Shown: one piece after another, positions 1 to 64,000 of the stretch
Layout: every line of letters starts with the position of its first letter
Numbering within the stretch: position 1 is the first letter of the stretch
Notes under the pieces: model-generated
Told to the model about the DNA's origin: nothing
Seen by the model: only the letters and a program-made list of their open reading frames with translations
Database searches by the model: none
Assembly (NCBI GenBank): GCA_047495785.1
Contig: JBLDXI010000045.1
Span: 124,001-188,000, forward strand
Direction: 5' to 3'
Length of the DNA: 64,000 bases
From: Lepidodermella squamata
Lineage: Eukaryota; Animalia; Gastrotricha
Translations under genes and position numbers: made by a program

Positions 1-3000
1 GAAATTCCAGGTGACTGCGCACCGGGAAAAGCGGCGATTTATCAGACAAAAATATCCCGCTCGCAATTAAATTAAGTTTTCTGAAACGAATCGTCTGATA
101 TTAGTAAAGCGACAGACCTATAGAACAAAAATACTCTTTTTTAGGCAATTTTTAGATATTATCGCAGTCACTTAATTAAGCACTGACTCGCGATAAGAAA
201 ATCACATTAAAACATTGACATTTCATGTCTTAAAAATTTAATTATCTTTACATGTCACCGTTGGCCAGTCGAACACACAATTAATTAAATGCAAAATGTT
301 CACAGGTTAAGTGTACGAATAGCGTACCTACCGGTGTTTTTTTTGTATAAAGAGGACATCAAAAACATGCAAAAAGCGGACAGGTGCGAAGTACGTGCGT
401 CTGAGCTTTCTACGCCAAATCATTTGGTGTTCGAGGCGTGACCATTTCAATAGACATCTGTCGAAAAGTCCGGCGTTTTTAAAGGGCAGACAGTTATTAT
501 TTTTGTCAATGACGCGACACAAAAAATCACCGCGATTTGAAAGAAAGAGTGGTGTCGGCTGTAATCGCCCCGGGGTCAAATTATTTGCAAAAGATTAAGA
601 TGGCATATAGGGCTACACAAAAAAATGCGAAATTTTGCCATGCATGTGGCGAGATGCGGGGCGACTCACGAGATAAAATGCGCCGTCCTATTCGGCGCCG
701 ATGAGAGATGGATGGACGGTAATCAGCGGAAGACGGCCCAATGGATATTTATCGCATTATGACATGTGAAATGCGGGCGTTGTGACGCGCGTGCGCATAT
801 ATGGTTTTTTTTCGGGGAAATATTGATGATGCCAGTAAATTACATTTTTTTCGCGGCGCCAGCACGCGCTATCTCTTTTTGCGCTAAAAATATTCGCCGC
901 GTCGGCCAGACCAAAGCCACGGCTCATTAGCTAGGCATTATTCGCGGGGCAATGTTAGCCGAAAATAGCGATATGAGAGTCCCTAGTAAAGGACAGCCAA
1001 TTTTTTTCCAGAATCCTTAATGCTATCCAAGAGAGTCTCAGTAAGCGTAAAAAAATTAAAAAAATAAAATTATCGTATAATTTTAATTTTAACTGTTACT
1101 CCTACGTTGGCGAGTTGCTCTGAGATTTTGTCCGCTTCTCGCAAATCTCCCATCAAACGCGTCGCTCTCCCCAATCACACTTCTGACTTCCTGCTCACGC
1201 GATAAGACGGCGACCTCTCTAATAGTGTACAAAAAAATAGCTCACGGTCGCCAGACGCCGATGTAGTGGATATTCGTATATGCTTGGACTTGGATAAATC
1301 GGAGGACTTTTTAACAATAAAAACTATGGCGCGAATTACGTATATTACCACTGGCCTGGGTAAAGTTTCTTATAAATAATAATTGCCAACACTTTGATAT
1401 AATAATATACAGAAAAATGTGGGACCAACGGCGCGCTCATATCGGCGCCGCCATCACACAAAAAACGAATGAGGAGAGGCCATTAGATGCAATAAAAGCC
1501 GAAAAAAAGCGAACCAACGTTCGATAAAAAATTCCTATACTTTCGCATGCTACTACTTGTCGCAGCGCGCGTGCCGACGAAAAATTACACGCCTGTGTAT
1601 GTTTCGTATATATATATATAGTATATTAATATAGGGCTGGGCATATTTGCACGGCGAGCGGGAAGAGCGTGCGGCCGCTGGGGGGCGTTGGTGGCGGCAC
1701 GGCGGAACCGCTGCGTCGTCCGGCCGGCGCCTATTCTGGTCGTACTTTATTGACCCGGCCTGCAGTTTTTTTCTGTATATTGCGCATAAGTATATCGCGT
1801 GTTTTCGCATGACGGCCGTCTGACGCGCGCGCGCGATGCCAGACGGGCAGGCGAGCGCGCAAAAAAATTGCACACAGCGACCGGAGCATACTTAGTTTTT
1901 TGTCGACGGCGGCGCCATGGGCTTCGCTGGCCGGCTCAATTTTTATATTTTATATATATATATACGATTTTTTTCGCTTTCGGACTCAGGAAATGAATAC
2001 GCGGACAATGAAAAGCTTATTTCTGCGAAACCTTGAGCTTTTTTCGTAATATAACTGCACCACGGATGGCCCTTGTGCACTCTACGCAAGTATATACATA
2101 TAGTTCAGATGAACGGGAAATTACGACTGTTGGATATAGGCAATAAGCCTGTTTAAAATAAACAGATAAAATCGAGGTCGGGTAATGAAAAGGTGCGGAC
2201 AGCGGATTTAATCAGTTTAGACACTGCCGGCTACTAAATGCGCTCATCTACTAATACTTTGCACTTGCGATGGACGCACGGTGCGAGTAATTTTTTTCGC
2301 AGAATATAAAAGTAAAATTAATCTCACTTGGAACAAAAAAAGACAAGAGAAAACTGTAAGACATTTTCTGTCGACCAGTGACAAAATTCTCAAGGCACGA
2401 TCACCTGATTGATCACATGAACAATTAAAACCCATCATTGCAACTAATTTGAATTTTCTAAATTTAGAAAATACTAATGACAAAAAATAATTGAATTTCG
2501 CTATACATTTGCCGCTCAGGTATTCAAGCAGGGCGCTGATTGACAGGGAAATCTCAAAAAAACTCGGGACTATAAGAATGAATCAACCACGACCCGGCTA
2601 TAAAATATGTGCTCATTTGTAGGGAGATGAGGCTGGTCGGCCAAAAATAAGCAGGCAACATGCGCCGGCGGAGACCCAGTATTGCATTTTTATTGCCGGT
2701 GCCAGACACATGTACAGCCAAGCGCCAGACGCCAGCAGCAAAAATATATAATTTACGTTATGCGCTTTAAAGGAGAGAGAGAGAGGCGGTGTGTAGGGCG
2801 AAACGGAAGGGGGTGGGGGCACGAAAAAATGAGCAGCTACGTGGTGCTAAATCTGTGAAATGATGCTTAATATTTGCTGAAAAGTTATTTTACATACGCG
2901 ATATTTTTTTTTTTACAGCTGCTCGCCATCGTATTTACCGATGCTAGTCATTTTTTGGTGTTTGCGTCCATAGCCGGTGGCAAAACTATAAATTCTGCTA

Positions 3001-5327
3001 TATAGCTTGAGCAAATAGCGAGTGAATAATAACGCGATGGATGGGTAGAAAATCGAAGATCGAGAGCACTACATGTCCCGCGCGCACAGTCTGGACAGAC
3101 ATTTATCCCGTGTAGCGAAACGGCCATCTCATGGCGAATTAATCTGTGCTATAAGGCCATGGAATGCGACAACTAAAAGGGTTCTTTCACCTGATTTTTA
3201 ATGACAACCTGCGTAGCAGATGTTAGTTATATATTGGCTTCTGACGCATGTTGAAAGGCGCTTTTAATAGGATCCAGACGATGGGTTTAGGTGAAACAGC
3301 CTCTCGCTAATTAAGTTAAAACAATGTAGCAGTGCTAGATCGAAAAAAAACGGAACAAGAAATAAGAACCTATAAGTAATCTTAGATAATAGCTGTCGTA
3401 TAGTGCATGGCCTATAATGGACATTTTATTCAGAGGGGCCGCCCTGTTTTTCACGCTTGACGGATGTGGTCAGCAGGGTGACAGAAGTCATGGCAAAGGA
3501 AACCCGCTATGCAAAAAACTCTTGACGCTGTATAATGCTGAAAAGCACCGGATGAACGCTGATTACGGGCGACGTATTTCGAATGCATAAAAAACTAATA
3601 AAGATTTGTGTTTCTGGCTTGAGATAAAAATATATACGCCGGCTTGTTAGTGGCAACTACCTGCTGCCTCTCGAAGAGCAGGGGCAGCAGCACGAGCTGC
3701 TGGGATTTTTTGTCGTCGATATGTAAAAAAGCTTTGTCGCACGCTTGCCGTAAAAGAACGCATGCATAATAATATACATGGGGTCGGGAAAAAACGCGAA
3801 TATATCACAACAACAGTAAACAAAAAAGGAGCCAAGCGGCAGAAAAATTATGCGAGCCTACGCATGGCTGCAACCTGCTTCACGGCTGGACATCTGTTTT
3901 CTTGCAAGAAATCTCTGCAAGAATATTATTTTTTCCCGATGTAAAAAAAAAGAAACTTAATCTAGCGATATTGAGAAGACGCGGTGCTCCCCTCTTGAGC
4001 GCAAATTAAAAGCCCCTGGACGATCGGCGGGATTGAATAGTTCCTGGACAAGCGATTGATCACTCATTTCGGATAATTAGGAATTCAGAATCTCCCATCA
4101 AGTGCATCGAGAAAAAATGCTGGCTAGTATATGTGCATTTGAATGCTCGAGTATGGCCAGTGAGCTTATAATCTTCGCCGCAAAAAACGTAAATGTACTA
4201 GGTATATAGGTGAAGCGGGGAAGAAATCATCTTTTAATTTTGTTCAACAATCTGCGACGGCGCGCGAATCGCCTCGAGGGAGCGCAAGATTTGTCCGAAA
4301 TTTCTTTTTCGCCAGCCAAAAAAATGCCGAATGGCCATGGATTTCACCGGATATAAAAGCAATTAACTTCAAAATTAGTTTGAACTTGCGCTTTCGATTC
4401 TAGCTTTTTTTTATAAGACCCTTATTTGTATTTGGTCACATGGCAGGCTTCCTCTAGCCATTAATATGGGCAGTTTATTTTACCAGGGAAAATCCGTTTT
4501 AATCTGCATGAAAGACCAGCTAATAATTATAGAATTCTCGCTAATTAATGGGATTAAACGGGAGGACCGCGACGAGTTGATTTTTTTGTTAATTGAAGGC
4601 TATAAGGTGATCGGGGTGATTCAGCGCGTATTTTTCCGAGAAATCCTCAAGTCCAGATTAAAAATTTCACCAGAAGTGACGTAGCACTTATTCACGTCTA
4701 ATCTGACGGCGTTAATTCCGCGGGTCACAAGTGACATCTCAGCCACAGACATGATGTGTCTAGTCCTATGGCTTCTCGCGCATAATGTCAATCTTTCAAC
4801 TTATTTGTCCCCGAGTTCCAGGATGCCCATACTCGATATTGAAGCCGGTTCCTTGATGTTAATACCTTAGGAAGCCCTCTAACGGGTGCACCGAATGCCT
4901 ATCAACGGCGAAAATGTCAAGATTTCTAGCTACGTCCGCTCGTGTTATACGGTGACATGAACCGCGCCTGCAGTCCGGTCGTTCATTTCGTTTAACCTAA
5001 AATGAAAAAAATAGGGCAATCAATCACACGGTACGGGAATTCATTGTCCAAGACAAAACTGCAGCCTTTCGTTTTATTCATAAATATAGCTGTGAATTAC
5101 AAAAAAGACACTTCGAACCACGAAAAATACGACTATTCGAATATTGCGCCTCGGAATTTCCTAAAACATCACATTAAACGCGCGGACGTCACGCAGACAA
5201 AAACTTGTACCGAACGCTAATAAGTACACTTCATATCACCTGCATAGCATTTTGATTGCAATGTAATACTCGAATGAAATCGTCCACATCTAGGTGCAAA
5301 AACGACGAATGTCTCCTGGACAAATTG

Positions 5328-8300
5328 TCACAGCGACGACTCCTCTTGCAAAGTCCCGATAAGCTCGCATAGGGCCAGCGTCATGCTGTACATAGTGTAG
5401 GACTCGGGCAGTTGGGATAAACTCAGCGATAACAGCCGGCTTAAAACAGGCAGCGATTTAGCCGACAACGCCCCTTCGCCGAACGAACTCGCGAGTAAAC
5501 TGCTCTCCTGGTCGTTCAAGCATTCAGCGAGCCAATGAACTAGTTCAGGCGCGAAAGCGTCGAGCCGGTTTCGAAGCGCCTGAGACCGCGAGCCTCGATC
5601 GCCTTGATACACAAGTCTAGCGATGAGATTTCCGATAGCGGCAATGACGGGCGGCCAGAATTTGACGGCGTTGAATTCGGTTTGACCCTCAGTTGTTGCT
5701 GCTGAGTAGCTTTCGGCCAACTGAACGAGTTCGTCGGAAACGCTAACGCAGGTGAGCATGGCGAGATTTCGGCCGGTTATAAGCGACTTGTCCAGGTGCC
5801 AGAAGTTGACCAGTCGCATTGACAGTTCGTTCCACTGATCGTAGTAAGGGCAGTTTTTAAGGAGGAAGGTAACATTGGGCGGCTTTATCGCGAAAAGAAG
5901 CGCTCTTGTTATTCGAATGATGAACTAGAGTGAAAGAACCATTAATCATCAAGCTCTATTATTGCTATAAAAACTAACGTTTGTTCGACTTTCGACTACA
6001 TAATCGAGCACGTGAGGCGGTGGAGTCGGGGCAGAGTAAAGATCTTGAAACAGGATGGATTGTTCCTAAAATTTGAAAAAAATTTGAAAATATAATGAAA
6101 TTTAAAACAGTATTTCGCGGAACCCAATTTCAAATCTTTGCCTCCATCAAAAACCATCAAAAAGTGCTATTCTCGAATAATTATTTATACAGAATATCTT
6201 CTGATCTTCGGAACGAGATTTACGTGAGCGAAACCTAAATTCCAATTGCTGAACCAAATTCGCGTTTCGCGAAACCTAATTCAAAATGCTAAATGTTGTC
6301 AAGTCCAAAAAATTTCAAGAATTTCGAGCAACTTTGATTTCTAAAGTGACCGCTACGTCTTGCACAAAATTCCGCACTGAATATAAAAATAATTTATTTC
6401 GAATTAAGATTGGAAGTTCTGAAAAGTGGTTTCAAACCCAATAAATATTCAAAAATTTGGTTCCGGTAAGAGGACGACCTCTTTTATTATCATGATTACG
6501 CTGTGTTCTCAAAGTGATTATCAGGTTTTGTACAGAAAATCCAGCATAATTTTATTCAATTTAAAATCCGATATTTCTTATTATTATGTGGGCCAAAATC
6601 GCCCATGCAGTCCCATCAATTTTCCAAAATATGGGGTTACACAGTTTTCGTCAGGCCTTAAATTATTCGCTACTTGTTTTCCGTATCGCAGGTTTGTTTA
6701 CAGCCTAGATCCAGTTTGGAAATCGTATGTCAATCATTCAATAAACGTTAGGACAATTCGGGAATTACAAAATCATACATAAGTAGGTTATTATGGCATC
6801 CCAAAATTTCTGGACAATTTATTAATTTGCAGTATTTTCACTTCCGGGATGCAATAATTCGATCTATTTTCAATTTTTCAAGTACTAAAACTTCCAAAAC
6901 ATAAACCTTAAATTGAAGTGGATTGCTTTGATCTGATTTCTGACTTGTCAGCTATCAGCTGAGCAGTTAAAAATAGTGCACAATGAGATCAAACAACTAT
7001 AATGAATGGTGTCAATCGGACATTCAAGTACACAATGCAAAATTCATTAAAATGGCTAATATCATCTGGTCAATTTAAGCCGATGTAACTTGTCGCATCA
7101 ATCAATAATTCTGAAATGACCTACATCTACGTGGATAAATTAGGAGGATATATGATTCCGATTCGCTGAATCAGCATTTAAAAATAACAGTGTCCATAGT
7201 GCCAGTTAATTTACTTAGAATTAATCCTAAATTTGCTAAATCGCCTAATTTGACATAATCTTGTCATTAAAGTCGCTATCATTCATCGAATTTTGACGAT
7301 TCCGGTACGTCTGGGTCAAAATTAGACGTCCATAGTGCGGCAATTTTACTCGGACCAAATCCTAAATTTACCTAATTTGATATAATCTTGTTATTCAAGT
7401 CGTTTCTGGAACGTCTGCGCCAGACAGTTTTAATTTTAACAATAATTTTGTCCTAATGATCAGACAAAAACGGGTTAATCAACGTACAATGTGGGAGAAC
7501 AGGTGATCGAGAGAGGCTGGTTTCAGACGGAAATGGATGATAATTCGCAGGACGATAGCAGCCTCGAGATGCAGGTTCAAACACTCGACGTTATTTATCG
7601 TCACATCAGCAGCCGCTGCTTGATCCGCCAGCGAGATGCGGCCTTTATCATCCGGCGGTTTCGGCCAAACCGCCTCAGCATTCAGCAACGATTTTTCAAC
7701 CGAAGGAGTTAGCGATTTGTCATTCATTTTTGACGTAGACTCAATTAAGAGCTCAAATAGCTGCGAGGTAAATGCAGCAACCTGCTCAGCGGCTAATTCA
7801 GTTATCCCATCGCCGAATTCGGAGTCGCGAGGCGCCCTGTCCAGTCTTAAGGTGGACATGAAAGCCGTTTGAAAAATCGGCCGGACCAATTTAGACCATA
7901 TGTGTTGCAGCAGCCAGCATTTTAGCCGTAAATTAGCCGGCGATATCGAATTCGCGTACGAAATCGACGCTTCGAGTAGAAACGGCTGCGAGCCAATGAA
8001 TTCTTGCCGCGACCACGAGTGGGCCGATTCCCACGAGCAACCGGCTAAAATCTGATCGCTACTCAGCGAGGCCGGCAGAATTGCAATAAGCCGCGCTAGC
8101 AAATGATCGATCGTCGACTCAACTGTCAATAATTTGATTGCCTTGCTGCTGCTGCTATGCGCCGCAATGTCAACGCGCCCGAAAAACTCGCGAATGTCAA
8201 ATTTTGACGCAACAATCCACCGGCAAATGTGTTCACACAGCAAATCAACGCCGTTATTTGTTATCATCGATGAAGATAATTGCGGTAGTTGAACGACTTG

Positions 8301-11142
8301 AATGTCCTGAACATCTGTATCCCACCCATCTGTACCGGTTTCTTGCTGCTGCTGCTGTTGGGGTTGATTTATCGATTTACAAGAAATTAACATTTCAAAC
8401 AACGATAAAACAGTTAATTGCGTGCATAATTGACTCCACTCGTCCTGAGCGCTTTTGTTGTCGAATTTGAACGAATCACTTTCTAGCAGCATAGCACTGA
8501 CTGAAATATCCGCGTCCCAATCGCCGGCCATTTCAAGTAAGGAGGATTGCTCCTCGCTAGCGACTGGCTGATTTTTCGCCGATAATTGACTAGCTATTAA
8601 GGCGACGCTGAGCGCCTTAACGTGGGCGAACGAGTCTGAACACATTTTGAAACACGTGTTCCAAAACGTTTGACTCTCGGCTACAACAAGCCGCGATAGC
8701 ATTTGAAGCAGTGACACCAGTAGAGACAAATGCTCAACCGTTAACAGCGGCGAAACTGGCGAGAAGAAATAGCCGAGTAAAAATCGCAATAATTCAATCG
8801 GTTTGAAAATTTGACTAGCAAATAATGAAATTGCCGAGTCGAATTGATGAGCTCTGTCTGAATAGTCTTCCATTTGAAATAGAAACCCGAAAATATGAGC
8901 ACCAAGTAGCACGTCAGAGCTTTGCTGTGAAATTCCAGGCTTGCTAAGAACGCCTAATAGCTCCATAAATTCGATCAAGTGCATTGGCTTCGCTGGCTGG
9001 CGGTGATCGTCCTGGATTTTCATTCCATTAACAAGGCAATATGTCTCGAAAATCTGGTGATAACTATCCCGTTCATTCACTCGCAAACAAAATGTGCTGA
9101 GAATCGCGTCGAGATTCACCCCGGGTGATGCTTTTCGAGTTGACGCCGATTTCGCAAACGAGTCAAGATTCGTGTATAAATTAATCGCAGCAATCGCTTT
9201 GCTGCAAAGCGAATGAAACCGCTGGCCATCTTCGGCTGGCAGACGCTTCGAAATCGGAAGTAAATCAGTCAACGCTGCGATCAAATTAGCCGGATTTTTC
9301 TGCTGACTTTTAATAATCAGTTGAACGGCAGTGTCCCTGGTTTCGTCTAGATGCATTTTACCAACGATTTCCGCATAAGACTCGGATTTCCCTTGTCTCA
9401 AAGCTGCGTCTAAATCGCGAAGTAACGACTGATCCAACAACTTCGCACGGTTTCTATCTGCAACAGCCCAATGGAACGCAACCTCAACCGCGTAAATCGG
9501 GCCGTCGGATGATAATAGGAAGCAAGATTCGAGGCCTAAATCCATGGGATCATTCACCATTGACCGAGTCCATCCTAACATTCCGTGCGGTGCATAGATT
9601 AGACGAGAATTAGGGGCTACGTCCGTCACGTGAATTCGTTCCCATCGCTCGCCGCCCCAAACTTCGAGCTGGCAACGTCGAGGCGAGTGGATCACAAGAA
9701 ATTGCGTTCCTCTGGAATTTCGACCTTCAGAACTTTTAGAATCGCTGTCTTGAAGGGAACGAACCCAGCCGATTTGAGCCTCTCGATAACCTTTAAATTG
9801 CTTCACGATAATTCCGAGTTCGAGATCAAGGACGTAAATTCGATTAAAATTATCAGTTACAGCTGCTAGACGATGATTGGGAGACGCGGCGATAGTTTGA
9901 CCAACTCGAGGTCGGTCCAACAAAACGTTTTTCAAATTCAATATTTTAGGCGCTTCTTGAGCCGCGGTTTGTTCGTCTGACGACGAAGAGCTGTACTTCT
10001 GTTGATCAGTTTGCCGGCTCCAAGACAGCAGACCGGCCACGCTTGACACGATTTTATTAGTGACTGCCGAAGTCAAATCACTGACCAAACTGCCGGCTTG
10101 TTTCCGTTCTTGACCTGTCCAAGTTCCGATGAAGGGCATAGAACCCGCGCTGACGAAATGAGACAATTGATTGCATGTATTGATATCAGCACCACTTTGA
10201 TAAGTAGCATAAAACAATGCGCTCAGCTCGGACATTGGCCGAATTCCGCATGTAACGAAGTCGTTCACATTGTCGATATCTGTGAATTTCCATTTCGTAA
10301 ACGATAACATGCTATGAGGAATGGTCGATGCGGAATTAATAGGGCCACTCGACGGTCGCAATGCCTGCTGAGCGTAAACAACTCGCAACAACTGGAATAA
10401 ACCGAATGCATCGATAGTAACAAGAATTCCATCAGCAAAGAGTATGGTAAAATCGTCGCCAGGTTCAGCTACGTTACCGCATTGGGTATTCAACCAGTGT
10501 TGAGTTCTGCATTTCATTTGTACAATCGGCTTTGTATTAAACGATTGGCCGAACAAATAAATGCCATTCTACAAAAACAATTTCGTCCATTACCTAATCA
10601 AACACGTAATTATCAATGCTTACCTCTGTGAACATTTGCAGCAACCCACTTCGATATCCGACGGCGATGCAAGTCCACTCGGCCTGACCATGAGTGCTTA
10701 CTTTTTGAGAAGCGATCGGCAAACATATCACACATGTTGGAATATCATTGCTGGTATTAGGACCTCCGCTCAATTCGAGGGTGGTTCTCAAAGTAAAAAC
10801 AGGACCCGATTTGGAAGACTGGGACCCTATGATAAAAATATATCAAAAATCCAGATAGATCATTTCTCGTAGTAATTACTCGTCAACAAGCAGCACCTGG
10901 ATTTCTTCGCCAAGACAACCAGGTCACCAGTAGGAGCGATTGCTACCAGTGAGTCGTTTAAGCGAAACTCTTGATCGCCGTCATTACTCAGCCAAGATTG
11001 CCGTTGGAAGTTCACTAATAAATTAGAAAATTAACGCGGAAATCGTAAAATGTTAGAAAATATTACCTGGCGATGCAACAGCCGCTTTGGATGACAAAAA
11101 CTCGCTGATGTCACCGACCTTTTTTAACCACTGATTATCCAT
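5328..11142 (-). CDS. RAB3GAP2: Rab3 GTPase-activating protein non-catalytic subunit (multi-exon)
   Basis: ORFs 10594-10791, 7479-10556 and 5328-5819 join through GT-AG introns. ATG at 11142, exon 11142-11067, next exon from 11014, long exon ends 7488, 1.4-kb intron, exon resumes 6065. Motifs WTCIAVGYRSG, LAAVTDNFNRIYVLD and KQFKGYREAQIGW match the RAB3GAP2 N-terminal domain. Confidence 0.9.
7192..7402. repeat. Two diverged direct repeats (about 80 bp) in the RAB3GAP2 intron
   Basis: gtccatagtg...aatcctaaattt...cctaatttga(c/t)ataatcttgt(c/t)att(a/c)aagtcg occurs at about 7192-7274 and 7328-7402. Confidence 0.7.
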
Positions 11143-11594
11143 TGTAGATCATGTTGGGAATTATTGATAAGTTACTATAAATTACAAAACAAAAATTCAG
11201 GCAAGAGAATTGACAATAAGTCAAGTGCCAAATGAAGTTCGTATCATAGAAATTTATTTCTTCAATAAATATTCGGAGCATTGATCCTACATAGCGAAAA
11301 CTGCTGCTTGTGCATAGATGTCCATTCTTAGTTGAGAGGAATCTACCTCAGCCCTCGATTAACAGCCCTGGATAAGTACTTATCTTGCCCTCTCCTCGGC
11401 CAGCTGATAGCTGATAGACAATTAAGTGATATGAACTATGTAAAAGCAGCAATGTACGAACAGACATGCCCATAAATATTTCAATAATGAGCTGAAAACC
11501 ATAGCGTAGTGACTAAAGTCATGAAGTACCAAAGTGTTAAGTGAATAGCAGAACAATGACTCCCGTAAAATATTCCGATAAGATTCTTCAAAAA

Positions 11595-12014
11595 TTAGTT
11601 TGATCCAGGGGTAGTGCTAGCTTTTGACAGAGCACTAATCCATTGATCCTTTTCTAGCTGAGAAGCGGCAGCAATACGCACAGATTCGGCAGAGTCGATG
11701 AAAAGTAACGAAAAGCGATGCAAACGATTTTTGTAAAGAGCCTCGCCTTCATCCCAAATAACCGCTTCCGAATCAGATTCGTCAACCACTCTAAATCTCT
11801 CTAGAACGTAGAAGCCAAACAGCGAGCAGTCATTGCGGCCTGATTGATTTTGAAGCTCGAACAAGAATAACAGATTCGCTCTTAATCGGCCGTAACACTC
11901 GACGTATCGTTCGCTTGATTGATCCCACACCCACAGCAAGTTTTCAACGGCAAAGTAAGATGCATCATGCTCACTGGCAAGATTAATCACATGCTGTGCA
12001 TTTTCGAGCAACAT
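11595..12014 (-). CDS. Single PH-domain protein, PLEKHJ1-like
   Basis: Intronless ORF with first ATG at 12014. RLRANLLFLF...GFYVLERFRV...FSLLF...EKDQWISALSKAS fits a PH fold with the conserved C-terminal Trp helix and resembles PLEKHJ1. Confidence 0.65.
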   Translation of the reverse strand: MLLENAQHVINLASEHDASYFAVENLLWVWDQSSERYVECYGRLRANLLFLFELQNQSGRNDCSLFGFYVLERFRVVDESDSEAVIWDEGEALYKNRLHRFSLLFIDSAESVRIAAASQLEKDQWISALSKASTTPGSN

Positions 12015-12451
12015 TTCAGGACGTTTGTGAAGGCGATCATCCAAGTCAATCACTTCGGAGTCGGTTCCAAAATATTGAATTGAACTTTTATTTTTCCTAC
12101 GGCAAATATAAATTGTCGAAATCGTCTTTAAAAAATATGAGCATTGTATTTAAGCCTGCTAATACGTTATTAAATGTCATAATCGAATAGTTCGTGTTTT
12201 TTCGCAGCTAATGTGACGTGGAAACGATGCGCCGCAGGATTACCGAGTGACGCCGGGTTGCCGCTGTCGTTTCCGACGACCGAAACGTAATTCCTTGTGG
12301 ACATGTATCCTCGTTTTTCAAGTCATGAGAGTGTTAATTGCCATATCAATCAATTTCATTTATCAGCTACTTATTACAATCTCCGATGGGAAGGATTTCG
12401 GGGCGTTTGGTCTCGATTTGCTTGTCATTCGCTTCCCACTTGTCCCATCTA

Positions 12452-13909
12452 CTGTAAAAACAGAAATTTCTGCGAGGACTTTATTTCTGCGAATGGCCAA
12501 TTTTTCAGGTAGTTTTAATTTCTGCGGACAAAATTTTTGCGAATGGAAAAACTGAGCTTTTTTCGGAGAATTCTGATCGCTTCCGGAGGGTTAAGGCTGA
12601 GGGTTAAAAGTTAAGGTTAGGGTTATGTTGGGGGTGGGTTGCCCTCTGAGAGTGAGCCCTCTTGGCACTTCTACACACGAAATTGGAAGAGGATCGGCAA
12701 CTGACGTTCATAACGTTTAGCTGTTCTTAGCGTAACGCTATTGACTATTGGTCCGGGTCAACTTTCAAAACCCAAACCAGCAAAAAGAACAGGTCTAACC
12801 CGAAGATGACTCGTGAATATTTTTGGCTTTGAGAGATAGAAAGGTAGCTGTCTTAACTGACATATTGTAATTTGATGGCGAAGCTATTTTCAAAAAGGAT
12901 TTCCCCGGTGCTCTCGCCCCTATTAATAGTTTTGAACTCAACGAGCCATGCGCGAGAAGCGTCTGCCGAAGGATGAACTCTTATACCAGGAAGGCTGCAA
13001 ATCAACATTGAGCAAAATCCCTGAGCTTGAATCCGTCGTTTTTTCATTTACCGCGAGGTTCACGTGTAGAGATGTAAACTACGCCCGCCGAGCCTCGAGA
13101 AAGTTTTCACTAGAAATTTCGTTTTTCCAACGACAGTTTGAGCACAAATTCTTGTACGAACCCGGGCTTCGAACCCGTGCATCACTAAAACCCCACTAAA
13201 ACCTATACTAGTTGCAGTGGCGGAGATAATAGGTTGTTCGGGGGATGCAAGCGACCGTAAATTACCGTAAGCCGTAACCCCCAAAATGGACCTTTTTAGC
13301 CCCTCTTTAGGCTTTAGGTAAAGAAAGCGCCAAAAGGCTTTCCGAAAAGCCCACAAGTAGGTAAAGCCGAGTACTGCTATGTGTCTGCTATATTCGGTTG
13401 GCTCACATGACAATAATTATGACAAGGCGTTTTTGTGGCGATGAAAAACTACGAAAAATCGAAAAAAACAAACACGAGCTGGAGACTTTATTTAAAGTTC
13501 CCTGGGGTTTTGAAAAATGAAGTTGTGACCCCCTTACTCAGACTATTTTCCCACCTCGTGCTAGCTTAGCTTATCCAACTTATTTCCGCCACTGGCTAGT
13601 TACCTATTACCTAGAAACCGGGCCACTTTGCTCATTAAATCTGTGAAATTTTATCCTCTAGGCCATGCTAATTGCTCTACATACCATGGAAAATGGCTAA
13701 GGGGCCCAACCCGGCTAGGTAGCCTGTATTCCCTTGCTTCATATGAAGGGGCATGCAAACTTTCACGAGCCTGAGCGATTATTGCTTCGTTTTAAGCGAA
13801 TTCTGAAGAATTAGTGGGACTTAAATTCTGCGAATTTAATTTTTGCGAGTCAAAATTTTCTCGCAGATTCGCAAAAATTAAGTCCTCGCAGAAATTTCTG
13901 TTTTTACAG
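12452..13909. mobile_element. Non-autonomous TIR DNA transposon with TA target-site duplication (Tc1/mariner-like)
   Basis: ta|CTGTAAAAACAGAAATTTCTGCGAGGACTT at 12452 and AAGTCCTCGCAGAAATTTCTGTTTTTACAG|ta ending 13909. No transposase ORF inside. Confidence 0.85.
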
Positions 13910-13989
13910 TATAGCGGACAATATTACTTATCCGTAAAACCTTTTTATTCCTAGTTCCTAGATTAGGACCAACTCAATTGCTCAATTTA

Positions 13990-15093
13990 ATGCAACCTGA
14001 GCAGCTTCGCATTCTCCGAGACGCTAGACTCTTACAGGTTTGTCATTTACGATGACATTTTTCTAGCATGCGTTTCATCGTCATTGATAGGGTGAACTAC
14101 GTTGGGCATGTGCCATATTGAAAAATGGTCGATTAGACAGTTCACGCTTATTCATGGACGTCAGTATTCTTGCAAGATTTATTCAAATTCTCTCCGGCCA
14201 AGAGATGCCCCATAGTCTTTACTTCGATCGATCGATACCTCCCGTTACTGCGATGCGGAATATTCTGAACTCTTTGCATCGCTTTGGAATCCGGACGACA
14301 GACATAAACCCTGTCAATCTCATTAGCGGCACCGACAACGATCGCTACAAACTGTTGTGTAGACTTCATGAGCGCTTTGATGCTTCGACCATTCGCAGAG
14401 ATATTGGCCCGTTGACGATCGATACTTCAGTGACTGAAGCACATGGCCAATCCAGCATATTCAGTCAGTCTCGACTTTCTACGACCAATAATCCCGCTGC
14501 CAGTTTGCTAGCTGCGGAACTGCGCGCATCTAGGACGGAAGAAATAAAAAGTAGACCATTAGCTAGTAAGCTTAAGGCTACATGCATTCATGATGCCAAG
14601 TTAATTTCTATGGTTTTAATTTAGATTGTCGGTTTTCCGCTTCAATTTCTCACCAGCTCAACGATGTGAATAAGTTGTGTGGTAACATGCCTGTCGCCAC
14701 TGAGTCGCCCGGAAACAGGTTGACGTCTGCGTCTCGCAGCTGCAGTATGGATTTTCTTTCTCACATATCACTCCAGCTTGGGTAAGAGTTAAGACGTTAA
14801 CCCATATACACTAGAATCATGTATGACATTGTTCACTTAGATCTGTTAATACAACGCTCACCAGAATTGACTCAAAACTCGGCATTATCGCTAGTAAGAT
14901 GGATTTAACTGCCATCGAACAAGGCGCACCCCGAATGACCTACTCGCGCGGAGGATTTTTTCGGCGTTTCTTTGCAAAAATGGGATGTTTTCGCTTTGAC
15001 GTGCGCTCAAAGTCGAAAAGCGTACCAAGTGACCGCACCAAGAGCGCTGCTTCCACGTTTAATTCGAGTAGCCTTTTTGCGACATCAGTATGA
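13990..15093 (+). CDS. Uncharacterised protein with an N-terminal calponin-homology-like domain (4 exons)
   Basis: Spliced frame MQPEQLRILRDARLLQ|GELRWACAIL...LFMDVSILARFIQILSG...INPVNLISG...LLCRL joins in phase to ORF 14899-15093. The motif spacing is CH-like; the assignment is inference. Confidence 0.55.
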
Positions 15094-15455
15094 ATGGACA
15101 CTCCACTTCCTTTAATCTTTGCTGTTGACGAAATTCCATTTGATTGATGCCTAATTCGCATAATTTTTACTCTTTTATCCTTTGCTTTACAAAACCCATC
15201 GGTGGAGGTGCTAAATACCGAAGATTTGTTGTAATCTCCTGTTTTGTTTATTGTTTTTACACCTTTGCTCAAATCTACGAAATGCTTCCAGCTATCGAAT
15301 TCTAGTCTTGAATTTTGACTCGACTGCCAACGAACCGCTTCAACCAATTGTTTTGCTTTCATTTATTATCTACTTGACAGTTTCTTTGAACAAGGAACTT
15401 GAATGAAGAGTTTTAGATATAACGATTTTCTTTTATTTTGATAGAATGAAATTTT

Positions 15456-17143
15456 ATGGCTTCTACTGAACCCCAGACACCATTGCTACTAGCTGGCGAC
15501 AATCGGAGCTACCAAACAACCGACGATCAATCAGCTGGAAATATGGTAAAATAGCGGATTGTTTTAATAATGCCAAATAATATTAGTTTTAATTTTAGAG
15601 CGCAAGTACGTTAACTACAAATGACTCGCAAACTCGATTGACTGCCGATGCTGATGAATCAGCGGCTGAAACACGCGGTCCGACTCGTCGGCGACGAAAT
15701 CCTCGAAATGGCGACGCTGCTTCAGCTGCACCAGGGGCTCAACCTGGCGCTAACTCAAATCCTGACCATCATGAACCGACGGAAGAGGAGTTGCAAGATA
15801 TGTCGGTCGAAGAGCTAAAATACGGCGCCAAACATTTCATAAAGCTATTTCCGCCAATTACTATCTGCATGATCTTGACGATTATTCTATTGAAAATCGC
15901 TCCGCAGCCGGCTTCAGGTGGCACTTCAGCTGGGGTTGTGTTGTTTGCTGAAAGTTCATCTGGCAGCTGGGAGGACAATTTAGTCGCTGCGTTGAAGAAC
16001 GTGGGCATCGTTGTCACAGCCTTCGTTATCATGACCGTTCTGCTGGTTGTCCTGTACAAATATCGTTGTTATTGTGTATGTTTATTACAAATCGCCCACA
16101 TTTGTTTGATAAAATTTATTATTCTTTCAGATCTTGAAGGCGTGGTTTTCCTTCGCGATTTTCCTCATTTTCTTCTTCTTGTTCACAATAACGATCATCA
16201 CAATCTTGGTTCAAATGGACGTCGCCTTGGATTTTATTTCAGTTTTTATTTTCGTTTGGAACATTGGCGTCCTCGGTGTCATGTCGATTTTGTGGCAGGC
16301 CCCACTGCCTGTCCGCCAAACCTACCACATTCTGGTCTGCTCTCTGATTTCATTTACCCTGGTGCGAATGCTGCCCTCCGTCACCACCTGGATCTTATTA
16401 GCAGCTCTTGTCGTTTGGGACTTGATTGCTGTTCTCACGCCGTGTGGACCCCTCAAAAAACTGATTGAAATCGCCCAATCGCGAAATGAGCAAGAGTCTG
16501 GCGTTTTTAATTCTATTATCTACTCCAGTGCGTGATTTTGTGTGGTTATTAAGGAGGACTTCTTAAAAAATTTTATTATTACAGCTGCGATTGCCTACGG
16601 GTCAGTTGGCACAGGGGATGATGGCGTTGCAGAAACCGGTGGAAACCAACCGCAACCACCTCCTACCCAGCCTGTCCCGCAAGGGCCTGGTCTTCCTAGA
16701 GCCGGCGTCCCCGATCGAGCCAGAGAAGTGCAGGCCGCTTTGAACGGCTCGGACGACCCGTTGTATAACCGTAATAACCACTCATCGCCGCAAGGGTCTC
16801 AACACTCCGAAGACGAGCGTGGCGTTAAACTTGGTCTCGGTGATTTCGTCTTCTACAGCGTTCTTATTGCTCGCGCCACCGAAGATTCAGCTGATTGGAA
16901 TACAACCATGGCGTGTTTTCTCGCGATCCTAGTGGTAAATTGATTTTCAAGGAAAGTTGAATCGATATGCATTGATGAATTATTCAGGGTTTGTGTTTCA
17001 CGCTGATCTTACTTGCCATTTGGAAGCATGCCTTACCAGCTCTTCCGATATCGCTCACATTCGGCCTGATTTTCTATTTCGGTACCAGCAATATAATTTC
17101 GCCGTTCACCGACAGTCTCGCCGTGAACATGCTTGTCATATAG
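15456..17143 (+). CDS. PSEN: Presenilin (gamma-secretase catalytic subunit)
   Basis: Exons 15456-15545, 15599-16075, 16131-16527, 16585-16934, 16988-17143 splice in frame. Motifs [36 protein letters not shown] and HALPALPIS; both catalytic Asp and the PAL motif are intact. Confidence 0.96.
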
Positions 17144-17386
17144 CGATAGCTTTTTCTACAAACGGATCCAAAGATATTGCCGGCTTTCGATGTTTCATAT
17201 TATATTATAAATACTATTCCAAGCTGTTTTTCAACTGGTGTTTCTGTAATTTTGTCCTTCTGAAGGGCTGTGAAAAAAACCGACTTCATTTCCGCTTGCT
17301 AGCCGTGTATTCTATGAATATTGTTCTTATTTGGAAGAAAAATGGACGTGATTTCAACTATTAATTTTACCCTTCTTTTCCTTTAG

Positions 17387-18135
17387 ATGGGCAAGCCATA
17401 TTGCGCCTCCGTTGTTTTAGTAACTTTGTTCGCGCTTCTTGCGCCTGTGACCTCGCTCATTTTCTTTCTCGAACCAAATACTGAGAAATGCCTGCGCGAC
17501 GAGGTTCACAAAGACGTCCTCATCACTGGTGATTACGCTGTTCTCGGCGATCCCGTCGGCCATGTTATCAGCGTCCGGGTACTTGACAGCCGTCAGCAGG
17601 TCCTCCACAAAAAGGACAACGTTCAAAAGCAAAAGGGCAAATTTACCTCAACTGTAGACCAGTTTGACGTCCTCCAAATTTGCTTTAAAAGCACCGTTGC
17701 TCATGGTAATTTTGAATGCCATCAAATTGCGTCATATGATGAACGGCTATATTTTTAGATACTGGGAACATCATTGCCGCTGAAATCTCGCTGGATTTGA
17801 AGCATGGTATCGAGACCAAGGCCTATGAACAAATCGCCGAGGCCGAAAAGCTGAAGCCTATGGAGGTTGAGCTGAAGAAATTGGAAGATTTGGCCGAGTC
17901 TATTGTTAAGGATTTCATGAACATGAAAGCGGCGGAGGAAGAGATGCGCGACACTAATGGTATGAAAATTTCTATTCAAAATCTATAAATTATTTATTAA
18001 ATATTTTTTCCAGAGTCTACGCATTCCCGAGTGTTGTATTTTAGCTTGTTCTCCGTGTTTTGCCTTCTTGGTCTCGCCTGCTGGCAAGTCCTGTATCTCC
18101 GCCAATATTTCAAGAGACAGAAGCTGATCGACTAA
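17387..18135 (+). CDS. TMED10: p24 family GOLD-domain cargo receptor, TMP21/p24-delta type
   Basis: Exons 17387-17705, 17759-17959, 18014-18135. Signal peptide, [48 protein letters not shown]-terminus [13 protein letters not shown]. Confidence 0.95.
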
Positions 18136-18931
18136 ACCAGCTGGATGCATCCATGGAACTAGATCACTGCTGCAGAATAGGAGTACAAATTATTGTAATA
18201 ACAACAATTATTACTGAAAACCATAATAATATTATATTATTAAGTGGCATTTTGTTCAACTATCACAAACTGATATAAATTTCGGGAGAATAAAGTAATG
18301 TTCGAGTGCCTCTGGTTCTATCTGTCTGTCGCTTTCCTACCCTCAAATGGGCCTTTGCAATCTTTGATGGATGCGTTTAAATTGAAAAAACAAGCAGGAA
18401 TTCGCGGTATGGTTGTGCTTAAACTATTATTCAACGTTGTGATCTTCATTCCGCTATTCCTTATTATTCATCGCATGAATATGATTGAGCATTGCGTCAT
18501 ATATAGCTCGCACCAAAAGTCATTATCCGAACCCTATAAATATAAGCGTGCCGTTTCACTATAGGCCCAAATCCACACTTTTATCTCGGTTGACTTATAT
18601 AGGAACTTTGCGTCTTGATAAAGGCGATTTATGAGCTCATTATTTCTGTATTTATGACGGTCTGACTTGTTGTTTTGGCGGTGTGGGAATCCGACGACTC
18701 ATAACATTACGATTATTATTATTCATGATATCTAATATTTACCGGTATTGTGAAACATTACCTGTCTCTAGGCGCTATTATTGTAATTATTATCTTATTC
18801 GTGAAATTTATGCTATTTGGGCGTGAAATGCGAGAGAGCTTCAAGTGAGAAGTGAGAAATAAAATTCAACTTTTGAACAAACCGTATTTTGTTTGTATTT
18901 TAGAAATTATTCTTATGACACTGAAAACCGC

Positions 18932-20594
18932 ATGATTACCAAGTTTTTGGCCTCACTTGTGATAAGCCGCTGTTTTGCCTCGAAAGCTAACCGCATTCCG
19001 CCTGTTTTTGATAAAATCGTAAAATTGACCCGTGGGAATCTAAAAATGATCAAGGTCGAACCAGATAAGTGGCAGTCAATTGTAACCCCCGAGGTTTCGC
19101 ACCTGTCTGACCTGTTCGCGAAATACGGCTTTCAAATCAGGATAGCCGGCGGGGCAGTGCGAGACATTTTGCAAGGAAAAATTCCAGAGGATGTTGATTT
19201 CGCCACAAATGCCTTACCTGATGAAATGAAGGACATGTTTACGAAGGAAAATATTCGAATGCTCAACTTGAAGGGCGAGAAGCATGGAACAGTTACCGTA
19301 AGGCTGAATGATAAGGAAAATTTCGAGGTCACTACGCTTCGAATTGACGTGAAAACCGACGGTCGCCATGCGGAAGTCGAATTCACGAAAGACTGGGCCC
19401 TCGATGCTGGGCGCCGGGATCTCACCGTTAATGCAATGTTTTTAGGTACCTGCAGTAAATTTATTTACCTCAGAGAGTGAAACCTTATTTTTCTATTAAA
19501 GAACTCGACGGTACATTGCATGACTATTTCGGTGGCATGGAGGACCTTGCGGCGCGGCGGGTTCGATTCGTTGGCAACCCGGTTGATCGAATCCAGGAAG
19601 ATTACCTGAGAATTCTCCGCTATTTCAGGTAAAATTCTCGTCACGTGACAAATCTTTTCAACTAGGTTTTTTTTGCAGGTTTTACTCGAGAATCGCTGAA
19701 AGTCCCAACAGCCATGATAGCGATACGTTGAAGGCAATTCAAGACAACGCTCAGGGCTTATCAAGTAAATTCTGTTGCCTTCATTTATTTATTTTATTAT
19801 CGTTTTTAATTTCAGGAATATCTGGTGAAAGAATCTGGACTGAGCTTCGCAAGTTTGTCAATGCGAGATACGGCCCTGAATTGATTGATCTGATGTTCAA
19901 ACTCAACCTTGGGCCACCCATGGGTATTCAATTTAATTAAATTTAACGATTTAGCTATCAAATTATGTCGTCGCAGGGTTTCCCGAGAGCGCCCATAACA
20001 GAACGTCCCTGGCCAGTAAAGTTTACGCTAATTCGATCAAATACAAGCCAGAGCCTGTCACAATATTAAGCGCTCTTCTCGAAAACGACCAAGAGGTTGA
20101 TTAGAGATGATATGCCAATTGCATCATTTTTTTACATAATTTCATAGGCAAAATTGTTGAATCAGCGGTTGAAGCTTTCAAACGATGAATTGGGGACAAT
20201 TATGCTGATTATCAAATTCCGTCCCAATGTTGAAGATGGTAAACCTATAGAATGGTATAAGCGCCTCATCGCCGAACTGTACCATGTTGATCCTCGTTGC
20301 CGCGGTGATCAGGCTAAAATGCGAGTTGCGGAGCTTGCGAAATATTGTGGCAATGGTGATCTATCTTCAGAAATAATCGACTGGGCCATTCCTGCTTTCC
20401 CGGTCGAAGGTTACGATCTAATGAATATGGGAGTTCCTAAGGGCAAGCAGTTCGGCATTTTAGTCAATGATTTGAAAATGCAATGGATCAAGAGTGATTT
20501 TACTCTTACCCGTGATGAACTTTTGCAAATAGTGAAACAATTTGTTGATGATAATAGCCCGAGCAAAGACCGCTCTCCTATTGCTAAGCCTTAA
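18932..20594 (+). CDS. TRNT1: CCA tRNA nucleotidyltransferase 1 (multi-exon)
   Basis: Class II CCA-enzyme motifs RIAGGAVRD...[39 protein letters not shown] and ISGERIWTE, split by about 50-nt introns. Confidence 0.95.
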
Positions 20595-20696
20595 CGTTAT
20601 TTTAAACGCGGTGATATTTTGGTTTGCCGTATTTTCAGCTGAATAAAAAGACATTTAGTTTCAAATAACGTTTTTATTCAATTAATTGCAAAATAT

Positions 20697-21602
20697 TTAA
20701 AATTTTGAAAGATCCATTGTCATATAGTCATCAACTTCATCGTCCGCTTTTGATATCGATATAGCATCCGGCTCATCATTTACGACTAGATTTATATCTT
20801 CCGAATCAAAATAAGCATCCTCCTGATCCTGCTGCATGGCTTCACTAATTTTTGCTGGGTCAGGCCTGAAAAAAATAAACGTGATATAAATCAAACAATG
20901 GGATAAACAAACAAACAGCAGATCGCCAGGATTATCGTCTTTTCCGCTGAGAAATCTTTCCTCCATTTGAGACACAAATTCCCTGGTGAGAATCTCTTTT
21001 TCAGCGGCTGAACATTTTGGCCCATTGAATGCCATTTCAGTATCTTCATCGTCTTCGTCGAATTCTTCGACGCCTTGTGTATCGTTCAGTACTCGACCTG
21101 CCTCGCCCTCCCTTTCCAACATGTTGTTGAATAGATCAGCCGTACGTAGATGATCGATTTGGCCCAGAAGCATTTGAGATGCTGTATTGTATGTATTATA
21201 TTCTTGCCGAGCAAGTTTGTTTACGTCTTCCTCAGTCAGATATTGACCAACCAATTCATCATAAAGCACCGGATTGCGAGTTTTCATTTCGCCCAACGTA
21301 AAGTAGTTCCCTTCTTCAGCCATCTTTTTCATTGCGAGGAATCTTTCATTTCTGCCGATGATGTCAGCCTTTCGATTAAGGTTTCGAATTTTGCGCGAAT
21401 ATAAGAAAAATAGCCCGTCGTTATTCAACATTTTGCGAAGTTGAAGCAAATGATCGATAGACATTTCTCGCCAATAAGTTTCAACAAACAACCTCGGAGA
21501 TGTTGCCAACATTTCTACAGCGGATTGAGAAGAATTAGATTGAATCTCCCGCTGAGAGATCTCCGTGGCTAAGAGCCTGAGAGAACACTCTTCATCTGTC
21601 AT
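20697..21602 (-). CDS. CCDC97: Coiled-coil domain-containing protein 97-like
   Basis: RNERFLAM...GNYFTLGEMKTRNPVLYDELVGQYLT, EFVSQMEERFLSGKD and QDQEDAYFDSE match CCDC97/DUF2052. A probable in-frame 51-nt intron lies near 20866-20916. Confidence 0.85.
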   Translation of the reverse strand: MTDEECSLRLLATEISQREIQSNSSQSAVEMLATSPRLFVETYWREMSIDHLLQLRKMLNNDGLFFLYSRKIRNLNRKADIIGRNERFLAMKKMAEEGNYFTLGEMKTRNPVLYDELVGQYLTEEDVNKLARQEYNTYNTASQMLLGQIDHLRTADLFNNMLEREGEAGRVLNDTQGVEEFDEDDEDTEMAFNGPKCSAAEKEILTREFVSQMEERFLSGKDDNPGDLLFVCLSHCLIYITFIFFRPDPAKISEAMQQDQEDAYFDSEDINLVVNDEPDAISISKADDEVDDYMTMDLSKF

Positions 21603-21684
21603 TTTTCATTATCTAAAACCAGCCTAAAATTTGCAAAGCTGTACATATAATCGAATTGTCATGATGAATTTGAAATTTAAATAA

Positions 21685-22479
21685 TCAATGGCTTTGAATA
21701 CTAGCGCACAAGGATCGAACTATATCAGCACTAGTTTCTGTGCAAGCGCCAAATGAGGCCATTAACCTCTGATCAATGCTAACAGAGTCGACTGATTTAG
21801 ATGAAGTCTTACAGGATGAATGGATTTCAAGGCATTTTGTTTGTTCAATGATTGAAGCCGCATTGTCACAGTTCACACCGCTGCCGGGCATAATGAGCAC
21901 ACCAAGCTTTTTGACAGCTACGTGTTGTGATATAGCTTTAATAACATCACATCCATCTTTCGCATTCAACTGGCCGCCGCTTGTTAGTATCCTGGCAAAA
22001 CCAAGTTCAGCAATATCTTGAACAAGCTTGAAAGAATAATTTAAATTCCAGCTATGCTTGGCCAAGCTGTAATCGAACGCTCGATGGAAAGTAACCGGGA
22101 ATGGCGCACAGATTTGCAAGAGCTGCTTACAAGCAGTTACATCGAGTTCACCCGAAAGAGTGAGAACGCCAAATACAAAACCATTGATGCCATCAATTTT
22201 TTTAAAGTCTTCGATATCGGCAATCATCGACTGCAACTCGGCCGATGAATATGAAAAGTCCCCAACTCGGGGTCTTATCATCACAAAAATATCTGTTCTA
22301 CCATGCCCGGAACTGTTTTGCCGCAGTTCGCAAACAGCTTGAATAAACCCAGCCGTTGGTGTCAAGCCACCAACCGCCAATGCAGAGCACAGTTCAAGCC
22401 TCCCGGCACCACCCAAAATTGCAGATTTAGCACTAGATAAGCAGTCAACAGGTACCTCTAGCAAAACTTGGCTAGGCAT
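21685..22479 (-). CDS. CUTC: Copper homeostasis protein CutC homolog
   Basis: Intronless. LLEVPVD, GAGRLELCSALAVGGLTPT, VMIRPRVGDFSYS, VTFHRAFD, RILTSGG, EIHSS. ATG at 22479 preferred over the upstream non-ATG ORF start. Confidence 0.95.
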   Translation of the reverse strand: MPSQVLLEVPVDCLSSAKSAILGGAGRLELCSALAVGGLTPTAGFIQAVCELRQNSSGHGRTDIFVMIRPRVGDFSYSSAELQSMIADIEDFKKIDGINGFVFGVLTLSGELDVTACKQLLQICAPFPVTFHRAFDYSLAKHSWNLNYSFKLVQDIAELGFARILTSGGQLNAKDGCDVIKAISQHVAVKKLGVLIMPGSGVNCDNAASIIEQTKCLEIHSSCKTSSKSVDSVSIDQRLMASFGACTETSADIVRSLCASIQSH

Positions 22480-22691
22480 AGCGAGTGTCGAGCGAGAAGC
22501 AGGGAGCTGAATAAGGTAGGGCGCGGAAAGTGAATATCTTTGAATGAAATGTCGCGCTGGCAAATCTCAAAATCCAAAAAAATCGCAGGAATTTCAAATA
22601 TTTTTAGCGGGCGTTCTTGACGTTGTTTATAAATTTAATATTATTTAACAAAAATTGTAAAACAAATACCCTAATATCATATTTTGTAAAC

Positions 22692-22705
22692 GTTGCTATG
22701 GCAAT
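22692..22705. promoter_or_regulatory. RFX X-box-like element upstream of CFAP61
   Basis: GTTGCTATGGCAAT is a near match to the X-box palindrome GTTGCCATGGCAAC, about 105 bp upstream of the ATG of a ciliary gene. Confidence 0.6.
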
Positions 22706-22810
22706 GGCATTCCAAACGCATCCATCTAAAATTCTGAACCTACTTCAACCTTGGATCAACATCGTTTTGCGCTTCCTGCAACAAAGAATACCGGCTTGCT
22801 TTGATTAAAC

Positions 22811-25800
22811 ATGAGTCGTGCAGGTAAAACTCCGGATGGAGCCTTTGATATCGTCATCAGACGAACAGAAGCAGGAGACGCGCCTGGAATCGAATCTATG
22901 ATAAAGCCTGAAATCGAAAACGTCTTTGGCAGAATCAACGTGCTGAAGATCATGTTTGTCCTAAAATATGTTGCTTTTTGTCTTACTATGTTTATGCTTC
23001 ATAGGGAGAGATCGCTGATATCTATATCCGTTTTGTCAACAGATGAACAAGTTCTCGCTCACGGCGATTTTTCTGATAAACCAAATCATGATATTGCATC
23101 TCAAACGGAATGGTTGGCGTGGCTCGGTCAATATTTTGACGTTCCAAAGCTTACGGCCATTAATACAGTGTTTCTGCATCTGTTCGTTTGTCAGCCAGAG
23201 TTTTCTTCCTCTCTTGCTCCCGAGCTGATTAACCACATGTTTTCGCTGATGCCTCATGTTCATTATTGCTTGTTCTTGGTTCCCAGAGGCCTATTTCCAG
23301 GTAAATATATTTTCACGCTTATGCTGACATGGAATCACCCGTAAATAATTTAGACAAAGCGATCTCTGGCTACTTTCAAGAAATACCGTTGCGGAACAAA
23401 GATGTCAAACCAGATCGAGTTGTTGTGTTTATGGCTCAGAGATCTAATCACGTACCCGTGTTGCACGTCCGCTTAGCGAAAGCTGAAGACAATGACGACT
23501 TAGCTCCGTTGTTCAATGCACAATCTGATCATTTGCGAAACACTTACGGTGACTTTTATCTTGCCGAGCTGATTGAGGCCCAAGACGAGATAATGAAGTG
23601 CATTGTTGTCGAGGTGATTAAATGATTTCAGCATGTTTTATCAAAACCTTTATTTTGACCTCCGTAGAGCGACAGCAAAGCTGTTGGATTTCTTTCTGTT
23701 ACTGGAGAAGTGGATTTGGACGGGCTTGAAACGGCTTTTCAACTTGAGCCTTTCAATTACTTGCGCAAATTATTACCCCCAAGCCCTGAAACTCCCAAGC
23801 CAAAAGAGATCGATGAAAGCCAAGAAGAGGCAGGCGAAACAGAAGTTGTTGAGGTCGAACCTCCACCAAGGCCAAAGGGCCCCTCAAATGCTATTTGCAT
23901 CCAGTTGTTTGCGATTGATGAAGCGTATGAGACGCGGTCCACCGACTTCCTACCCCGGCTGTTTGAACTTTTCCCGGATCGCGAGTATGTTGTCATAGCT
24001 GTCCCGCATCTCACTCCTGAATTTCAGCTGCTAAAGCAATTTGTGGTGAGTATTAACATGTTAAGTAATACTTGAAATATTCTTATGACTCTGATGTAAT
24101 TTGCAGCGTGTTCCTCCACACCCTACTGCCGTAGTTCCTCAGCAACTCTACGTTTTCAGCAAATATGGGCTTCTGAGGTATTTTAAAATAAATATTAAAC
24201 CGAAAATAACGGGTCACCGTCTTTGCTCAAAGAGTATTCGTTTTATTATAAAACGTGCAAATTTCTTTCACAAGCAAAAGCATCATAGTCTTTTCCACTT
24301 CATTTTACGCGGATATTACGTTTATACTGAAGATAAAGATAGCCATATCTAAAAATGGCACTTTATCATTTTTTTACACTAATTTCGAAAAGAGACGAAA
24401 GATCACTAGTGTGCGCTAATCGAACAAATATGAGGCGCTGAGAGAGAGCGAGCGATTTTTACAGAAATATACCGACTAGTTTGATACTTTATTTTCCAAG
24501 ACATTAATAATCAAATAGAGAACAATTTTTCAAAGTTTCCGTTCAAGAAATAAATCTAGCTAAGTTGCTCCCCACTGTTATCACCAACAAACATATCATC
24601 GCCGCCGTCCATATCGTCGAGATCGCCTAGCATAGCGACTAATCGGCCGAGGTATTCGGTCTGCTTGCTTTCATTAGCCACCCGTTTACGCTCGAGTTGC
24701 AGTAGTTGATTCTGCATTCTCAGCTGTTGCTCTTGCATCTTCACAATTTTCTCGAGCAGCTCAGTCTGCCGGTTACTGGCCGACGATGAGGAAGAAGATG
24801 GACCGGCGACGGGACTTTGCTCACCAGTTGTAGTTTGCTGAAGTCTTTTCACTGGCTGCGTGACAGATGGGGGATGTAGTGTCGAAGATGTCGCTGGATG
24901 AGGCGTCGCCGTTGTTGGCCGTTGCGAAGTCGAGATCACCGCTTGTTGTTGATTTTGGTGGCTGAGATTTAGCGTAGCGCTCGGGCTCGATCGATTCACA
25001 ACTTGAGGCGAATTAGGCTCACGCTTCACCTCCGGTGTGAGGGCAACGGGTTTTTGATGTGCGGTCTGAGGAGCAGGCATAGCTTTTGTCAACTCCATCG
25101 GAGTGCTTCGAGCAGTACCAGCAGCCGACGCTGGAGAACGGCCCCAGCTGCCCGTAGATGACGGCGGTTCTCTTTTCGAATAAATCGCGTGTAGCTGCTT
25201 GAAAAACGGCGCGTCAGGGAATGTTCCTGTCGACTGGAACGTCTCGAGTTGGCGCTTGTAGAACGTGTAGACGTCTCGCCACTTCTCCCTCGCCTGCGAG
25301 TCGGTTCTTTGGAAGCCCCGGGCCCTCAAGCCCTCGCCAATAGTCTCCCATAACCGCCTTCCGACTAAATTCGGGTATTTTCCGAACAACTCGATCAACG
25401 TTCGAGTTTCGTTATCATTCCATCTTTGGCCATTCCACCGTTTGTTTGGCACAGCCCCGGATGCGTTATTTCGGATAGGACCAGCCGATGACGCAACCTG
25501 GCCTGACCCACTAGCTCGACCCGGCGAGGCTGAGTTGGCGTTTGAGCGAGGTAGGGGAGGGTGGAAAGACTGACGTGAAGATTTGCCATCGGCCGATCCG
25601 CAACCTGATGACCCCATCGAGTCTTGTTGCTGGTAATCGTCGAGGGCGAGGGGCGCATCACTGCCGTCACCGCTTGTTGTCGCGGCCTCGTGGTCGTACA
25701 GCAAATCGGCGCCGGCGCCACTCATTCCAATCCCGTCATCAACACCATCGTTGCTGTGTTGTTGAAGATGTTCGTCAGGCACGTACATTTCATCCGGGTA

Positions 25801-28800
25801 GTTTGCGGCATCCTCGTCCCGAACGATTATAATGCCGTCGTTAGCGACTTGGTGCCGACCGCCGAATGCGAACGGCTGGCCTTGCAAAATCGAACTTCGG
25901 CACGGCGAAGAGTCGAGAGGCATCGCACTATAAAAAATATTTTTTCAAAATTCTGCGAAAAATTATGAGCTCGTCATCTTACCTGGTCATAGTCGATGTC
26001 GGGGGTCAACAAAATATTTATATTAAAAAAAAATCTATCAAAACAAGAAAAATTTAGAAAAAAATAAGAAATTTATTTTAAAAAGAATTTGCGATTGCAT
26101 TTCGCATATCATCGGCCGAAAGACTCGCTTTGCCAATCGTTTCTGAGACTTCGATTGGGCTCTGAGCAACTTCATCGCGTTTCAGCGGCTCTTCCTCGAA
26201 ATCGCGTTGTTCAACAAGAAAATTGTGCAACACAGCACAGGCGACAAGTGTTTGCGGAACGTAATCCGGCGAATTTTCCAACTTTTTCGCCAAAATTTGC
26301 CAGCGTTTCGAGAGCAGGCCAGCGACTTGATTTACAACGCCAGATGTCAGCGAGGTTACGTGAGTGTTGAGTAATTTTTGCTCGGGTGTCGTCGGATTTT
26401 TAAACGAAGTCAACAGCCAAGTTCGAAGAGGGTAGTCGTGGCTCTCAGCGACTAAAACCGGCCGTAGACTGTCGTCGTTTTTCGTTCTTATCAGCGGCTC
26501 TGCGAGTAAATCACCAGCCTCGGCGCGTTGGAAAAACGCGGTTTTCTCGAATTTTCGACTCGGATCTTCTTCGACAATTAAATCAATAATGCGTAGCTCG
26601 TCGTCGCAAACCAACTGGCAGCTGATTGCTGTCGAAGGCTGATTGCCACCTGAAGATAACTCGACGTGAAACGGGCCGATAATTCCGGCGATATTCGGCA
26701 GTAAGGATACGCGGCGAAAGTGTTCGATTAAACACCGGCAAGCCACGCCGTTTTCCAGCCCAGTCATCCATTGATTTTTAACAGCGACTAACGCCAGAAC
26801 CAACTCACGGGTCGTTCGATGAACCGTCGATTTCGGGACATTGAAATAATTTCCAGTTGTTGTATAGCTCTCGCCAGATGCGAGTTTCCGTAAGCCGATC
26901 GCTATTCGTTTTTCCAACGGAATTGTCGTGCCGAAACGCGTTTCAAGCTTGTGAAGGGAGTCTTTCATAACAGCGCAAAATGCGGTGAAAGCCCGGTGGG
27001 ACATGCCTAATGTCGCTCGCCAGTCTTCATCGCCGTGATTTGACGTTAAAAACTCGTCGAATTGACAAATCGATTTAGCGCGAGTGCCTGCAGGACTTGG
27101 TTGTTCAACATCAGGCTGCTGGGCGATGATTGAGGCAACAGAAGGTAGCAGGTGTGTTTCGTCGAAAATGAACGAACGAAGGGCGGAATTTGTCGACCCC
27201 CTTGCTGTGAAATAAGTTCGAACGACAGCGGCTAGTATTTGCTTCTTTCGCCGTTTCATTACTTGTCGCATGTGCCACTGCTGCTCGGCATTTGCCATTA
27301 TTATTGTGCAATGACCTAGCCAATAAAACTGGTTTTTATTAAGGCGGCATGAATGAAAAATGATCGATTGTATGAGCCTCAAGTTTGGCGGATTAAGAGG
27401 GGCAGCGCGGGAAGCACGTGCCACGTTGTGCCAGCCTGTGGAACACAAACACTCGGTGGATTATTGCTCGAGGCCGCGGCACCACCACGTGCACGAAAAT
27501 AAGACGACGACGTAAATAGCTACTTAATTGGCGGATGATGGTGGTGGTGGCAAAAAATAGGCACCGTTGTTGCGCGGATTCGTTCTCACAAAATGTGTGT
27601 GTTCTTGAGGGGAAAAAACAGATAACTCGCACACGCGCGACGGTGTGTTGTTGTAGTGTGATTTTTGCTGAAATTAACGTGATGGCAATACTAGTGGCAA
27701 AGGGCGTAAATTAAGACGCATCATCGTGAGAGTAGGCGCCGCAAAAATTGACAAGTTGCGCTGTGCGTATAATATTGTTATTATTGCGACCGTGTGCACC
27801 GTGTGCGAGTCGAGTTGTGGGGAAACAGTAAATTTTTTCGCGACTTTTTAATAGAAATCGAGCGGGCAGGAAGTCGCCGTCGCCGCCGCCGTGAAGCCGC
27901 CGTCATCGATGTGAGTGAAGGCTGTGCGTGTAGGGCCACATGGCAATTCTGCTCGAATCGTATTATGCGCGGCGCGGCGGCGGCTGCTTCTGCTGTGTGT
28001 TTGCGCCATTCCCTGCTCGGCAGCCGCCGGCACGGCTATATTTGTTGTGTGAAAGGCAGGCAGGCAGTCAGGCAGGCAGCTCGGTCTCAATTTGTGCCTA
28101 GTAGGGTCGTATGGGGCATGCGACACATACATCTGGCTGGCCACTTTAATGGCGCGCCGTGCACGACGCCTATGCCACGAGTGCTGAGCGCGATGTGACT
28201 GAAAGAAGTGCGATGGCGGGGGAGCCGGCGCCGCCGCATCACGACGGCCCCACAGCTGCATTGAGCCAACGAGCCCGGCACATTGCCGACGAAGCGCTGA
28301 GACTAGAACAACTCTAGCGCTAGCCTCGACCGACCGACAACACACAGAAGCGAGCACACAGAGCCGGCGCATGCTACGCCGCTAATAAAATGCGCCGCAA
28401 ACGCGAAAGGCCGGGCGTAGAAAAATGTGTGTATGATGTGCTGTGTTGTAGCCCACTCGCTCGCTCGCTCGCCGCTCGTCCCGGTCTCTCTCGCTTTTTC
28501 AACGCACGCGCGGCGGCGGTGTGGAGTAAGCAATATTATGCGAGCGGGTATTGATTTGGTGGCGGCGCTGCGGCGGCAACGTCGGTCGGGTCGGCCCGGC
28601 GGCGGCTGGTTGGCAGCAGCCGCCACCGGTCGGTCGGTCGGTCGGTCCGTCTAACAACCAGACCACCACCACCACCACCGCCACTACACGCACTGCTGCG
28701 CATGCAAATATGTTGGACCCGCCGACTGCCCTGCGCTCGCAACTGCGTCGAGCTGCTCGCAACAAAAACAACACCTGCACGCAGGTAATCGCACGTCGCC

Positions 28801-31800
28801 AGAACTCGAGCGCATATGTTCTACCAACCTACCTAGCTACTACCTATGCAAATTGCCGGCACCGTGCTCGGCTCGTTGTGTTCGGTAGCCGCGCCGCCGC
28901 CGCCGCATGATGATGATTCGAACAGTAGGAGGGGGCTGGCCTGATGCCTGCCTGCCTGCCTGCCTGCTGATTGCGTCCACACGTGCGCGCGCCCGCACAC
29001 TCGACGCGGCATTTCGTTTCGTTTCATTTGCCAAATCAGAGCCGCGCAAGCTGCCGCTGCCGCCGGCTGATTAGCAGGCCCGCCGCCGTAGCCGACGATG
29101 AGCGAAAATTGTTATTATTATTATTAGTATTAGCCACGCTGCTCGCGAATAGCCAGCGCCTGCTGCTGGCTACTACGGCGGCGGCGCACTATGCGCACTC
29201 GAACGCAAAATCACAATATCGGAAAATTGACGAAAATTGCATTTCCACAACCGCACGCCGTAGACTTGTGTGTTTATCTAGCGAAAAGCTGAACCTAAAT
29301 TCAAATAATTATTACAAAATCGACGGTGACCCGTGTGTTAATTGAAATGACGTAAAATTGATGAGATGGGTAATAACGCAATTTTTCCCGTACTCGCAGC
29401 TCGTTCACTGTTCGACCAACTTCGGCCGACGATTTGCCGGCGCTGGCGGCGTTGACGGATACATTGGAACTGCGCGAGTCTGTCATGGAACACATCAAAA
29501 TGTACACGCAATTCCGCCGCCACAAGGTTTATTTTTTTCTCCACACTCTTGTTATTGGTGTTATTCAGCCAGTCTATATAGAAGCCTAATGTGTGGACAG
29601 AAAAAAGACAAGTTTAAGCAAACTTGATGAAACTCAGGTCAAGAAAGCAGACAAATATTATTCTGAAAAAAGTGAAAAATTGTCTGATCAGTTCATTAAT
29701 AATTCCATCGTCATGCAGAAAATGACCGTTAACAAGTGATAAGTGAGGTTTTGACATCTTGAGATTTTGAGGATAAATGAACGAGGAGTCGAACGATATC
29801 AAGAATAGGTTGGTAGCCGTCAGGGTTGCTGAGAAAATGGGCTTCAAAGTTTTCCGGTGAAAATTGCTTATTTTGAAAAAATGCGCCCTAAAAAAATTGA
29901 GTTTTTATTGCATCAATTAATGAGCGCAATAATTTATTTTCTTGCGCGCACTCGTAATATTTTGGGGTAATATGAGGTGAGGAATCATGCTAGACATTCA
30001 AAAATATTGATGGAATCAAGCTAGTGCTTTAAATTGATAAGCCTTGTCGGTGACACTTTGGGGTCCCCGACTTTTGAGGTGAATGGAAGCCTCCTAGAGA
30101 ATTTCGAAAATTTAAAAATCCTAAAAAAAACTGAGTAAGAAAATCTAGGAATTCAAGAATCGACCCTCTTCAAGTCAATACACTTTTCACTTGTTAAAGG
30201 TCATATTATTTTCCGCAAAGTGAGTCATCCTGGGTCAATTTTTTCTCAAAAATGGCAGCCAGTGCGGGTTTTTTTTTAATTTTTTTTGTCGGAAAGAAAC
30301 AAACGCCAAGAATTTATTTTCCGTATCCAGACTGCTCTTAATTCGAACTCAAATTGATCGCAACCAGGAATTAATTTAAATGGGTCAAAAATGACGAAAT
30401 CAGGCTTTTTTTTACGCATGATTCATACAGACTATTTTTTTATTTCAGGAGAGCGCTAATAACGCCGTTCAAGCTTTTGTGGCGATTTGCGCCGAACAAA
30501 TCGTCGGCGTGGCAGTGATTGAACAGGAGAAAAACATTGAGTATTTACGATCGCACTACAACATCGAAGACTTTGTGTTCTACAACCACCACCGCTACGA
30601 AGAACACGGCCACATATGGCACCTGGCGATGAACCCAGCCTTCGCGTGCCTCACCCGTGTTTTCCTCAAAGAAATCATGCGAATGGGCCACAAAACGTGC
30701 CTGTACTACCCGATATACCCGGACAACTGCATCCAACGCCCGCCCGCCCACAGCGTTGTTTGCTGCTTGTCGGAAATGGTGCCAGTCGCGCCGCGTCGCC
30801 AGCCTGTTTACGACCTGTTCAAACTCGGAATAAACGCACCGGCTCAGGCTGTCTTACAGAGCCAAGTGCCGTTCGCGTTGTACCATACTAATATTAAAAT
30901 GTGTCTGGAAACTAAACACGGGGTGAACGCGAGAATTGTTGTAGTAGGCGCGTCTGAAACGGGCCTCGCGGCTCTGGAGCGACTAATCATGAGCCCGCAC
31001 TTATTGTTTCATAACATCACCCTGCTATCAACGCACGGTTTACCCGTCGCGCCGATTTTGATGGCTAATAACGGCATTAATGACGAGGCTGAGCAGCGGC
31101 CGTCCGGCGAGTTGTCGCTGGTCGAGCGATTCGCGGCGAAAACAGCGATCGCCGACTCCCTCTCGCACCACCGCTCGCTTTATTTGCGTTGCGCGATTAA
31201 TAGCGTAGCCGGGCGAATGACGGCTATCAACCGCACGCGGAAACACCTGATGGTGAACGGCGATCGGCAACTGCCCTACGATTACCTAGTGCTGACAACC
31301 GGGCAGCAGTACACCATACCGGATATGTTGACAACGGCGGTTCGCGGCAGCTCGCAAATGTCGATGACGTCATCGATAATTCGCGCGCGCACCATGCCCG
31401 AGACGAGCTCGTTGTCGCAATCCGCCGCCTTCAACCCGAATTCAATTATCGACAACGTGTTCGCGGTTAATGACATGTACGAGGCTGATTATTTAACCGA
31501 ATGGGTGCCGAAAATGTTAGCCGCGGTTAGTGAGAACGGCTACACCCCGAAACGCGTGGTCATCTACGGCCGAACTATCGATGCTTATACAGCGTTAGAT
31601 TCGATTATCGAGTTCGGATTCTCGCCTCAGGATGTTGTTTTCGTACTACCCCCACTTGCCGAGGAGGAGCCGACCTGCTTCAATAACCCTGATGTTGAAA
31701 ACGCGATTCACTCCCGCATCGACCAGGCCGGTGTTACGGTTCTGGTTGACTACACCCTGAAAGATTTCACGCTGCGAGACCGGCCTGGAGTTGATAACAC

Positions 31801-33808
31801 CACAGAACGGGTTATAATAGCATCCACCTTAAATTTCCAGGCAGTTGAGAGTGATGAAATAGCGGGCGTTGACGATGTTCTATGCATGTTGGCGTATGAT
31901 CATAAATCAATTGCGAGTGATACGTTCCGCGCGTTGAATAACGCGTGTTTAGTCATGGATAACCGGCTGGTTGTTGACCCGGAGTTTCACACGAATGACC
32001 CGGCGATTAGAGCGGCGGGTGCGTTGACGAAATACAGCCGCAAGTTGTACGCCGATCGCGCTACGCATGATTTGTTCAACCCGCGCGAGGTTGGCTATGA
32101 ATTGGCGCATCGCCTGCTGACGCATTTCGACCCGATTCGTGGCCCGGCGCCGAACCGGCCGTCACCACCGGCGCCATTGGTGCCGCTGTTCGAATGGCCA
32201 CGGATCATCTACGCCGAGAGCTTGCCGTTTGGTTTCCGCTATCTACAGGTAATTGATAAATGGGTCTGAATATTTGCACCTCTAAATTAAGGTTCCAGCA
32301 CTACAACGTGTCCCATAAGTAACGCAAGCAAAGAAAATTACACGGAAAAGGGTTCAGGCACTCTACAATGTGAGTGACACATCTCAAGGCCAGAAAAATT
32401 GAAAAAAACACGAGAATAGTAATCAAGTATGTCACGTGTTAATGGGATTTAAACAGTCCGAATAAATTCGGTCCAACCGGGTAAAATACCGAAAATTACC
32501 GAACCTGTTACCATCGTTATTTTTCGGGTTTTCTCCGGTACATTTTTTGTTTCTTCGGTTAAATCTCGGAATAAAGAGGGAATATTCCCTCGGCAGGTTT
32601 AATTTAAAAAAATTGGTTGAATTTCCTGGAAAACGTTGCCAAATTGAAGAATATTTTCGCAACTTCTGGGACACGCTGTTATTGGTTTCGATTTTTGGCG
32701 ATTTCGATTTTTATTCCCTTTAACCATAGGTTTTTTTTTGTTTTAGCTATCTGGTACCCTCGGGTATGACAAAAGAATTTTGATATCACCTTCAAAGGCT
32801 GATGAAATCGAAAAAATCACTGATTATTAAAATCGATAATCGATAATCGATAGTCGATATCGGCTGTGCAAGCTGGAATATGACTCGTAAAATGACCGCC
32901 GATAGCGCAAAATACGCGTAATAAGGAGATCTATCGGTTGGCTTGATCGTGAACAAATTGAAAATAGTGCATCTTGGTTTTGGGGCCTAAGAAGCAGTGC
33001 TGGAACCCAAATTTACGGTGTGTATTTCACAGAAACAATGGAGATTTTAGGATTTAATTTTCAAATTTTTCACTCAAATTATTGACTGCACTGTGATGAT
33101 TTTTTTTAAATTAATTTTTCAAATTTAATTTCCATTTCAAAATTTTAAAATAGAAATTGTCGAAGTTCCTGTCGCTTTTGTTTTTTTGACGAATTAGTAA
33201 CATGATTAGTCATATTGCTTTGATTATTTTTTCAGGTCGAAAGAGCTGGGCCAAGATTGCGACTCGATGACCAGTTGCGAGCTTACGATTACGGCGACGA
33301 AATGTCAACCGGGTCGACGGACAATTCCAACTTTTTCCGACTCCACCTTAACATCAACGAAACCGTCGAAACAATAACGTGTCTAACGGAGAAAACGCGC
33401 GATGTATCTCAGTATTTATGCCTATTCGGCGTTCACGAGCGCTACTTGAATTCGTTGAAGAGCCGCTGGGAAGAAAAATTGGTCACCGACTTTTTCGACT
33501 ACTTCTCCGAACCTTGGGCCGTTGCGTTGTTCCACGATCGTTTCCGCGATTTGCGCGACGAAATTCGCCAGATTTTCGCCTCAGAGTCGAAACCAACGGC
33601 TAAGGGCAACCAGAGTTTTGAGGCGAAATTGCGCGAGTACATCGGCTCTGATATTCAAATGACGCGATTTTTGCGCAAATTCATCTCCGATAATTACCGC
33701 AATCCGGAAGACACGGAACTGCGCAAATCGATCGAAGTTCGGCTGTTGAATTACCTTGAATTCAATAGCTACCACTTACCAATGTACGCAAGATCTGGAA
33801 TGATTTAA
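22811..33808 (+). CDS. CFAP61: Cilia- and flagella-associated protein 61 (multi-exon, large intron 24178-29399)
   Basis: INTVFLHLFV, VRLAKAEDNDDL, YGDFYLAELIEAQD, NAICIQLFAIDEAYETRS, YLRSHYNIEDF, VNARIVVVGASETG, LPYDYLVLTTGQQY, end YHLPMYARSGMI. An exon missed by the ORF track at 29400-29526 (SFTVRPTSADDLPAL...FRRHK) bridges 24177 to 30449 in phase. Last exon 33236-33808. Confidence 0.95.
24556..25990 (-). CDS. Myb/SANT-like (trihelix-type) DNA-binding protein with C-terminal coiled coil, nested antisense in CFAP61 intron
   Basis: WNDNETRTLIELF...LWETIGEGLRARGFQRTDSQAREKWRDVYTFYKR has the three-Trp Myb/SANT-like pattern, followed by a low-complexity linker and ELLEKIVKMQEQQLRMQNQLLQLE. Probable micro first exon ATGACCAG (25990-25983) and 55-nt intron 25982-25928. 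Confidence 0.85.
26078..27298 (-). CDS. PIF/Harbinger transposase-derived (HARBI1/ALP1-like) protein with degenerate DDE triad
   Basis: WRATLGMSHRAF, IPLEKRIAIGLRKLASGESY...FNVPKSTV (HTH), CQLVCDDELRIID, YPLRTWLLTSF, GLLSKRWQIL and ACAVLHNF are DDE_Tnp_4-family hallmarks. Uninterrupted ORF with ATG at 27298. Confidence 0.9.
   Translation of the reverse strand: MANAEQQWHMRQVMKRRKKQILAAVVRTYFTARGSTNSALRSFIFDETHLLPSVASIIAQQPDVEQPSPAGTRAKSICQFDEFLTSNHGDEDWRATLGMSHRAFTAFCAVMKDSLHKLETRFGTTIPLEKRIAIGLRKLASGESYTTTGNYFNVPKSTVHRTTRELVLALVAVKNQWMTGLENGVACRCLIEHFRRVSLLPNIAGIIGPFHVELSSGGNQPSTAISCQLVCDDELRIIDLIVEEDPSRKFEKTAFFQRAEAGDLLAEPLIRTKNDDSLRPVLVAESHDYPLRTWLLTSFKNPTTPEQKLLNTHVTSLTSGVVNQVAGLLSKRWQILAKKLENSPDYVPQTLVACAVLHNFLVEQRDFEEEPLKRDEVAQSPIEVSETIGKASLSADDMRNAIANSF
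27400..29260. promoter_or_regulatory. GC/CpG-rich, microsatellite-rich region upstream of the Harbinger-derived gene pair
   Basis: (GCC)n, (GGTC)n, (CCTG)n, (ACC)n and (TCGC)n runs and CACGTG boxes near 27415, 27485 and 28980; composition contrasts with the AT-rich introns. Regulatory role is inference. Confidence 0.4.
32275..33024. mobile_element. Probable degenerate MITE in the last CFAP61 intron
   Basis: cacctctaaattaaggttccagcact at about 32277 is an imperfect inverted repeat of agtgctggaacccaaatttacggtg at about 32996-33020. Confidence 0.5.
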
Positions 33809-34500
33809 ATTCTTCTCAAATGACCCATTTAATTAATTCTCGAATTGATAAAAAAAGTGCCATTTCTATAATTATGAAATTATATAATTTAATCCTCCTT
33901 AAATCGAATAAAAAATGATGAAATTTGCTACGATTCCTGTTGTTTTTTCGTGAATTTCCGGGTACAGCTTGCCTTATCGTTGTTTACGCTCTTATTACGC
34001 GTTGTTTTGATATTACGCCAAATTAATTGCGCTACTTCAATGAATCACGAGGTTACAGATATTCGACCTATTTTTAGATAAGGATCCTGTTGTCTGCAGA
34101 TCCGAGTCAACCACCCTATGACGTTATAATTGATAAGCACAGCAGAAGTGGCGATACACAAAATAGGCTTATTATCACGGTCCTACCTTTTATATTATTA
34201 TCATAGAGCGAATTATTCATCGAGCTGGGCGTTTCACATGGCATTGACCGTCGACAGAATAACGAACATCAGTTTCATCAAATCCAACTTGAAAATAGAT
34301 AGGAAATCGCTAGTAAAAGTCTCCACCTTGAAAATGTTTCAACACGAGACCACAACTCAAAGAAAATTGCGCCAGATGTTTCCTAATCTCTACGTTGCTG
34401 CTGTGGCGTAATCTTGAGGCTTTTCATTTCATTTCCGTTACGCCAACTAGTTGAGACAACTTGAATTTTTTCTCGAAGGGAAACTCATTTTAATTACGAA

Positions 34501-35278
34501 ATGGCCGCTGCCCCGCCTAAATACGAGGACATCAGCCACCAGGTGCCCTTCAACCCGACCTATGCCAGCCCTGGTGGGGTGTATCCAAACGTAGGACATC
34601 AGCAGACTTTCTACGGGGCGACTCCGCAACACCCGCAGCAAGTCATTGTTGTTGGAGCCCCGGTTGTTGCCGAAGCTCGGCACCACCAGACTCACGCTGT
34701 TATTTGCCACGAGGAACAAGCAGCTCCGAAATACATTTGCATGCGCGGATTTCAAGCGGTAAATTTCTAACATGAAAATCCGATATTAAATTATTGAAAA
34801 ATTCCTATTTAGATGTTGGCAATCGTTTGCATGGGGCTTCAAATAACGCTATTAGCCTACGATGATCATGAGTGGTATTACTGGGTATGGTTGTTAGTCG
34901 TACCAGTTAGTGCCTTATTTCAAATGATGAGGAGCGGTTGCTCCGGGCGTTGGGGTACTGCTGGGCAGGTAAGTAGAATTACGTCATTAAATGTCTCATT
35001 ATGTTATTCCCTTTAATTTTATCAAGGACGTGACTTATGGCTTCTTATGGCTGCTTCAAGTTGGAGCGATTGCCGGCGTTTACTACGGCTACTACAACTA
35101 CCATTCATATTACTACCACAATGGGGAAATTGTCATCGATTTTAATCTAGTAATTTTTTTTCCACCCGACGTAGTCACCTCATCGGTATTTTTTGACAAA
35201 TTTTAGGCAGCCTGCGGATTTCTTTCGTTTACTCACTGGGCAATGTCTTGCTGCTGCCGGCCTGAACGTCACCATTGA
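34501..35278 (+). CDS. Small four-TM membrane protein with N-terminal PPxY motif and C-terminal Cys cluster
   Basis: Four exons (34501-34758, 34813-34968, 35027-35149, 35207-35278) splice in frame. MAAAPPKYE..., four hydrophobic segments, ends WAMSCCCRPERHH. Confidence 0.7.
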
Positions 35279-36492
35279 ACACTTTCCTGACGTCTCCTAG
35301 AAATAACGAATCATTTTGATAGAATAAATAAAGATGATTTTTTGTTTATTGGTAGAGGAATTTTCGTCAATTCGCTTTCCTGAGGATAAAGTGTTTTTTG
35401 CCGTTGTCATGTCTATGTAAGATGCAAGTCGACAGGTCTTGATGACGCATCTGGAGGACGGGCTAACCTCCGTCAGTCTTGCAATACAAATTGGCATTAC
35501 CAATTGGCAATTACAAGACACCAGTAAAATTGTTAATTTTCGCGGTCGGCCCATTTTTACGGGAATTAATTTTCGCGATTTGTTGAAAATGAAGGCGCTA
35601 TTCACTTCCACATGGTTCTGCTCCCAGCAAACACCTTTCATTTTTTTTACTCCCATTTTAAATTTTTCCAAGTTAAATATGAAGTTAGGCAGCCTAAACG
35701 ATTCAATTTTTCAAACAGTTTGGTCAGAGGGGCACCTGATAAAACAAATAGTTATTCGCAAAAACAGTTATTCATTATTTGGTTGTTTTTAACATAAAAG
35801 GATAAAGAAATGGTCTCTGATTTATTGCCTCGTTTTCAACAAAATCTGTTGATAATAAAGAAACGCACCTGCCGATCACTCAAACTCCAAAAATCATCAA
35901 TCTTCGAAATTCGATACCGCGATCGATACTTCGATTTTTGAATATACCATCGGCTATTTTTCACCCAAGTTGAAGAATAAATTCAGATTCGATGCTAACT
36001 CCAATTTGAGGTCAACTTGGGATCCAGCGAATTGTATGCCATGAAAATTACCGTATTCTCAATCGATGGACCAAAACTCGGTCGAAAACCGACAAAATCT
36101 ATCGATATCATTGGTATAGAAAGTGGGTTGTAGCGCAAGTGGCAGTGATGGCAGTGAGAGTGTAGAGCAGTGTTTATACCTTGAACCAGTGCTCCGCAAA
36201 CTTTTCTCACTGCGGGAATATTTGGCGGCCGCAAATAACTACAATCCGACTCTTTTCAGGCCGCACTAAAATTGGTAATGCTCTTTCATCGGCCGCAAAT
36301 ATTCTATCTATAGTTTCAAGCAAATTTCTCCCTGAGAAACTTTCTTCCGCGAGAGTTCTATTGCAAGTTTTCGGAATTCTTTTCAGTCATCACAGCATCG
36401 AATTTCCGCTCAATCGTCTTTACAAAGTCAGTTGACGAGGCTTTCCCGCGCACAATCCCGCTAACGTAGATTGTTAAGCCGGGTAACAAGCT

Positions 36493-38147
36493 ATGAATAT
36501 TTTACCGATTTTCCCCCGAATTTTCAAGGATATTGGAGGTGTAGAATTGTCGGCTTTTTTTCACATTGGCTCAGATTTTCCATTTGCGGCTGTATCAATG
36601 CCGCGGCTACTCAACTTACCTATCTGTTATTTCAAACTCTACCATTTACGTCGCTGGTCAAATTTGATCATCGGTTTCGCCACTGTGATTGCTACGCTGG
36701 GCTTCTACAACACGTCGATCCAAGCAGCGGAAATGTTTGTAGTTTATTTCATCTGCATGAGGATTAGCAAATTTCCGATCGTTTTCGGATGGCTGGTCGG
36801 CATTGGCCATATTATTGTTTCTCATCAGTTTTCAAATATTTTCAAAGCTGATGGCAACTATTGGTACTCAGGCAATGCACATGCTAACATCTTCGCCGTG
36901 TGGTTTTGCATGTGGAGCGTCATGAGATTGTTCGTTATTGAAAAATTTCCCCGAATAGAGAATTTTGTATTAGATTTAGTATTATTTTTTGGAATAGGTT
37001 TTTGAAATTTCCTTTGAATTTGGAGCTGTTATAAATAATTTTAAATTTTGAAAAGGTTCTTAAAAAGGTTCCCTGATTAAATTAAAGCATTCTATTCGAT
37101 TTTAAGCAATTTTGACTTGTTCCTATTCGATCGATAATTATGCCCTCGTAACGATTTCTTCGATTTTAGTTAGTTTCAGAAGCGAATGGCAATGGCATCT
37201 AAATACCAAAGCTAAACGGAAGAATTGCGACGAATCCCAGAGGTCAAATGAGCCTGGTCAAGATTCGGAAAATTTGATTAAAAGAAATCGATTGCTTGAC
37301 GGTGAGCCATTCTGGAACGGAGATTAATTCTGGAGAAATTTTCAAGGAAATTCGGGATAAAAATGACGATTCTACGAATTCAGATGGACCAAAGCCAACT
37401 TTTGGCCTGTTGGATTTGTTCGCAAATTCCCGGTACACACCCACCATTGTCGCTTCAATCATCACTTGCCGTCATTACCACGACCATGTTGTATTACCTT
37501 TCACCTCAAGCAAGCCAGAATCGAGGCAATTTCACATTGTGCCTTTTATTCGTAAAGTGGCACTCGTTGTTTTCTGGCTCTTTTTCGCCATGATTTGGGA
37601 CGAGCCGTTCAGGCACTACACAGTGGAGCATTTTCATGATGTTTTGGACAACCTTGATTCGTATGGAATCGGAATTATCAGTTAGTGATTTAATTAATTC
37701 AATTATTCAGAAGATTATCTTTTAGCGTGGCATAGTACTAACCGGACAATGGCCCTTTCAGATAGTTGTCGACGGACTGTTGCGTCAAGCTTGCAACAAC
37801 CCTAAGTCGTTCATTTACGCGAAAATTCGGCAAAATTTGTCGCCGCAAGGTTGGAGGCGGTTAGAAGCGTTGGGTGGTGCTATTTCTTTCACCTTCTCGT
37901 GCTTTGCCTTCGCGTTTTTCCCCCATGGGCTGGGGTCCGGCTGTTATAGTTGTTACACGAGCTTTCCTACCATGCAAGTCCCTCGAAATTCGTTGTTTCT
38001 TCCTTAAATTTTGTTCAAGTTTTCAGCGCCAATCAATTGTTGGATTTACGTCCTTGGATCCTACGCCTGGGTACAAACAGTGTTTTGCTACGAAAATTGG
38101 GTCGTCGGAGCCAAATTCTAGCCACAATATTTAACAATGAAATGTAA
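36493..38147 (+). pseudogene. Possible highly diverged or disrupted MFS/SLC22-like membrane protein
   Basis: Hydrophobic ORF pieces; PTFGLLDLFAN and, in a different frame, VITTTMLYYLS resemble the SLC22 LDLF and YYGLS segments. No clean spliced model was found. Confidence 0.25.
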
Positions 38148-38231
38148 AAAGTCACTCAATGGTTTATTATCTCGCATTTTAAAATATTCGTTTTACTACT
38201 GAGCAGAAACAATCGATTTTTGACTAGGGAT

Positions 38232-38841
38232 TTAGAAGCCTTTTTGAATGAAGAAATCGGAAATTTCTTGATGATAAATGCCATCGACCACCGCTGTCAT
38301 AGCATATTCTCGAACTTGAATGTGGATGCGTTTGGCCGTTCGTTTTTCCAGATAGCTACGCAGGTCAGCTTCGAATGCCTAAAATGGCTTGGATGTACAT
38401 TTGAAATTTTACAAAAATTAAATAAACCAACCCAAATGTCGCCTTCGATATTTTTTATCTTTGTATATTGCCGTAATCCCTTTTCCTTGGTTGGCACTTC
38501 TACGTAGACGGGAAACATGTGATTGCGAGTTCTCCGAACAGCATAAGACGTTTTTATTTCGGCTGATCGCAGAAATATTGAAAGAAAATGTACAAATAAG
38601 AATGGTTAGTGTCACCTTTCGGAGGAATCCAGCCAGATGGAGTCGGGTAGGAAGCATGGTTAGGTGGTTCTGGAACGAGCGGTTTTGGCAGCAAACGTTC
38701 AACCCACTCCCAGCGGTCATTTACGACTTCGTAGCCAGTGAATGGTGTCGTCGAATCACTGGAAGTCGCTCTTAGCTGTGATGTTAAATGAAGACGTGAG
38801 CAGACAGTTCGTGTGCTCCTTGCGAGACGCAAAAACTGCAT
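38232..38841 (-). CDS. MRPL49: Mitochondrial ribosomal protein L49 (3 exons)
   Basis: Arg/Ser-rich presequence, WEWVERLLP...YPTPSGWIPP, YAVRRTRNHMFPVY...TKIKNIEGDIW, ends FFIQKGF with stop at 38234-38232. Confidence 0.93.
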
Positions 38842-40487
38842 TATTCAAAGTCTATATAAATAGATAAAATTACTCTGGATAAATCATTCGCATCGTCTAT
38901 TAAACATTAAAAAATACTTGGCTAGTCACTGACATTGATCAAAACTAAACACACGAAAGCAGCAGCTAATAGTGATCAATACGTTCTTCAGAGGAAGAAT
39001 TTCAATCATCAGGCTGATTCAATCAAGTATTGCGCTTTTCAGGAGGCCGGCAGGTGTTGGCATTTACCAGTAAAACTTATAAATTAAACTCTCAATGTAT
39101 AGGAAAAAAGAAGAAGAAAGTATTTCTCAGGCGGTGAAGCTAATATGAGCTGACTGCCAGGCGTTCCCAAGCAATTGGCCATTGAGACCAAGGATTTGCT
39201 CTGGTCTAACAGCAAAATACACCTATCATCCTTCTCTTTGGATCAGCCCCGACGTGTGCTGTGATAAACTTGGCTTCGAAAAATGGCGAAAAGGATTGAT
39301 TCAAAAGAAACGAGCTGAGGAATGAAGATCGGCACTGAGAAGACATAGCTCACTATTTCATCATCAATCCATTTTGAAAGTAAATCTAGAATGCCCATGC
39401 TTTGATTCCCGAACTGTTTACGGCAGTAAGTAAGTAAGTATTTTCTTCAGCTGAGCGCATTCTTAGCGGAGATCAGGTCGATTTGAATTTAGATAGGGGA
39501 AGTCATCCAACGAGCGCGATACGGAATTTCAATCATAGCCCACAGATCTGCATACTTCTTGGCATGCATTCGACACAACCCATACACGCCGTGAGTTTTC
39601 AGAGCCTGACTTTTCGCGGCACATTCAAAATTTTTTGTTTTCACTTTGTTAAAATAAACCATAAGTAAAACATATTTTTCAAATATTGTTTGCGCAAATA
39701 ACAAAAGTTATTCTCTTAGCGACGCGTTAACTGTTGCTAACGAATCCTGCAGTGCTCGTGTTCTAACTCATGACGCCCTGAGTACTCCTTTTCCGTCCAT
39801 GGCGTGGTCTTGAGAGTTGACTCAGACTTGCGTTTTATAGATTTTTTGTTCCCTGTTCTTCAAGATTCATGTCTTAGATTCATCAGGACTTCAGAAGATA
39901 CCGAGCATCAGCTTCGAGCAACTATGTGTAATTAGGTTTAGGCCATATTATTATTTACTGCTCAACGCAACTGCATACCAATTTGTGTAATCACCTTCGG
40001 TCAATTTTTCCTATTCGACTATTAAATAGCATTCAAAATTGAATGTACGATATGCGCATTCTTACCTGTATGGAATAATTTCTTTAAAGGTGGCCACAAC
40101 GATTGCACAACGGTCAAATGAACTTGGATCATCCTCCTTTCATTGCGCTGTTGCTTTTCTGAGTGTTTAACATATTAATTCTTGTGATGAATAGCTGATA
40201 GCATCAGTTTCTACTTCCGACGGGCAAAACTTAGATCATTCAAACTTGAGTTGTCAATCAGTAGTCTAACTTTCCTATTAAAATCAGATCTACTACGTGG
40301 GGTAAGAAGTAGGTAGATCACAGATTATCGATACGGCTAAAGCTTAAGTACGACTTTTATGTGACTTGACTGAAAGTGAGTTATGTAAAACATATATTCA
40401 CGCTGGGTTCGAAACATTCTAAAGGGTGATGGCTAAGCCGAGCTTCCCTTATATATCTATTCAATTTTGACAAATTAGGCTATCAGA

Positions 40488-41991
40488 ATGTCTGTTACCT
40501 TTGATTCTCAAAGAAGCATTCTAAACACAAATCGGGATGCGAAATCATGGAATATCGCAGAAAATCGCTTTCGTCGGCAAGGCGTGCCGGAATTTCCCCA
40601 AGCCCCGAAATCATTGTGGACCGAAGGAACTGTCAACAGCAATCCTTTGAAGCCTAACGAAGTCAGCAGTCAAGCACGATGGCCTTATCGCGATTTCGAG
40701 GGAACAACTGATCCTACTACTGGCTACGTCAGCGCTGGTGGTGACGTTGTTCGCAAAACCGGCGTGCACAACATAGCGGATTTAGAAGATGACAGATATC
40801 TGAGAAATCCAGTGGCTCGTGATGTCCTCAGAGATCAATTCTCGAAATTTCGCAATCTTTCATCGGCACCTCAGGGTGTGGAGCGTGGTATCGACTGTTT
40901 AACAACTTGGAGCAGTAAAAAGAAGGATCCTGGGTATCTAAGAGCCGAGATTGCTGGATTTGTTACCAATGAGGAAGAGAAGCGTCGGCTACCTGATGGA
41001 GATCAAGCGGTAAGGGAGTTGTAATAATGCCTACATAATCCCTAAATTCATATTATTTTCCGGTTATAGTCCGACCCAAATTTCATGAATTTGAGGAACG
41101 CCTTGGAACACCGCTATCGTTGGACCTCTGCTCAACGAAAGTACGATAGTTTTATAAGCTAGGGACTAATGGAAAGCTATTGATAATTTTTAGAACACTC
41201 GAGCAAGTGAAATGGGATCGCATGATTCCGGAGAAGTCGTGCATGTTTCCGATAACATACGAGAGGCACGCTGACCCTGTTTCTCTGACTTTCAAAAATA
41301 ACTCATATCCCACTCCATCTACTGATTATCAAAAACTCGGAGATACTTGGGACAAGTCACAAATAAGAAAAGGATATTATGACTCGCGTCCTCACACTTT
41401 TGTCTCTGTCATGCCAAGAGCTGGTCAACTTGTCGGCTACTGCGGCGAAATCGGCACAGCTTCTGACCCGAGCGAAAAAGATGATCCATATGTAGACCTA
41501 TCGAGAGACCTGCTTACCAAGAGACGGGGAGAAATTCCAGGCCTTTCTTATTCGTCTGCGTAAGTTCAATTAGCATTATTTTCTGCCTTTCGAGTAACGA
41601 GATGTATTCATACAATAGGAGTCCTCATATTCCTGGTTATACCGGAAAGTTTCAAATCAAGCCATCTTCTGCGTCTAAAGTTCCTCTTGGAGTTCAAGAA
41701 GACATTCCCACGACTGCCGATGTTCATCGGTGAGATAGATTTTGCAGTTCGATGAGCAGCTAGCTTTACGTCGTTTATTTCAGACATATACCTCTTGACG
41801 CTGAGCGTACGGATTTCGGAAAACGGGCTCCTTTTGCATCTATGGTTACCACCGTTCCTCCTCACAATCCGTTTAAACTGATACCTGAGCGCGGCACTGA
41901 GCCATTATCGTCTAACGACGTGGACAAACTATCCGCTGATGTGATAGTCGACAAAAAACGCTACGGCCTGGAAGGCACGATGCAGCTGTAA
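40488..41991 (+). CDS. SPATA48/SPMIP7-like axonemal microtubule inner protein (multi-exon)
   Basis: Spliced frame contains DPTTGYVSAGGD, YRWTSAQR, EQVKWDRMIP, PHIPGYTG and PFASMVTTVPPHNPF; stop at 41989-41991. The gene is clear, the family call is from recollection of motifs. Confidence 0.55.
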
Positions 41992-44055
41992 GAAGAAATT
42001 CATCGGGCCAAATCAAAATTTCTCTACGCAACTTTGTACTCCACCGGAACCATAAATATATGTTGTATTTTTATCGCTGCTAATATATTTTTGTAAGGAA
42101 GTGTTATGAAATGTTGGTCGCAAAGCTGAAGTTCAAACATACAAGGTTTCGCGTATTAATACTCTGTTTGAGCTAAAATACCTACGAAGAAGCAAAAATT
42201 GAATGAAAAAGTAGCACAGCTATTCGTAGAAGAGTATTATGACGCGAACGCCCTGTAAGATGCCAATGGTTTATAAGGGAATTCATAGATGTGCTGAATA
42301 ATTGCATGAAGTCGATTAATTGATGGAATAAAAATCGAAAAATTTCTAAAATGTAATATTGTGGTGTTTCCAGGTTCCTAGCGTACCACAACCAAAAAAA
42401 TTCATATCTTGAAATTTGCTACTCACCTGAGCTGTATTCATCTCTCTGATGGCGTTTTATCTTTTTCAGGGCTACATTCTGTATTTTGAACGGTCTCTAT
42501 ATTCTATATTCGCCAGGGTTGAGGTAAAATTCAAGTCTACGGTACCCTGTCCGCAATCACCCCGCGTCACGGTAATTAATGAAATAACGAATTGGCTTGA
42601 AACAAATCGATGAGAGTGTGCTCGTCATTGTCCGCCAGGTGTTATTATTTTTATTACTAGCGTTCGAGTTTGCGATAACTGCATAAAACGTTGTCTCTCA
42701 TGTAATAAAGAATGACATCTCTCCTTTCTGATGATAAAGTGATTGAATAAATATTTAGCGCTCGACTTTCGGGAATTCGGTTTTTTCATTCGGGCATTGC
42801 CAGCTAGCCAAATACGTTCCCGCAACCACACCTGACGCCAAAACACGAACATTCTCTAAAAAAAATGAGAAAAAGTATAGACGAGACCGTCGAGTTGAAA
42901 CAAACTTACATGCCGTCACAGCAATTATTGCTTCCATACTGGCACGGCGCGCCACGTGGTGTACACACGGCTGACGTGGGCTCTGCCATGAAAGCGATCA
43001 AAATGCAAGCCAGAAGAACGGCCGCCATGATAACCCTCGATGCTCCAAGTGACATTTTAGCAAGTTATAAAGCTTACGAATGTTTTGTGAATACAGCTAC
43101 GGCTCAGGTGAAACAGGTATTTATAGCCCTGGCCACACTTGACCTCAAAAATAATACACATAGCATCTATATGACGAAAACAAAAGCATCAAAATACAAC
43201 AAAATTTACAAAAATATACCGTACTGACCGAATTAAAAGCCATGTTTGCTATTTTTTTCTCTAATGCTCGATCCAACGACGAAAAAGAGCGGCATTGATG
43301 AGAAACGTTCATTGATGAGAAACGCTCAGAAAAACTAGTCCCATGATTGAAATATTGCTACCTTATCGTTTATTTGAGACTGAAATTATTTTCGGGAAGT
43401 GCGGTAAAACTTTGTTTGCTTCAAATGTAGTAAAAAATATGTAACATCTTGGTGAATCGCGCATCATCATGACCACTTGCCGTCATTAACTCCTGGGCAC
43501 CACAAAGTTTGTGCTTCTTTCAGGCAAAACGAGAACGGCGATTCTCTTAAAATTTAAAATGTTGTACCTCACAATGCATCAAGCATTATTTTTTATTGCA
43601 TCCTTTCCGTTTTCAAAGCAAAACCGCGGCGAGGGAATCTTGAAAAAAAAATTATTTTCTTTTATTTCACTTTTTACCCTTTTATTCAGACAATAAAGAT
43701 AAAATTGACTCATTTGCATAGAGAGTGCTCACTCCCCATCAAAACCATACAACCATACAACGGTATGGGGGCCATATATATATAGGATTAAGCCATTGAC
43801 CTGGAACCTGGAGAATACAAAACTGAACTAATTTCAAAACCATCGATCGCACAAATCGCTGGCGCTAGCGCTTCGATTATTGGTTACAGGGCCGGGCTTT
43901 GGGTCATCGCTAGAGTAAGAGACGGCCGATTTTTTGATACCCAATTTACCACAAGGTAGCTATCTTAGAAGTGGTCGATAGGCGACCGAAAAGTCAACGT
44001 CCACTTTTGACCTTTGACACGTTTGAGGCAATCCACACCTGGATCTAAGGTCAAA

Positions 44056-44450
44056 TTGAACAACCTATTGAAGTTATTCATCAGGTGAAGACGATCATTT
44101 TGGCACCTGATTTAGATCTGGAACCCTCATATTTTGACCGCTGCAAATTTTCAAAATTAATTCACCCTTAAAAGGCATTTTTGACTGTTTTCAGCAGTTT
44201 TTCACTGAGTAATCATTGTTGCGTAATTATTAAAAAGAAGTTTATTAGCTTAATTTTGAACATCCAATTTTGATGACTCATCATGGTCGTTCGCACGCAC
44301 AAAATAAAGATTTTTTGCTTAAAAAGTGCTTTTTAAGGGTGAATTAATTTTGAAAATTGCAGTGGTAAAAATATGGGGGTTCCAGATCTAAATCAGGTGT
44401 CAAAATGATCGTCTCCAACTGATGAATAACTGATCAATAGGTCGTTCAGT
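44056..44450. mobile_element. Foldback/MITE-like element with about 125-bp inverted arms
   Basis: gacgatcattttggcacctgatttagatctggaaccc...ttttcaaaattaattcacccttaaaa (about 44060-44180) is mirrored at about 44325-44448. Confidence 0.8.
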
Positions 44451-44586
44451 TAGTTGAACTCGCCGAAATTTATACGCTCTATAACACCTTGATCTGTTTA
44501 TTGGCAACTCAGCCAAATGTTCAATATCGGATCAAATGATAATTTGTTCATCGAGTGTTAAAAAATCACTAGTTTTTTATCACTGC

Positions 44587-45242
44587 TTAGATATCCTTGA
44601 CTTGGGTGCGGACAGGGGCCGACCAGATCGGGTACATTTTCTGGCACTTTTGCATCTCCTCGATGGTGAGACGCGGCAGGGCAGCCTCGACGTACAGAAC
44701 GCCGTCCTTGCTGTAGTGCGACTTGACTTCGAGCTTGTTGACGTCGCCAACGTTCAAGTCACTAGGGAAGTAGTACTTGCGCTCGTACTAAAAGAAAATC
44801 AAATTAAACTGGAAATTTTCCAATCGATTTGAACTCACAGTGCGCTTGATCTCGTGCTCCTTAGCGTCCTTGATGTGGTGGGCGGCGTTGACTTCGATGT
44901 AGCGGTCCTTGGTGTACAGGCTATAAGCAACAAAATAAGTTCAATCTTTCATTTTCAGATGAAAAATTACGTGACGCGGATGTCCTCAGGCTTGTAGCCG
45001 GGAATATCGAAGCAGAGGCTCAGGTAGCGCTCGCCGTTAGCGTCGTAGCGAATCGGGTTCTGGAAGGTGTAGTACTCGACGGATGAAGTCGGGCGGCCAG
45101 GCAGTTGGACCATCGAAGTGGAGAATTCACGAGACCACGGGTAGGTGTCGGAAACTTCCTTAACAGCGGGGAAGGACGGGCGCTTGCCGTAGGCCATTGG
45201 GTTGTTGTAGGCCCAGTAAGGAATGCCAGCGGAGAACGACAT
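44587..45242 (-). CDS. Small heat-shock protein (HSP20/alpha-crystallin domain)
   Basis: Exons 45242-44971, 44920-44839, 44787-44587. LCFDIPGYKPEDIRV...IEVNAAH...YERKYYFP...VKSHYSKDGVLYVEAALP. Strong C-ending codon bias and TATAAA about 85 bp upstream on the minus strand. Confidence 0.9.
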
Positions 45243-45742
45243 GACTATTCAGATGATGCTTGTTTGAGACAAGATTTTCGAAGTTTGAGAAATTCAATGT
45301 TGAAGCTCCGGAAATTGGCTGCTTTATATGCGTTAAAATTCGCGCGCTTCAGATGGCGTGTGCTGTCTAAATCTAGTGTTATTTTGCCCAAAAACGTTTG
45401 CCAAATCCGCACGTGTCACTCGGTCGCACTCAGCGTCACAAGATATAAAAGATAAAATGTTTATCCAAGATCATTTCTTCATCCTGGTGCTGATGTCTAT
45501 ACTGATGCACTGATATCGCCGATATCTATATAATACCTATTTAAAGATTAAAGAGATTTTCCAACTTATTTCGTTCGACTAAAAAATTCGATTATTCGAT
45601 AATAAAATCAAAAAATCATTATGAGGAATAACGGTTAAAATTCGATTCTATTATAAAATCTGTGATTTTAATAATGCGAAGCTTGAATAACCGCAAAATA
45701 ATCACTTTTCAACTCCTCGTCCAGGTGAATTCTTAGGTGTGA

Positions 45743-46021
45743 CTTTTTTCATCCGACCAATGTCTTATTTCATCCGACAACCAAAAATGCGACTAAAATC
45801 ATCCGTCATGAAAATATCGATTTTCTCGATTTTCTCAAGTTCGATTTTTCTGTAGGGGCGTACCCCTTTTATGCTCCCTATTTGTCCCCTGAACCGGCGG
45901 AATTTTATGGTGAAAGATTCATGGCGATCCGAGTAGTTACTTTTTTACTGTAATTTTTTGAAAATATGAAAAAGCATGTCGGATGGTCGGATAAAAAAAG
46001 ACATTGGTCGGATGAAAAAAG
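45743..46021. mobile_element. Small MITE-like element
   Basis: ttttttcatccgaccaatgtctt at about 45743 is the reverse complement of aagacattggtcggatgaaaaaa ending at about 46020. Confidence 0.7.
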
Positions 46022-46035
46022 TTTTCCCCGCACCG

Positions 46036-46443
46036 GCTTGTCGGCTTATCAGCATTGGATACATGCCGTACCGTTCAATACCTTATCAAACATCAGGAAC
46101 TAACTCATTGCTGAGTAGTAGTAATAATGACGTCTAGCGAGTTGGCGGTATTAGTTTGATTACCGATTTTTATTGAAAAACAAGAAACAACATTCGATAT
46201 CGCGTGATTATGTCATGTTACTCCAGGAACCAGGAACCTCGTTTGGTCTCAAACGTTTTTTATGCACTCTCTCTCAATTTGAAAACTCAATTTGATGAGA
46301 TGTTGGATGTGGCAGGAACCTCCGCGTGAACCTTGGTGCTGACCTTGCGGGTTGGCATCTTTTCCCAGCCAAGCTCAGGTACCTGAAAATTCAGTTATTT
46401 AGATTCGATCCGCAGCTCTGATTGATTCCAAAGCCAGGCATTG
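46036..46443 (+). pseudogene. Truncated remnant of a fourth LU-TM-propeller paralog (3' end of CDS plus downstream sequence)
   Basis: Colinear with 49361-49808 (gcttgtcggcttatcagcattggata...aataatgacgtc...agaaacaacattcgatat...cctgaaaattcagt...ccaggcattg). GAG is changed to TAG at about 46135 and the 5' side abuts the MITE. Confidence 0.85.
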
Positions 46444-46804
46444 ACTCAACAAATTGAAAAATGGAGTACAGTGAAAATTGTATTATCCGGGCTGGTCTAA
46501 ACCGGACGACTTTCGGTGGCTCGAAAAATGGACTTAACATGTAATGTTGGTTATTGGTAGGCTCAAAGTGAATATGGCTAGATATTGATGCTAGTGATGT
46601 TTTTTTTCTTACGAACTAAAACACGCGACACCATCAGCCAGCCGTACGGCTGGCCACTGCAAAAAACTATACATCGGTTAGAAAATTCTTTCAGTAAAAA
46701 AGTAAGAAAATGAAAACAAATAAAGACGCAGAGGAGAAAAAAAAACTACCAGTGAAATTTGTTTTGCACAAAATGAAAATGTAAATGAAAAAAGGCGTAG
46801 GATG

Positions 46805-46953
46805 ATCGTTGAATAACTCGGCTTATCACTCGTCGCCTCGTAACGGCATGAGACGTAGCTATTTTTCTCGTAAACAACCCAGCTGCGGCGTCCTACGTCT
46901 CATGCGTAACGAGAGGTAGTAAACAAGGGCCCAAGTCCGAGTTATTAACCGAC
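46805..46953. repeat. About 150-bp imperfect palindrome (mini-MITE or hairpin) upstream of LU gene copy 1
   Basis: aataactcggctt pairs with aagtccgagttatt, and ctcgtaacggcatgagacgtag pairs with ctacgtctcatgcgtaacgag. Confidence 0.65.
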
Positions 46954-47115
46954 GCTAAATATAGGATACTAAGTGATCACAGAAATTTTATCGCACGTAA
47001 GAGATAAAATTCTCTTAAGGGTTATTTTCGAAGCCGTCTTTATCGATAAAAGTTAACTTTATCTCATTAAGTCGGCTTCAAAAATACATTTTTGGTAGCC
47101 ACAGGCCACATTTAA

Positions 47116-49497
47116 ATGAATAATATGATCATGCAATTTAGCAGAGACTGGTGTTGCCTAATAACGCTTTTTCTAAGCATTCATTCCGTTTTTTCCAATG
47201 AATCGTCTGCTGATTCCAAAACCCATCAACTTCACCTGGTGTCCGAGTGTTATACTTGTGCAGACTTCAACAACGGCAGTTGCCAGTCATTCGACAAGGA
47301 CTACGTAAAGCAGTGCAACGGAGACAATCATGGCTGCACTATTTCGAATGAAGTGTTTGTTAATTTTGGATAAAAGTTATGTTACAAACGGGTTTAAACT
47401 TTGAATTGTTTTTTCAGCCGCCAATTTACTAGAGGATGCGCGGATCAGGAGACTTGCCGTTCTCCAGATGTGAAATGCTGCCATCACAACAAGTGTAACA
47501 ATGAAAAGTTCTTCAACGATCACTATGCGTCCTTCACCCCGATGGCGAAACGTCACGGCCAACAAAGAACATTAGAAATTACAACGGCAGTTGCTGATCG
47601 AGTGACATCATCCACAGTTTTATCGACTGTAATGCCAGTGAACACGGAAATTCCGCGAGAAAATGCTTCATTCTTAATCTTAGGCATGCTTTTCATCGGG
47701 CAGCTTATAGCATTGCTAGAATTCGCAAGGAGATATTTTGATATATGCAGTAGTATATATCGGATATCAGTAATTCAGCTGATTTTCTGCGTTTCTGGGG
47801 TACTCTTACTACTACCCTATGCGATCTATGCGTTAAATGGCAACGAGTTTTTCATTCCATTTATTCCTCAAGTCGACAACAAATCGTTGCATACACTGCG
47901 GGTTTATATTTTCCCGGTCGTTGTCTTCCTCTATGCCGATTTCGCGATAGCAGCTATAATATCAGGGAAACAGCTCGATTTTTGGCTATTGAATTGGTTT
48001 ACGCGTAGCAAATATCATGATAGGATCATGGAAGTCGCCACTCTTGCTAATGTGGCGTTTCTTTCGTGTTTCGTAACATTCGTCCTGCTTCAAAGATACG
48101 TCTACGGTGTTCAAAGGCCTGGATTCCCCTCCGTACAGGAAACTGGCGTAAAATCAATCAAGTTGACGTTGAGCAGATTTAAAAGAAGCCGCAAGGTTCC
48201 TGTTGCCGCTTTCATGTACGATGACAATAAAATGCGTCATATTGTGATCTTACGTGATGGCTATGCTATGGTAAGTCCCGTTCTTAAATACGCAGCTTAC
48301 CTATTCCTAATCTTTTCATTTGCAATTCAGCAATTTGAAATTTCCAACAAATCCACCGGTGCAGTGAAGGCGATTGCATCTGGCTGCTTTTGCGCACATC
48401 CACAAGTCGTTGCCGCCGACAAATTTAAAGTGTATCACGCAATTTACGACAAACTTCGCAGAATTTATTTGGTGGTAATCGGCGAAATCGGCGATAGCAA
48501 ATATGGAATCTTTCACGCTAAAGCGGACGATTTGTTCAGCGCTGGTATGAATAGTCCAAAGGTCACCTTGACTGCGCTCATCACGAAGGCTAACTTTCCT
48601 CAGAATAGCCATGACAACGACCAGTCAAGCTCATTTGACCCTTCCTTTCATGGAATAGCCCTTCTCGACGGTTCGGCTCACGCCAATGACCCATCGCTTC
48701 TTTTCATATGCCATCCCTTCGATGAACAAATCAGTGTGTGGTCGATTTCAGGAGGATACAACACCAGCCCGAAAGCCGAGTTCTTACGGACCATCTCCAA
48801 AACTGAGGACAGCTGCATTCTTCGGATGATGCCGTCGACAAGATTCGAACCGTCCTACTGTTCAGTTCGATCGTGCGGCCCAAACACATTTACTCTGGCG
48901 GTGGGTTTGATGGAGTTGAATTCAATTGCTGCCATAAGAATGGCGAAAAATGTACCGGCTTCTCCGAGCAGCACGATCAATCGGAGGAGAACAAGCGGGG
49001 CCACATCTCTGAGAAATATCGAGCGACAATCATCTGGAACAACTACTTACAGACAGCAAAGTCTTGAAGAAAACAGAAATCAAGGGGATATTATTCCTCT
49101 CAATAATTTACACTCAGTCTTATTGTTACCTCAAGAAGATGTTGTAATACAACACGCGATGCTGTTCAGGCATTTCCAGATGGGAAACAGTGCCAGGAAG
49201 GAAACTCTGATCACACCTAGATCAGTTGTGTTCAACGAATGCGGAGATCTACTTGTGGCAGAGAGTTCGCGTATCTTCATTGTGCTGCAGCTATGTGAGT
49301 TGTTGAAAAGCCCGCCGCAATGCCCAACTGACACTGGAGAAACAGAAAATGTGACACCTGCTTGTCGGCTTATCAGCATTGGATATAAGTCATACCGTTT
49401 AATACCGTATCCAACATCAGGGACTACATCCTTGCTGATTAGTAATAATGACGTCGAGCGAGTTGGCGATATCATTTTGATTAACGATTGTTATTGA
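47116..49497 (+). CDS. LU(Ly6/uPAR)-domain multipass membrane protein with beta-propeller-like C-terminus, copy 1
   Basis: Exons 47116-47354, 47418-48270, 48331-49497. Signal peptide, ECYTC...C...C...GC...RGC...C...KCC-x4-CN (10 Cys), S/T stalk, about 4 hydrophobic helices, beta-rich C-terminal domain ending GDIILINDCY. Confidence 0.8.
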
Positions 49498-49967
49498 ATG
49501 ACTAGAAACAACATTCGATATGTATAATGAATATGTCATGTTCTTCCAGGCAGATTATTTAGATAATAAATGTACCTCATTTGGTCTCGAAAAGGTTTAT
49601 GCTCTCTCTCTCAAGTTGAAAAAAAACCCAGTTTGATGAGATATCGAAGTGGAACGGGACACTTTCGGGAGCAGGAAATTTCGCGACAGATAGGTTGGCA
49701 TCTCTGTCATCCACTGCCCAATATAGTCAAGCCCAGGAACCTGAAAATTCAGTGTTTTAATTGGATATGATCCGCAGCTCTCCTGATCGATTCCAAAACC
49801 AGGCATTGTCTGCAAGTTATATGACCCTTACCGAATCAACTACGCGATCACTTCGAGTAAAATTTATTGTGTGCGATAAAAAAGTCATAAAAATATATTA
49901 AATAAAGACATAATGAAGTCGCACCCATAGAAATGCTGGTCTTTGGTTCTACTCATTCTTAATCGGC

Positions 49968-51369
49968 TTAGTATTCAGGTGGATTCAAATCGCCATCATC
50001 ATCAGTGCTGCTAGCCATGTAATAGAAAACAACAATAGCTATGCACGCTATGGCAGTGAATGACAGAAATGCCAACAGATCGATCCAATCAGAAACGCTG
50101 CGGCTCAATCCAAGCAGCGAAACTTTCGTCCGAACCAGCACCTTTCGATAGCGGCACGTGGCGTAGCAAGTCATCATCATGTAGACATTGATAACGGCGC
50201 AAAGAATCGCCATGCTTGATAGGTACATAACAATATAAAGAACCTCCGAAGACCGTGGGAGTTCGTCGGTACAGGTGCTTTGAAGGACGAGAAATGCCAG
50301 GACAACAGTTATGCCGAATTCGGACCGTTCAACCTTCTGAGCCGGTAGCAACAAGGCCGAAAGTTGTAGGCCGAGTAAAAGCCAGCTAGGGACGAAAATA
50401 ACTAGAACGTAGCGCCTGGCATTTCGAGATAATTTCAGGACGAACGAAGCGACTGAAGAGGGTTCTGCTCCATAGAAGTCGAATGTGAAGTTATCAATAG
50501 CCCAAATTCGCGTGTTCTCGTAATAATTAACAATCGGAAATTCTGCGGGTCGACTATCGCGATAGAACACATAATCGACCCCGCGAATAAAAGAACTCGG
50601 CTGTAGATTTCCGAAGCAAACTTGTTTGTCGAAGGGAAACTTTTTCATTCGCATCGAACAACTTATCGGGTAAATGCCTTGCGATGACCACGTAGCCATG
50701 CCAGTTATGAGATTTACTATAATTTCCGAACCAAGGCTATAAATTAATTATGAGGCTGTAGTATTTAATTGCGTGAAAATTCGCGCTCTTACTTTTCAAT
50801 CACCGAAGTGTCTCCAACTGCATTGACTAGACTAATTCTCGGGTACCAAATATCGCTTTTGTTGAACACGCATGAGTGATCGTCCGCCGAAGAAATGTTC
50901 AGCAAAATCGCGCATTTCGGCATCTGCCACTGCAACATCCATGTCCCTTGTAGCGAAACGCTGTGATTTACCGAAAATTTCATATTTTAATTGAATTGAA
51001 ATGATTAAAAATTTACATTTCATCGATTTCTTTGATTTCAACGATTCTTTGTATTAAGAAAGAAATGAAGACAACGACCGGCTGGCCTGATGCACGCCAC
51101 GGAACTAGTTTAGGCGGTCTCAAGAACGGGCAAGTTTCGACTAAACGCTGACATTTAGCCACATTAGGTTGATCTTCGCCTGGTTTGAAGTCTGTTTTCA
51201 CGAACAGCCTGGCAACTTCATCGGAATCCGATAAATTCATCGAATTTCCATAAATATCACGGTAAAATCGGTCGTCGAATACGTTATGAAAATCAGTACC
51301 ATCGTCTGTCAGGGCTGAATCGCAAACTGCGAATAAAACAGTAATTATTGGAAGTGCTTTAATCAGCAT
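49968..51369 (-). CDS. Divergent Cys-loop ligand-gated ion channel subunit A (nAChR-like)
   Basis: Exons 51369-51017, 50960-50793, 50736-49968. Signal peptide, RPP...V-x-I-x-F, IWYPRISLVN, Cys-loop C-x13-C (CSMRMKKFPFDKQVC), four TM helices with M2 ERSEFGITVVL and ELPRSS. Confidence 0.9.
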
Positions 51370-51909
51370 TTTTTGTGCGACTGATGCGCTCCGAAAAAAT
51401 GATTCGAGTTTTATATATAGCGACGCCAATCGATCGAGTAATTGCGTTGAAAAATCATGGGAAAAACCTCGAGGGAGGAGAAATTGAAATGTGTTTTCAC
51501 AGTCCCTTGTTCTAAAATTATCCTTGGGTTCATCATTTTTTATTTTAATGACGCGATAAACATCTCAGGTGGATGTCCACGGTTTAGCGAGGGTTAAACT
51601 CCAGGCGATGTTTTGGCGCGAAGAATCTAATTAATCGCAATTACTTTTTTTATTCGATGTCGATTTTTTATTTAGGTATTTTTTATTTTGTTCAATTGTT
51701 TGCTTGAAGTTATTTTTTTTTCTGTTGGTTGTTTGCGAGGTCAAGGCGATAAAGACTGTAAGATGAATCATTGATAAGAAATGCATTGCTCGCAAAAAAA
51801 ATCGGAACCAGGTACAGCTATTTTATTACAACAAATCTATTTCGAGAGGTTCCTAAAAATAAAAATAAAAGGTTCGATAGGAAAAATCTCTACGATTGAT
51901 AAATTAAAG

Positions 51910-53412
51910 GTCGTCGCTAGCTGCACCCGCGCGCTGGGTGCACAGAATTTGCTCGCTACACCCGAGGGTGCAGGATTATAGCTAGTTACACCCGGAAGGT
52001 GCGCGAAAATAGCTGCGTGCACCCGCATCTGGGTGCGACCATTTTGCTACGTACACCCAATACATTTGATTGGACGGTAATGAAATCACGGGTGCAGAGA
52101 GAAAAACCGCTACACCCACTTGACCGCGCGCGGCGGCTAGAGAGCCATTCATTGCGCGCCAAGCAGTTAATAATCTGTCCGGTGCCGCTGATCAATGTCA
52201 TCAGTTCAAGAGTCGAGGCCTTGAAGATAGGGCTGAAAGCGCAGGCCGATTTCCAGTGTGCAAACCGAAAGCAACATCAATAGGATTAAGGCGGTCGCGA
52301 GTTGGGCGCTATACCACCGCCGCTACCTTTCGCTCGCGTTCATTAACACCACTAATCAATATTCTCGAGCCGGTCTTCAATAACCTATTACCGCCCGGCT
52401 TCCTGCCTTGAACTCGTGCACCCATTGCTTGATTTTCACCTGGAGATCAGTGTTTCCCTCGTGACCCGCAGAATGCACCATGACGGATATGATTGAATAG
52501 TAATTCCTAATTCCTATTCCCTATTCCCTCAATTCCTATACTCTTTATTCCTATTCCTACAATTCCTATTTTCTATTCCTGTAGGCTTTGACATGCCAAG
52601 ATAGGGTGACTTCGGCATGCAAAAATCGATTATGGTAAGGTCGCGAAAGGAGTACCGTGTTGGATCGCCTGGAGGATGGGCAATATAATAATGACATATG
52701 ATTTCATATTCAATTAGTCGGTTTCGGTTTAGCCGTCACCGAAGTTTCAATTAATATTAATATACCGTATTTTTTCGAATAAGGGCCGCGGCGACTATTT
52801 TCCTGATTTTTTGAAAAAGGCCTAAACACGCGGCGATTACTCGGGTGCGGTCTTTATTTCGCCAGGTTTTCCGGTAAAGCTACAATTTTGCGGCGTTTAA
52901 TCGGGTGCGGCCTTTATTTGGAGTGCGGCCCTAATTATTCGAAAAAATACGGTAGAAATTGAAAAAAATGCCTCGACTTTACATATTATGTCCTCTCCCA
53001 AAATGGGTTGTTATGATGCGCATTGTGCACATCCAGGCTGGCCTTTCCTTGGGCTATCCAACGGTACCCCACTCACTAGGTCTTTACCTTATCATATTCG
53101 ATTTTTGGCATGCCAAAGTCACCCATTCTGGCAAGTCAAAGTGACCCTATTGTGCAAAGTGCGCTAATAAATCACCCCAGGTACGTAATCTCGCTAGCTC
53201 GCATTTTACCTTGTTTAATTACTTCTGTACACCTTGCCGCACCGACAGCCGGCTTTTTCCTAATTCCTTATTGTTTGTATAGGGTGTAGCGAGTCAAATC
53301 GTCGCACCCACACTAACGCGCGGTATAGGGTGTAGCGAGCAAAATGGTTGCACCCTTAGGGTGTAACTAGCAAATCGGATGCACCCGCGTGTGGGTGCAA
53401 ATAGCACACTCG
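51910..53412. mobile_element. Nest of at least three inverted-repeat elements
   Basis: Outer arms rich in gctacaccc/gggtgca (about 51915-52125) mirror gggtgtagc/tgcaccc (about 53280-53410). Middle arms at 52587-52640 and 53087-53141. Inner element ta|CCGTATTTTTTCGAATA...TATTCGAAAAAATACGG|ta at 52765-52952. Confidence 0.75.
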
Positions 53413-53700
53413 TAAATTAAATTCCTACAATTTCCAACATACCATAATTATGGAAATTATACTGAGAGGGTACTCAGAGAGTACTGAGACCTAGATACCT
53501 GAGAGAGTACTAAAATTATCAGTCTGAGATAATTTCCGTGCGATAAGACAGCAAAGCGCTATGTGAAGATTATAAAAATATTTGCTCAGTGCTCAGGTAT
53601 GACTCTATGAGCAGCCGCTTCCCAACCTATCCCTCGTTGCCACGTGGTCGCGTTTTCACTAGCTCTACCAATTTCTCACCCGGCGAAATACATTGCAAAA

Positions 53701-56007
53701 ATGCATGCCCCGAATTTGTACCGAATAATCGTTGCTGTTCACTGTGTTTCCGTGTTGGCCACAACACAATTGATTTACGACGAAACGAGCGATCACGATC
53801 AGAAACGGCTGGTAACCCAGTGTTACTCGTGTTTAGCAGCACAAAATAACTGCCACTCTTTCGAAAACGACACAATTCAACCATGTGTAGGCGACGAATA
53901 TGGTTGCTACATATCCAATATAGTGTAAGATGAGACATTATTATGAAACTCTGATTAAATTTTCGACTTATATTCAGGGGTAACTTCGCCAGAGGATGTG
54001 CCGACGATGAAGAATTCTGCCGCTCGCCTAACGTCAAATGCTGTCATCATGACCTTTGCAATAATAGGAGTTTTTTCGAGGAATTCGTTGCTTCGTTTTC
54101 CAAGAACGTCAATGGCGGGCAAATCAGCTCTGTACCAATAACTGTCGATTGCTTACCACCTGAAAATAACGAGGTTGAGGAGCCTAGAATGGATAAGGAA
54201 AATCGACTTCCTGAAATAACTACAACTATTTATTTATCACCGGAAGTTCAGAAAAGCGACGTGCCAATTAAGGAGGACACTTATATAATTATTTCGATTT
54301 TGGTTGGCGCATTTTTTCTGGGGCCGGTAATATTGCGGCTGCGGTGCCGTCCTCAGCTGATTCGTAAACTTCCGCCAATCTGCATCACTATCGGCCAATT
54401 AATCACTGGCTTTGCTGCGACCACCTTGTTCGTACCTTACGCTACTTTCTTGCTGACGAATCATGACTTTTTCACACCGTTCATCATGCATGTCGATGAG
54501 AATAATGGGACAACTCATTTAGCACGAACCATTGTCTTCCCAGCTCTGGCTTTTCTTTACGTGCTAACCGGTGTGATTTTCGGAGTTTCTCTAGCCGGCT
54601 TTGACCCAATGTTTGCAAACTTGATCGGGAACATTGTCGGCCGTAAAACACTATCAGTCATAATTTGCCTGAATTCGGCTTTCTTGGCGGGCTTCCTGTC
54701 TTACGTCTACATCCAACGTAATCCGAGATTTAGGCCGGGTAAATTTGTCGGACAATTGATCAAGCTGCAGTACCAACAGTGGTTCAGAAAAGGTGTTGAA
54801 CCTATTGCGGCGATTTTTTACACCAAGACTAAGGACAAAGACTTTCAAACTGTAATTTTTCGAGATGGTTATTCAATGGTTAGTTCTTTTAGGCTTCAAC
54901 TTTTTCCTACAATGTATAATTTGTAAAAAAAAGCGTTTCCGCATCCACGATGATTCCGTCTCAGTTACGGCACTTGCAGCCGGGCAATTGAAACCTCCGT
55001 CAGATGACCATAAGGACAGCTTCAAAATATACCACATCGTCTATGATAATTTACGGAATTATTTCTACGTAATCCTTGGAAAATTCAACGATGGAAATGA
55101 CGCCATTTATTGCGCCAGGGCTAATGATATTTTCAAAAACAACATGAACGGTGCTGATGTTCGCCTAACAGAATTCATCACACCTGATTCGTTCCCGGGC
55201 CCTAGGTCGGATAGCTTTAATCCTGGTTTTAACGGGATGGCTATTCTTGACGAAGCCAATACTAGTAAGCCTTCGTTACTCTTCGTATGCCACCCATTTC
55301 TGCAGCAAATCACAATATGGGCAATTTCTGGCGACTATGGCAATCAACCAATTACCGCATTTGTTCAGTCGATTTCTCCCTTGGATAACTTCGTCAGGGA
55401 ATTGACAACACCTTTCGCACCCATGTATTGTGCTATTCATAACGATGTTCAGAATGGCCTAACTCTGGTTACGTCTTTGTTGAGGTCGAATTCGATTGCA
55501 GCCCTCAAACTCAGTAAAACCTTGAGACCTAATTCTGTAGTTAACCAGCCGCCAGCAGCCACTCCTGAGCAAGAAGCGGTCGACGACACTGAGGAACGCC
55601 CAATGATGGTACGTACAGCATCTACAGCTCAATTAATAACCAACGTTCCCAACTTGGAGGTAAGAGACGCTAAAGTATTCGATAGATTTTCAACGGGAGG
55701 GAAATGGGAGGAAACTTTGAGTGCCCCCCGGGCGATGGTCTTCGACGAAAATAACGATTTGTTGATCGCCGATAATAAGCGGATTTTCATTGTTGAACAT
55801 CCTTCGAATTTGCTGGATAAACCTCCGACATATGATGACAAGGGCGTGCTGATAATTCCTCCAATTCCTTGCTGTAAATTGGTTGAAATAGGATATTTGC
55901 CTTATCGCTACGCCCCATTTGTGTGGAATGGAAAGAGGACATTGCTTATGAGTGTCAACGAATTCGATCACAGTGGTGATATCATCATGATCAAGGACTA
56001 TTGTTAA
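53701..56007 (+). CDS. LU-domain multipass membrane protein with beta-propeller-like C-terminus, copy 2
   Basis: Exons 53701-53924, 53978-54878, 54934-56007, with the same intron positions as copy 1. QCYSC...RGCADDEEFCRSPNVKCCHHDLCN; ends GDIIMIKDYC. Confidence 0.8.
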
Positions 56008-56965
56008 GGCTGGAAATCACAGGAAAATAAATGATGCATGATTATAATATGCATAATAGGATACGAATCACGTGATGAAGTCTTGGAATTATTTCTTGGT
56101 AATTTATCCAGCGAAAAGTAGGACGATGGTGTAGAGGTAAATTAATGGAATACCTATCAGATCACGGTAAAATTGGATGTCCGCAGTTTAGCGAGGGCTA
56201 TAAACTCCCGGCAATGATTTATCGCGATATGAGTGAATGATGGATCCAGTTTTTTCAAGATCAGTTAAATCTATAACTGATTTCAATTTCGATATCATTT
56301 ATATTATATAACATGAGTAAAGAGTTCATATCTCAACGGAGCCGGCCGAGATTTACGAATCTTGAATATGCATAAGGTGCTAATTAATATTCCGAATCCC
56401 TCAATGTTGAGAATTATTATGCCAGAAAAATTCTGGAAAAATTATTTTTGATATGTCGTAACCTTATTACAACTGCTCAAATTTTTCTGCGTTTTTTAAT
56501 TGGCACTTATAACTAAGAATGCCCTAGTTTCATTACACATCATGAATATATTCAAATTCTTGAAACTATTCCACTTTCACTGGAGCTATTTTTAGAGCTC
56601 ATGTAAATGGCGTCATTTTGGTCCGTTTTGCAGCGGATATAAACAGCCTCATTTCGCGCGTGCGATAAATTTCAATTAGCGTCGCCTCAATTCCACCGTG
56701 CGGATCTTTTGATGATCATTGTATATAGCTTAAATTGTTAAGATATGATAATAAATTGATGGAGCTCGTGTATCGCAGTATAAATTAAAAGTCCCCGATA
56801 ATGTCCCTGCGATATAAGGTTGGACGCGTATTGTTATCTTAAAATGATATGATAAGACACAAATAATAATGTCTCAGGTATGACTATTTAAACCGACCGG
56901 CTTTCTGACTCTTAATTTACTTTTGCGACGTATACTATAGCCTGTTTTAGGGCAAATAATTTCGG

Positions 56966-59900
56966 ATGCATGTAGAAATGTTTAGCCGAAATTCCCACCG
57001 AATAATCTTTGCTATTCACTGTGTTTCCGTGTTTGCTACAGCACAATTAATTTACGACAAATCGAGCGATCACGATCAGAAACGACTGGTGACCGAGTGC
57101 TACTCGTGTGAAATAAATCTCTATAACTGCCAGTCTTTCGGAAACGACAAAATTATAAAAAGCGGCGGCGACGATTTTGCGTGCTACCAGTCCAATCAAG
57201 AGTAAGAGGCCCATTATAACTTTAATAAATACTCTAATTTAACAAAATGTATATGCCTTAGAGGTAACTGGGGTAGAGGAAGTGCCGATGAAGAATTCTG
57301 CCGCTCGCCTAACGTCAAATGCTGCCATACAAACCTTTGCAATAATAGGAGTTTTTTCGAGGAATCCGTTGATTCGTTTTCCAAGAACGCCAATGACAGG
57401 GAAATCAGCCCTGTACCTACTGCCAATTATTTACCACTGAAAAATAACGCGGTTGAGGAACCTAAAAAGGAGGAATCTTTCATATCAATATGTATTTTAA
57501 TTGGAGCTGTAATTTTGGGACCAGGGGTACTGTGGCTGCGATGCCATCCGCAGCTTATTGTTCGCAAACTACCACCCGTCCTTCTAACTACTGGTCAATT
57601 GATCAGTGGTTTCGCTTCGGTCATCTTAATCCTACCTTATGGCATATTTCTGTTGAGGAGACACGACTTTTTCACGCCTTTCATTATGCACGTGGATGAA
57701 AACAACAGAAATGCTCACCGCGCCCGTACTATTGTCTTCCCTATCGCGGCTTATATCTATATGATTTTCGGTTCAATTGTTGCCGTTACTTGGGCTGGGC
57801 TCGACCCGACGTTTTCACCGCTTGTGAATCGCATAAATCCCAGCGTAATGACCTGGATGATACGGCTAAACGTGTTGTTCTTGTCCTGTTTCCTGTCATA
57901 TGCCTTCATTGAGCGAAATCCCAGGTGCAGACCGAAAAAACCTGCAGCGCAATGTATCAAGCTGAATCTTCGGGAGTGTTTTAGTATAGGAGAAGCACCT
58001 ATCGTTGGCATTATCAATATCAAGGCTAAGGATCATGTAGCCGTATGTCAAGATGGTCTTACAATAGTAAGTTTTTTGGCTTACCGTATAAGGGTGGTTA
58101 ATTTTGACTAAAACTTGGTTTTCTTCTCTAGAAAATCAGGAAAAACTTATAAAAATGTAGCAATATCAGGGCATGAGGGGGGGCCAATTTACATGTCTAG
58201 CAAAATTTCCCAATTTTTCCAAGTTACATTTTAGACAAATGGTGCGTGCAGACTTCGTGCAGAACCTTAAGGTTTTCTTGAAATTCAGAAAAAAATGCGC
58301 ACATGTTGCCAAGAAAGCGATGAAGTCATTTAAACTCGATTCAAATTTTCATAGACATATTTTACAGATTTAACAGATAGGACACCAACGACACTTTGTG
58401 TTCCCTTATGGTTAATTTTCTAAAATTCGCCAAAAAGGGCTATATTTGGTGGTTTTGGGCAAAATTCCCATTCTTCTGCGACGGCTGGTTCTTTCGGAAT
58501 TTTTTTAAAAATTTAAAAAAAATTAGTTTATCCATATTGAGAATTTTTTCTATCCGACGATATATAATTTGCCCGGCAGATAATTTATTTCGATTTTCCG
58601 ATTATTTTTGGCCGTCCATATTGGACTTTGAATTCTCTCACAGCGTTGTTCAGAGATATTCTAGCAAATAATAATTTTTCGACCCCCAAAAAAATCAGAA
58701 AATCGAAATAAATTATCTGCCGAGCAAAATATATATCGTCGGATAGAGAAAATTCTCAATATGGATAAACTCATTTTTTCAAATTTTTAAAAAAATTTCC
58801 GAAAGAACCTATACCTATCTCAATATATAGCCCTTTTTGGCGAATTTTAGAAAATTAACCAAAAGGGAACACAAAGTGTACCTGGTACCATTAGATAGAG
58901 GGCCGCTTCTAGTTTCTAGTATTTATGAGCAGAACATCAAATTTTTTGAAAGGGGTACCTGTGGCTTTTTTTATTTTTGAAATTAATTAAAATTATAATG
59001 GGCTGATAGGGCGTTGGGTAACATAAAAAGTGGTCGCGTGCCGCACTCTTTGCAAATTCAGCTCGAATAAATTCACTATGGAAAGATCGTTGGTGTATCT
59101 GTTGTCTATGCAAACTTTTTTAACGCTATTTTGAGCTAAATTTTGAGCTCACCTGTAAAAAGTCCCGAGCGCCAAATGTCCCATTTTTTTAAGTCGACAG
59201 TTCATGATGTCAAGTACTGCTAGTAAATTTTTCGGCTTGTTTCAGGTTGACCGGAAATAAGGGGGCCCAAATCGACGTTTTGAGACATCCCACCGTTTTA
59301 TTTATTACAAAAACAGGTAAATTTCAGAATACCTTATATTTGGTACCGTTGGGAAGCCCGTCATTCCAGGCACCTTGAGAATTTAATGGGAATTTTCCAA
59401 CCTCACGTTTTGTCCAAATATAGCCTGTCCAAAACTAAACAACCTTACGGTATTATTGTTTGACTCAAGCTTCAACTTTATTATTTTGGCTAAAAGAAAT
59501 TCCAAAGTCGCGGGGATTCTGACGATTCAGTGACGAAGCTAGCAGCCGGGCGACTCAAACCGCCACGAGATGTCGAGGCAAACGACTTCAAAATATACCA
59601 TCAAGTTTATGACAGGTTGCGAAGCTACATCTACGTGATTCTCGGAAATTTTAGTGTCGGCAACAACGCGATATATTGTGCGAAAGTCAGAGATTTATTC
59701 ATCAAAAATAGGGATGGTTCCGAGCCTCAGTTGACGAAATTCATCACTGCTCAGGGCATTCCTAATCTACCGCTCACGCCCGGTTTCAACGGCATGGCGC
59801 TGCTTGACGCAACTAACACTACTGAATCGTCGCTCCTTTTCGTATGCCATCCATTAATAGGGCGAATTACAGTCTGGGCAATTTTCGGCCACTATAACCC

Positions 59901-60534
59901 TGACTATAACGATGATGGAAAACCAACTTTTGCTTATTTGAGGTCAATTTCTGACGCGGATGAGCCTGTGAATAAGTTGGGCATACCCTTCAAACCTACG
60001 TATTGTGCCATCCATAGAGATATTCAGGGAGGCTTAACTTTGGTGGCTTCCCTAAAGGACTCGAAGTTCATTGTTGCCTTAAAACTCGAGAAAACGCTTT
60101 GTCGTAAAGCTCCTGCCACAGACGCAGACACAGAGGCAGATGCAGATGCAGATGACTCCCCGTCTACACCGCTTGAACAGCATGCACCTTCCGTTCAAAT
60201 TTTCGATACTAACTTGGACGTTGTAAGTGCTAAAATGTTCGACAGTGTCTCAATCGGATCAACTGATGGAAAGGAATGGAATGAACCCATGAAGGCGCCG
60301 AAAGCAGTAGCTTTCGACGATAAACGTCTGCTGATCGCTGAAAATGGGCGAATTTTCGCCATCGAACCTATCTCTAGTCTGCTGGGAGACCAAGCTCCGC
60401 CCAGTAAAATCACTGGAGTCAGCCGATATGTGCCTTATCGATTAGCTTCGTTTGTGTGCGATGGCAAAAAGGCGATACTTATGAGTAGCAAGGAATCCGA
60501 TCACCGCGGAGATATTATGATGATCAGAGACTAA
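56966..60534 (+). CDS. LU-domain multipass membrane protein with beta-propeller-like C-terminus, copy 3
   Basis: Exons 56966-57201, 57262-58066, 59497-60534 in phase. Intron 2 is expanded by a TIR element. Ends GDIMMIRD. Confidence 0.8.
58084..59450. mobile_element. TIR element in intron 2 of LU gene copy 3 containing a long internal palindrome (about 58391-58879)
   Basis: ta|ccgtataagggtggttaattttgac versus gtccaaaactaaacaaccttacgg|ta. Internal arms of about 200 bp begin acactttgtgttccctt and end aagggaacacaaagtgt. Confidence 0.75.
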
Positions 60535-60705
60535 TTATCTTCGAACATTTTTATTCATAAAATCTGTTATAACGAATAAAAGAGCTATTGCTCCTTTCTT
60601 GATAATATGCTGGTGATGAGCCGCTTTATATTAGTTCTTGGGATGATTTGAAAATAAACTAATCACGACCCTGGAAGATGTAATATTGATCTGGAAATTA
60701 TTAAA

Positions 60706-63116
60706 TTATTTCTTGGTTAATTCGACGAATAGTGCGATGTATATGAAGAGTAAGGCGAAGGTTAACAGCGTGAAGGCAGCCGCATCGGCCTTTCTCCCCA
60801 ATTTCAGTTGAGTTTCCTTCAACTTGATCAGCTCAGTGATTGAGCTCGCTTTTTTCGTTATCGTCGCCTCGGCGATTCCCAAGCTCGCCGCGATGTAAAG
60901 GGTGCAGACGAACCCGAGTATAAGATTGACGCCGGTAAAGCCCTGAACTAAATAAAGCTCGCCAGACGGTGGCAATCTTCGTCTGATGTCGTTGTCAAAA
61001 ATCGCGAACGTGAATAGGACTATCACGGAAAAAATCGTCCGCTCTGGGACATGGCCAGGCAGGGCCAAGGTCGATAGCTGAACGATATTCAACCCGACAC
61101 AGGGCACAAAGATATACATGATAAATGGCCCGCTTTTTCGCTCGATTTGGAAGGAAAATCTCGCCTGGGACGTGCAAAGGGTTCGATTAGCGCCGAGAAT
61201 AGTCCCGCCTAAGCACCTGCGATAGGTATCAGCCGATATTTGCTTAATTGCCCAGCGGCTAGATTCGAGATCACTCGAGCTGATAAGCCAATCAGCGGTT
61301 GTGAAGTTAGCGAACTCAATTGGAAGGCGGTGTTCGAAAACCAGTTGGCAGATTTGAACATCGAACGGGAATTTACGGATCGTACTCAACGTGCAGTGGG
61401 CTGCCCAGTTGCCCGTCGGCCAGAATTGAACACTGCCATCGCTGAAAACCATAACAGTTGCGCCGAAACCATTTGCATCAACCACCTCAAAATTAAAAAA
61501 ATATTAAATATTACAATTTAAATTGGGGACTTGGAACTGATTGGAATAATTTGGTAATGAATTCCCTATAGCCCTCGGATACCGTCATTTGGGGTAATCT
61601 GGGTCATTGGGGCTATTCGGACGAATGTTCATGAAAACGGGAGAATGAGCATAGCTTGAAAACTACCCGGCCATTGGCAATGAAATTTTGCACAGAGTTA
61701 GGTGGAAAGACGACCCACATGCCATAAAAATTTCATGACCTGAGAGTAAGTGGTTGTGAAGATATGGGCTTACCTTTCAGGTGTAAGTTTAACTCAATTT
61801 AATCACTGTTCTGCGTTGAATTACCTGGAACCGAAGAGAATTTTGCTGGACCTGCGCCCAATTTTTCCTGAATCTACAGACGCTAGGGCACCCATGAAAA
61901 TTAAAAACGGCCCGATCCGACTCATACTTTTGTCTAATTAATTGCGTCCTTTTAGCCCCACGAAAAAATGATGTTGTGGGGCTATTCGGTGTATCATTTT
62001 GAATATGCTAATGAGCTGCATTGTTCAAAAGTTCCTCGCTGATTAAAGTGGTCTTTGAATTCATTAGCTTTTTAAACTTTTGAATAAACTGGAAGGGCTG
62101 CAAAAGACTAATTTTACGTGCAATACGACAAGTCAATTGATTAATTAATTAAATAATTCAACTAGAAATCAGTGCACTATATTGCTTAAATCGTTGTGCA
62201 TAAAAATAATGGAAAGTTTTTGCGGACAAAAAAATGTTTCGCGGCGTGGGCTCGAACCCTGCTTTCGTACTTTGCTGTGCTTTCTAGGAGCACATCCAAA
62301 GCCACTCGACCACCGATCACAACATATCAGTAATATTTGAATTGAGTATTTATGTATCATTAATAGCCCCACACCTGTCCGAATAGCCCCATCCGTGGGG
62401 CTATTTGGAATCCTGGTTCCATTGGAATCAGGACCTTCTGAAACGTGTAAAAATGCAAAAAAATCAGGGGGTAATTTTTTTTCGCCGTCCGGATAGCCCC
62501 AAGTGACGGTAATTATCATTTTATTTTAACCATAATTCATTAGCAACTTATTCTAATCAGTTCCAAGTCCCCAATTTAAGACCCAGCCTCTAACCCTAAC
62601 CTAATCCTAACCCTAATCCTGACCCTAATCCTGACCCTAATCCTGACCCTAATCCGGACACTAAACTAATCCTAACCTAATCTAACCCTAACCCTAACCA
62701 GTTAAATAACCGAATAAAATGGTTAGGTATTGAATTTAAAGAAATTTGGTACCGCATTAAGATTTTTCGATTTACCGATTATTTTTACTCACGTCAATTT
62801 CAGTTGCGCTGTTTCGTAAAATTAAAGCAGGGGTCCATAGCTGGTTCGAATCCATTGAGATAGCTTTCATCTGTGCGCCCAACCGCGGCCATCGCGCTTT
62901 CGCCGCTGTCCAGAAACAGCCGCTATCGTCGTTCCAGGTCACGCCGAGCGCCCCTGACATTGTGAAAATTTCCGACGCCTCATCAACGTCGAATCTTCGA
63001 GATGCGTAAAATACAGCCTTGAAAGCTATACGGCCGTCTTGGTTCGCCGATGGGTCGCAATCTAGCGTGATTGTACTATCTATTAAGGCGGCTATGATGA
63101 AAATCGCTGATTTCAT
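60706..63116 (-). CDS. Divergent Cys-loop ligand-gated ion channel subunit B
   Basis: Exons 63116 (or 63164) to 62793 and 61485-60706 join in phase 0 (TEID|VVDANG). FDVDEASEIF, LWTPALILRNS, VFSDGSVQFWP, CTLSTIRKFPFDVQIC, four TM helices. Confidence 0.88.
61519..62579. mobile_element. Nested TIR elements in the intron of channel B
   Basis: Outer arms ttaaattggggacttggaactgatt...taatgaatt and aattcatta...aatcagttccaagtccccaatttaa. Inner element ta|ccgtcatttgggg (61582) to ccccaagtgacgg|ta (62509). Confidence 0.75.
62238..62319 (-). other. tRNA-derived sequence (pseudo-tRNA-Leu(TAG)-like or SINE head)
   Basis: Minus strand: A box TGGTCGAGTGG, stem-loop GTGCT-CCTAGAA-AGCAC, long variable region, B box GGTTCGAGCCC. 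Acceptor and T stems are mismatched. Confidence 0.5.
62590..62700. repeat. Interstitial telomere-like (CCCTAA/TCCTGA variant) hexamer array
   Basis: ctaaccctaacctaatcctaaccctaatcctgaccctaatcctgacc...ctaaccctaaccctaacc. Confidence 0.8.
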
Positions 63117-64000
63117 TCTCGCGGCAATAAAACTCAGTGCGTGTTTAGAAACGCTTAACATCATCCGCTCCTTCGTTTACTCAATGCCTCGATAATTTCC
63201 TGTTTCTCCACTCAACTTGGCGTAAAAATTGGCCTCATTTACTTTTGCATTTCCGACCCTTGCTTTCGCTTTTCTAATTTCACTGCACTCGTATTCCGAA
63301 TTGAAAAGAGTCGTGTAAATTTATCTTGCCAGGGCAATTTATTTTATGCATTATTTTCTCGTTAAGCTCGTCATCAAAATCTAGAAGAAGAAGAATATAG
63401 CACGCCGCATTTCAAATTCGGATCGTCAGCATCGGAAAAAACTTCAACAAAAGGCGGTCTGCTGTTATGCCAAACAGAAACAACGACCTTGAAGCGAAGC
63501 GACACACGCAGCAACAAGAAGAAAAAACCAGGCAGCCAGCGAAAATTCATAACAATAATTGACGGCAATAAAACGAATTTTGATTCTCCGTATAATTATA
63601 ATATTTTTCATTTATATAATAGATTTTCTTCAGCCGAACCACCCGATTCGCAAAAAATTAATCTGATCAATAATTAATTAAAGGAATAATTATCTGACCA
63701 TAATATATATATATAATCATTTAAGCGTATTACAATGAAACGACAACAAAGAAAAAAATTAGCAAATTTTTGTTTTTGATTCAATCGAATGATATTATCT
63801 TGCCACGATCCGCGCATTTTTTTTTACAGGTCGGAACAGAGTATAATAATATCGCACAAAAAAATGTACACAAATCGCAATTTTTTAAGGCGGCTGCTAT
63901 CCGGTATGAAAAAAGTTGCATATAATTTTGATATAATCTACAAGTAGCCAGCCAGTAGCCGAAAAAAACACGACGGAAAAAAATCGGAAGGGAAAATTGT

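Follow-up and report, generated by a model that had tools for sequence, protein, structure and literature searches.

A probably domesticated PIF/Harbinger transposase–Myb gene pair nested in a CFAP61 intron of Lepidodermella squamata

One intron of the Lepidodermella squamata CFAP61 gene holds two adjacent genes, a transposase-derived gene (A) and a Myb/SANT-like partner (B), which most likely represent a domesticated Harbinger pair. In the scenario we favor, a single PIF/Harbinger transposon would have inserted antisense into the CFAP61 intron of an ancestor common to L. squamata and a second species and then lost both its ends and its catalytic residues, and its two genes would now be host genes. 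All coordinates refer to the window, i.e., the entire 64,000-nt stretch of DNA that was analyzed.

The locus and its two genes

The host gene was recognized from a CFAP61_N domain (22811–23625) and a CFAP61_dimer domain (33257–33808), both encoded on the plus strand. The intron of interest spans 24178–29399 (5222 nt, plus strand), with splice donor GAG/GTATTT at 24178 and an acceptor ending in CGCAG at 29399, and the pair lies within it, as proposed in the initial annotation of this region. The exons on either side match CFAP61 of the ortholog-bearing species, and the donor position is also kept in one metagenome contig from that species (L011). We rejected a reading in which the insertion had cut CFAP61 into two genes, since in both species conservation ends exactly at a GT donor, and the next exon begins after an AG. 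Both genes are encoded on the minus strand, i.e., antisense to CFAP61, an orientation that the initial annotation did not mention. The ~2 kb of intron upstream of A (27450–29400) is unique in the genome and not a repeat, and no Rfam match was found between 22 and 34 kb.

Gene A (26078–27298, minus strand) is an intact reading frame of 406 aa plus stop, with its ATG at 27298 and its stop codon at 26078–26080, in agreement with the Harbinger-type ORF of about 400 aa described earlier; the chance of an open frame this long at the local base composition is ~2e-9. It matches Pfam DDE_Tnp_4 (E 3.7e-9, 36.8 bits; gathering cut-off 24.8) over profile positions 29–158 of 158 only, with the region of the first-Asp motif left unaligned. 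The AF2 model of A has a mean pLDDT of 86.8 overall and mostly >90 in an RNase-H-like core without the catalytic triad (residues 197–370; 26189–26710, minus strand). VIA-align comparisons of the model with the piggyBac, Tn5, and ISCth4 transposases yielded Z scores of 8.4–8.8 over 221–227 residues, a clearer signal than that from Foldseek against the PDB, where the rows were weak although every top row was a DDE transposase or integrase. The most conserved part of A is its HTH domain (residues 100–176; 26771–27001, minus strand), in which 23 consecutive residues, TRFGTTIPLEKRIAIGLRKLASG, are identical to the ortholog, and whose AF2 helices are similar to those of sigma region 4 and of Myb-like HTH folds (Z 5–6). 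Retention of the transposase fold (HTH plus RNase-H-like) is thus predicted with confidence, consistent with the earlier suggestion that the HTH and structural motifs had been kept. Two short features complete A: a basic patch, KRRKK (residues 15–19; 27242–27256, minus strand; KKRRR in the ortholog P0001), which is a candidate nuclear localization signal (NLS), and an AATAAA immediately past the stop (26072–26077, minus strand), which presumably serves as a poly(A) signal.

Catalytic positions were read from a MAFFT alignment of A and 58 relatives. The three altered motifs that had originally drawn attention to this ORF (GIIGPFH, VAESHDYP, and SGVVNQVAG) are all present and fall on the canonical IDGTH, GDSAYP, and VERAFG columns, respectively. 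At the triad columns, where most of the 58 relatives have D/D/E, A has Gly208 (26675–26677), Glu285 followed by a one-residue insertion (26444–26446), and Asn323 (26330–26332; all minus strand), and P0001 has Val, Pro, and Asp. Glu285 is a conservative D-to-E change, at a position occupied by proline in the ortholog. Neither A nor P0001 displayed an intact or shifted triad in this alignment, by which the DDE triad is lost in both species.

Gene B (24556–25923, minus strand; ATG at 25923, stop codon at 24556–24558) encodes 455 aa plus stop, with a chance of ~1e-8 for an open frame of this length at the local base composition. It matches Pfam Myb_DNA-bind_4 (PF13837; E 1.7e-11, 44.8 bits; gathering cut-off 27), as does its relative P0003 and, from a precomputed match, its ortholog P0002. 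Three parts of B stand out: an acidic N-terminal motif (residues 16–56; 25756–25878) with dN 0.13, saturated dS, and 75% DNA identity to L011; the Myb_DNA-bind_4 domain (residues 166–247; 25183–25428), with AF2 helices at 170–249 and many columns invariant in three species; and a long C-terminal helix (residues 382–435; 24619–24780; all minus strand), a candidate coiled coil that AF2 models as one helix with pLDDT >90, that hardly differs in the ortholog, and that is also kept in P0003. Built from three sequences, the AF2 model of B has a mean pLDDT of 47.6 and, apart from the Myb domain and the long helix, is of poor quality. An exact-sequence look-up of the B protein returned no match. No close relative of B could be detected among transposon ORF2s; its adjacency to A and its domain family nevertheless suggest a transposon origin. 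An AATAAA ~65 nt past the stop of B (24488–24493, minus strand) probably acts as a poly(A) signal. Separately, a B-like contig from a third species stops just past an AATAAA and looks like a transcript.

The Myb gene had been placed 87 bp downstream of the transposase on the same strand. The order and strand are correct, but the stop of A and the start codon of B at 25923 are separated by a spacer of 154 nt (25924–26077, minus strand), compared with 59–60 nt in the ortholog. The spacer contains an ATG at 25988–25990 and a possible 55-nt GT..AG intron at 25928–25982, and the 87-nt figure is consistent with a start at this upstream ATG (position 25990) spliced in frame across the intron. A mini-exon model for B, spliced in frame as M-T-S-A-M-P, is thus possible from the sequence.

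Copy number, orthologs, and constraint

Both A and B are present in one copy in the 121-Mb genome (self match only), and the next-best genome matches are 27–31% identical. No terminal inverted repeats (TIRs) flank the pair, as had been noted initially: the only inverted matches across it come from a simple GA/CT-rich repeat or from within CFAP61 exons. Judged by the hallmarks of an autonomous transposon, the locus has the expected transposase and Myb/SANT-like ORFs on the same strand, yet lacks multiple related copies as well as TIRs with a 3-bp TAA/TTA duplication (no flanking inverted repeat). It instead displays features described for domesticated pairs (Casola 2007; Markova 2022), namely intact coding sequences in single copy with no TIR or TSD, and orthologs at a syntenic position in a distant species, here one further species. 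As a control, a young, multi-copy Harbinger elsewhere in this genome has an intact D/D/E and matches DDE_Tnp_4 in full (110.8 bits); its ORF2 belongs to Myb_DNA-bind_5, as opposed to Myb_DNA-bind_4 in B.

Orthologs were identified for both genes. P0001, the ortholog of A, is 40–44% identical to it and was its sole close relative in a search of 1.84 billion proteins. P0002, the ortholog of B, has 47% identity to it by BLASTP and 64% when aligned columns are counted; P0003 is a further B ortholog from a third species. On four metagenome contigs from one other species (L011 and L013–L015), the pair occupies the same CFAP61 intron, with gene order and strand unchanged, in a wider synteny that also includes the CCD97-like and presenilin genes. 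The full pair is thus known from one species besides L. squamata, and no further loci emerged when JGI metagenome contigs were scanned twice with alignments of B and A.

The two species have diverged to synonymous saturation, such that a dN/dS ratio is not computable for A or B, and 61–68% of identical residues use different codons. Values of dN are 0.13–0.26 in the best-conserved blocks and 0.31–0.57 gene-wide. The four metagenome contigs differ among themselves by 0–4 nucleotides per gene, too few for dN/dS. Within the CFAP61 intron, DNA-level alignment between species is limited to coding blocks of A and B. With synonymous sites saturated and the functional blocks still nearly identical, both genes appear to be under purifying selection, a constraint that is strong in qualitative terms. 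This constraint seems to be concentrated on the HTH and C-terminal helices of A, and on the Myb domain, N-terminal motif, and long C-terminal helix of B. With the catalytic residues gone and these parts kept, the pattern points to surfaces needed by the host function.

Origin, possible function, and alternative explanations

In a tree of transposases built with LG+G4, A and P0001 grouped together with 100% support, on a long stem that lay within the Harbinger transposases. The initial annotation had proposed an independent co-domestication with the ancestral linkage retained. Co-domestication and linkage are upheld by our analysis; independence is less clear, as an origin of A separate from amphibian dead copies is only weakly favored (AU test, p 0.06), and the comparison with a second dead pair in the same genome does not decide between a shared and a separate origin (AU test, p 0.44). 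This second pair (L017, on contig C21 of genome G000) also combines a Harbinger-like and a Myb_DNA-bind_4 gene on one strand. Like A, its transposase part has lost the triad and has Gly at the first Asp column. Unlike in A and B, the gene order is reversed, with the Myb gene upstream, the proteins are only 24–26% identical to A and B, and the transposase part is no longer detected by Pfam. Rather unlikely, in our estimation, is that both dead pairs stem from one ancient domestication that was later duplicated, with the order reshuffled by partial loss from a tandem duplicate, and that founded a lineage-specific family of two-subunit regulators with operon-like, dicistronic expression. If this were true, the family would be one specific to a rotifer-like spiralian lineage. 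An operon or trans-splicing reading was unsupported: a rotifer spliced-leader sequence had no match in the genome.

Comparable pairs, namely the transposase and Myb protein of Harbinger3_DR, ALP1/ALP2 and HDP1/HDP2 of Arabidopsis, and PLG/PM of insects, suggest by analogy that the products of A and B may form a sequence-specific transcription or chromatin regulator. B would bind specific DNA via its Myb/trihelix-type domain and self-associate through its C-terminal helix, while A, no longer cutting DNA, would bind B as an adaptor or second DNA-contact subunit. A may also carry B into the nucleus, since the only clear basic NLS-like patch is in A. The tight same-strand linkage (59–154 nt) could keep the two subunits co-expressed, possibly from one transcript.

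Alternatively, the pair could have been domesticated as a repressor of related Harbingers, occupying transposon ends or poisoning the active transposase in a dominant-negative manner. Young multi-copy Harbingers with an intact DDE do share the genome, and A keeps the HTH and fold without the catalytic residues, as such a role would require. However, A is only ~30% identical to the active family, whose ORF2 is of a different Myb type, which makes cross-recognition unlikely, and the pair has stayed conserved across a distance over which one would normally expect turnover of transposon families. Hence we regard this explanation as improbable.

Less credible still is that the pair is kept in the intron by an action in cis on CFAP61, with expression of this cilia gene tuned by antisense transcription or by B bound locally. 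Two distant species do share the nested antisense placement, and a plant Harbinger-derived protein is reported to act on an adjacent gene (PMC11893794). Yet nested genes rarely move, so their conserved position needs no functional reason, the intron has no conserved non-coding sequence, and constraint at the protein level indicates that the products matter rather than transcription alone.

A shared, ancient insertion that survives as an immobile remnant under neutral drift would explain the absence of TIRs and the lost triad, both expected of a dead element. We nonetheless consider this very improbable, as four ORFs (345–455 codons; two genes in two species) remain open despite saturated synonymous sites, and conservation comes in domain-sized blocks with runs of 23 or more identical residues, while alignment is lost in the non-coding remainder of the CFAP61 intron. 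Finally, an element still mobile through non-canonical or shifted catalytic residues is barely conceivable: Glu285 does occupy the second Asp column and a conserved acidic E213 lies near the first strand, but the pair is single-copy and TIR-less at an identical locus in two species, and in the ortholog Val and Pro replace the first two triad residues, with nothing acidic around the second.

Relation to known Harbinger-derived pairs

Domestication of the pair as host genes, the reading we prefer, has several precedents. Vertebrates have the Harbinger-derived, transposase-like HARBI1, which retains a DDE triad, and the Myb-like NAIF1, encoded by an unlinked gene. The two proteins reportedly interact (Sinzelle et al. 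2008, as cited in PMC9710019). In Arabidopsis, ALP1/ALP2 (PRC2 accessory) and HDP1/HDP2 (IDM1 histone acetyltransferase complex) are likewise co-domesticated transposases with Myb-type partners, and an incomplete triad is found in these plant transposase-derived members too (DGA in ALP1; unconserved in HDP1). The Arabidopsis partners have been shown experimentally to act jointly in chromatin complexes, whereas a function of this kind for A and B is suggested by analogy, and their genes are unlinked, whereas A and B retain their linkage.

Equivalent Harbinger-derived pairs are described in the literature (PMC9710019, PMC4671723, PMC5339849), and linked, co-domesticated ones are already known in insects (Markova 2022) and plants, of which A and B are a further case. 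The insect pairs, Drosophila DPLG7-DPM7, Anopheles APLG1-APM1 and APLG2-APM2, and Lepidoptera LPLG2-LPM2, consist of adjacent transposase-derived and Myb/MADF-type genes from one insertion, which are single-copy, devoid of TIRs/TSDs, syntenic across distant species, and under purifying selection; their spacers are short, one pair is dicistronic, and an NLS is often present in one partner only (Markova et al. 2022, PMC9710019). A and B share with them adjacency, single copy number, lack of TIRs, synteny, and a short spacer. They differ in that their host is not an insect and they are nested antisense in a CFAP61 intron, B has a Myb_DNA-bind_4 domain with a conserved acidic N-terminal motif and a long C-terminal helix, and A is substituted at every position of the triad and has one ortholog as its only close match in the 1.84-billion-protein library. 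Overall, A and B are a well-supported case of both Harbinger genes being co-domesticated as a linked pair in a host that is not an insect, plant, or vertebrate, and support the repeated recruitment of the transposase–Myb partnership as a unit.

A gene pair antisense within a CFAP61 intron

Gene A, initially annotated as an intact Harbinger-type ORF of about 400 aa, proved to be a 406-aa ORF on the minus strand (ATG 27298 to stop 26078-26080) that matches DDE_Tnp_4, the PIF/Harbinger transposase domain, above threshold (Pfam; E 3.7e-9, 36.8 bits versus a cut-off of 24.8), with an alignment covering profile positions 29-158 only. Gene B, a 455-aa ORF on the same strand (ATG 25923 to stop 24556-24558), matches Myb_DNA-bind_4 (Pfam; E 1.7e-11, 44.8 bits versus a cut-off of 27). 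Open frames this long would arise by chance with a probability of about 1e-8 to 1e-9, and AATAAA lies 3' of both stop codons. While the initial annotation was right to place a Myb gene downstream on the same strand, the 87-bp spacing it gave does not apply to ATG 25923, which is 154 nt from the stop of A. A distance of 87 corresponds instead to an upstream ATG at 25990, a candidate alternative start that would read in frame (M-T-S-A-M-P...) through a putative 55-nt GT..AG intron at 25928-25982. Such a size is usual for the vicinity, the CFAP61 introns there being 40-60 nt, and introns are very short in this 121-Mb genome.

The pair is nested in CFAP61, whose exons were treated one by one. An ORF matching CFAP61_N (22811-23625, plus strand) and a CFAP61_dimer match (33257-33808, plus strand) lie on either side. 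The exon before the pair (24107-24177, plus strand) is bounded by a GT donor, and an AG acceptor at 29399 precedes the next exon on that strand, which places A and B antisense within a 5222-nt intron, in line with the nesting first proposed. The remaining 2 kb of this intron (27450-29400) are unique in the genome and had no RNA-family match. The intron stretch at 27800-30000 has a GC content of 0.52, versus about 0.42 around it; its ORFs are all junk-like, it occurs nowhere else in the genome, and it matched no Pfam or Rfam family. It is a candidate promoter region for gene A. Neighboring genes are RAB3GAP2 (7479-10556, minus strand), presenilin (15638-16468, plus strand), a CCD97-like gene (20697-21602, minus strand), and CutC (21685-22563, minus strand). 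The best named matches of the RAB3GAP2 ORF are from bdelloid rotifers, at just 27% identity, and one rotifer spliced-leader sequence had no match in the genome. From the sequence, the host would be a small invertebrate, possibly rotifer-allied, and not human.

An orthologous pair and the anatomy of constraint

In a word search, the only protein related to A was P0001 (397 aa), and B had two relatives, P0002 and P0003. P0001 and a near-identical variant are encoded on four ENA metagenome contigs (L011 and L013-L015), which differ from one another by 0-4 nt per gene and thus represent one species. On all four, the Myb gene lies 59-60 nt downstream of the transposase-like gene, in the same orientation, and both are antisense between CFAP61_N and CFAP61_dimer, so that an ortholog of the pair occupies the CFAP61 intron of another species. 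The end of the pre-intron exon coincides to the residue (window, ..YGLLR; L011, ..YGMLR), with a GT donor in both, and synteny extends to the CCD97-like and presenilin genes. Within the metagenome species, L011 and L014 differ from L013 and L015 by indels in the 600 nt of intron that precede gene A, both genes and CFAP61_N being nearly identical, which suggests haplotype-level structural variation.

Between the two species, identity is 54-66% for CFAP61 and, over aligned columns, 44% for A and 64% for B. Synonymous sites are saturated, leaving NG86 dS undefined, and the codons differ at 61% of the identical residues in A and 68% of those in B. With dS saturated, dN is 0.26 in the HTH block of A and, in B, 0.13 in the N-terminal motif, 0.26 in the Myb block, and 0.17 in the C-terminal helix. 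The intron DNA aligns only in the conserved coding blocks, besides one simple repeat. Taken together, the saturated dS, the blocks of low dN, the coding-only alignment, and open frames unlikely by chance indicate, at the level of sequence, that both proteins are under purifying selection, although saturation precludes a formal dN/dS. The repeat, short and of tetranucleotide type, is the sole non-coding match between the two introns and lies upstream of A (window 28627-28684, L011 9432-9574).

Conservation is greatest in the HTH of A, with 23 consecutive residues identical to the ortholog, followed by its C-terminal helices (..QTL.ACA.LHNFL.E), and a basic patch near the N-terminus is common to both species (KRRKK / KKRRR). 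In B, conservation covers the Myb domain, an acidic motif at the N-terminus, and a predicted 54-residue helix (pLDDT above 90), and the low-complexity linkers between them vary freely; inspection of B revealed no clear basic patch. The Myb domain and C-terminal helix are also conserved in P0003, a third B-like protein (427 aa, 39-40% identical). Its source, positions 1-1436 of a 1.4-kb JGI contig (L012, from 3300031231), has a 43-nt leader and ends five bases past AATAAA, and may thus be an mRNA-like transcript. No transposase-like partner was found from that species.

Catalytic loss, immobility, and number of origins

A full HMMER search, covering 1.84 billion proteins, supplied 58 relatives with which we aligned A and P0001. 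In most of these relatives the catalytic columns read IDGTH, GDSAYP, and VERAFG. In gene A these columns hold G208, E285 (with one residue inserted after it), and N323; in P0001 they hold V, P, and D, and acidic residues are absent around the second position. All three catalytic positions are therefore altered, as the initial annotation had it, and a canonical DDE site would be impossible in either protein. The fold is nonetheless predicted to be that of a transposase. An AlphaFold2 model of A built on the 58-relative alignment (mean pLDDT 86.8) comprises a helical HTH domain at about residues 100-176, then an RNase-H-like core of strands and helices. The substituted positions lie where expected: on strand 1, immediately following strand 4, and within the long helix. 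In VIA-align comparisons, the model matched piggyBac, Tn5, and ISCth4 transposases (Z 8.4-8.8 over 221-227 residues), and its HTH matched sigma region 4 and Myb-like domains (Z 5-6). Foldseek rows were weak, the top ones being transposases and integrases. This is consistent with the earlier claim that the HTH and structural motifs are kept.

When the 121-Mb assembly was searched in six frames, A and B were each found once, the next matches being 25-31% identical, and no inverted repeats were found in the flanks of the pair, which agrees with their reported absence. The pair is neither a live nor a recently dead transposon. An internal control is provided by a young multi-copy Harbinger family in the same genome (L003-L007, L016), with a full-length DDE_Tnp_4 match (110.8 bits) and D/D/E intact. 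At L016 (G000:C34:527000-536999), its transposase (5281-6246, minus strand) is convergent with a Myb_DNA-bind_5 second ORF (4233-4670, plus strand).

In a tree of 64 proteins (LG+G4), A is joined to P0001 with 100% support. The stem of the two is long, at about 1.0 change per site, and they are nested in a well-supported Harbinger transposase group that contains this active family. Independent co-domestication, as initially proposed, is weakly favored over an origin shared with amphibian proteins that carry a similar G-T-F-H motif: these fall elsewhere in the tree, and a tree constrained to group them with A is worse by 41 log-likelihood units (AU p 0.06). It is not established relative to a second dead Harbinger-like/Myb_DNA-bind_4 pair in this genome (L017; G000:C21:806000-815999, 8221-9210 and 6260-7654, minus strand), for which a single origin is not rejected (AU p 0.44). 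There the Myb_DNA-bind_4 gene is upstream, and the transposase part has degenerated beyond recognition by Pfam, with Gly at the first Asp column, as in A.

Possible function and known Harbinger-derived pairs

In studied Harbingers, it is established that the Myb-type protein binds both the transposon ends and the transposase, and controls nuclear import of the latter (summarized in PMC9710019). In Arabidopsis, the dead or partly dead transposases ALP1 and HDP1 act with the Myb partners ALP2 and HDP2 in chromatin complexes. By analogy, B could be a DNA-binding, self-associating subunit and A a non-catalytic adaptor, possibly still touching DNA via its HTH and possibly the source of a nuclear localization signal. 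The short same-strand spacer would then favor co-expression of both subunits, like that of the dicistronic Anopheles APLG1-APM1.

Unlinked Harbinger-derived pairs are known from plants and vertebrates. In insects, four cases have been reported in which both Harbinger genes of one insertion were domesticated together and stayed linked, with dicistronic transcription for one such pair. Intact reading frames, single copies, no terminal inverted repeats, and syntenic orthologs, all diagnostic features in that work, also characterize A and B (PMC9710019). We consider the A/B pair a sound finding of modest novelty: this kind of pair is already known, and what is new here is the lineage, the complete loss of the triad, and the conserved nested position.
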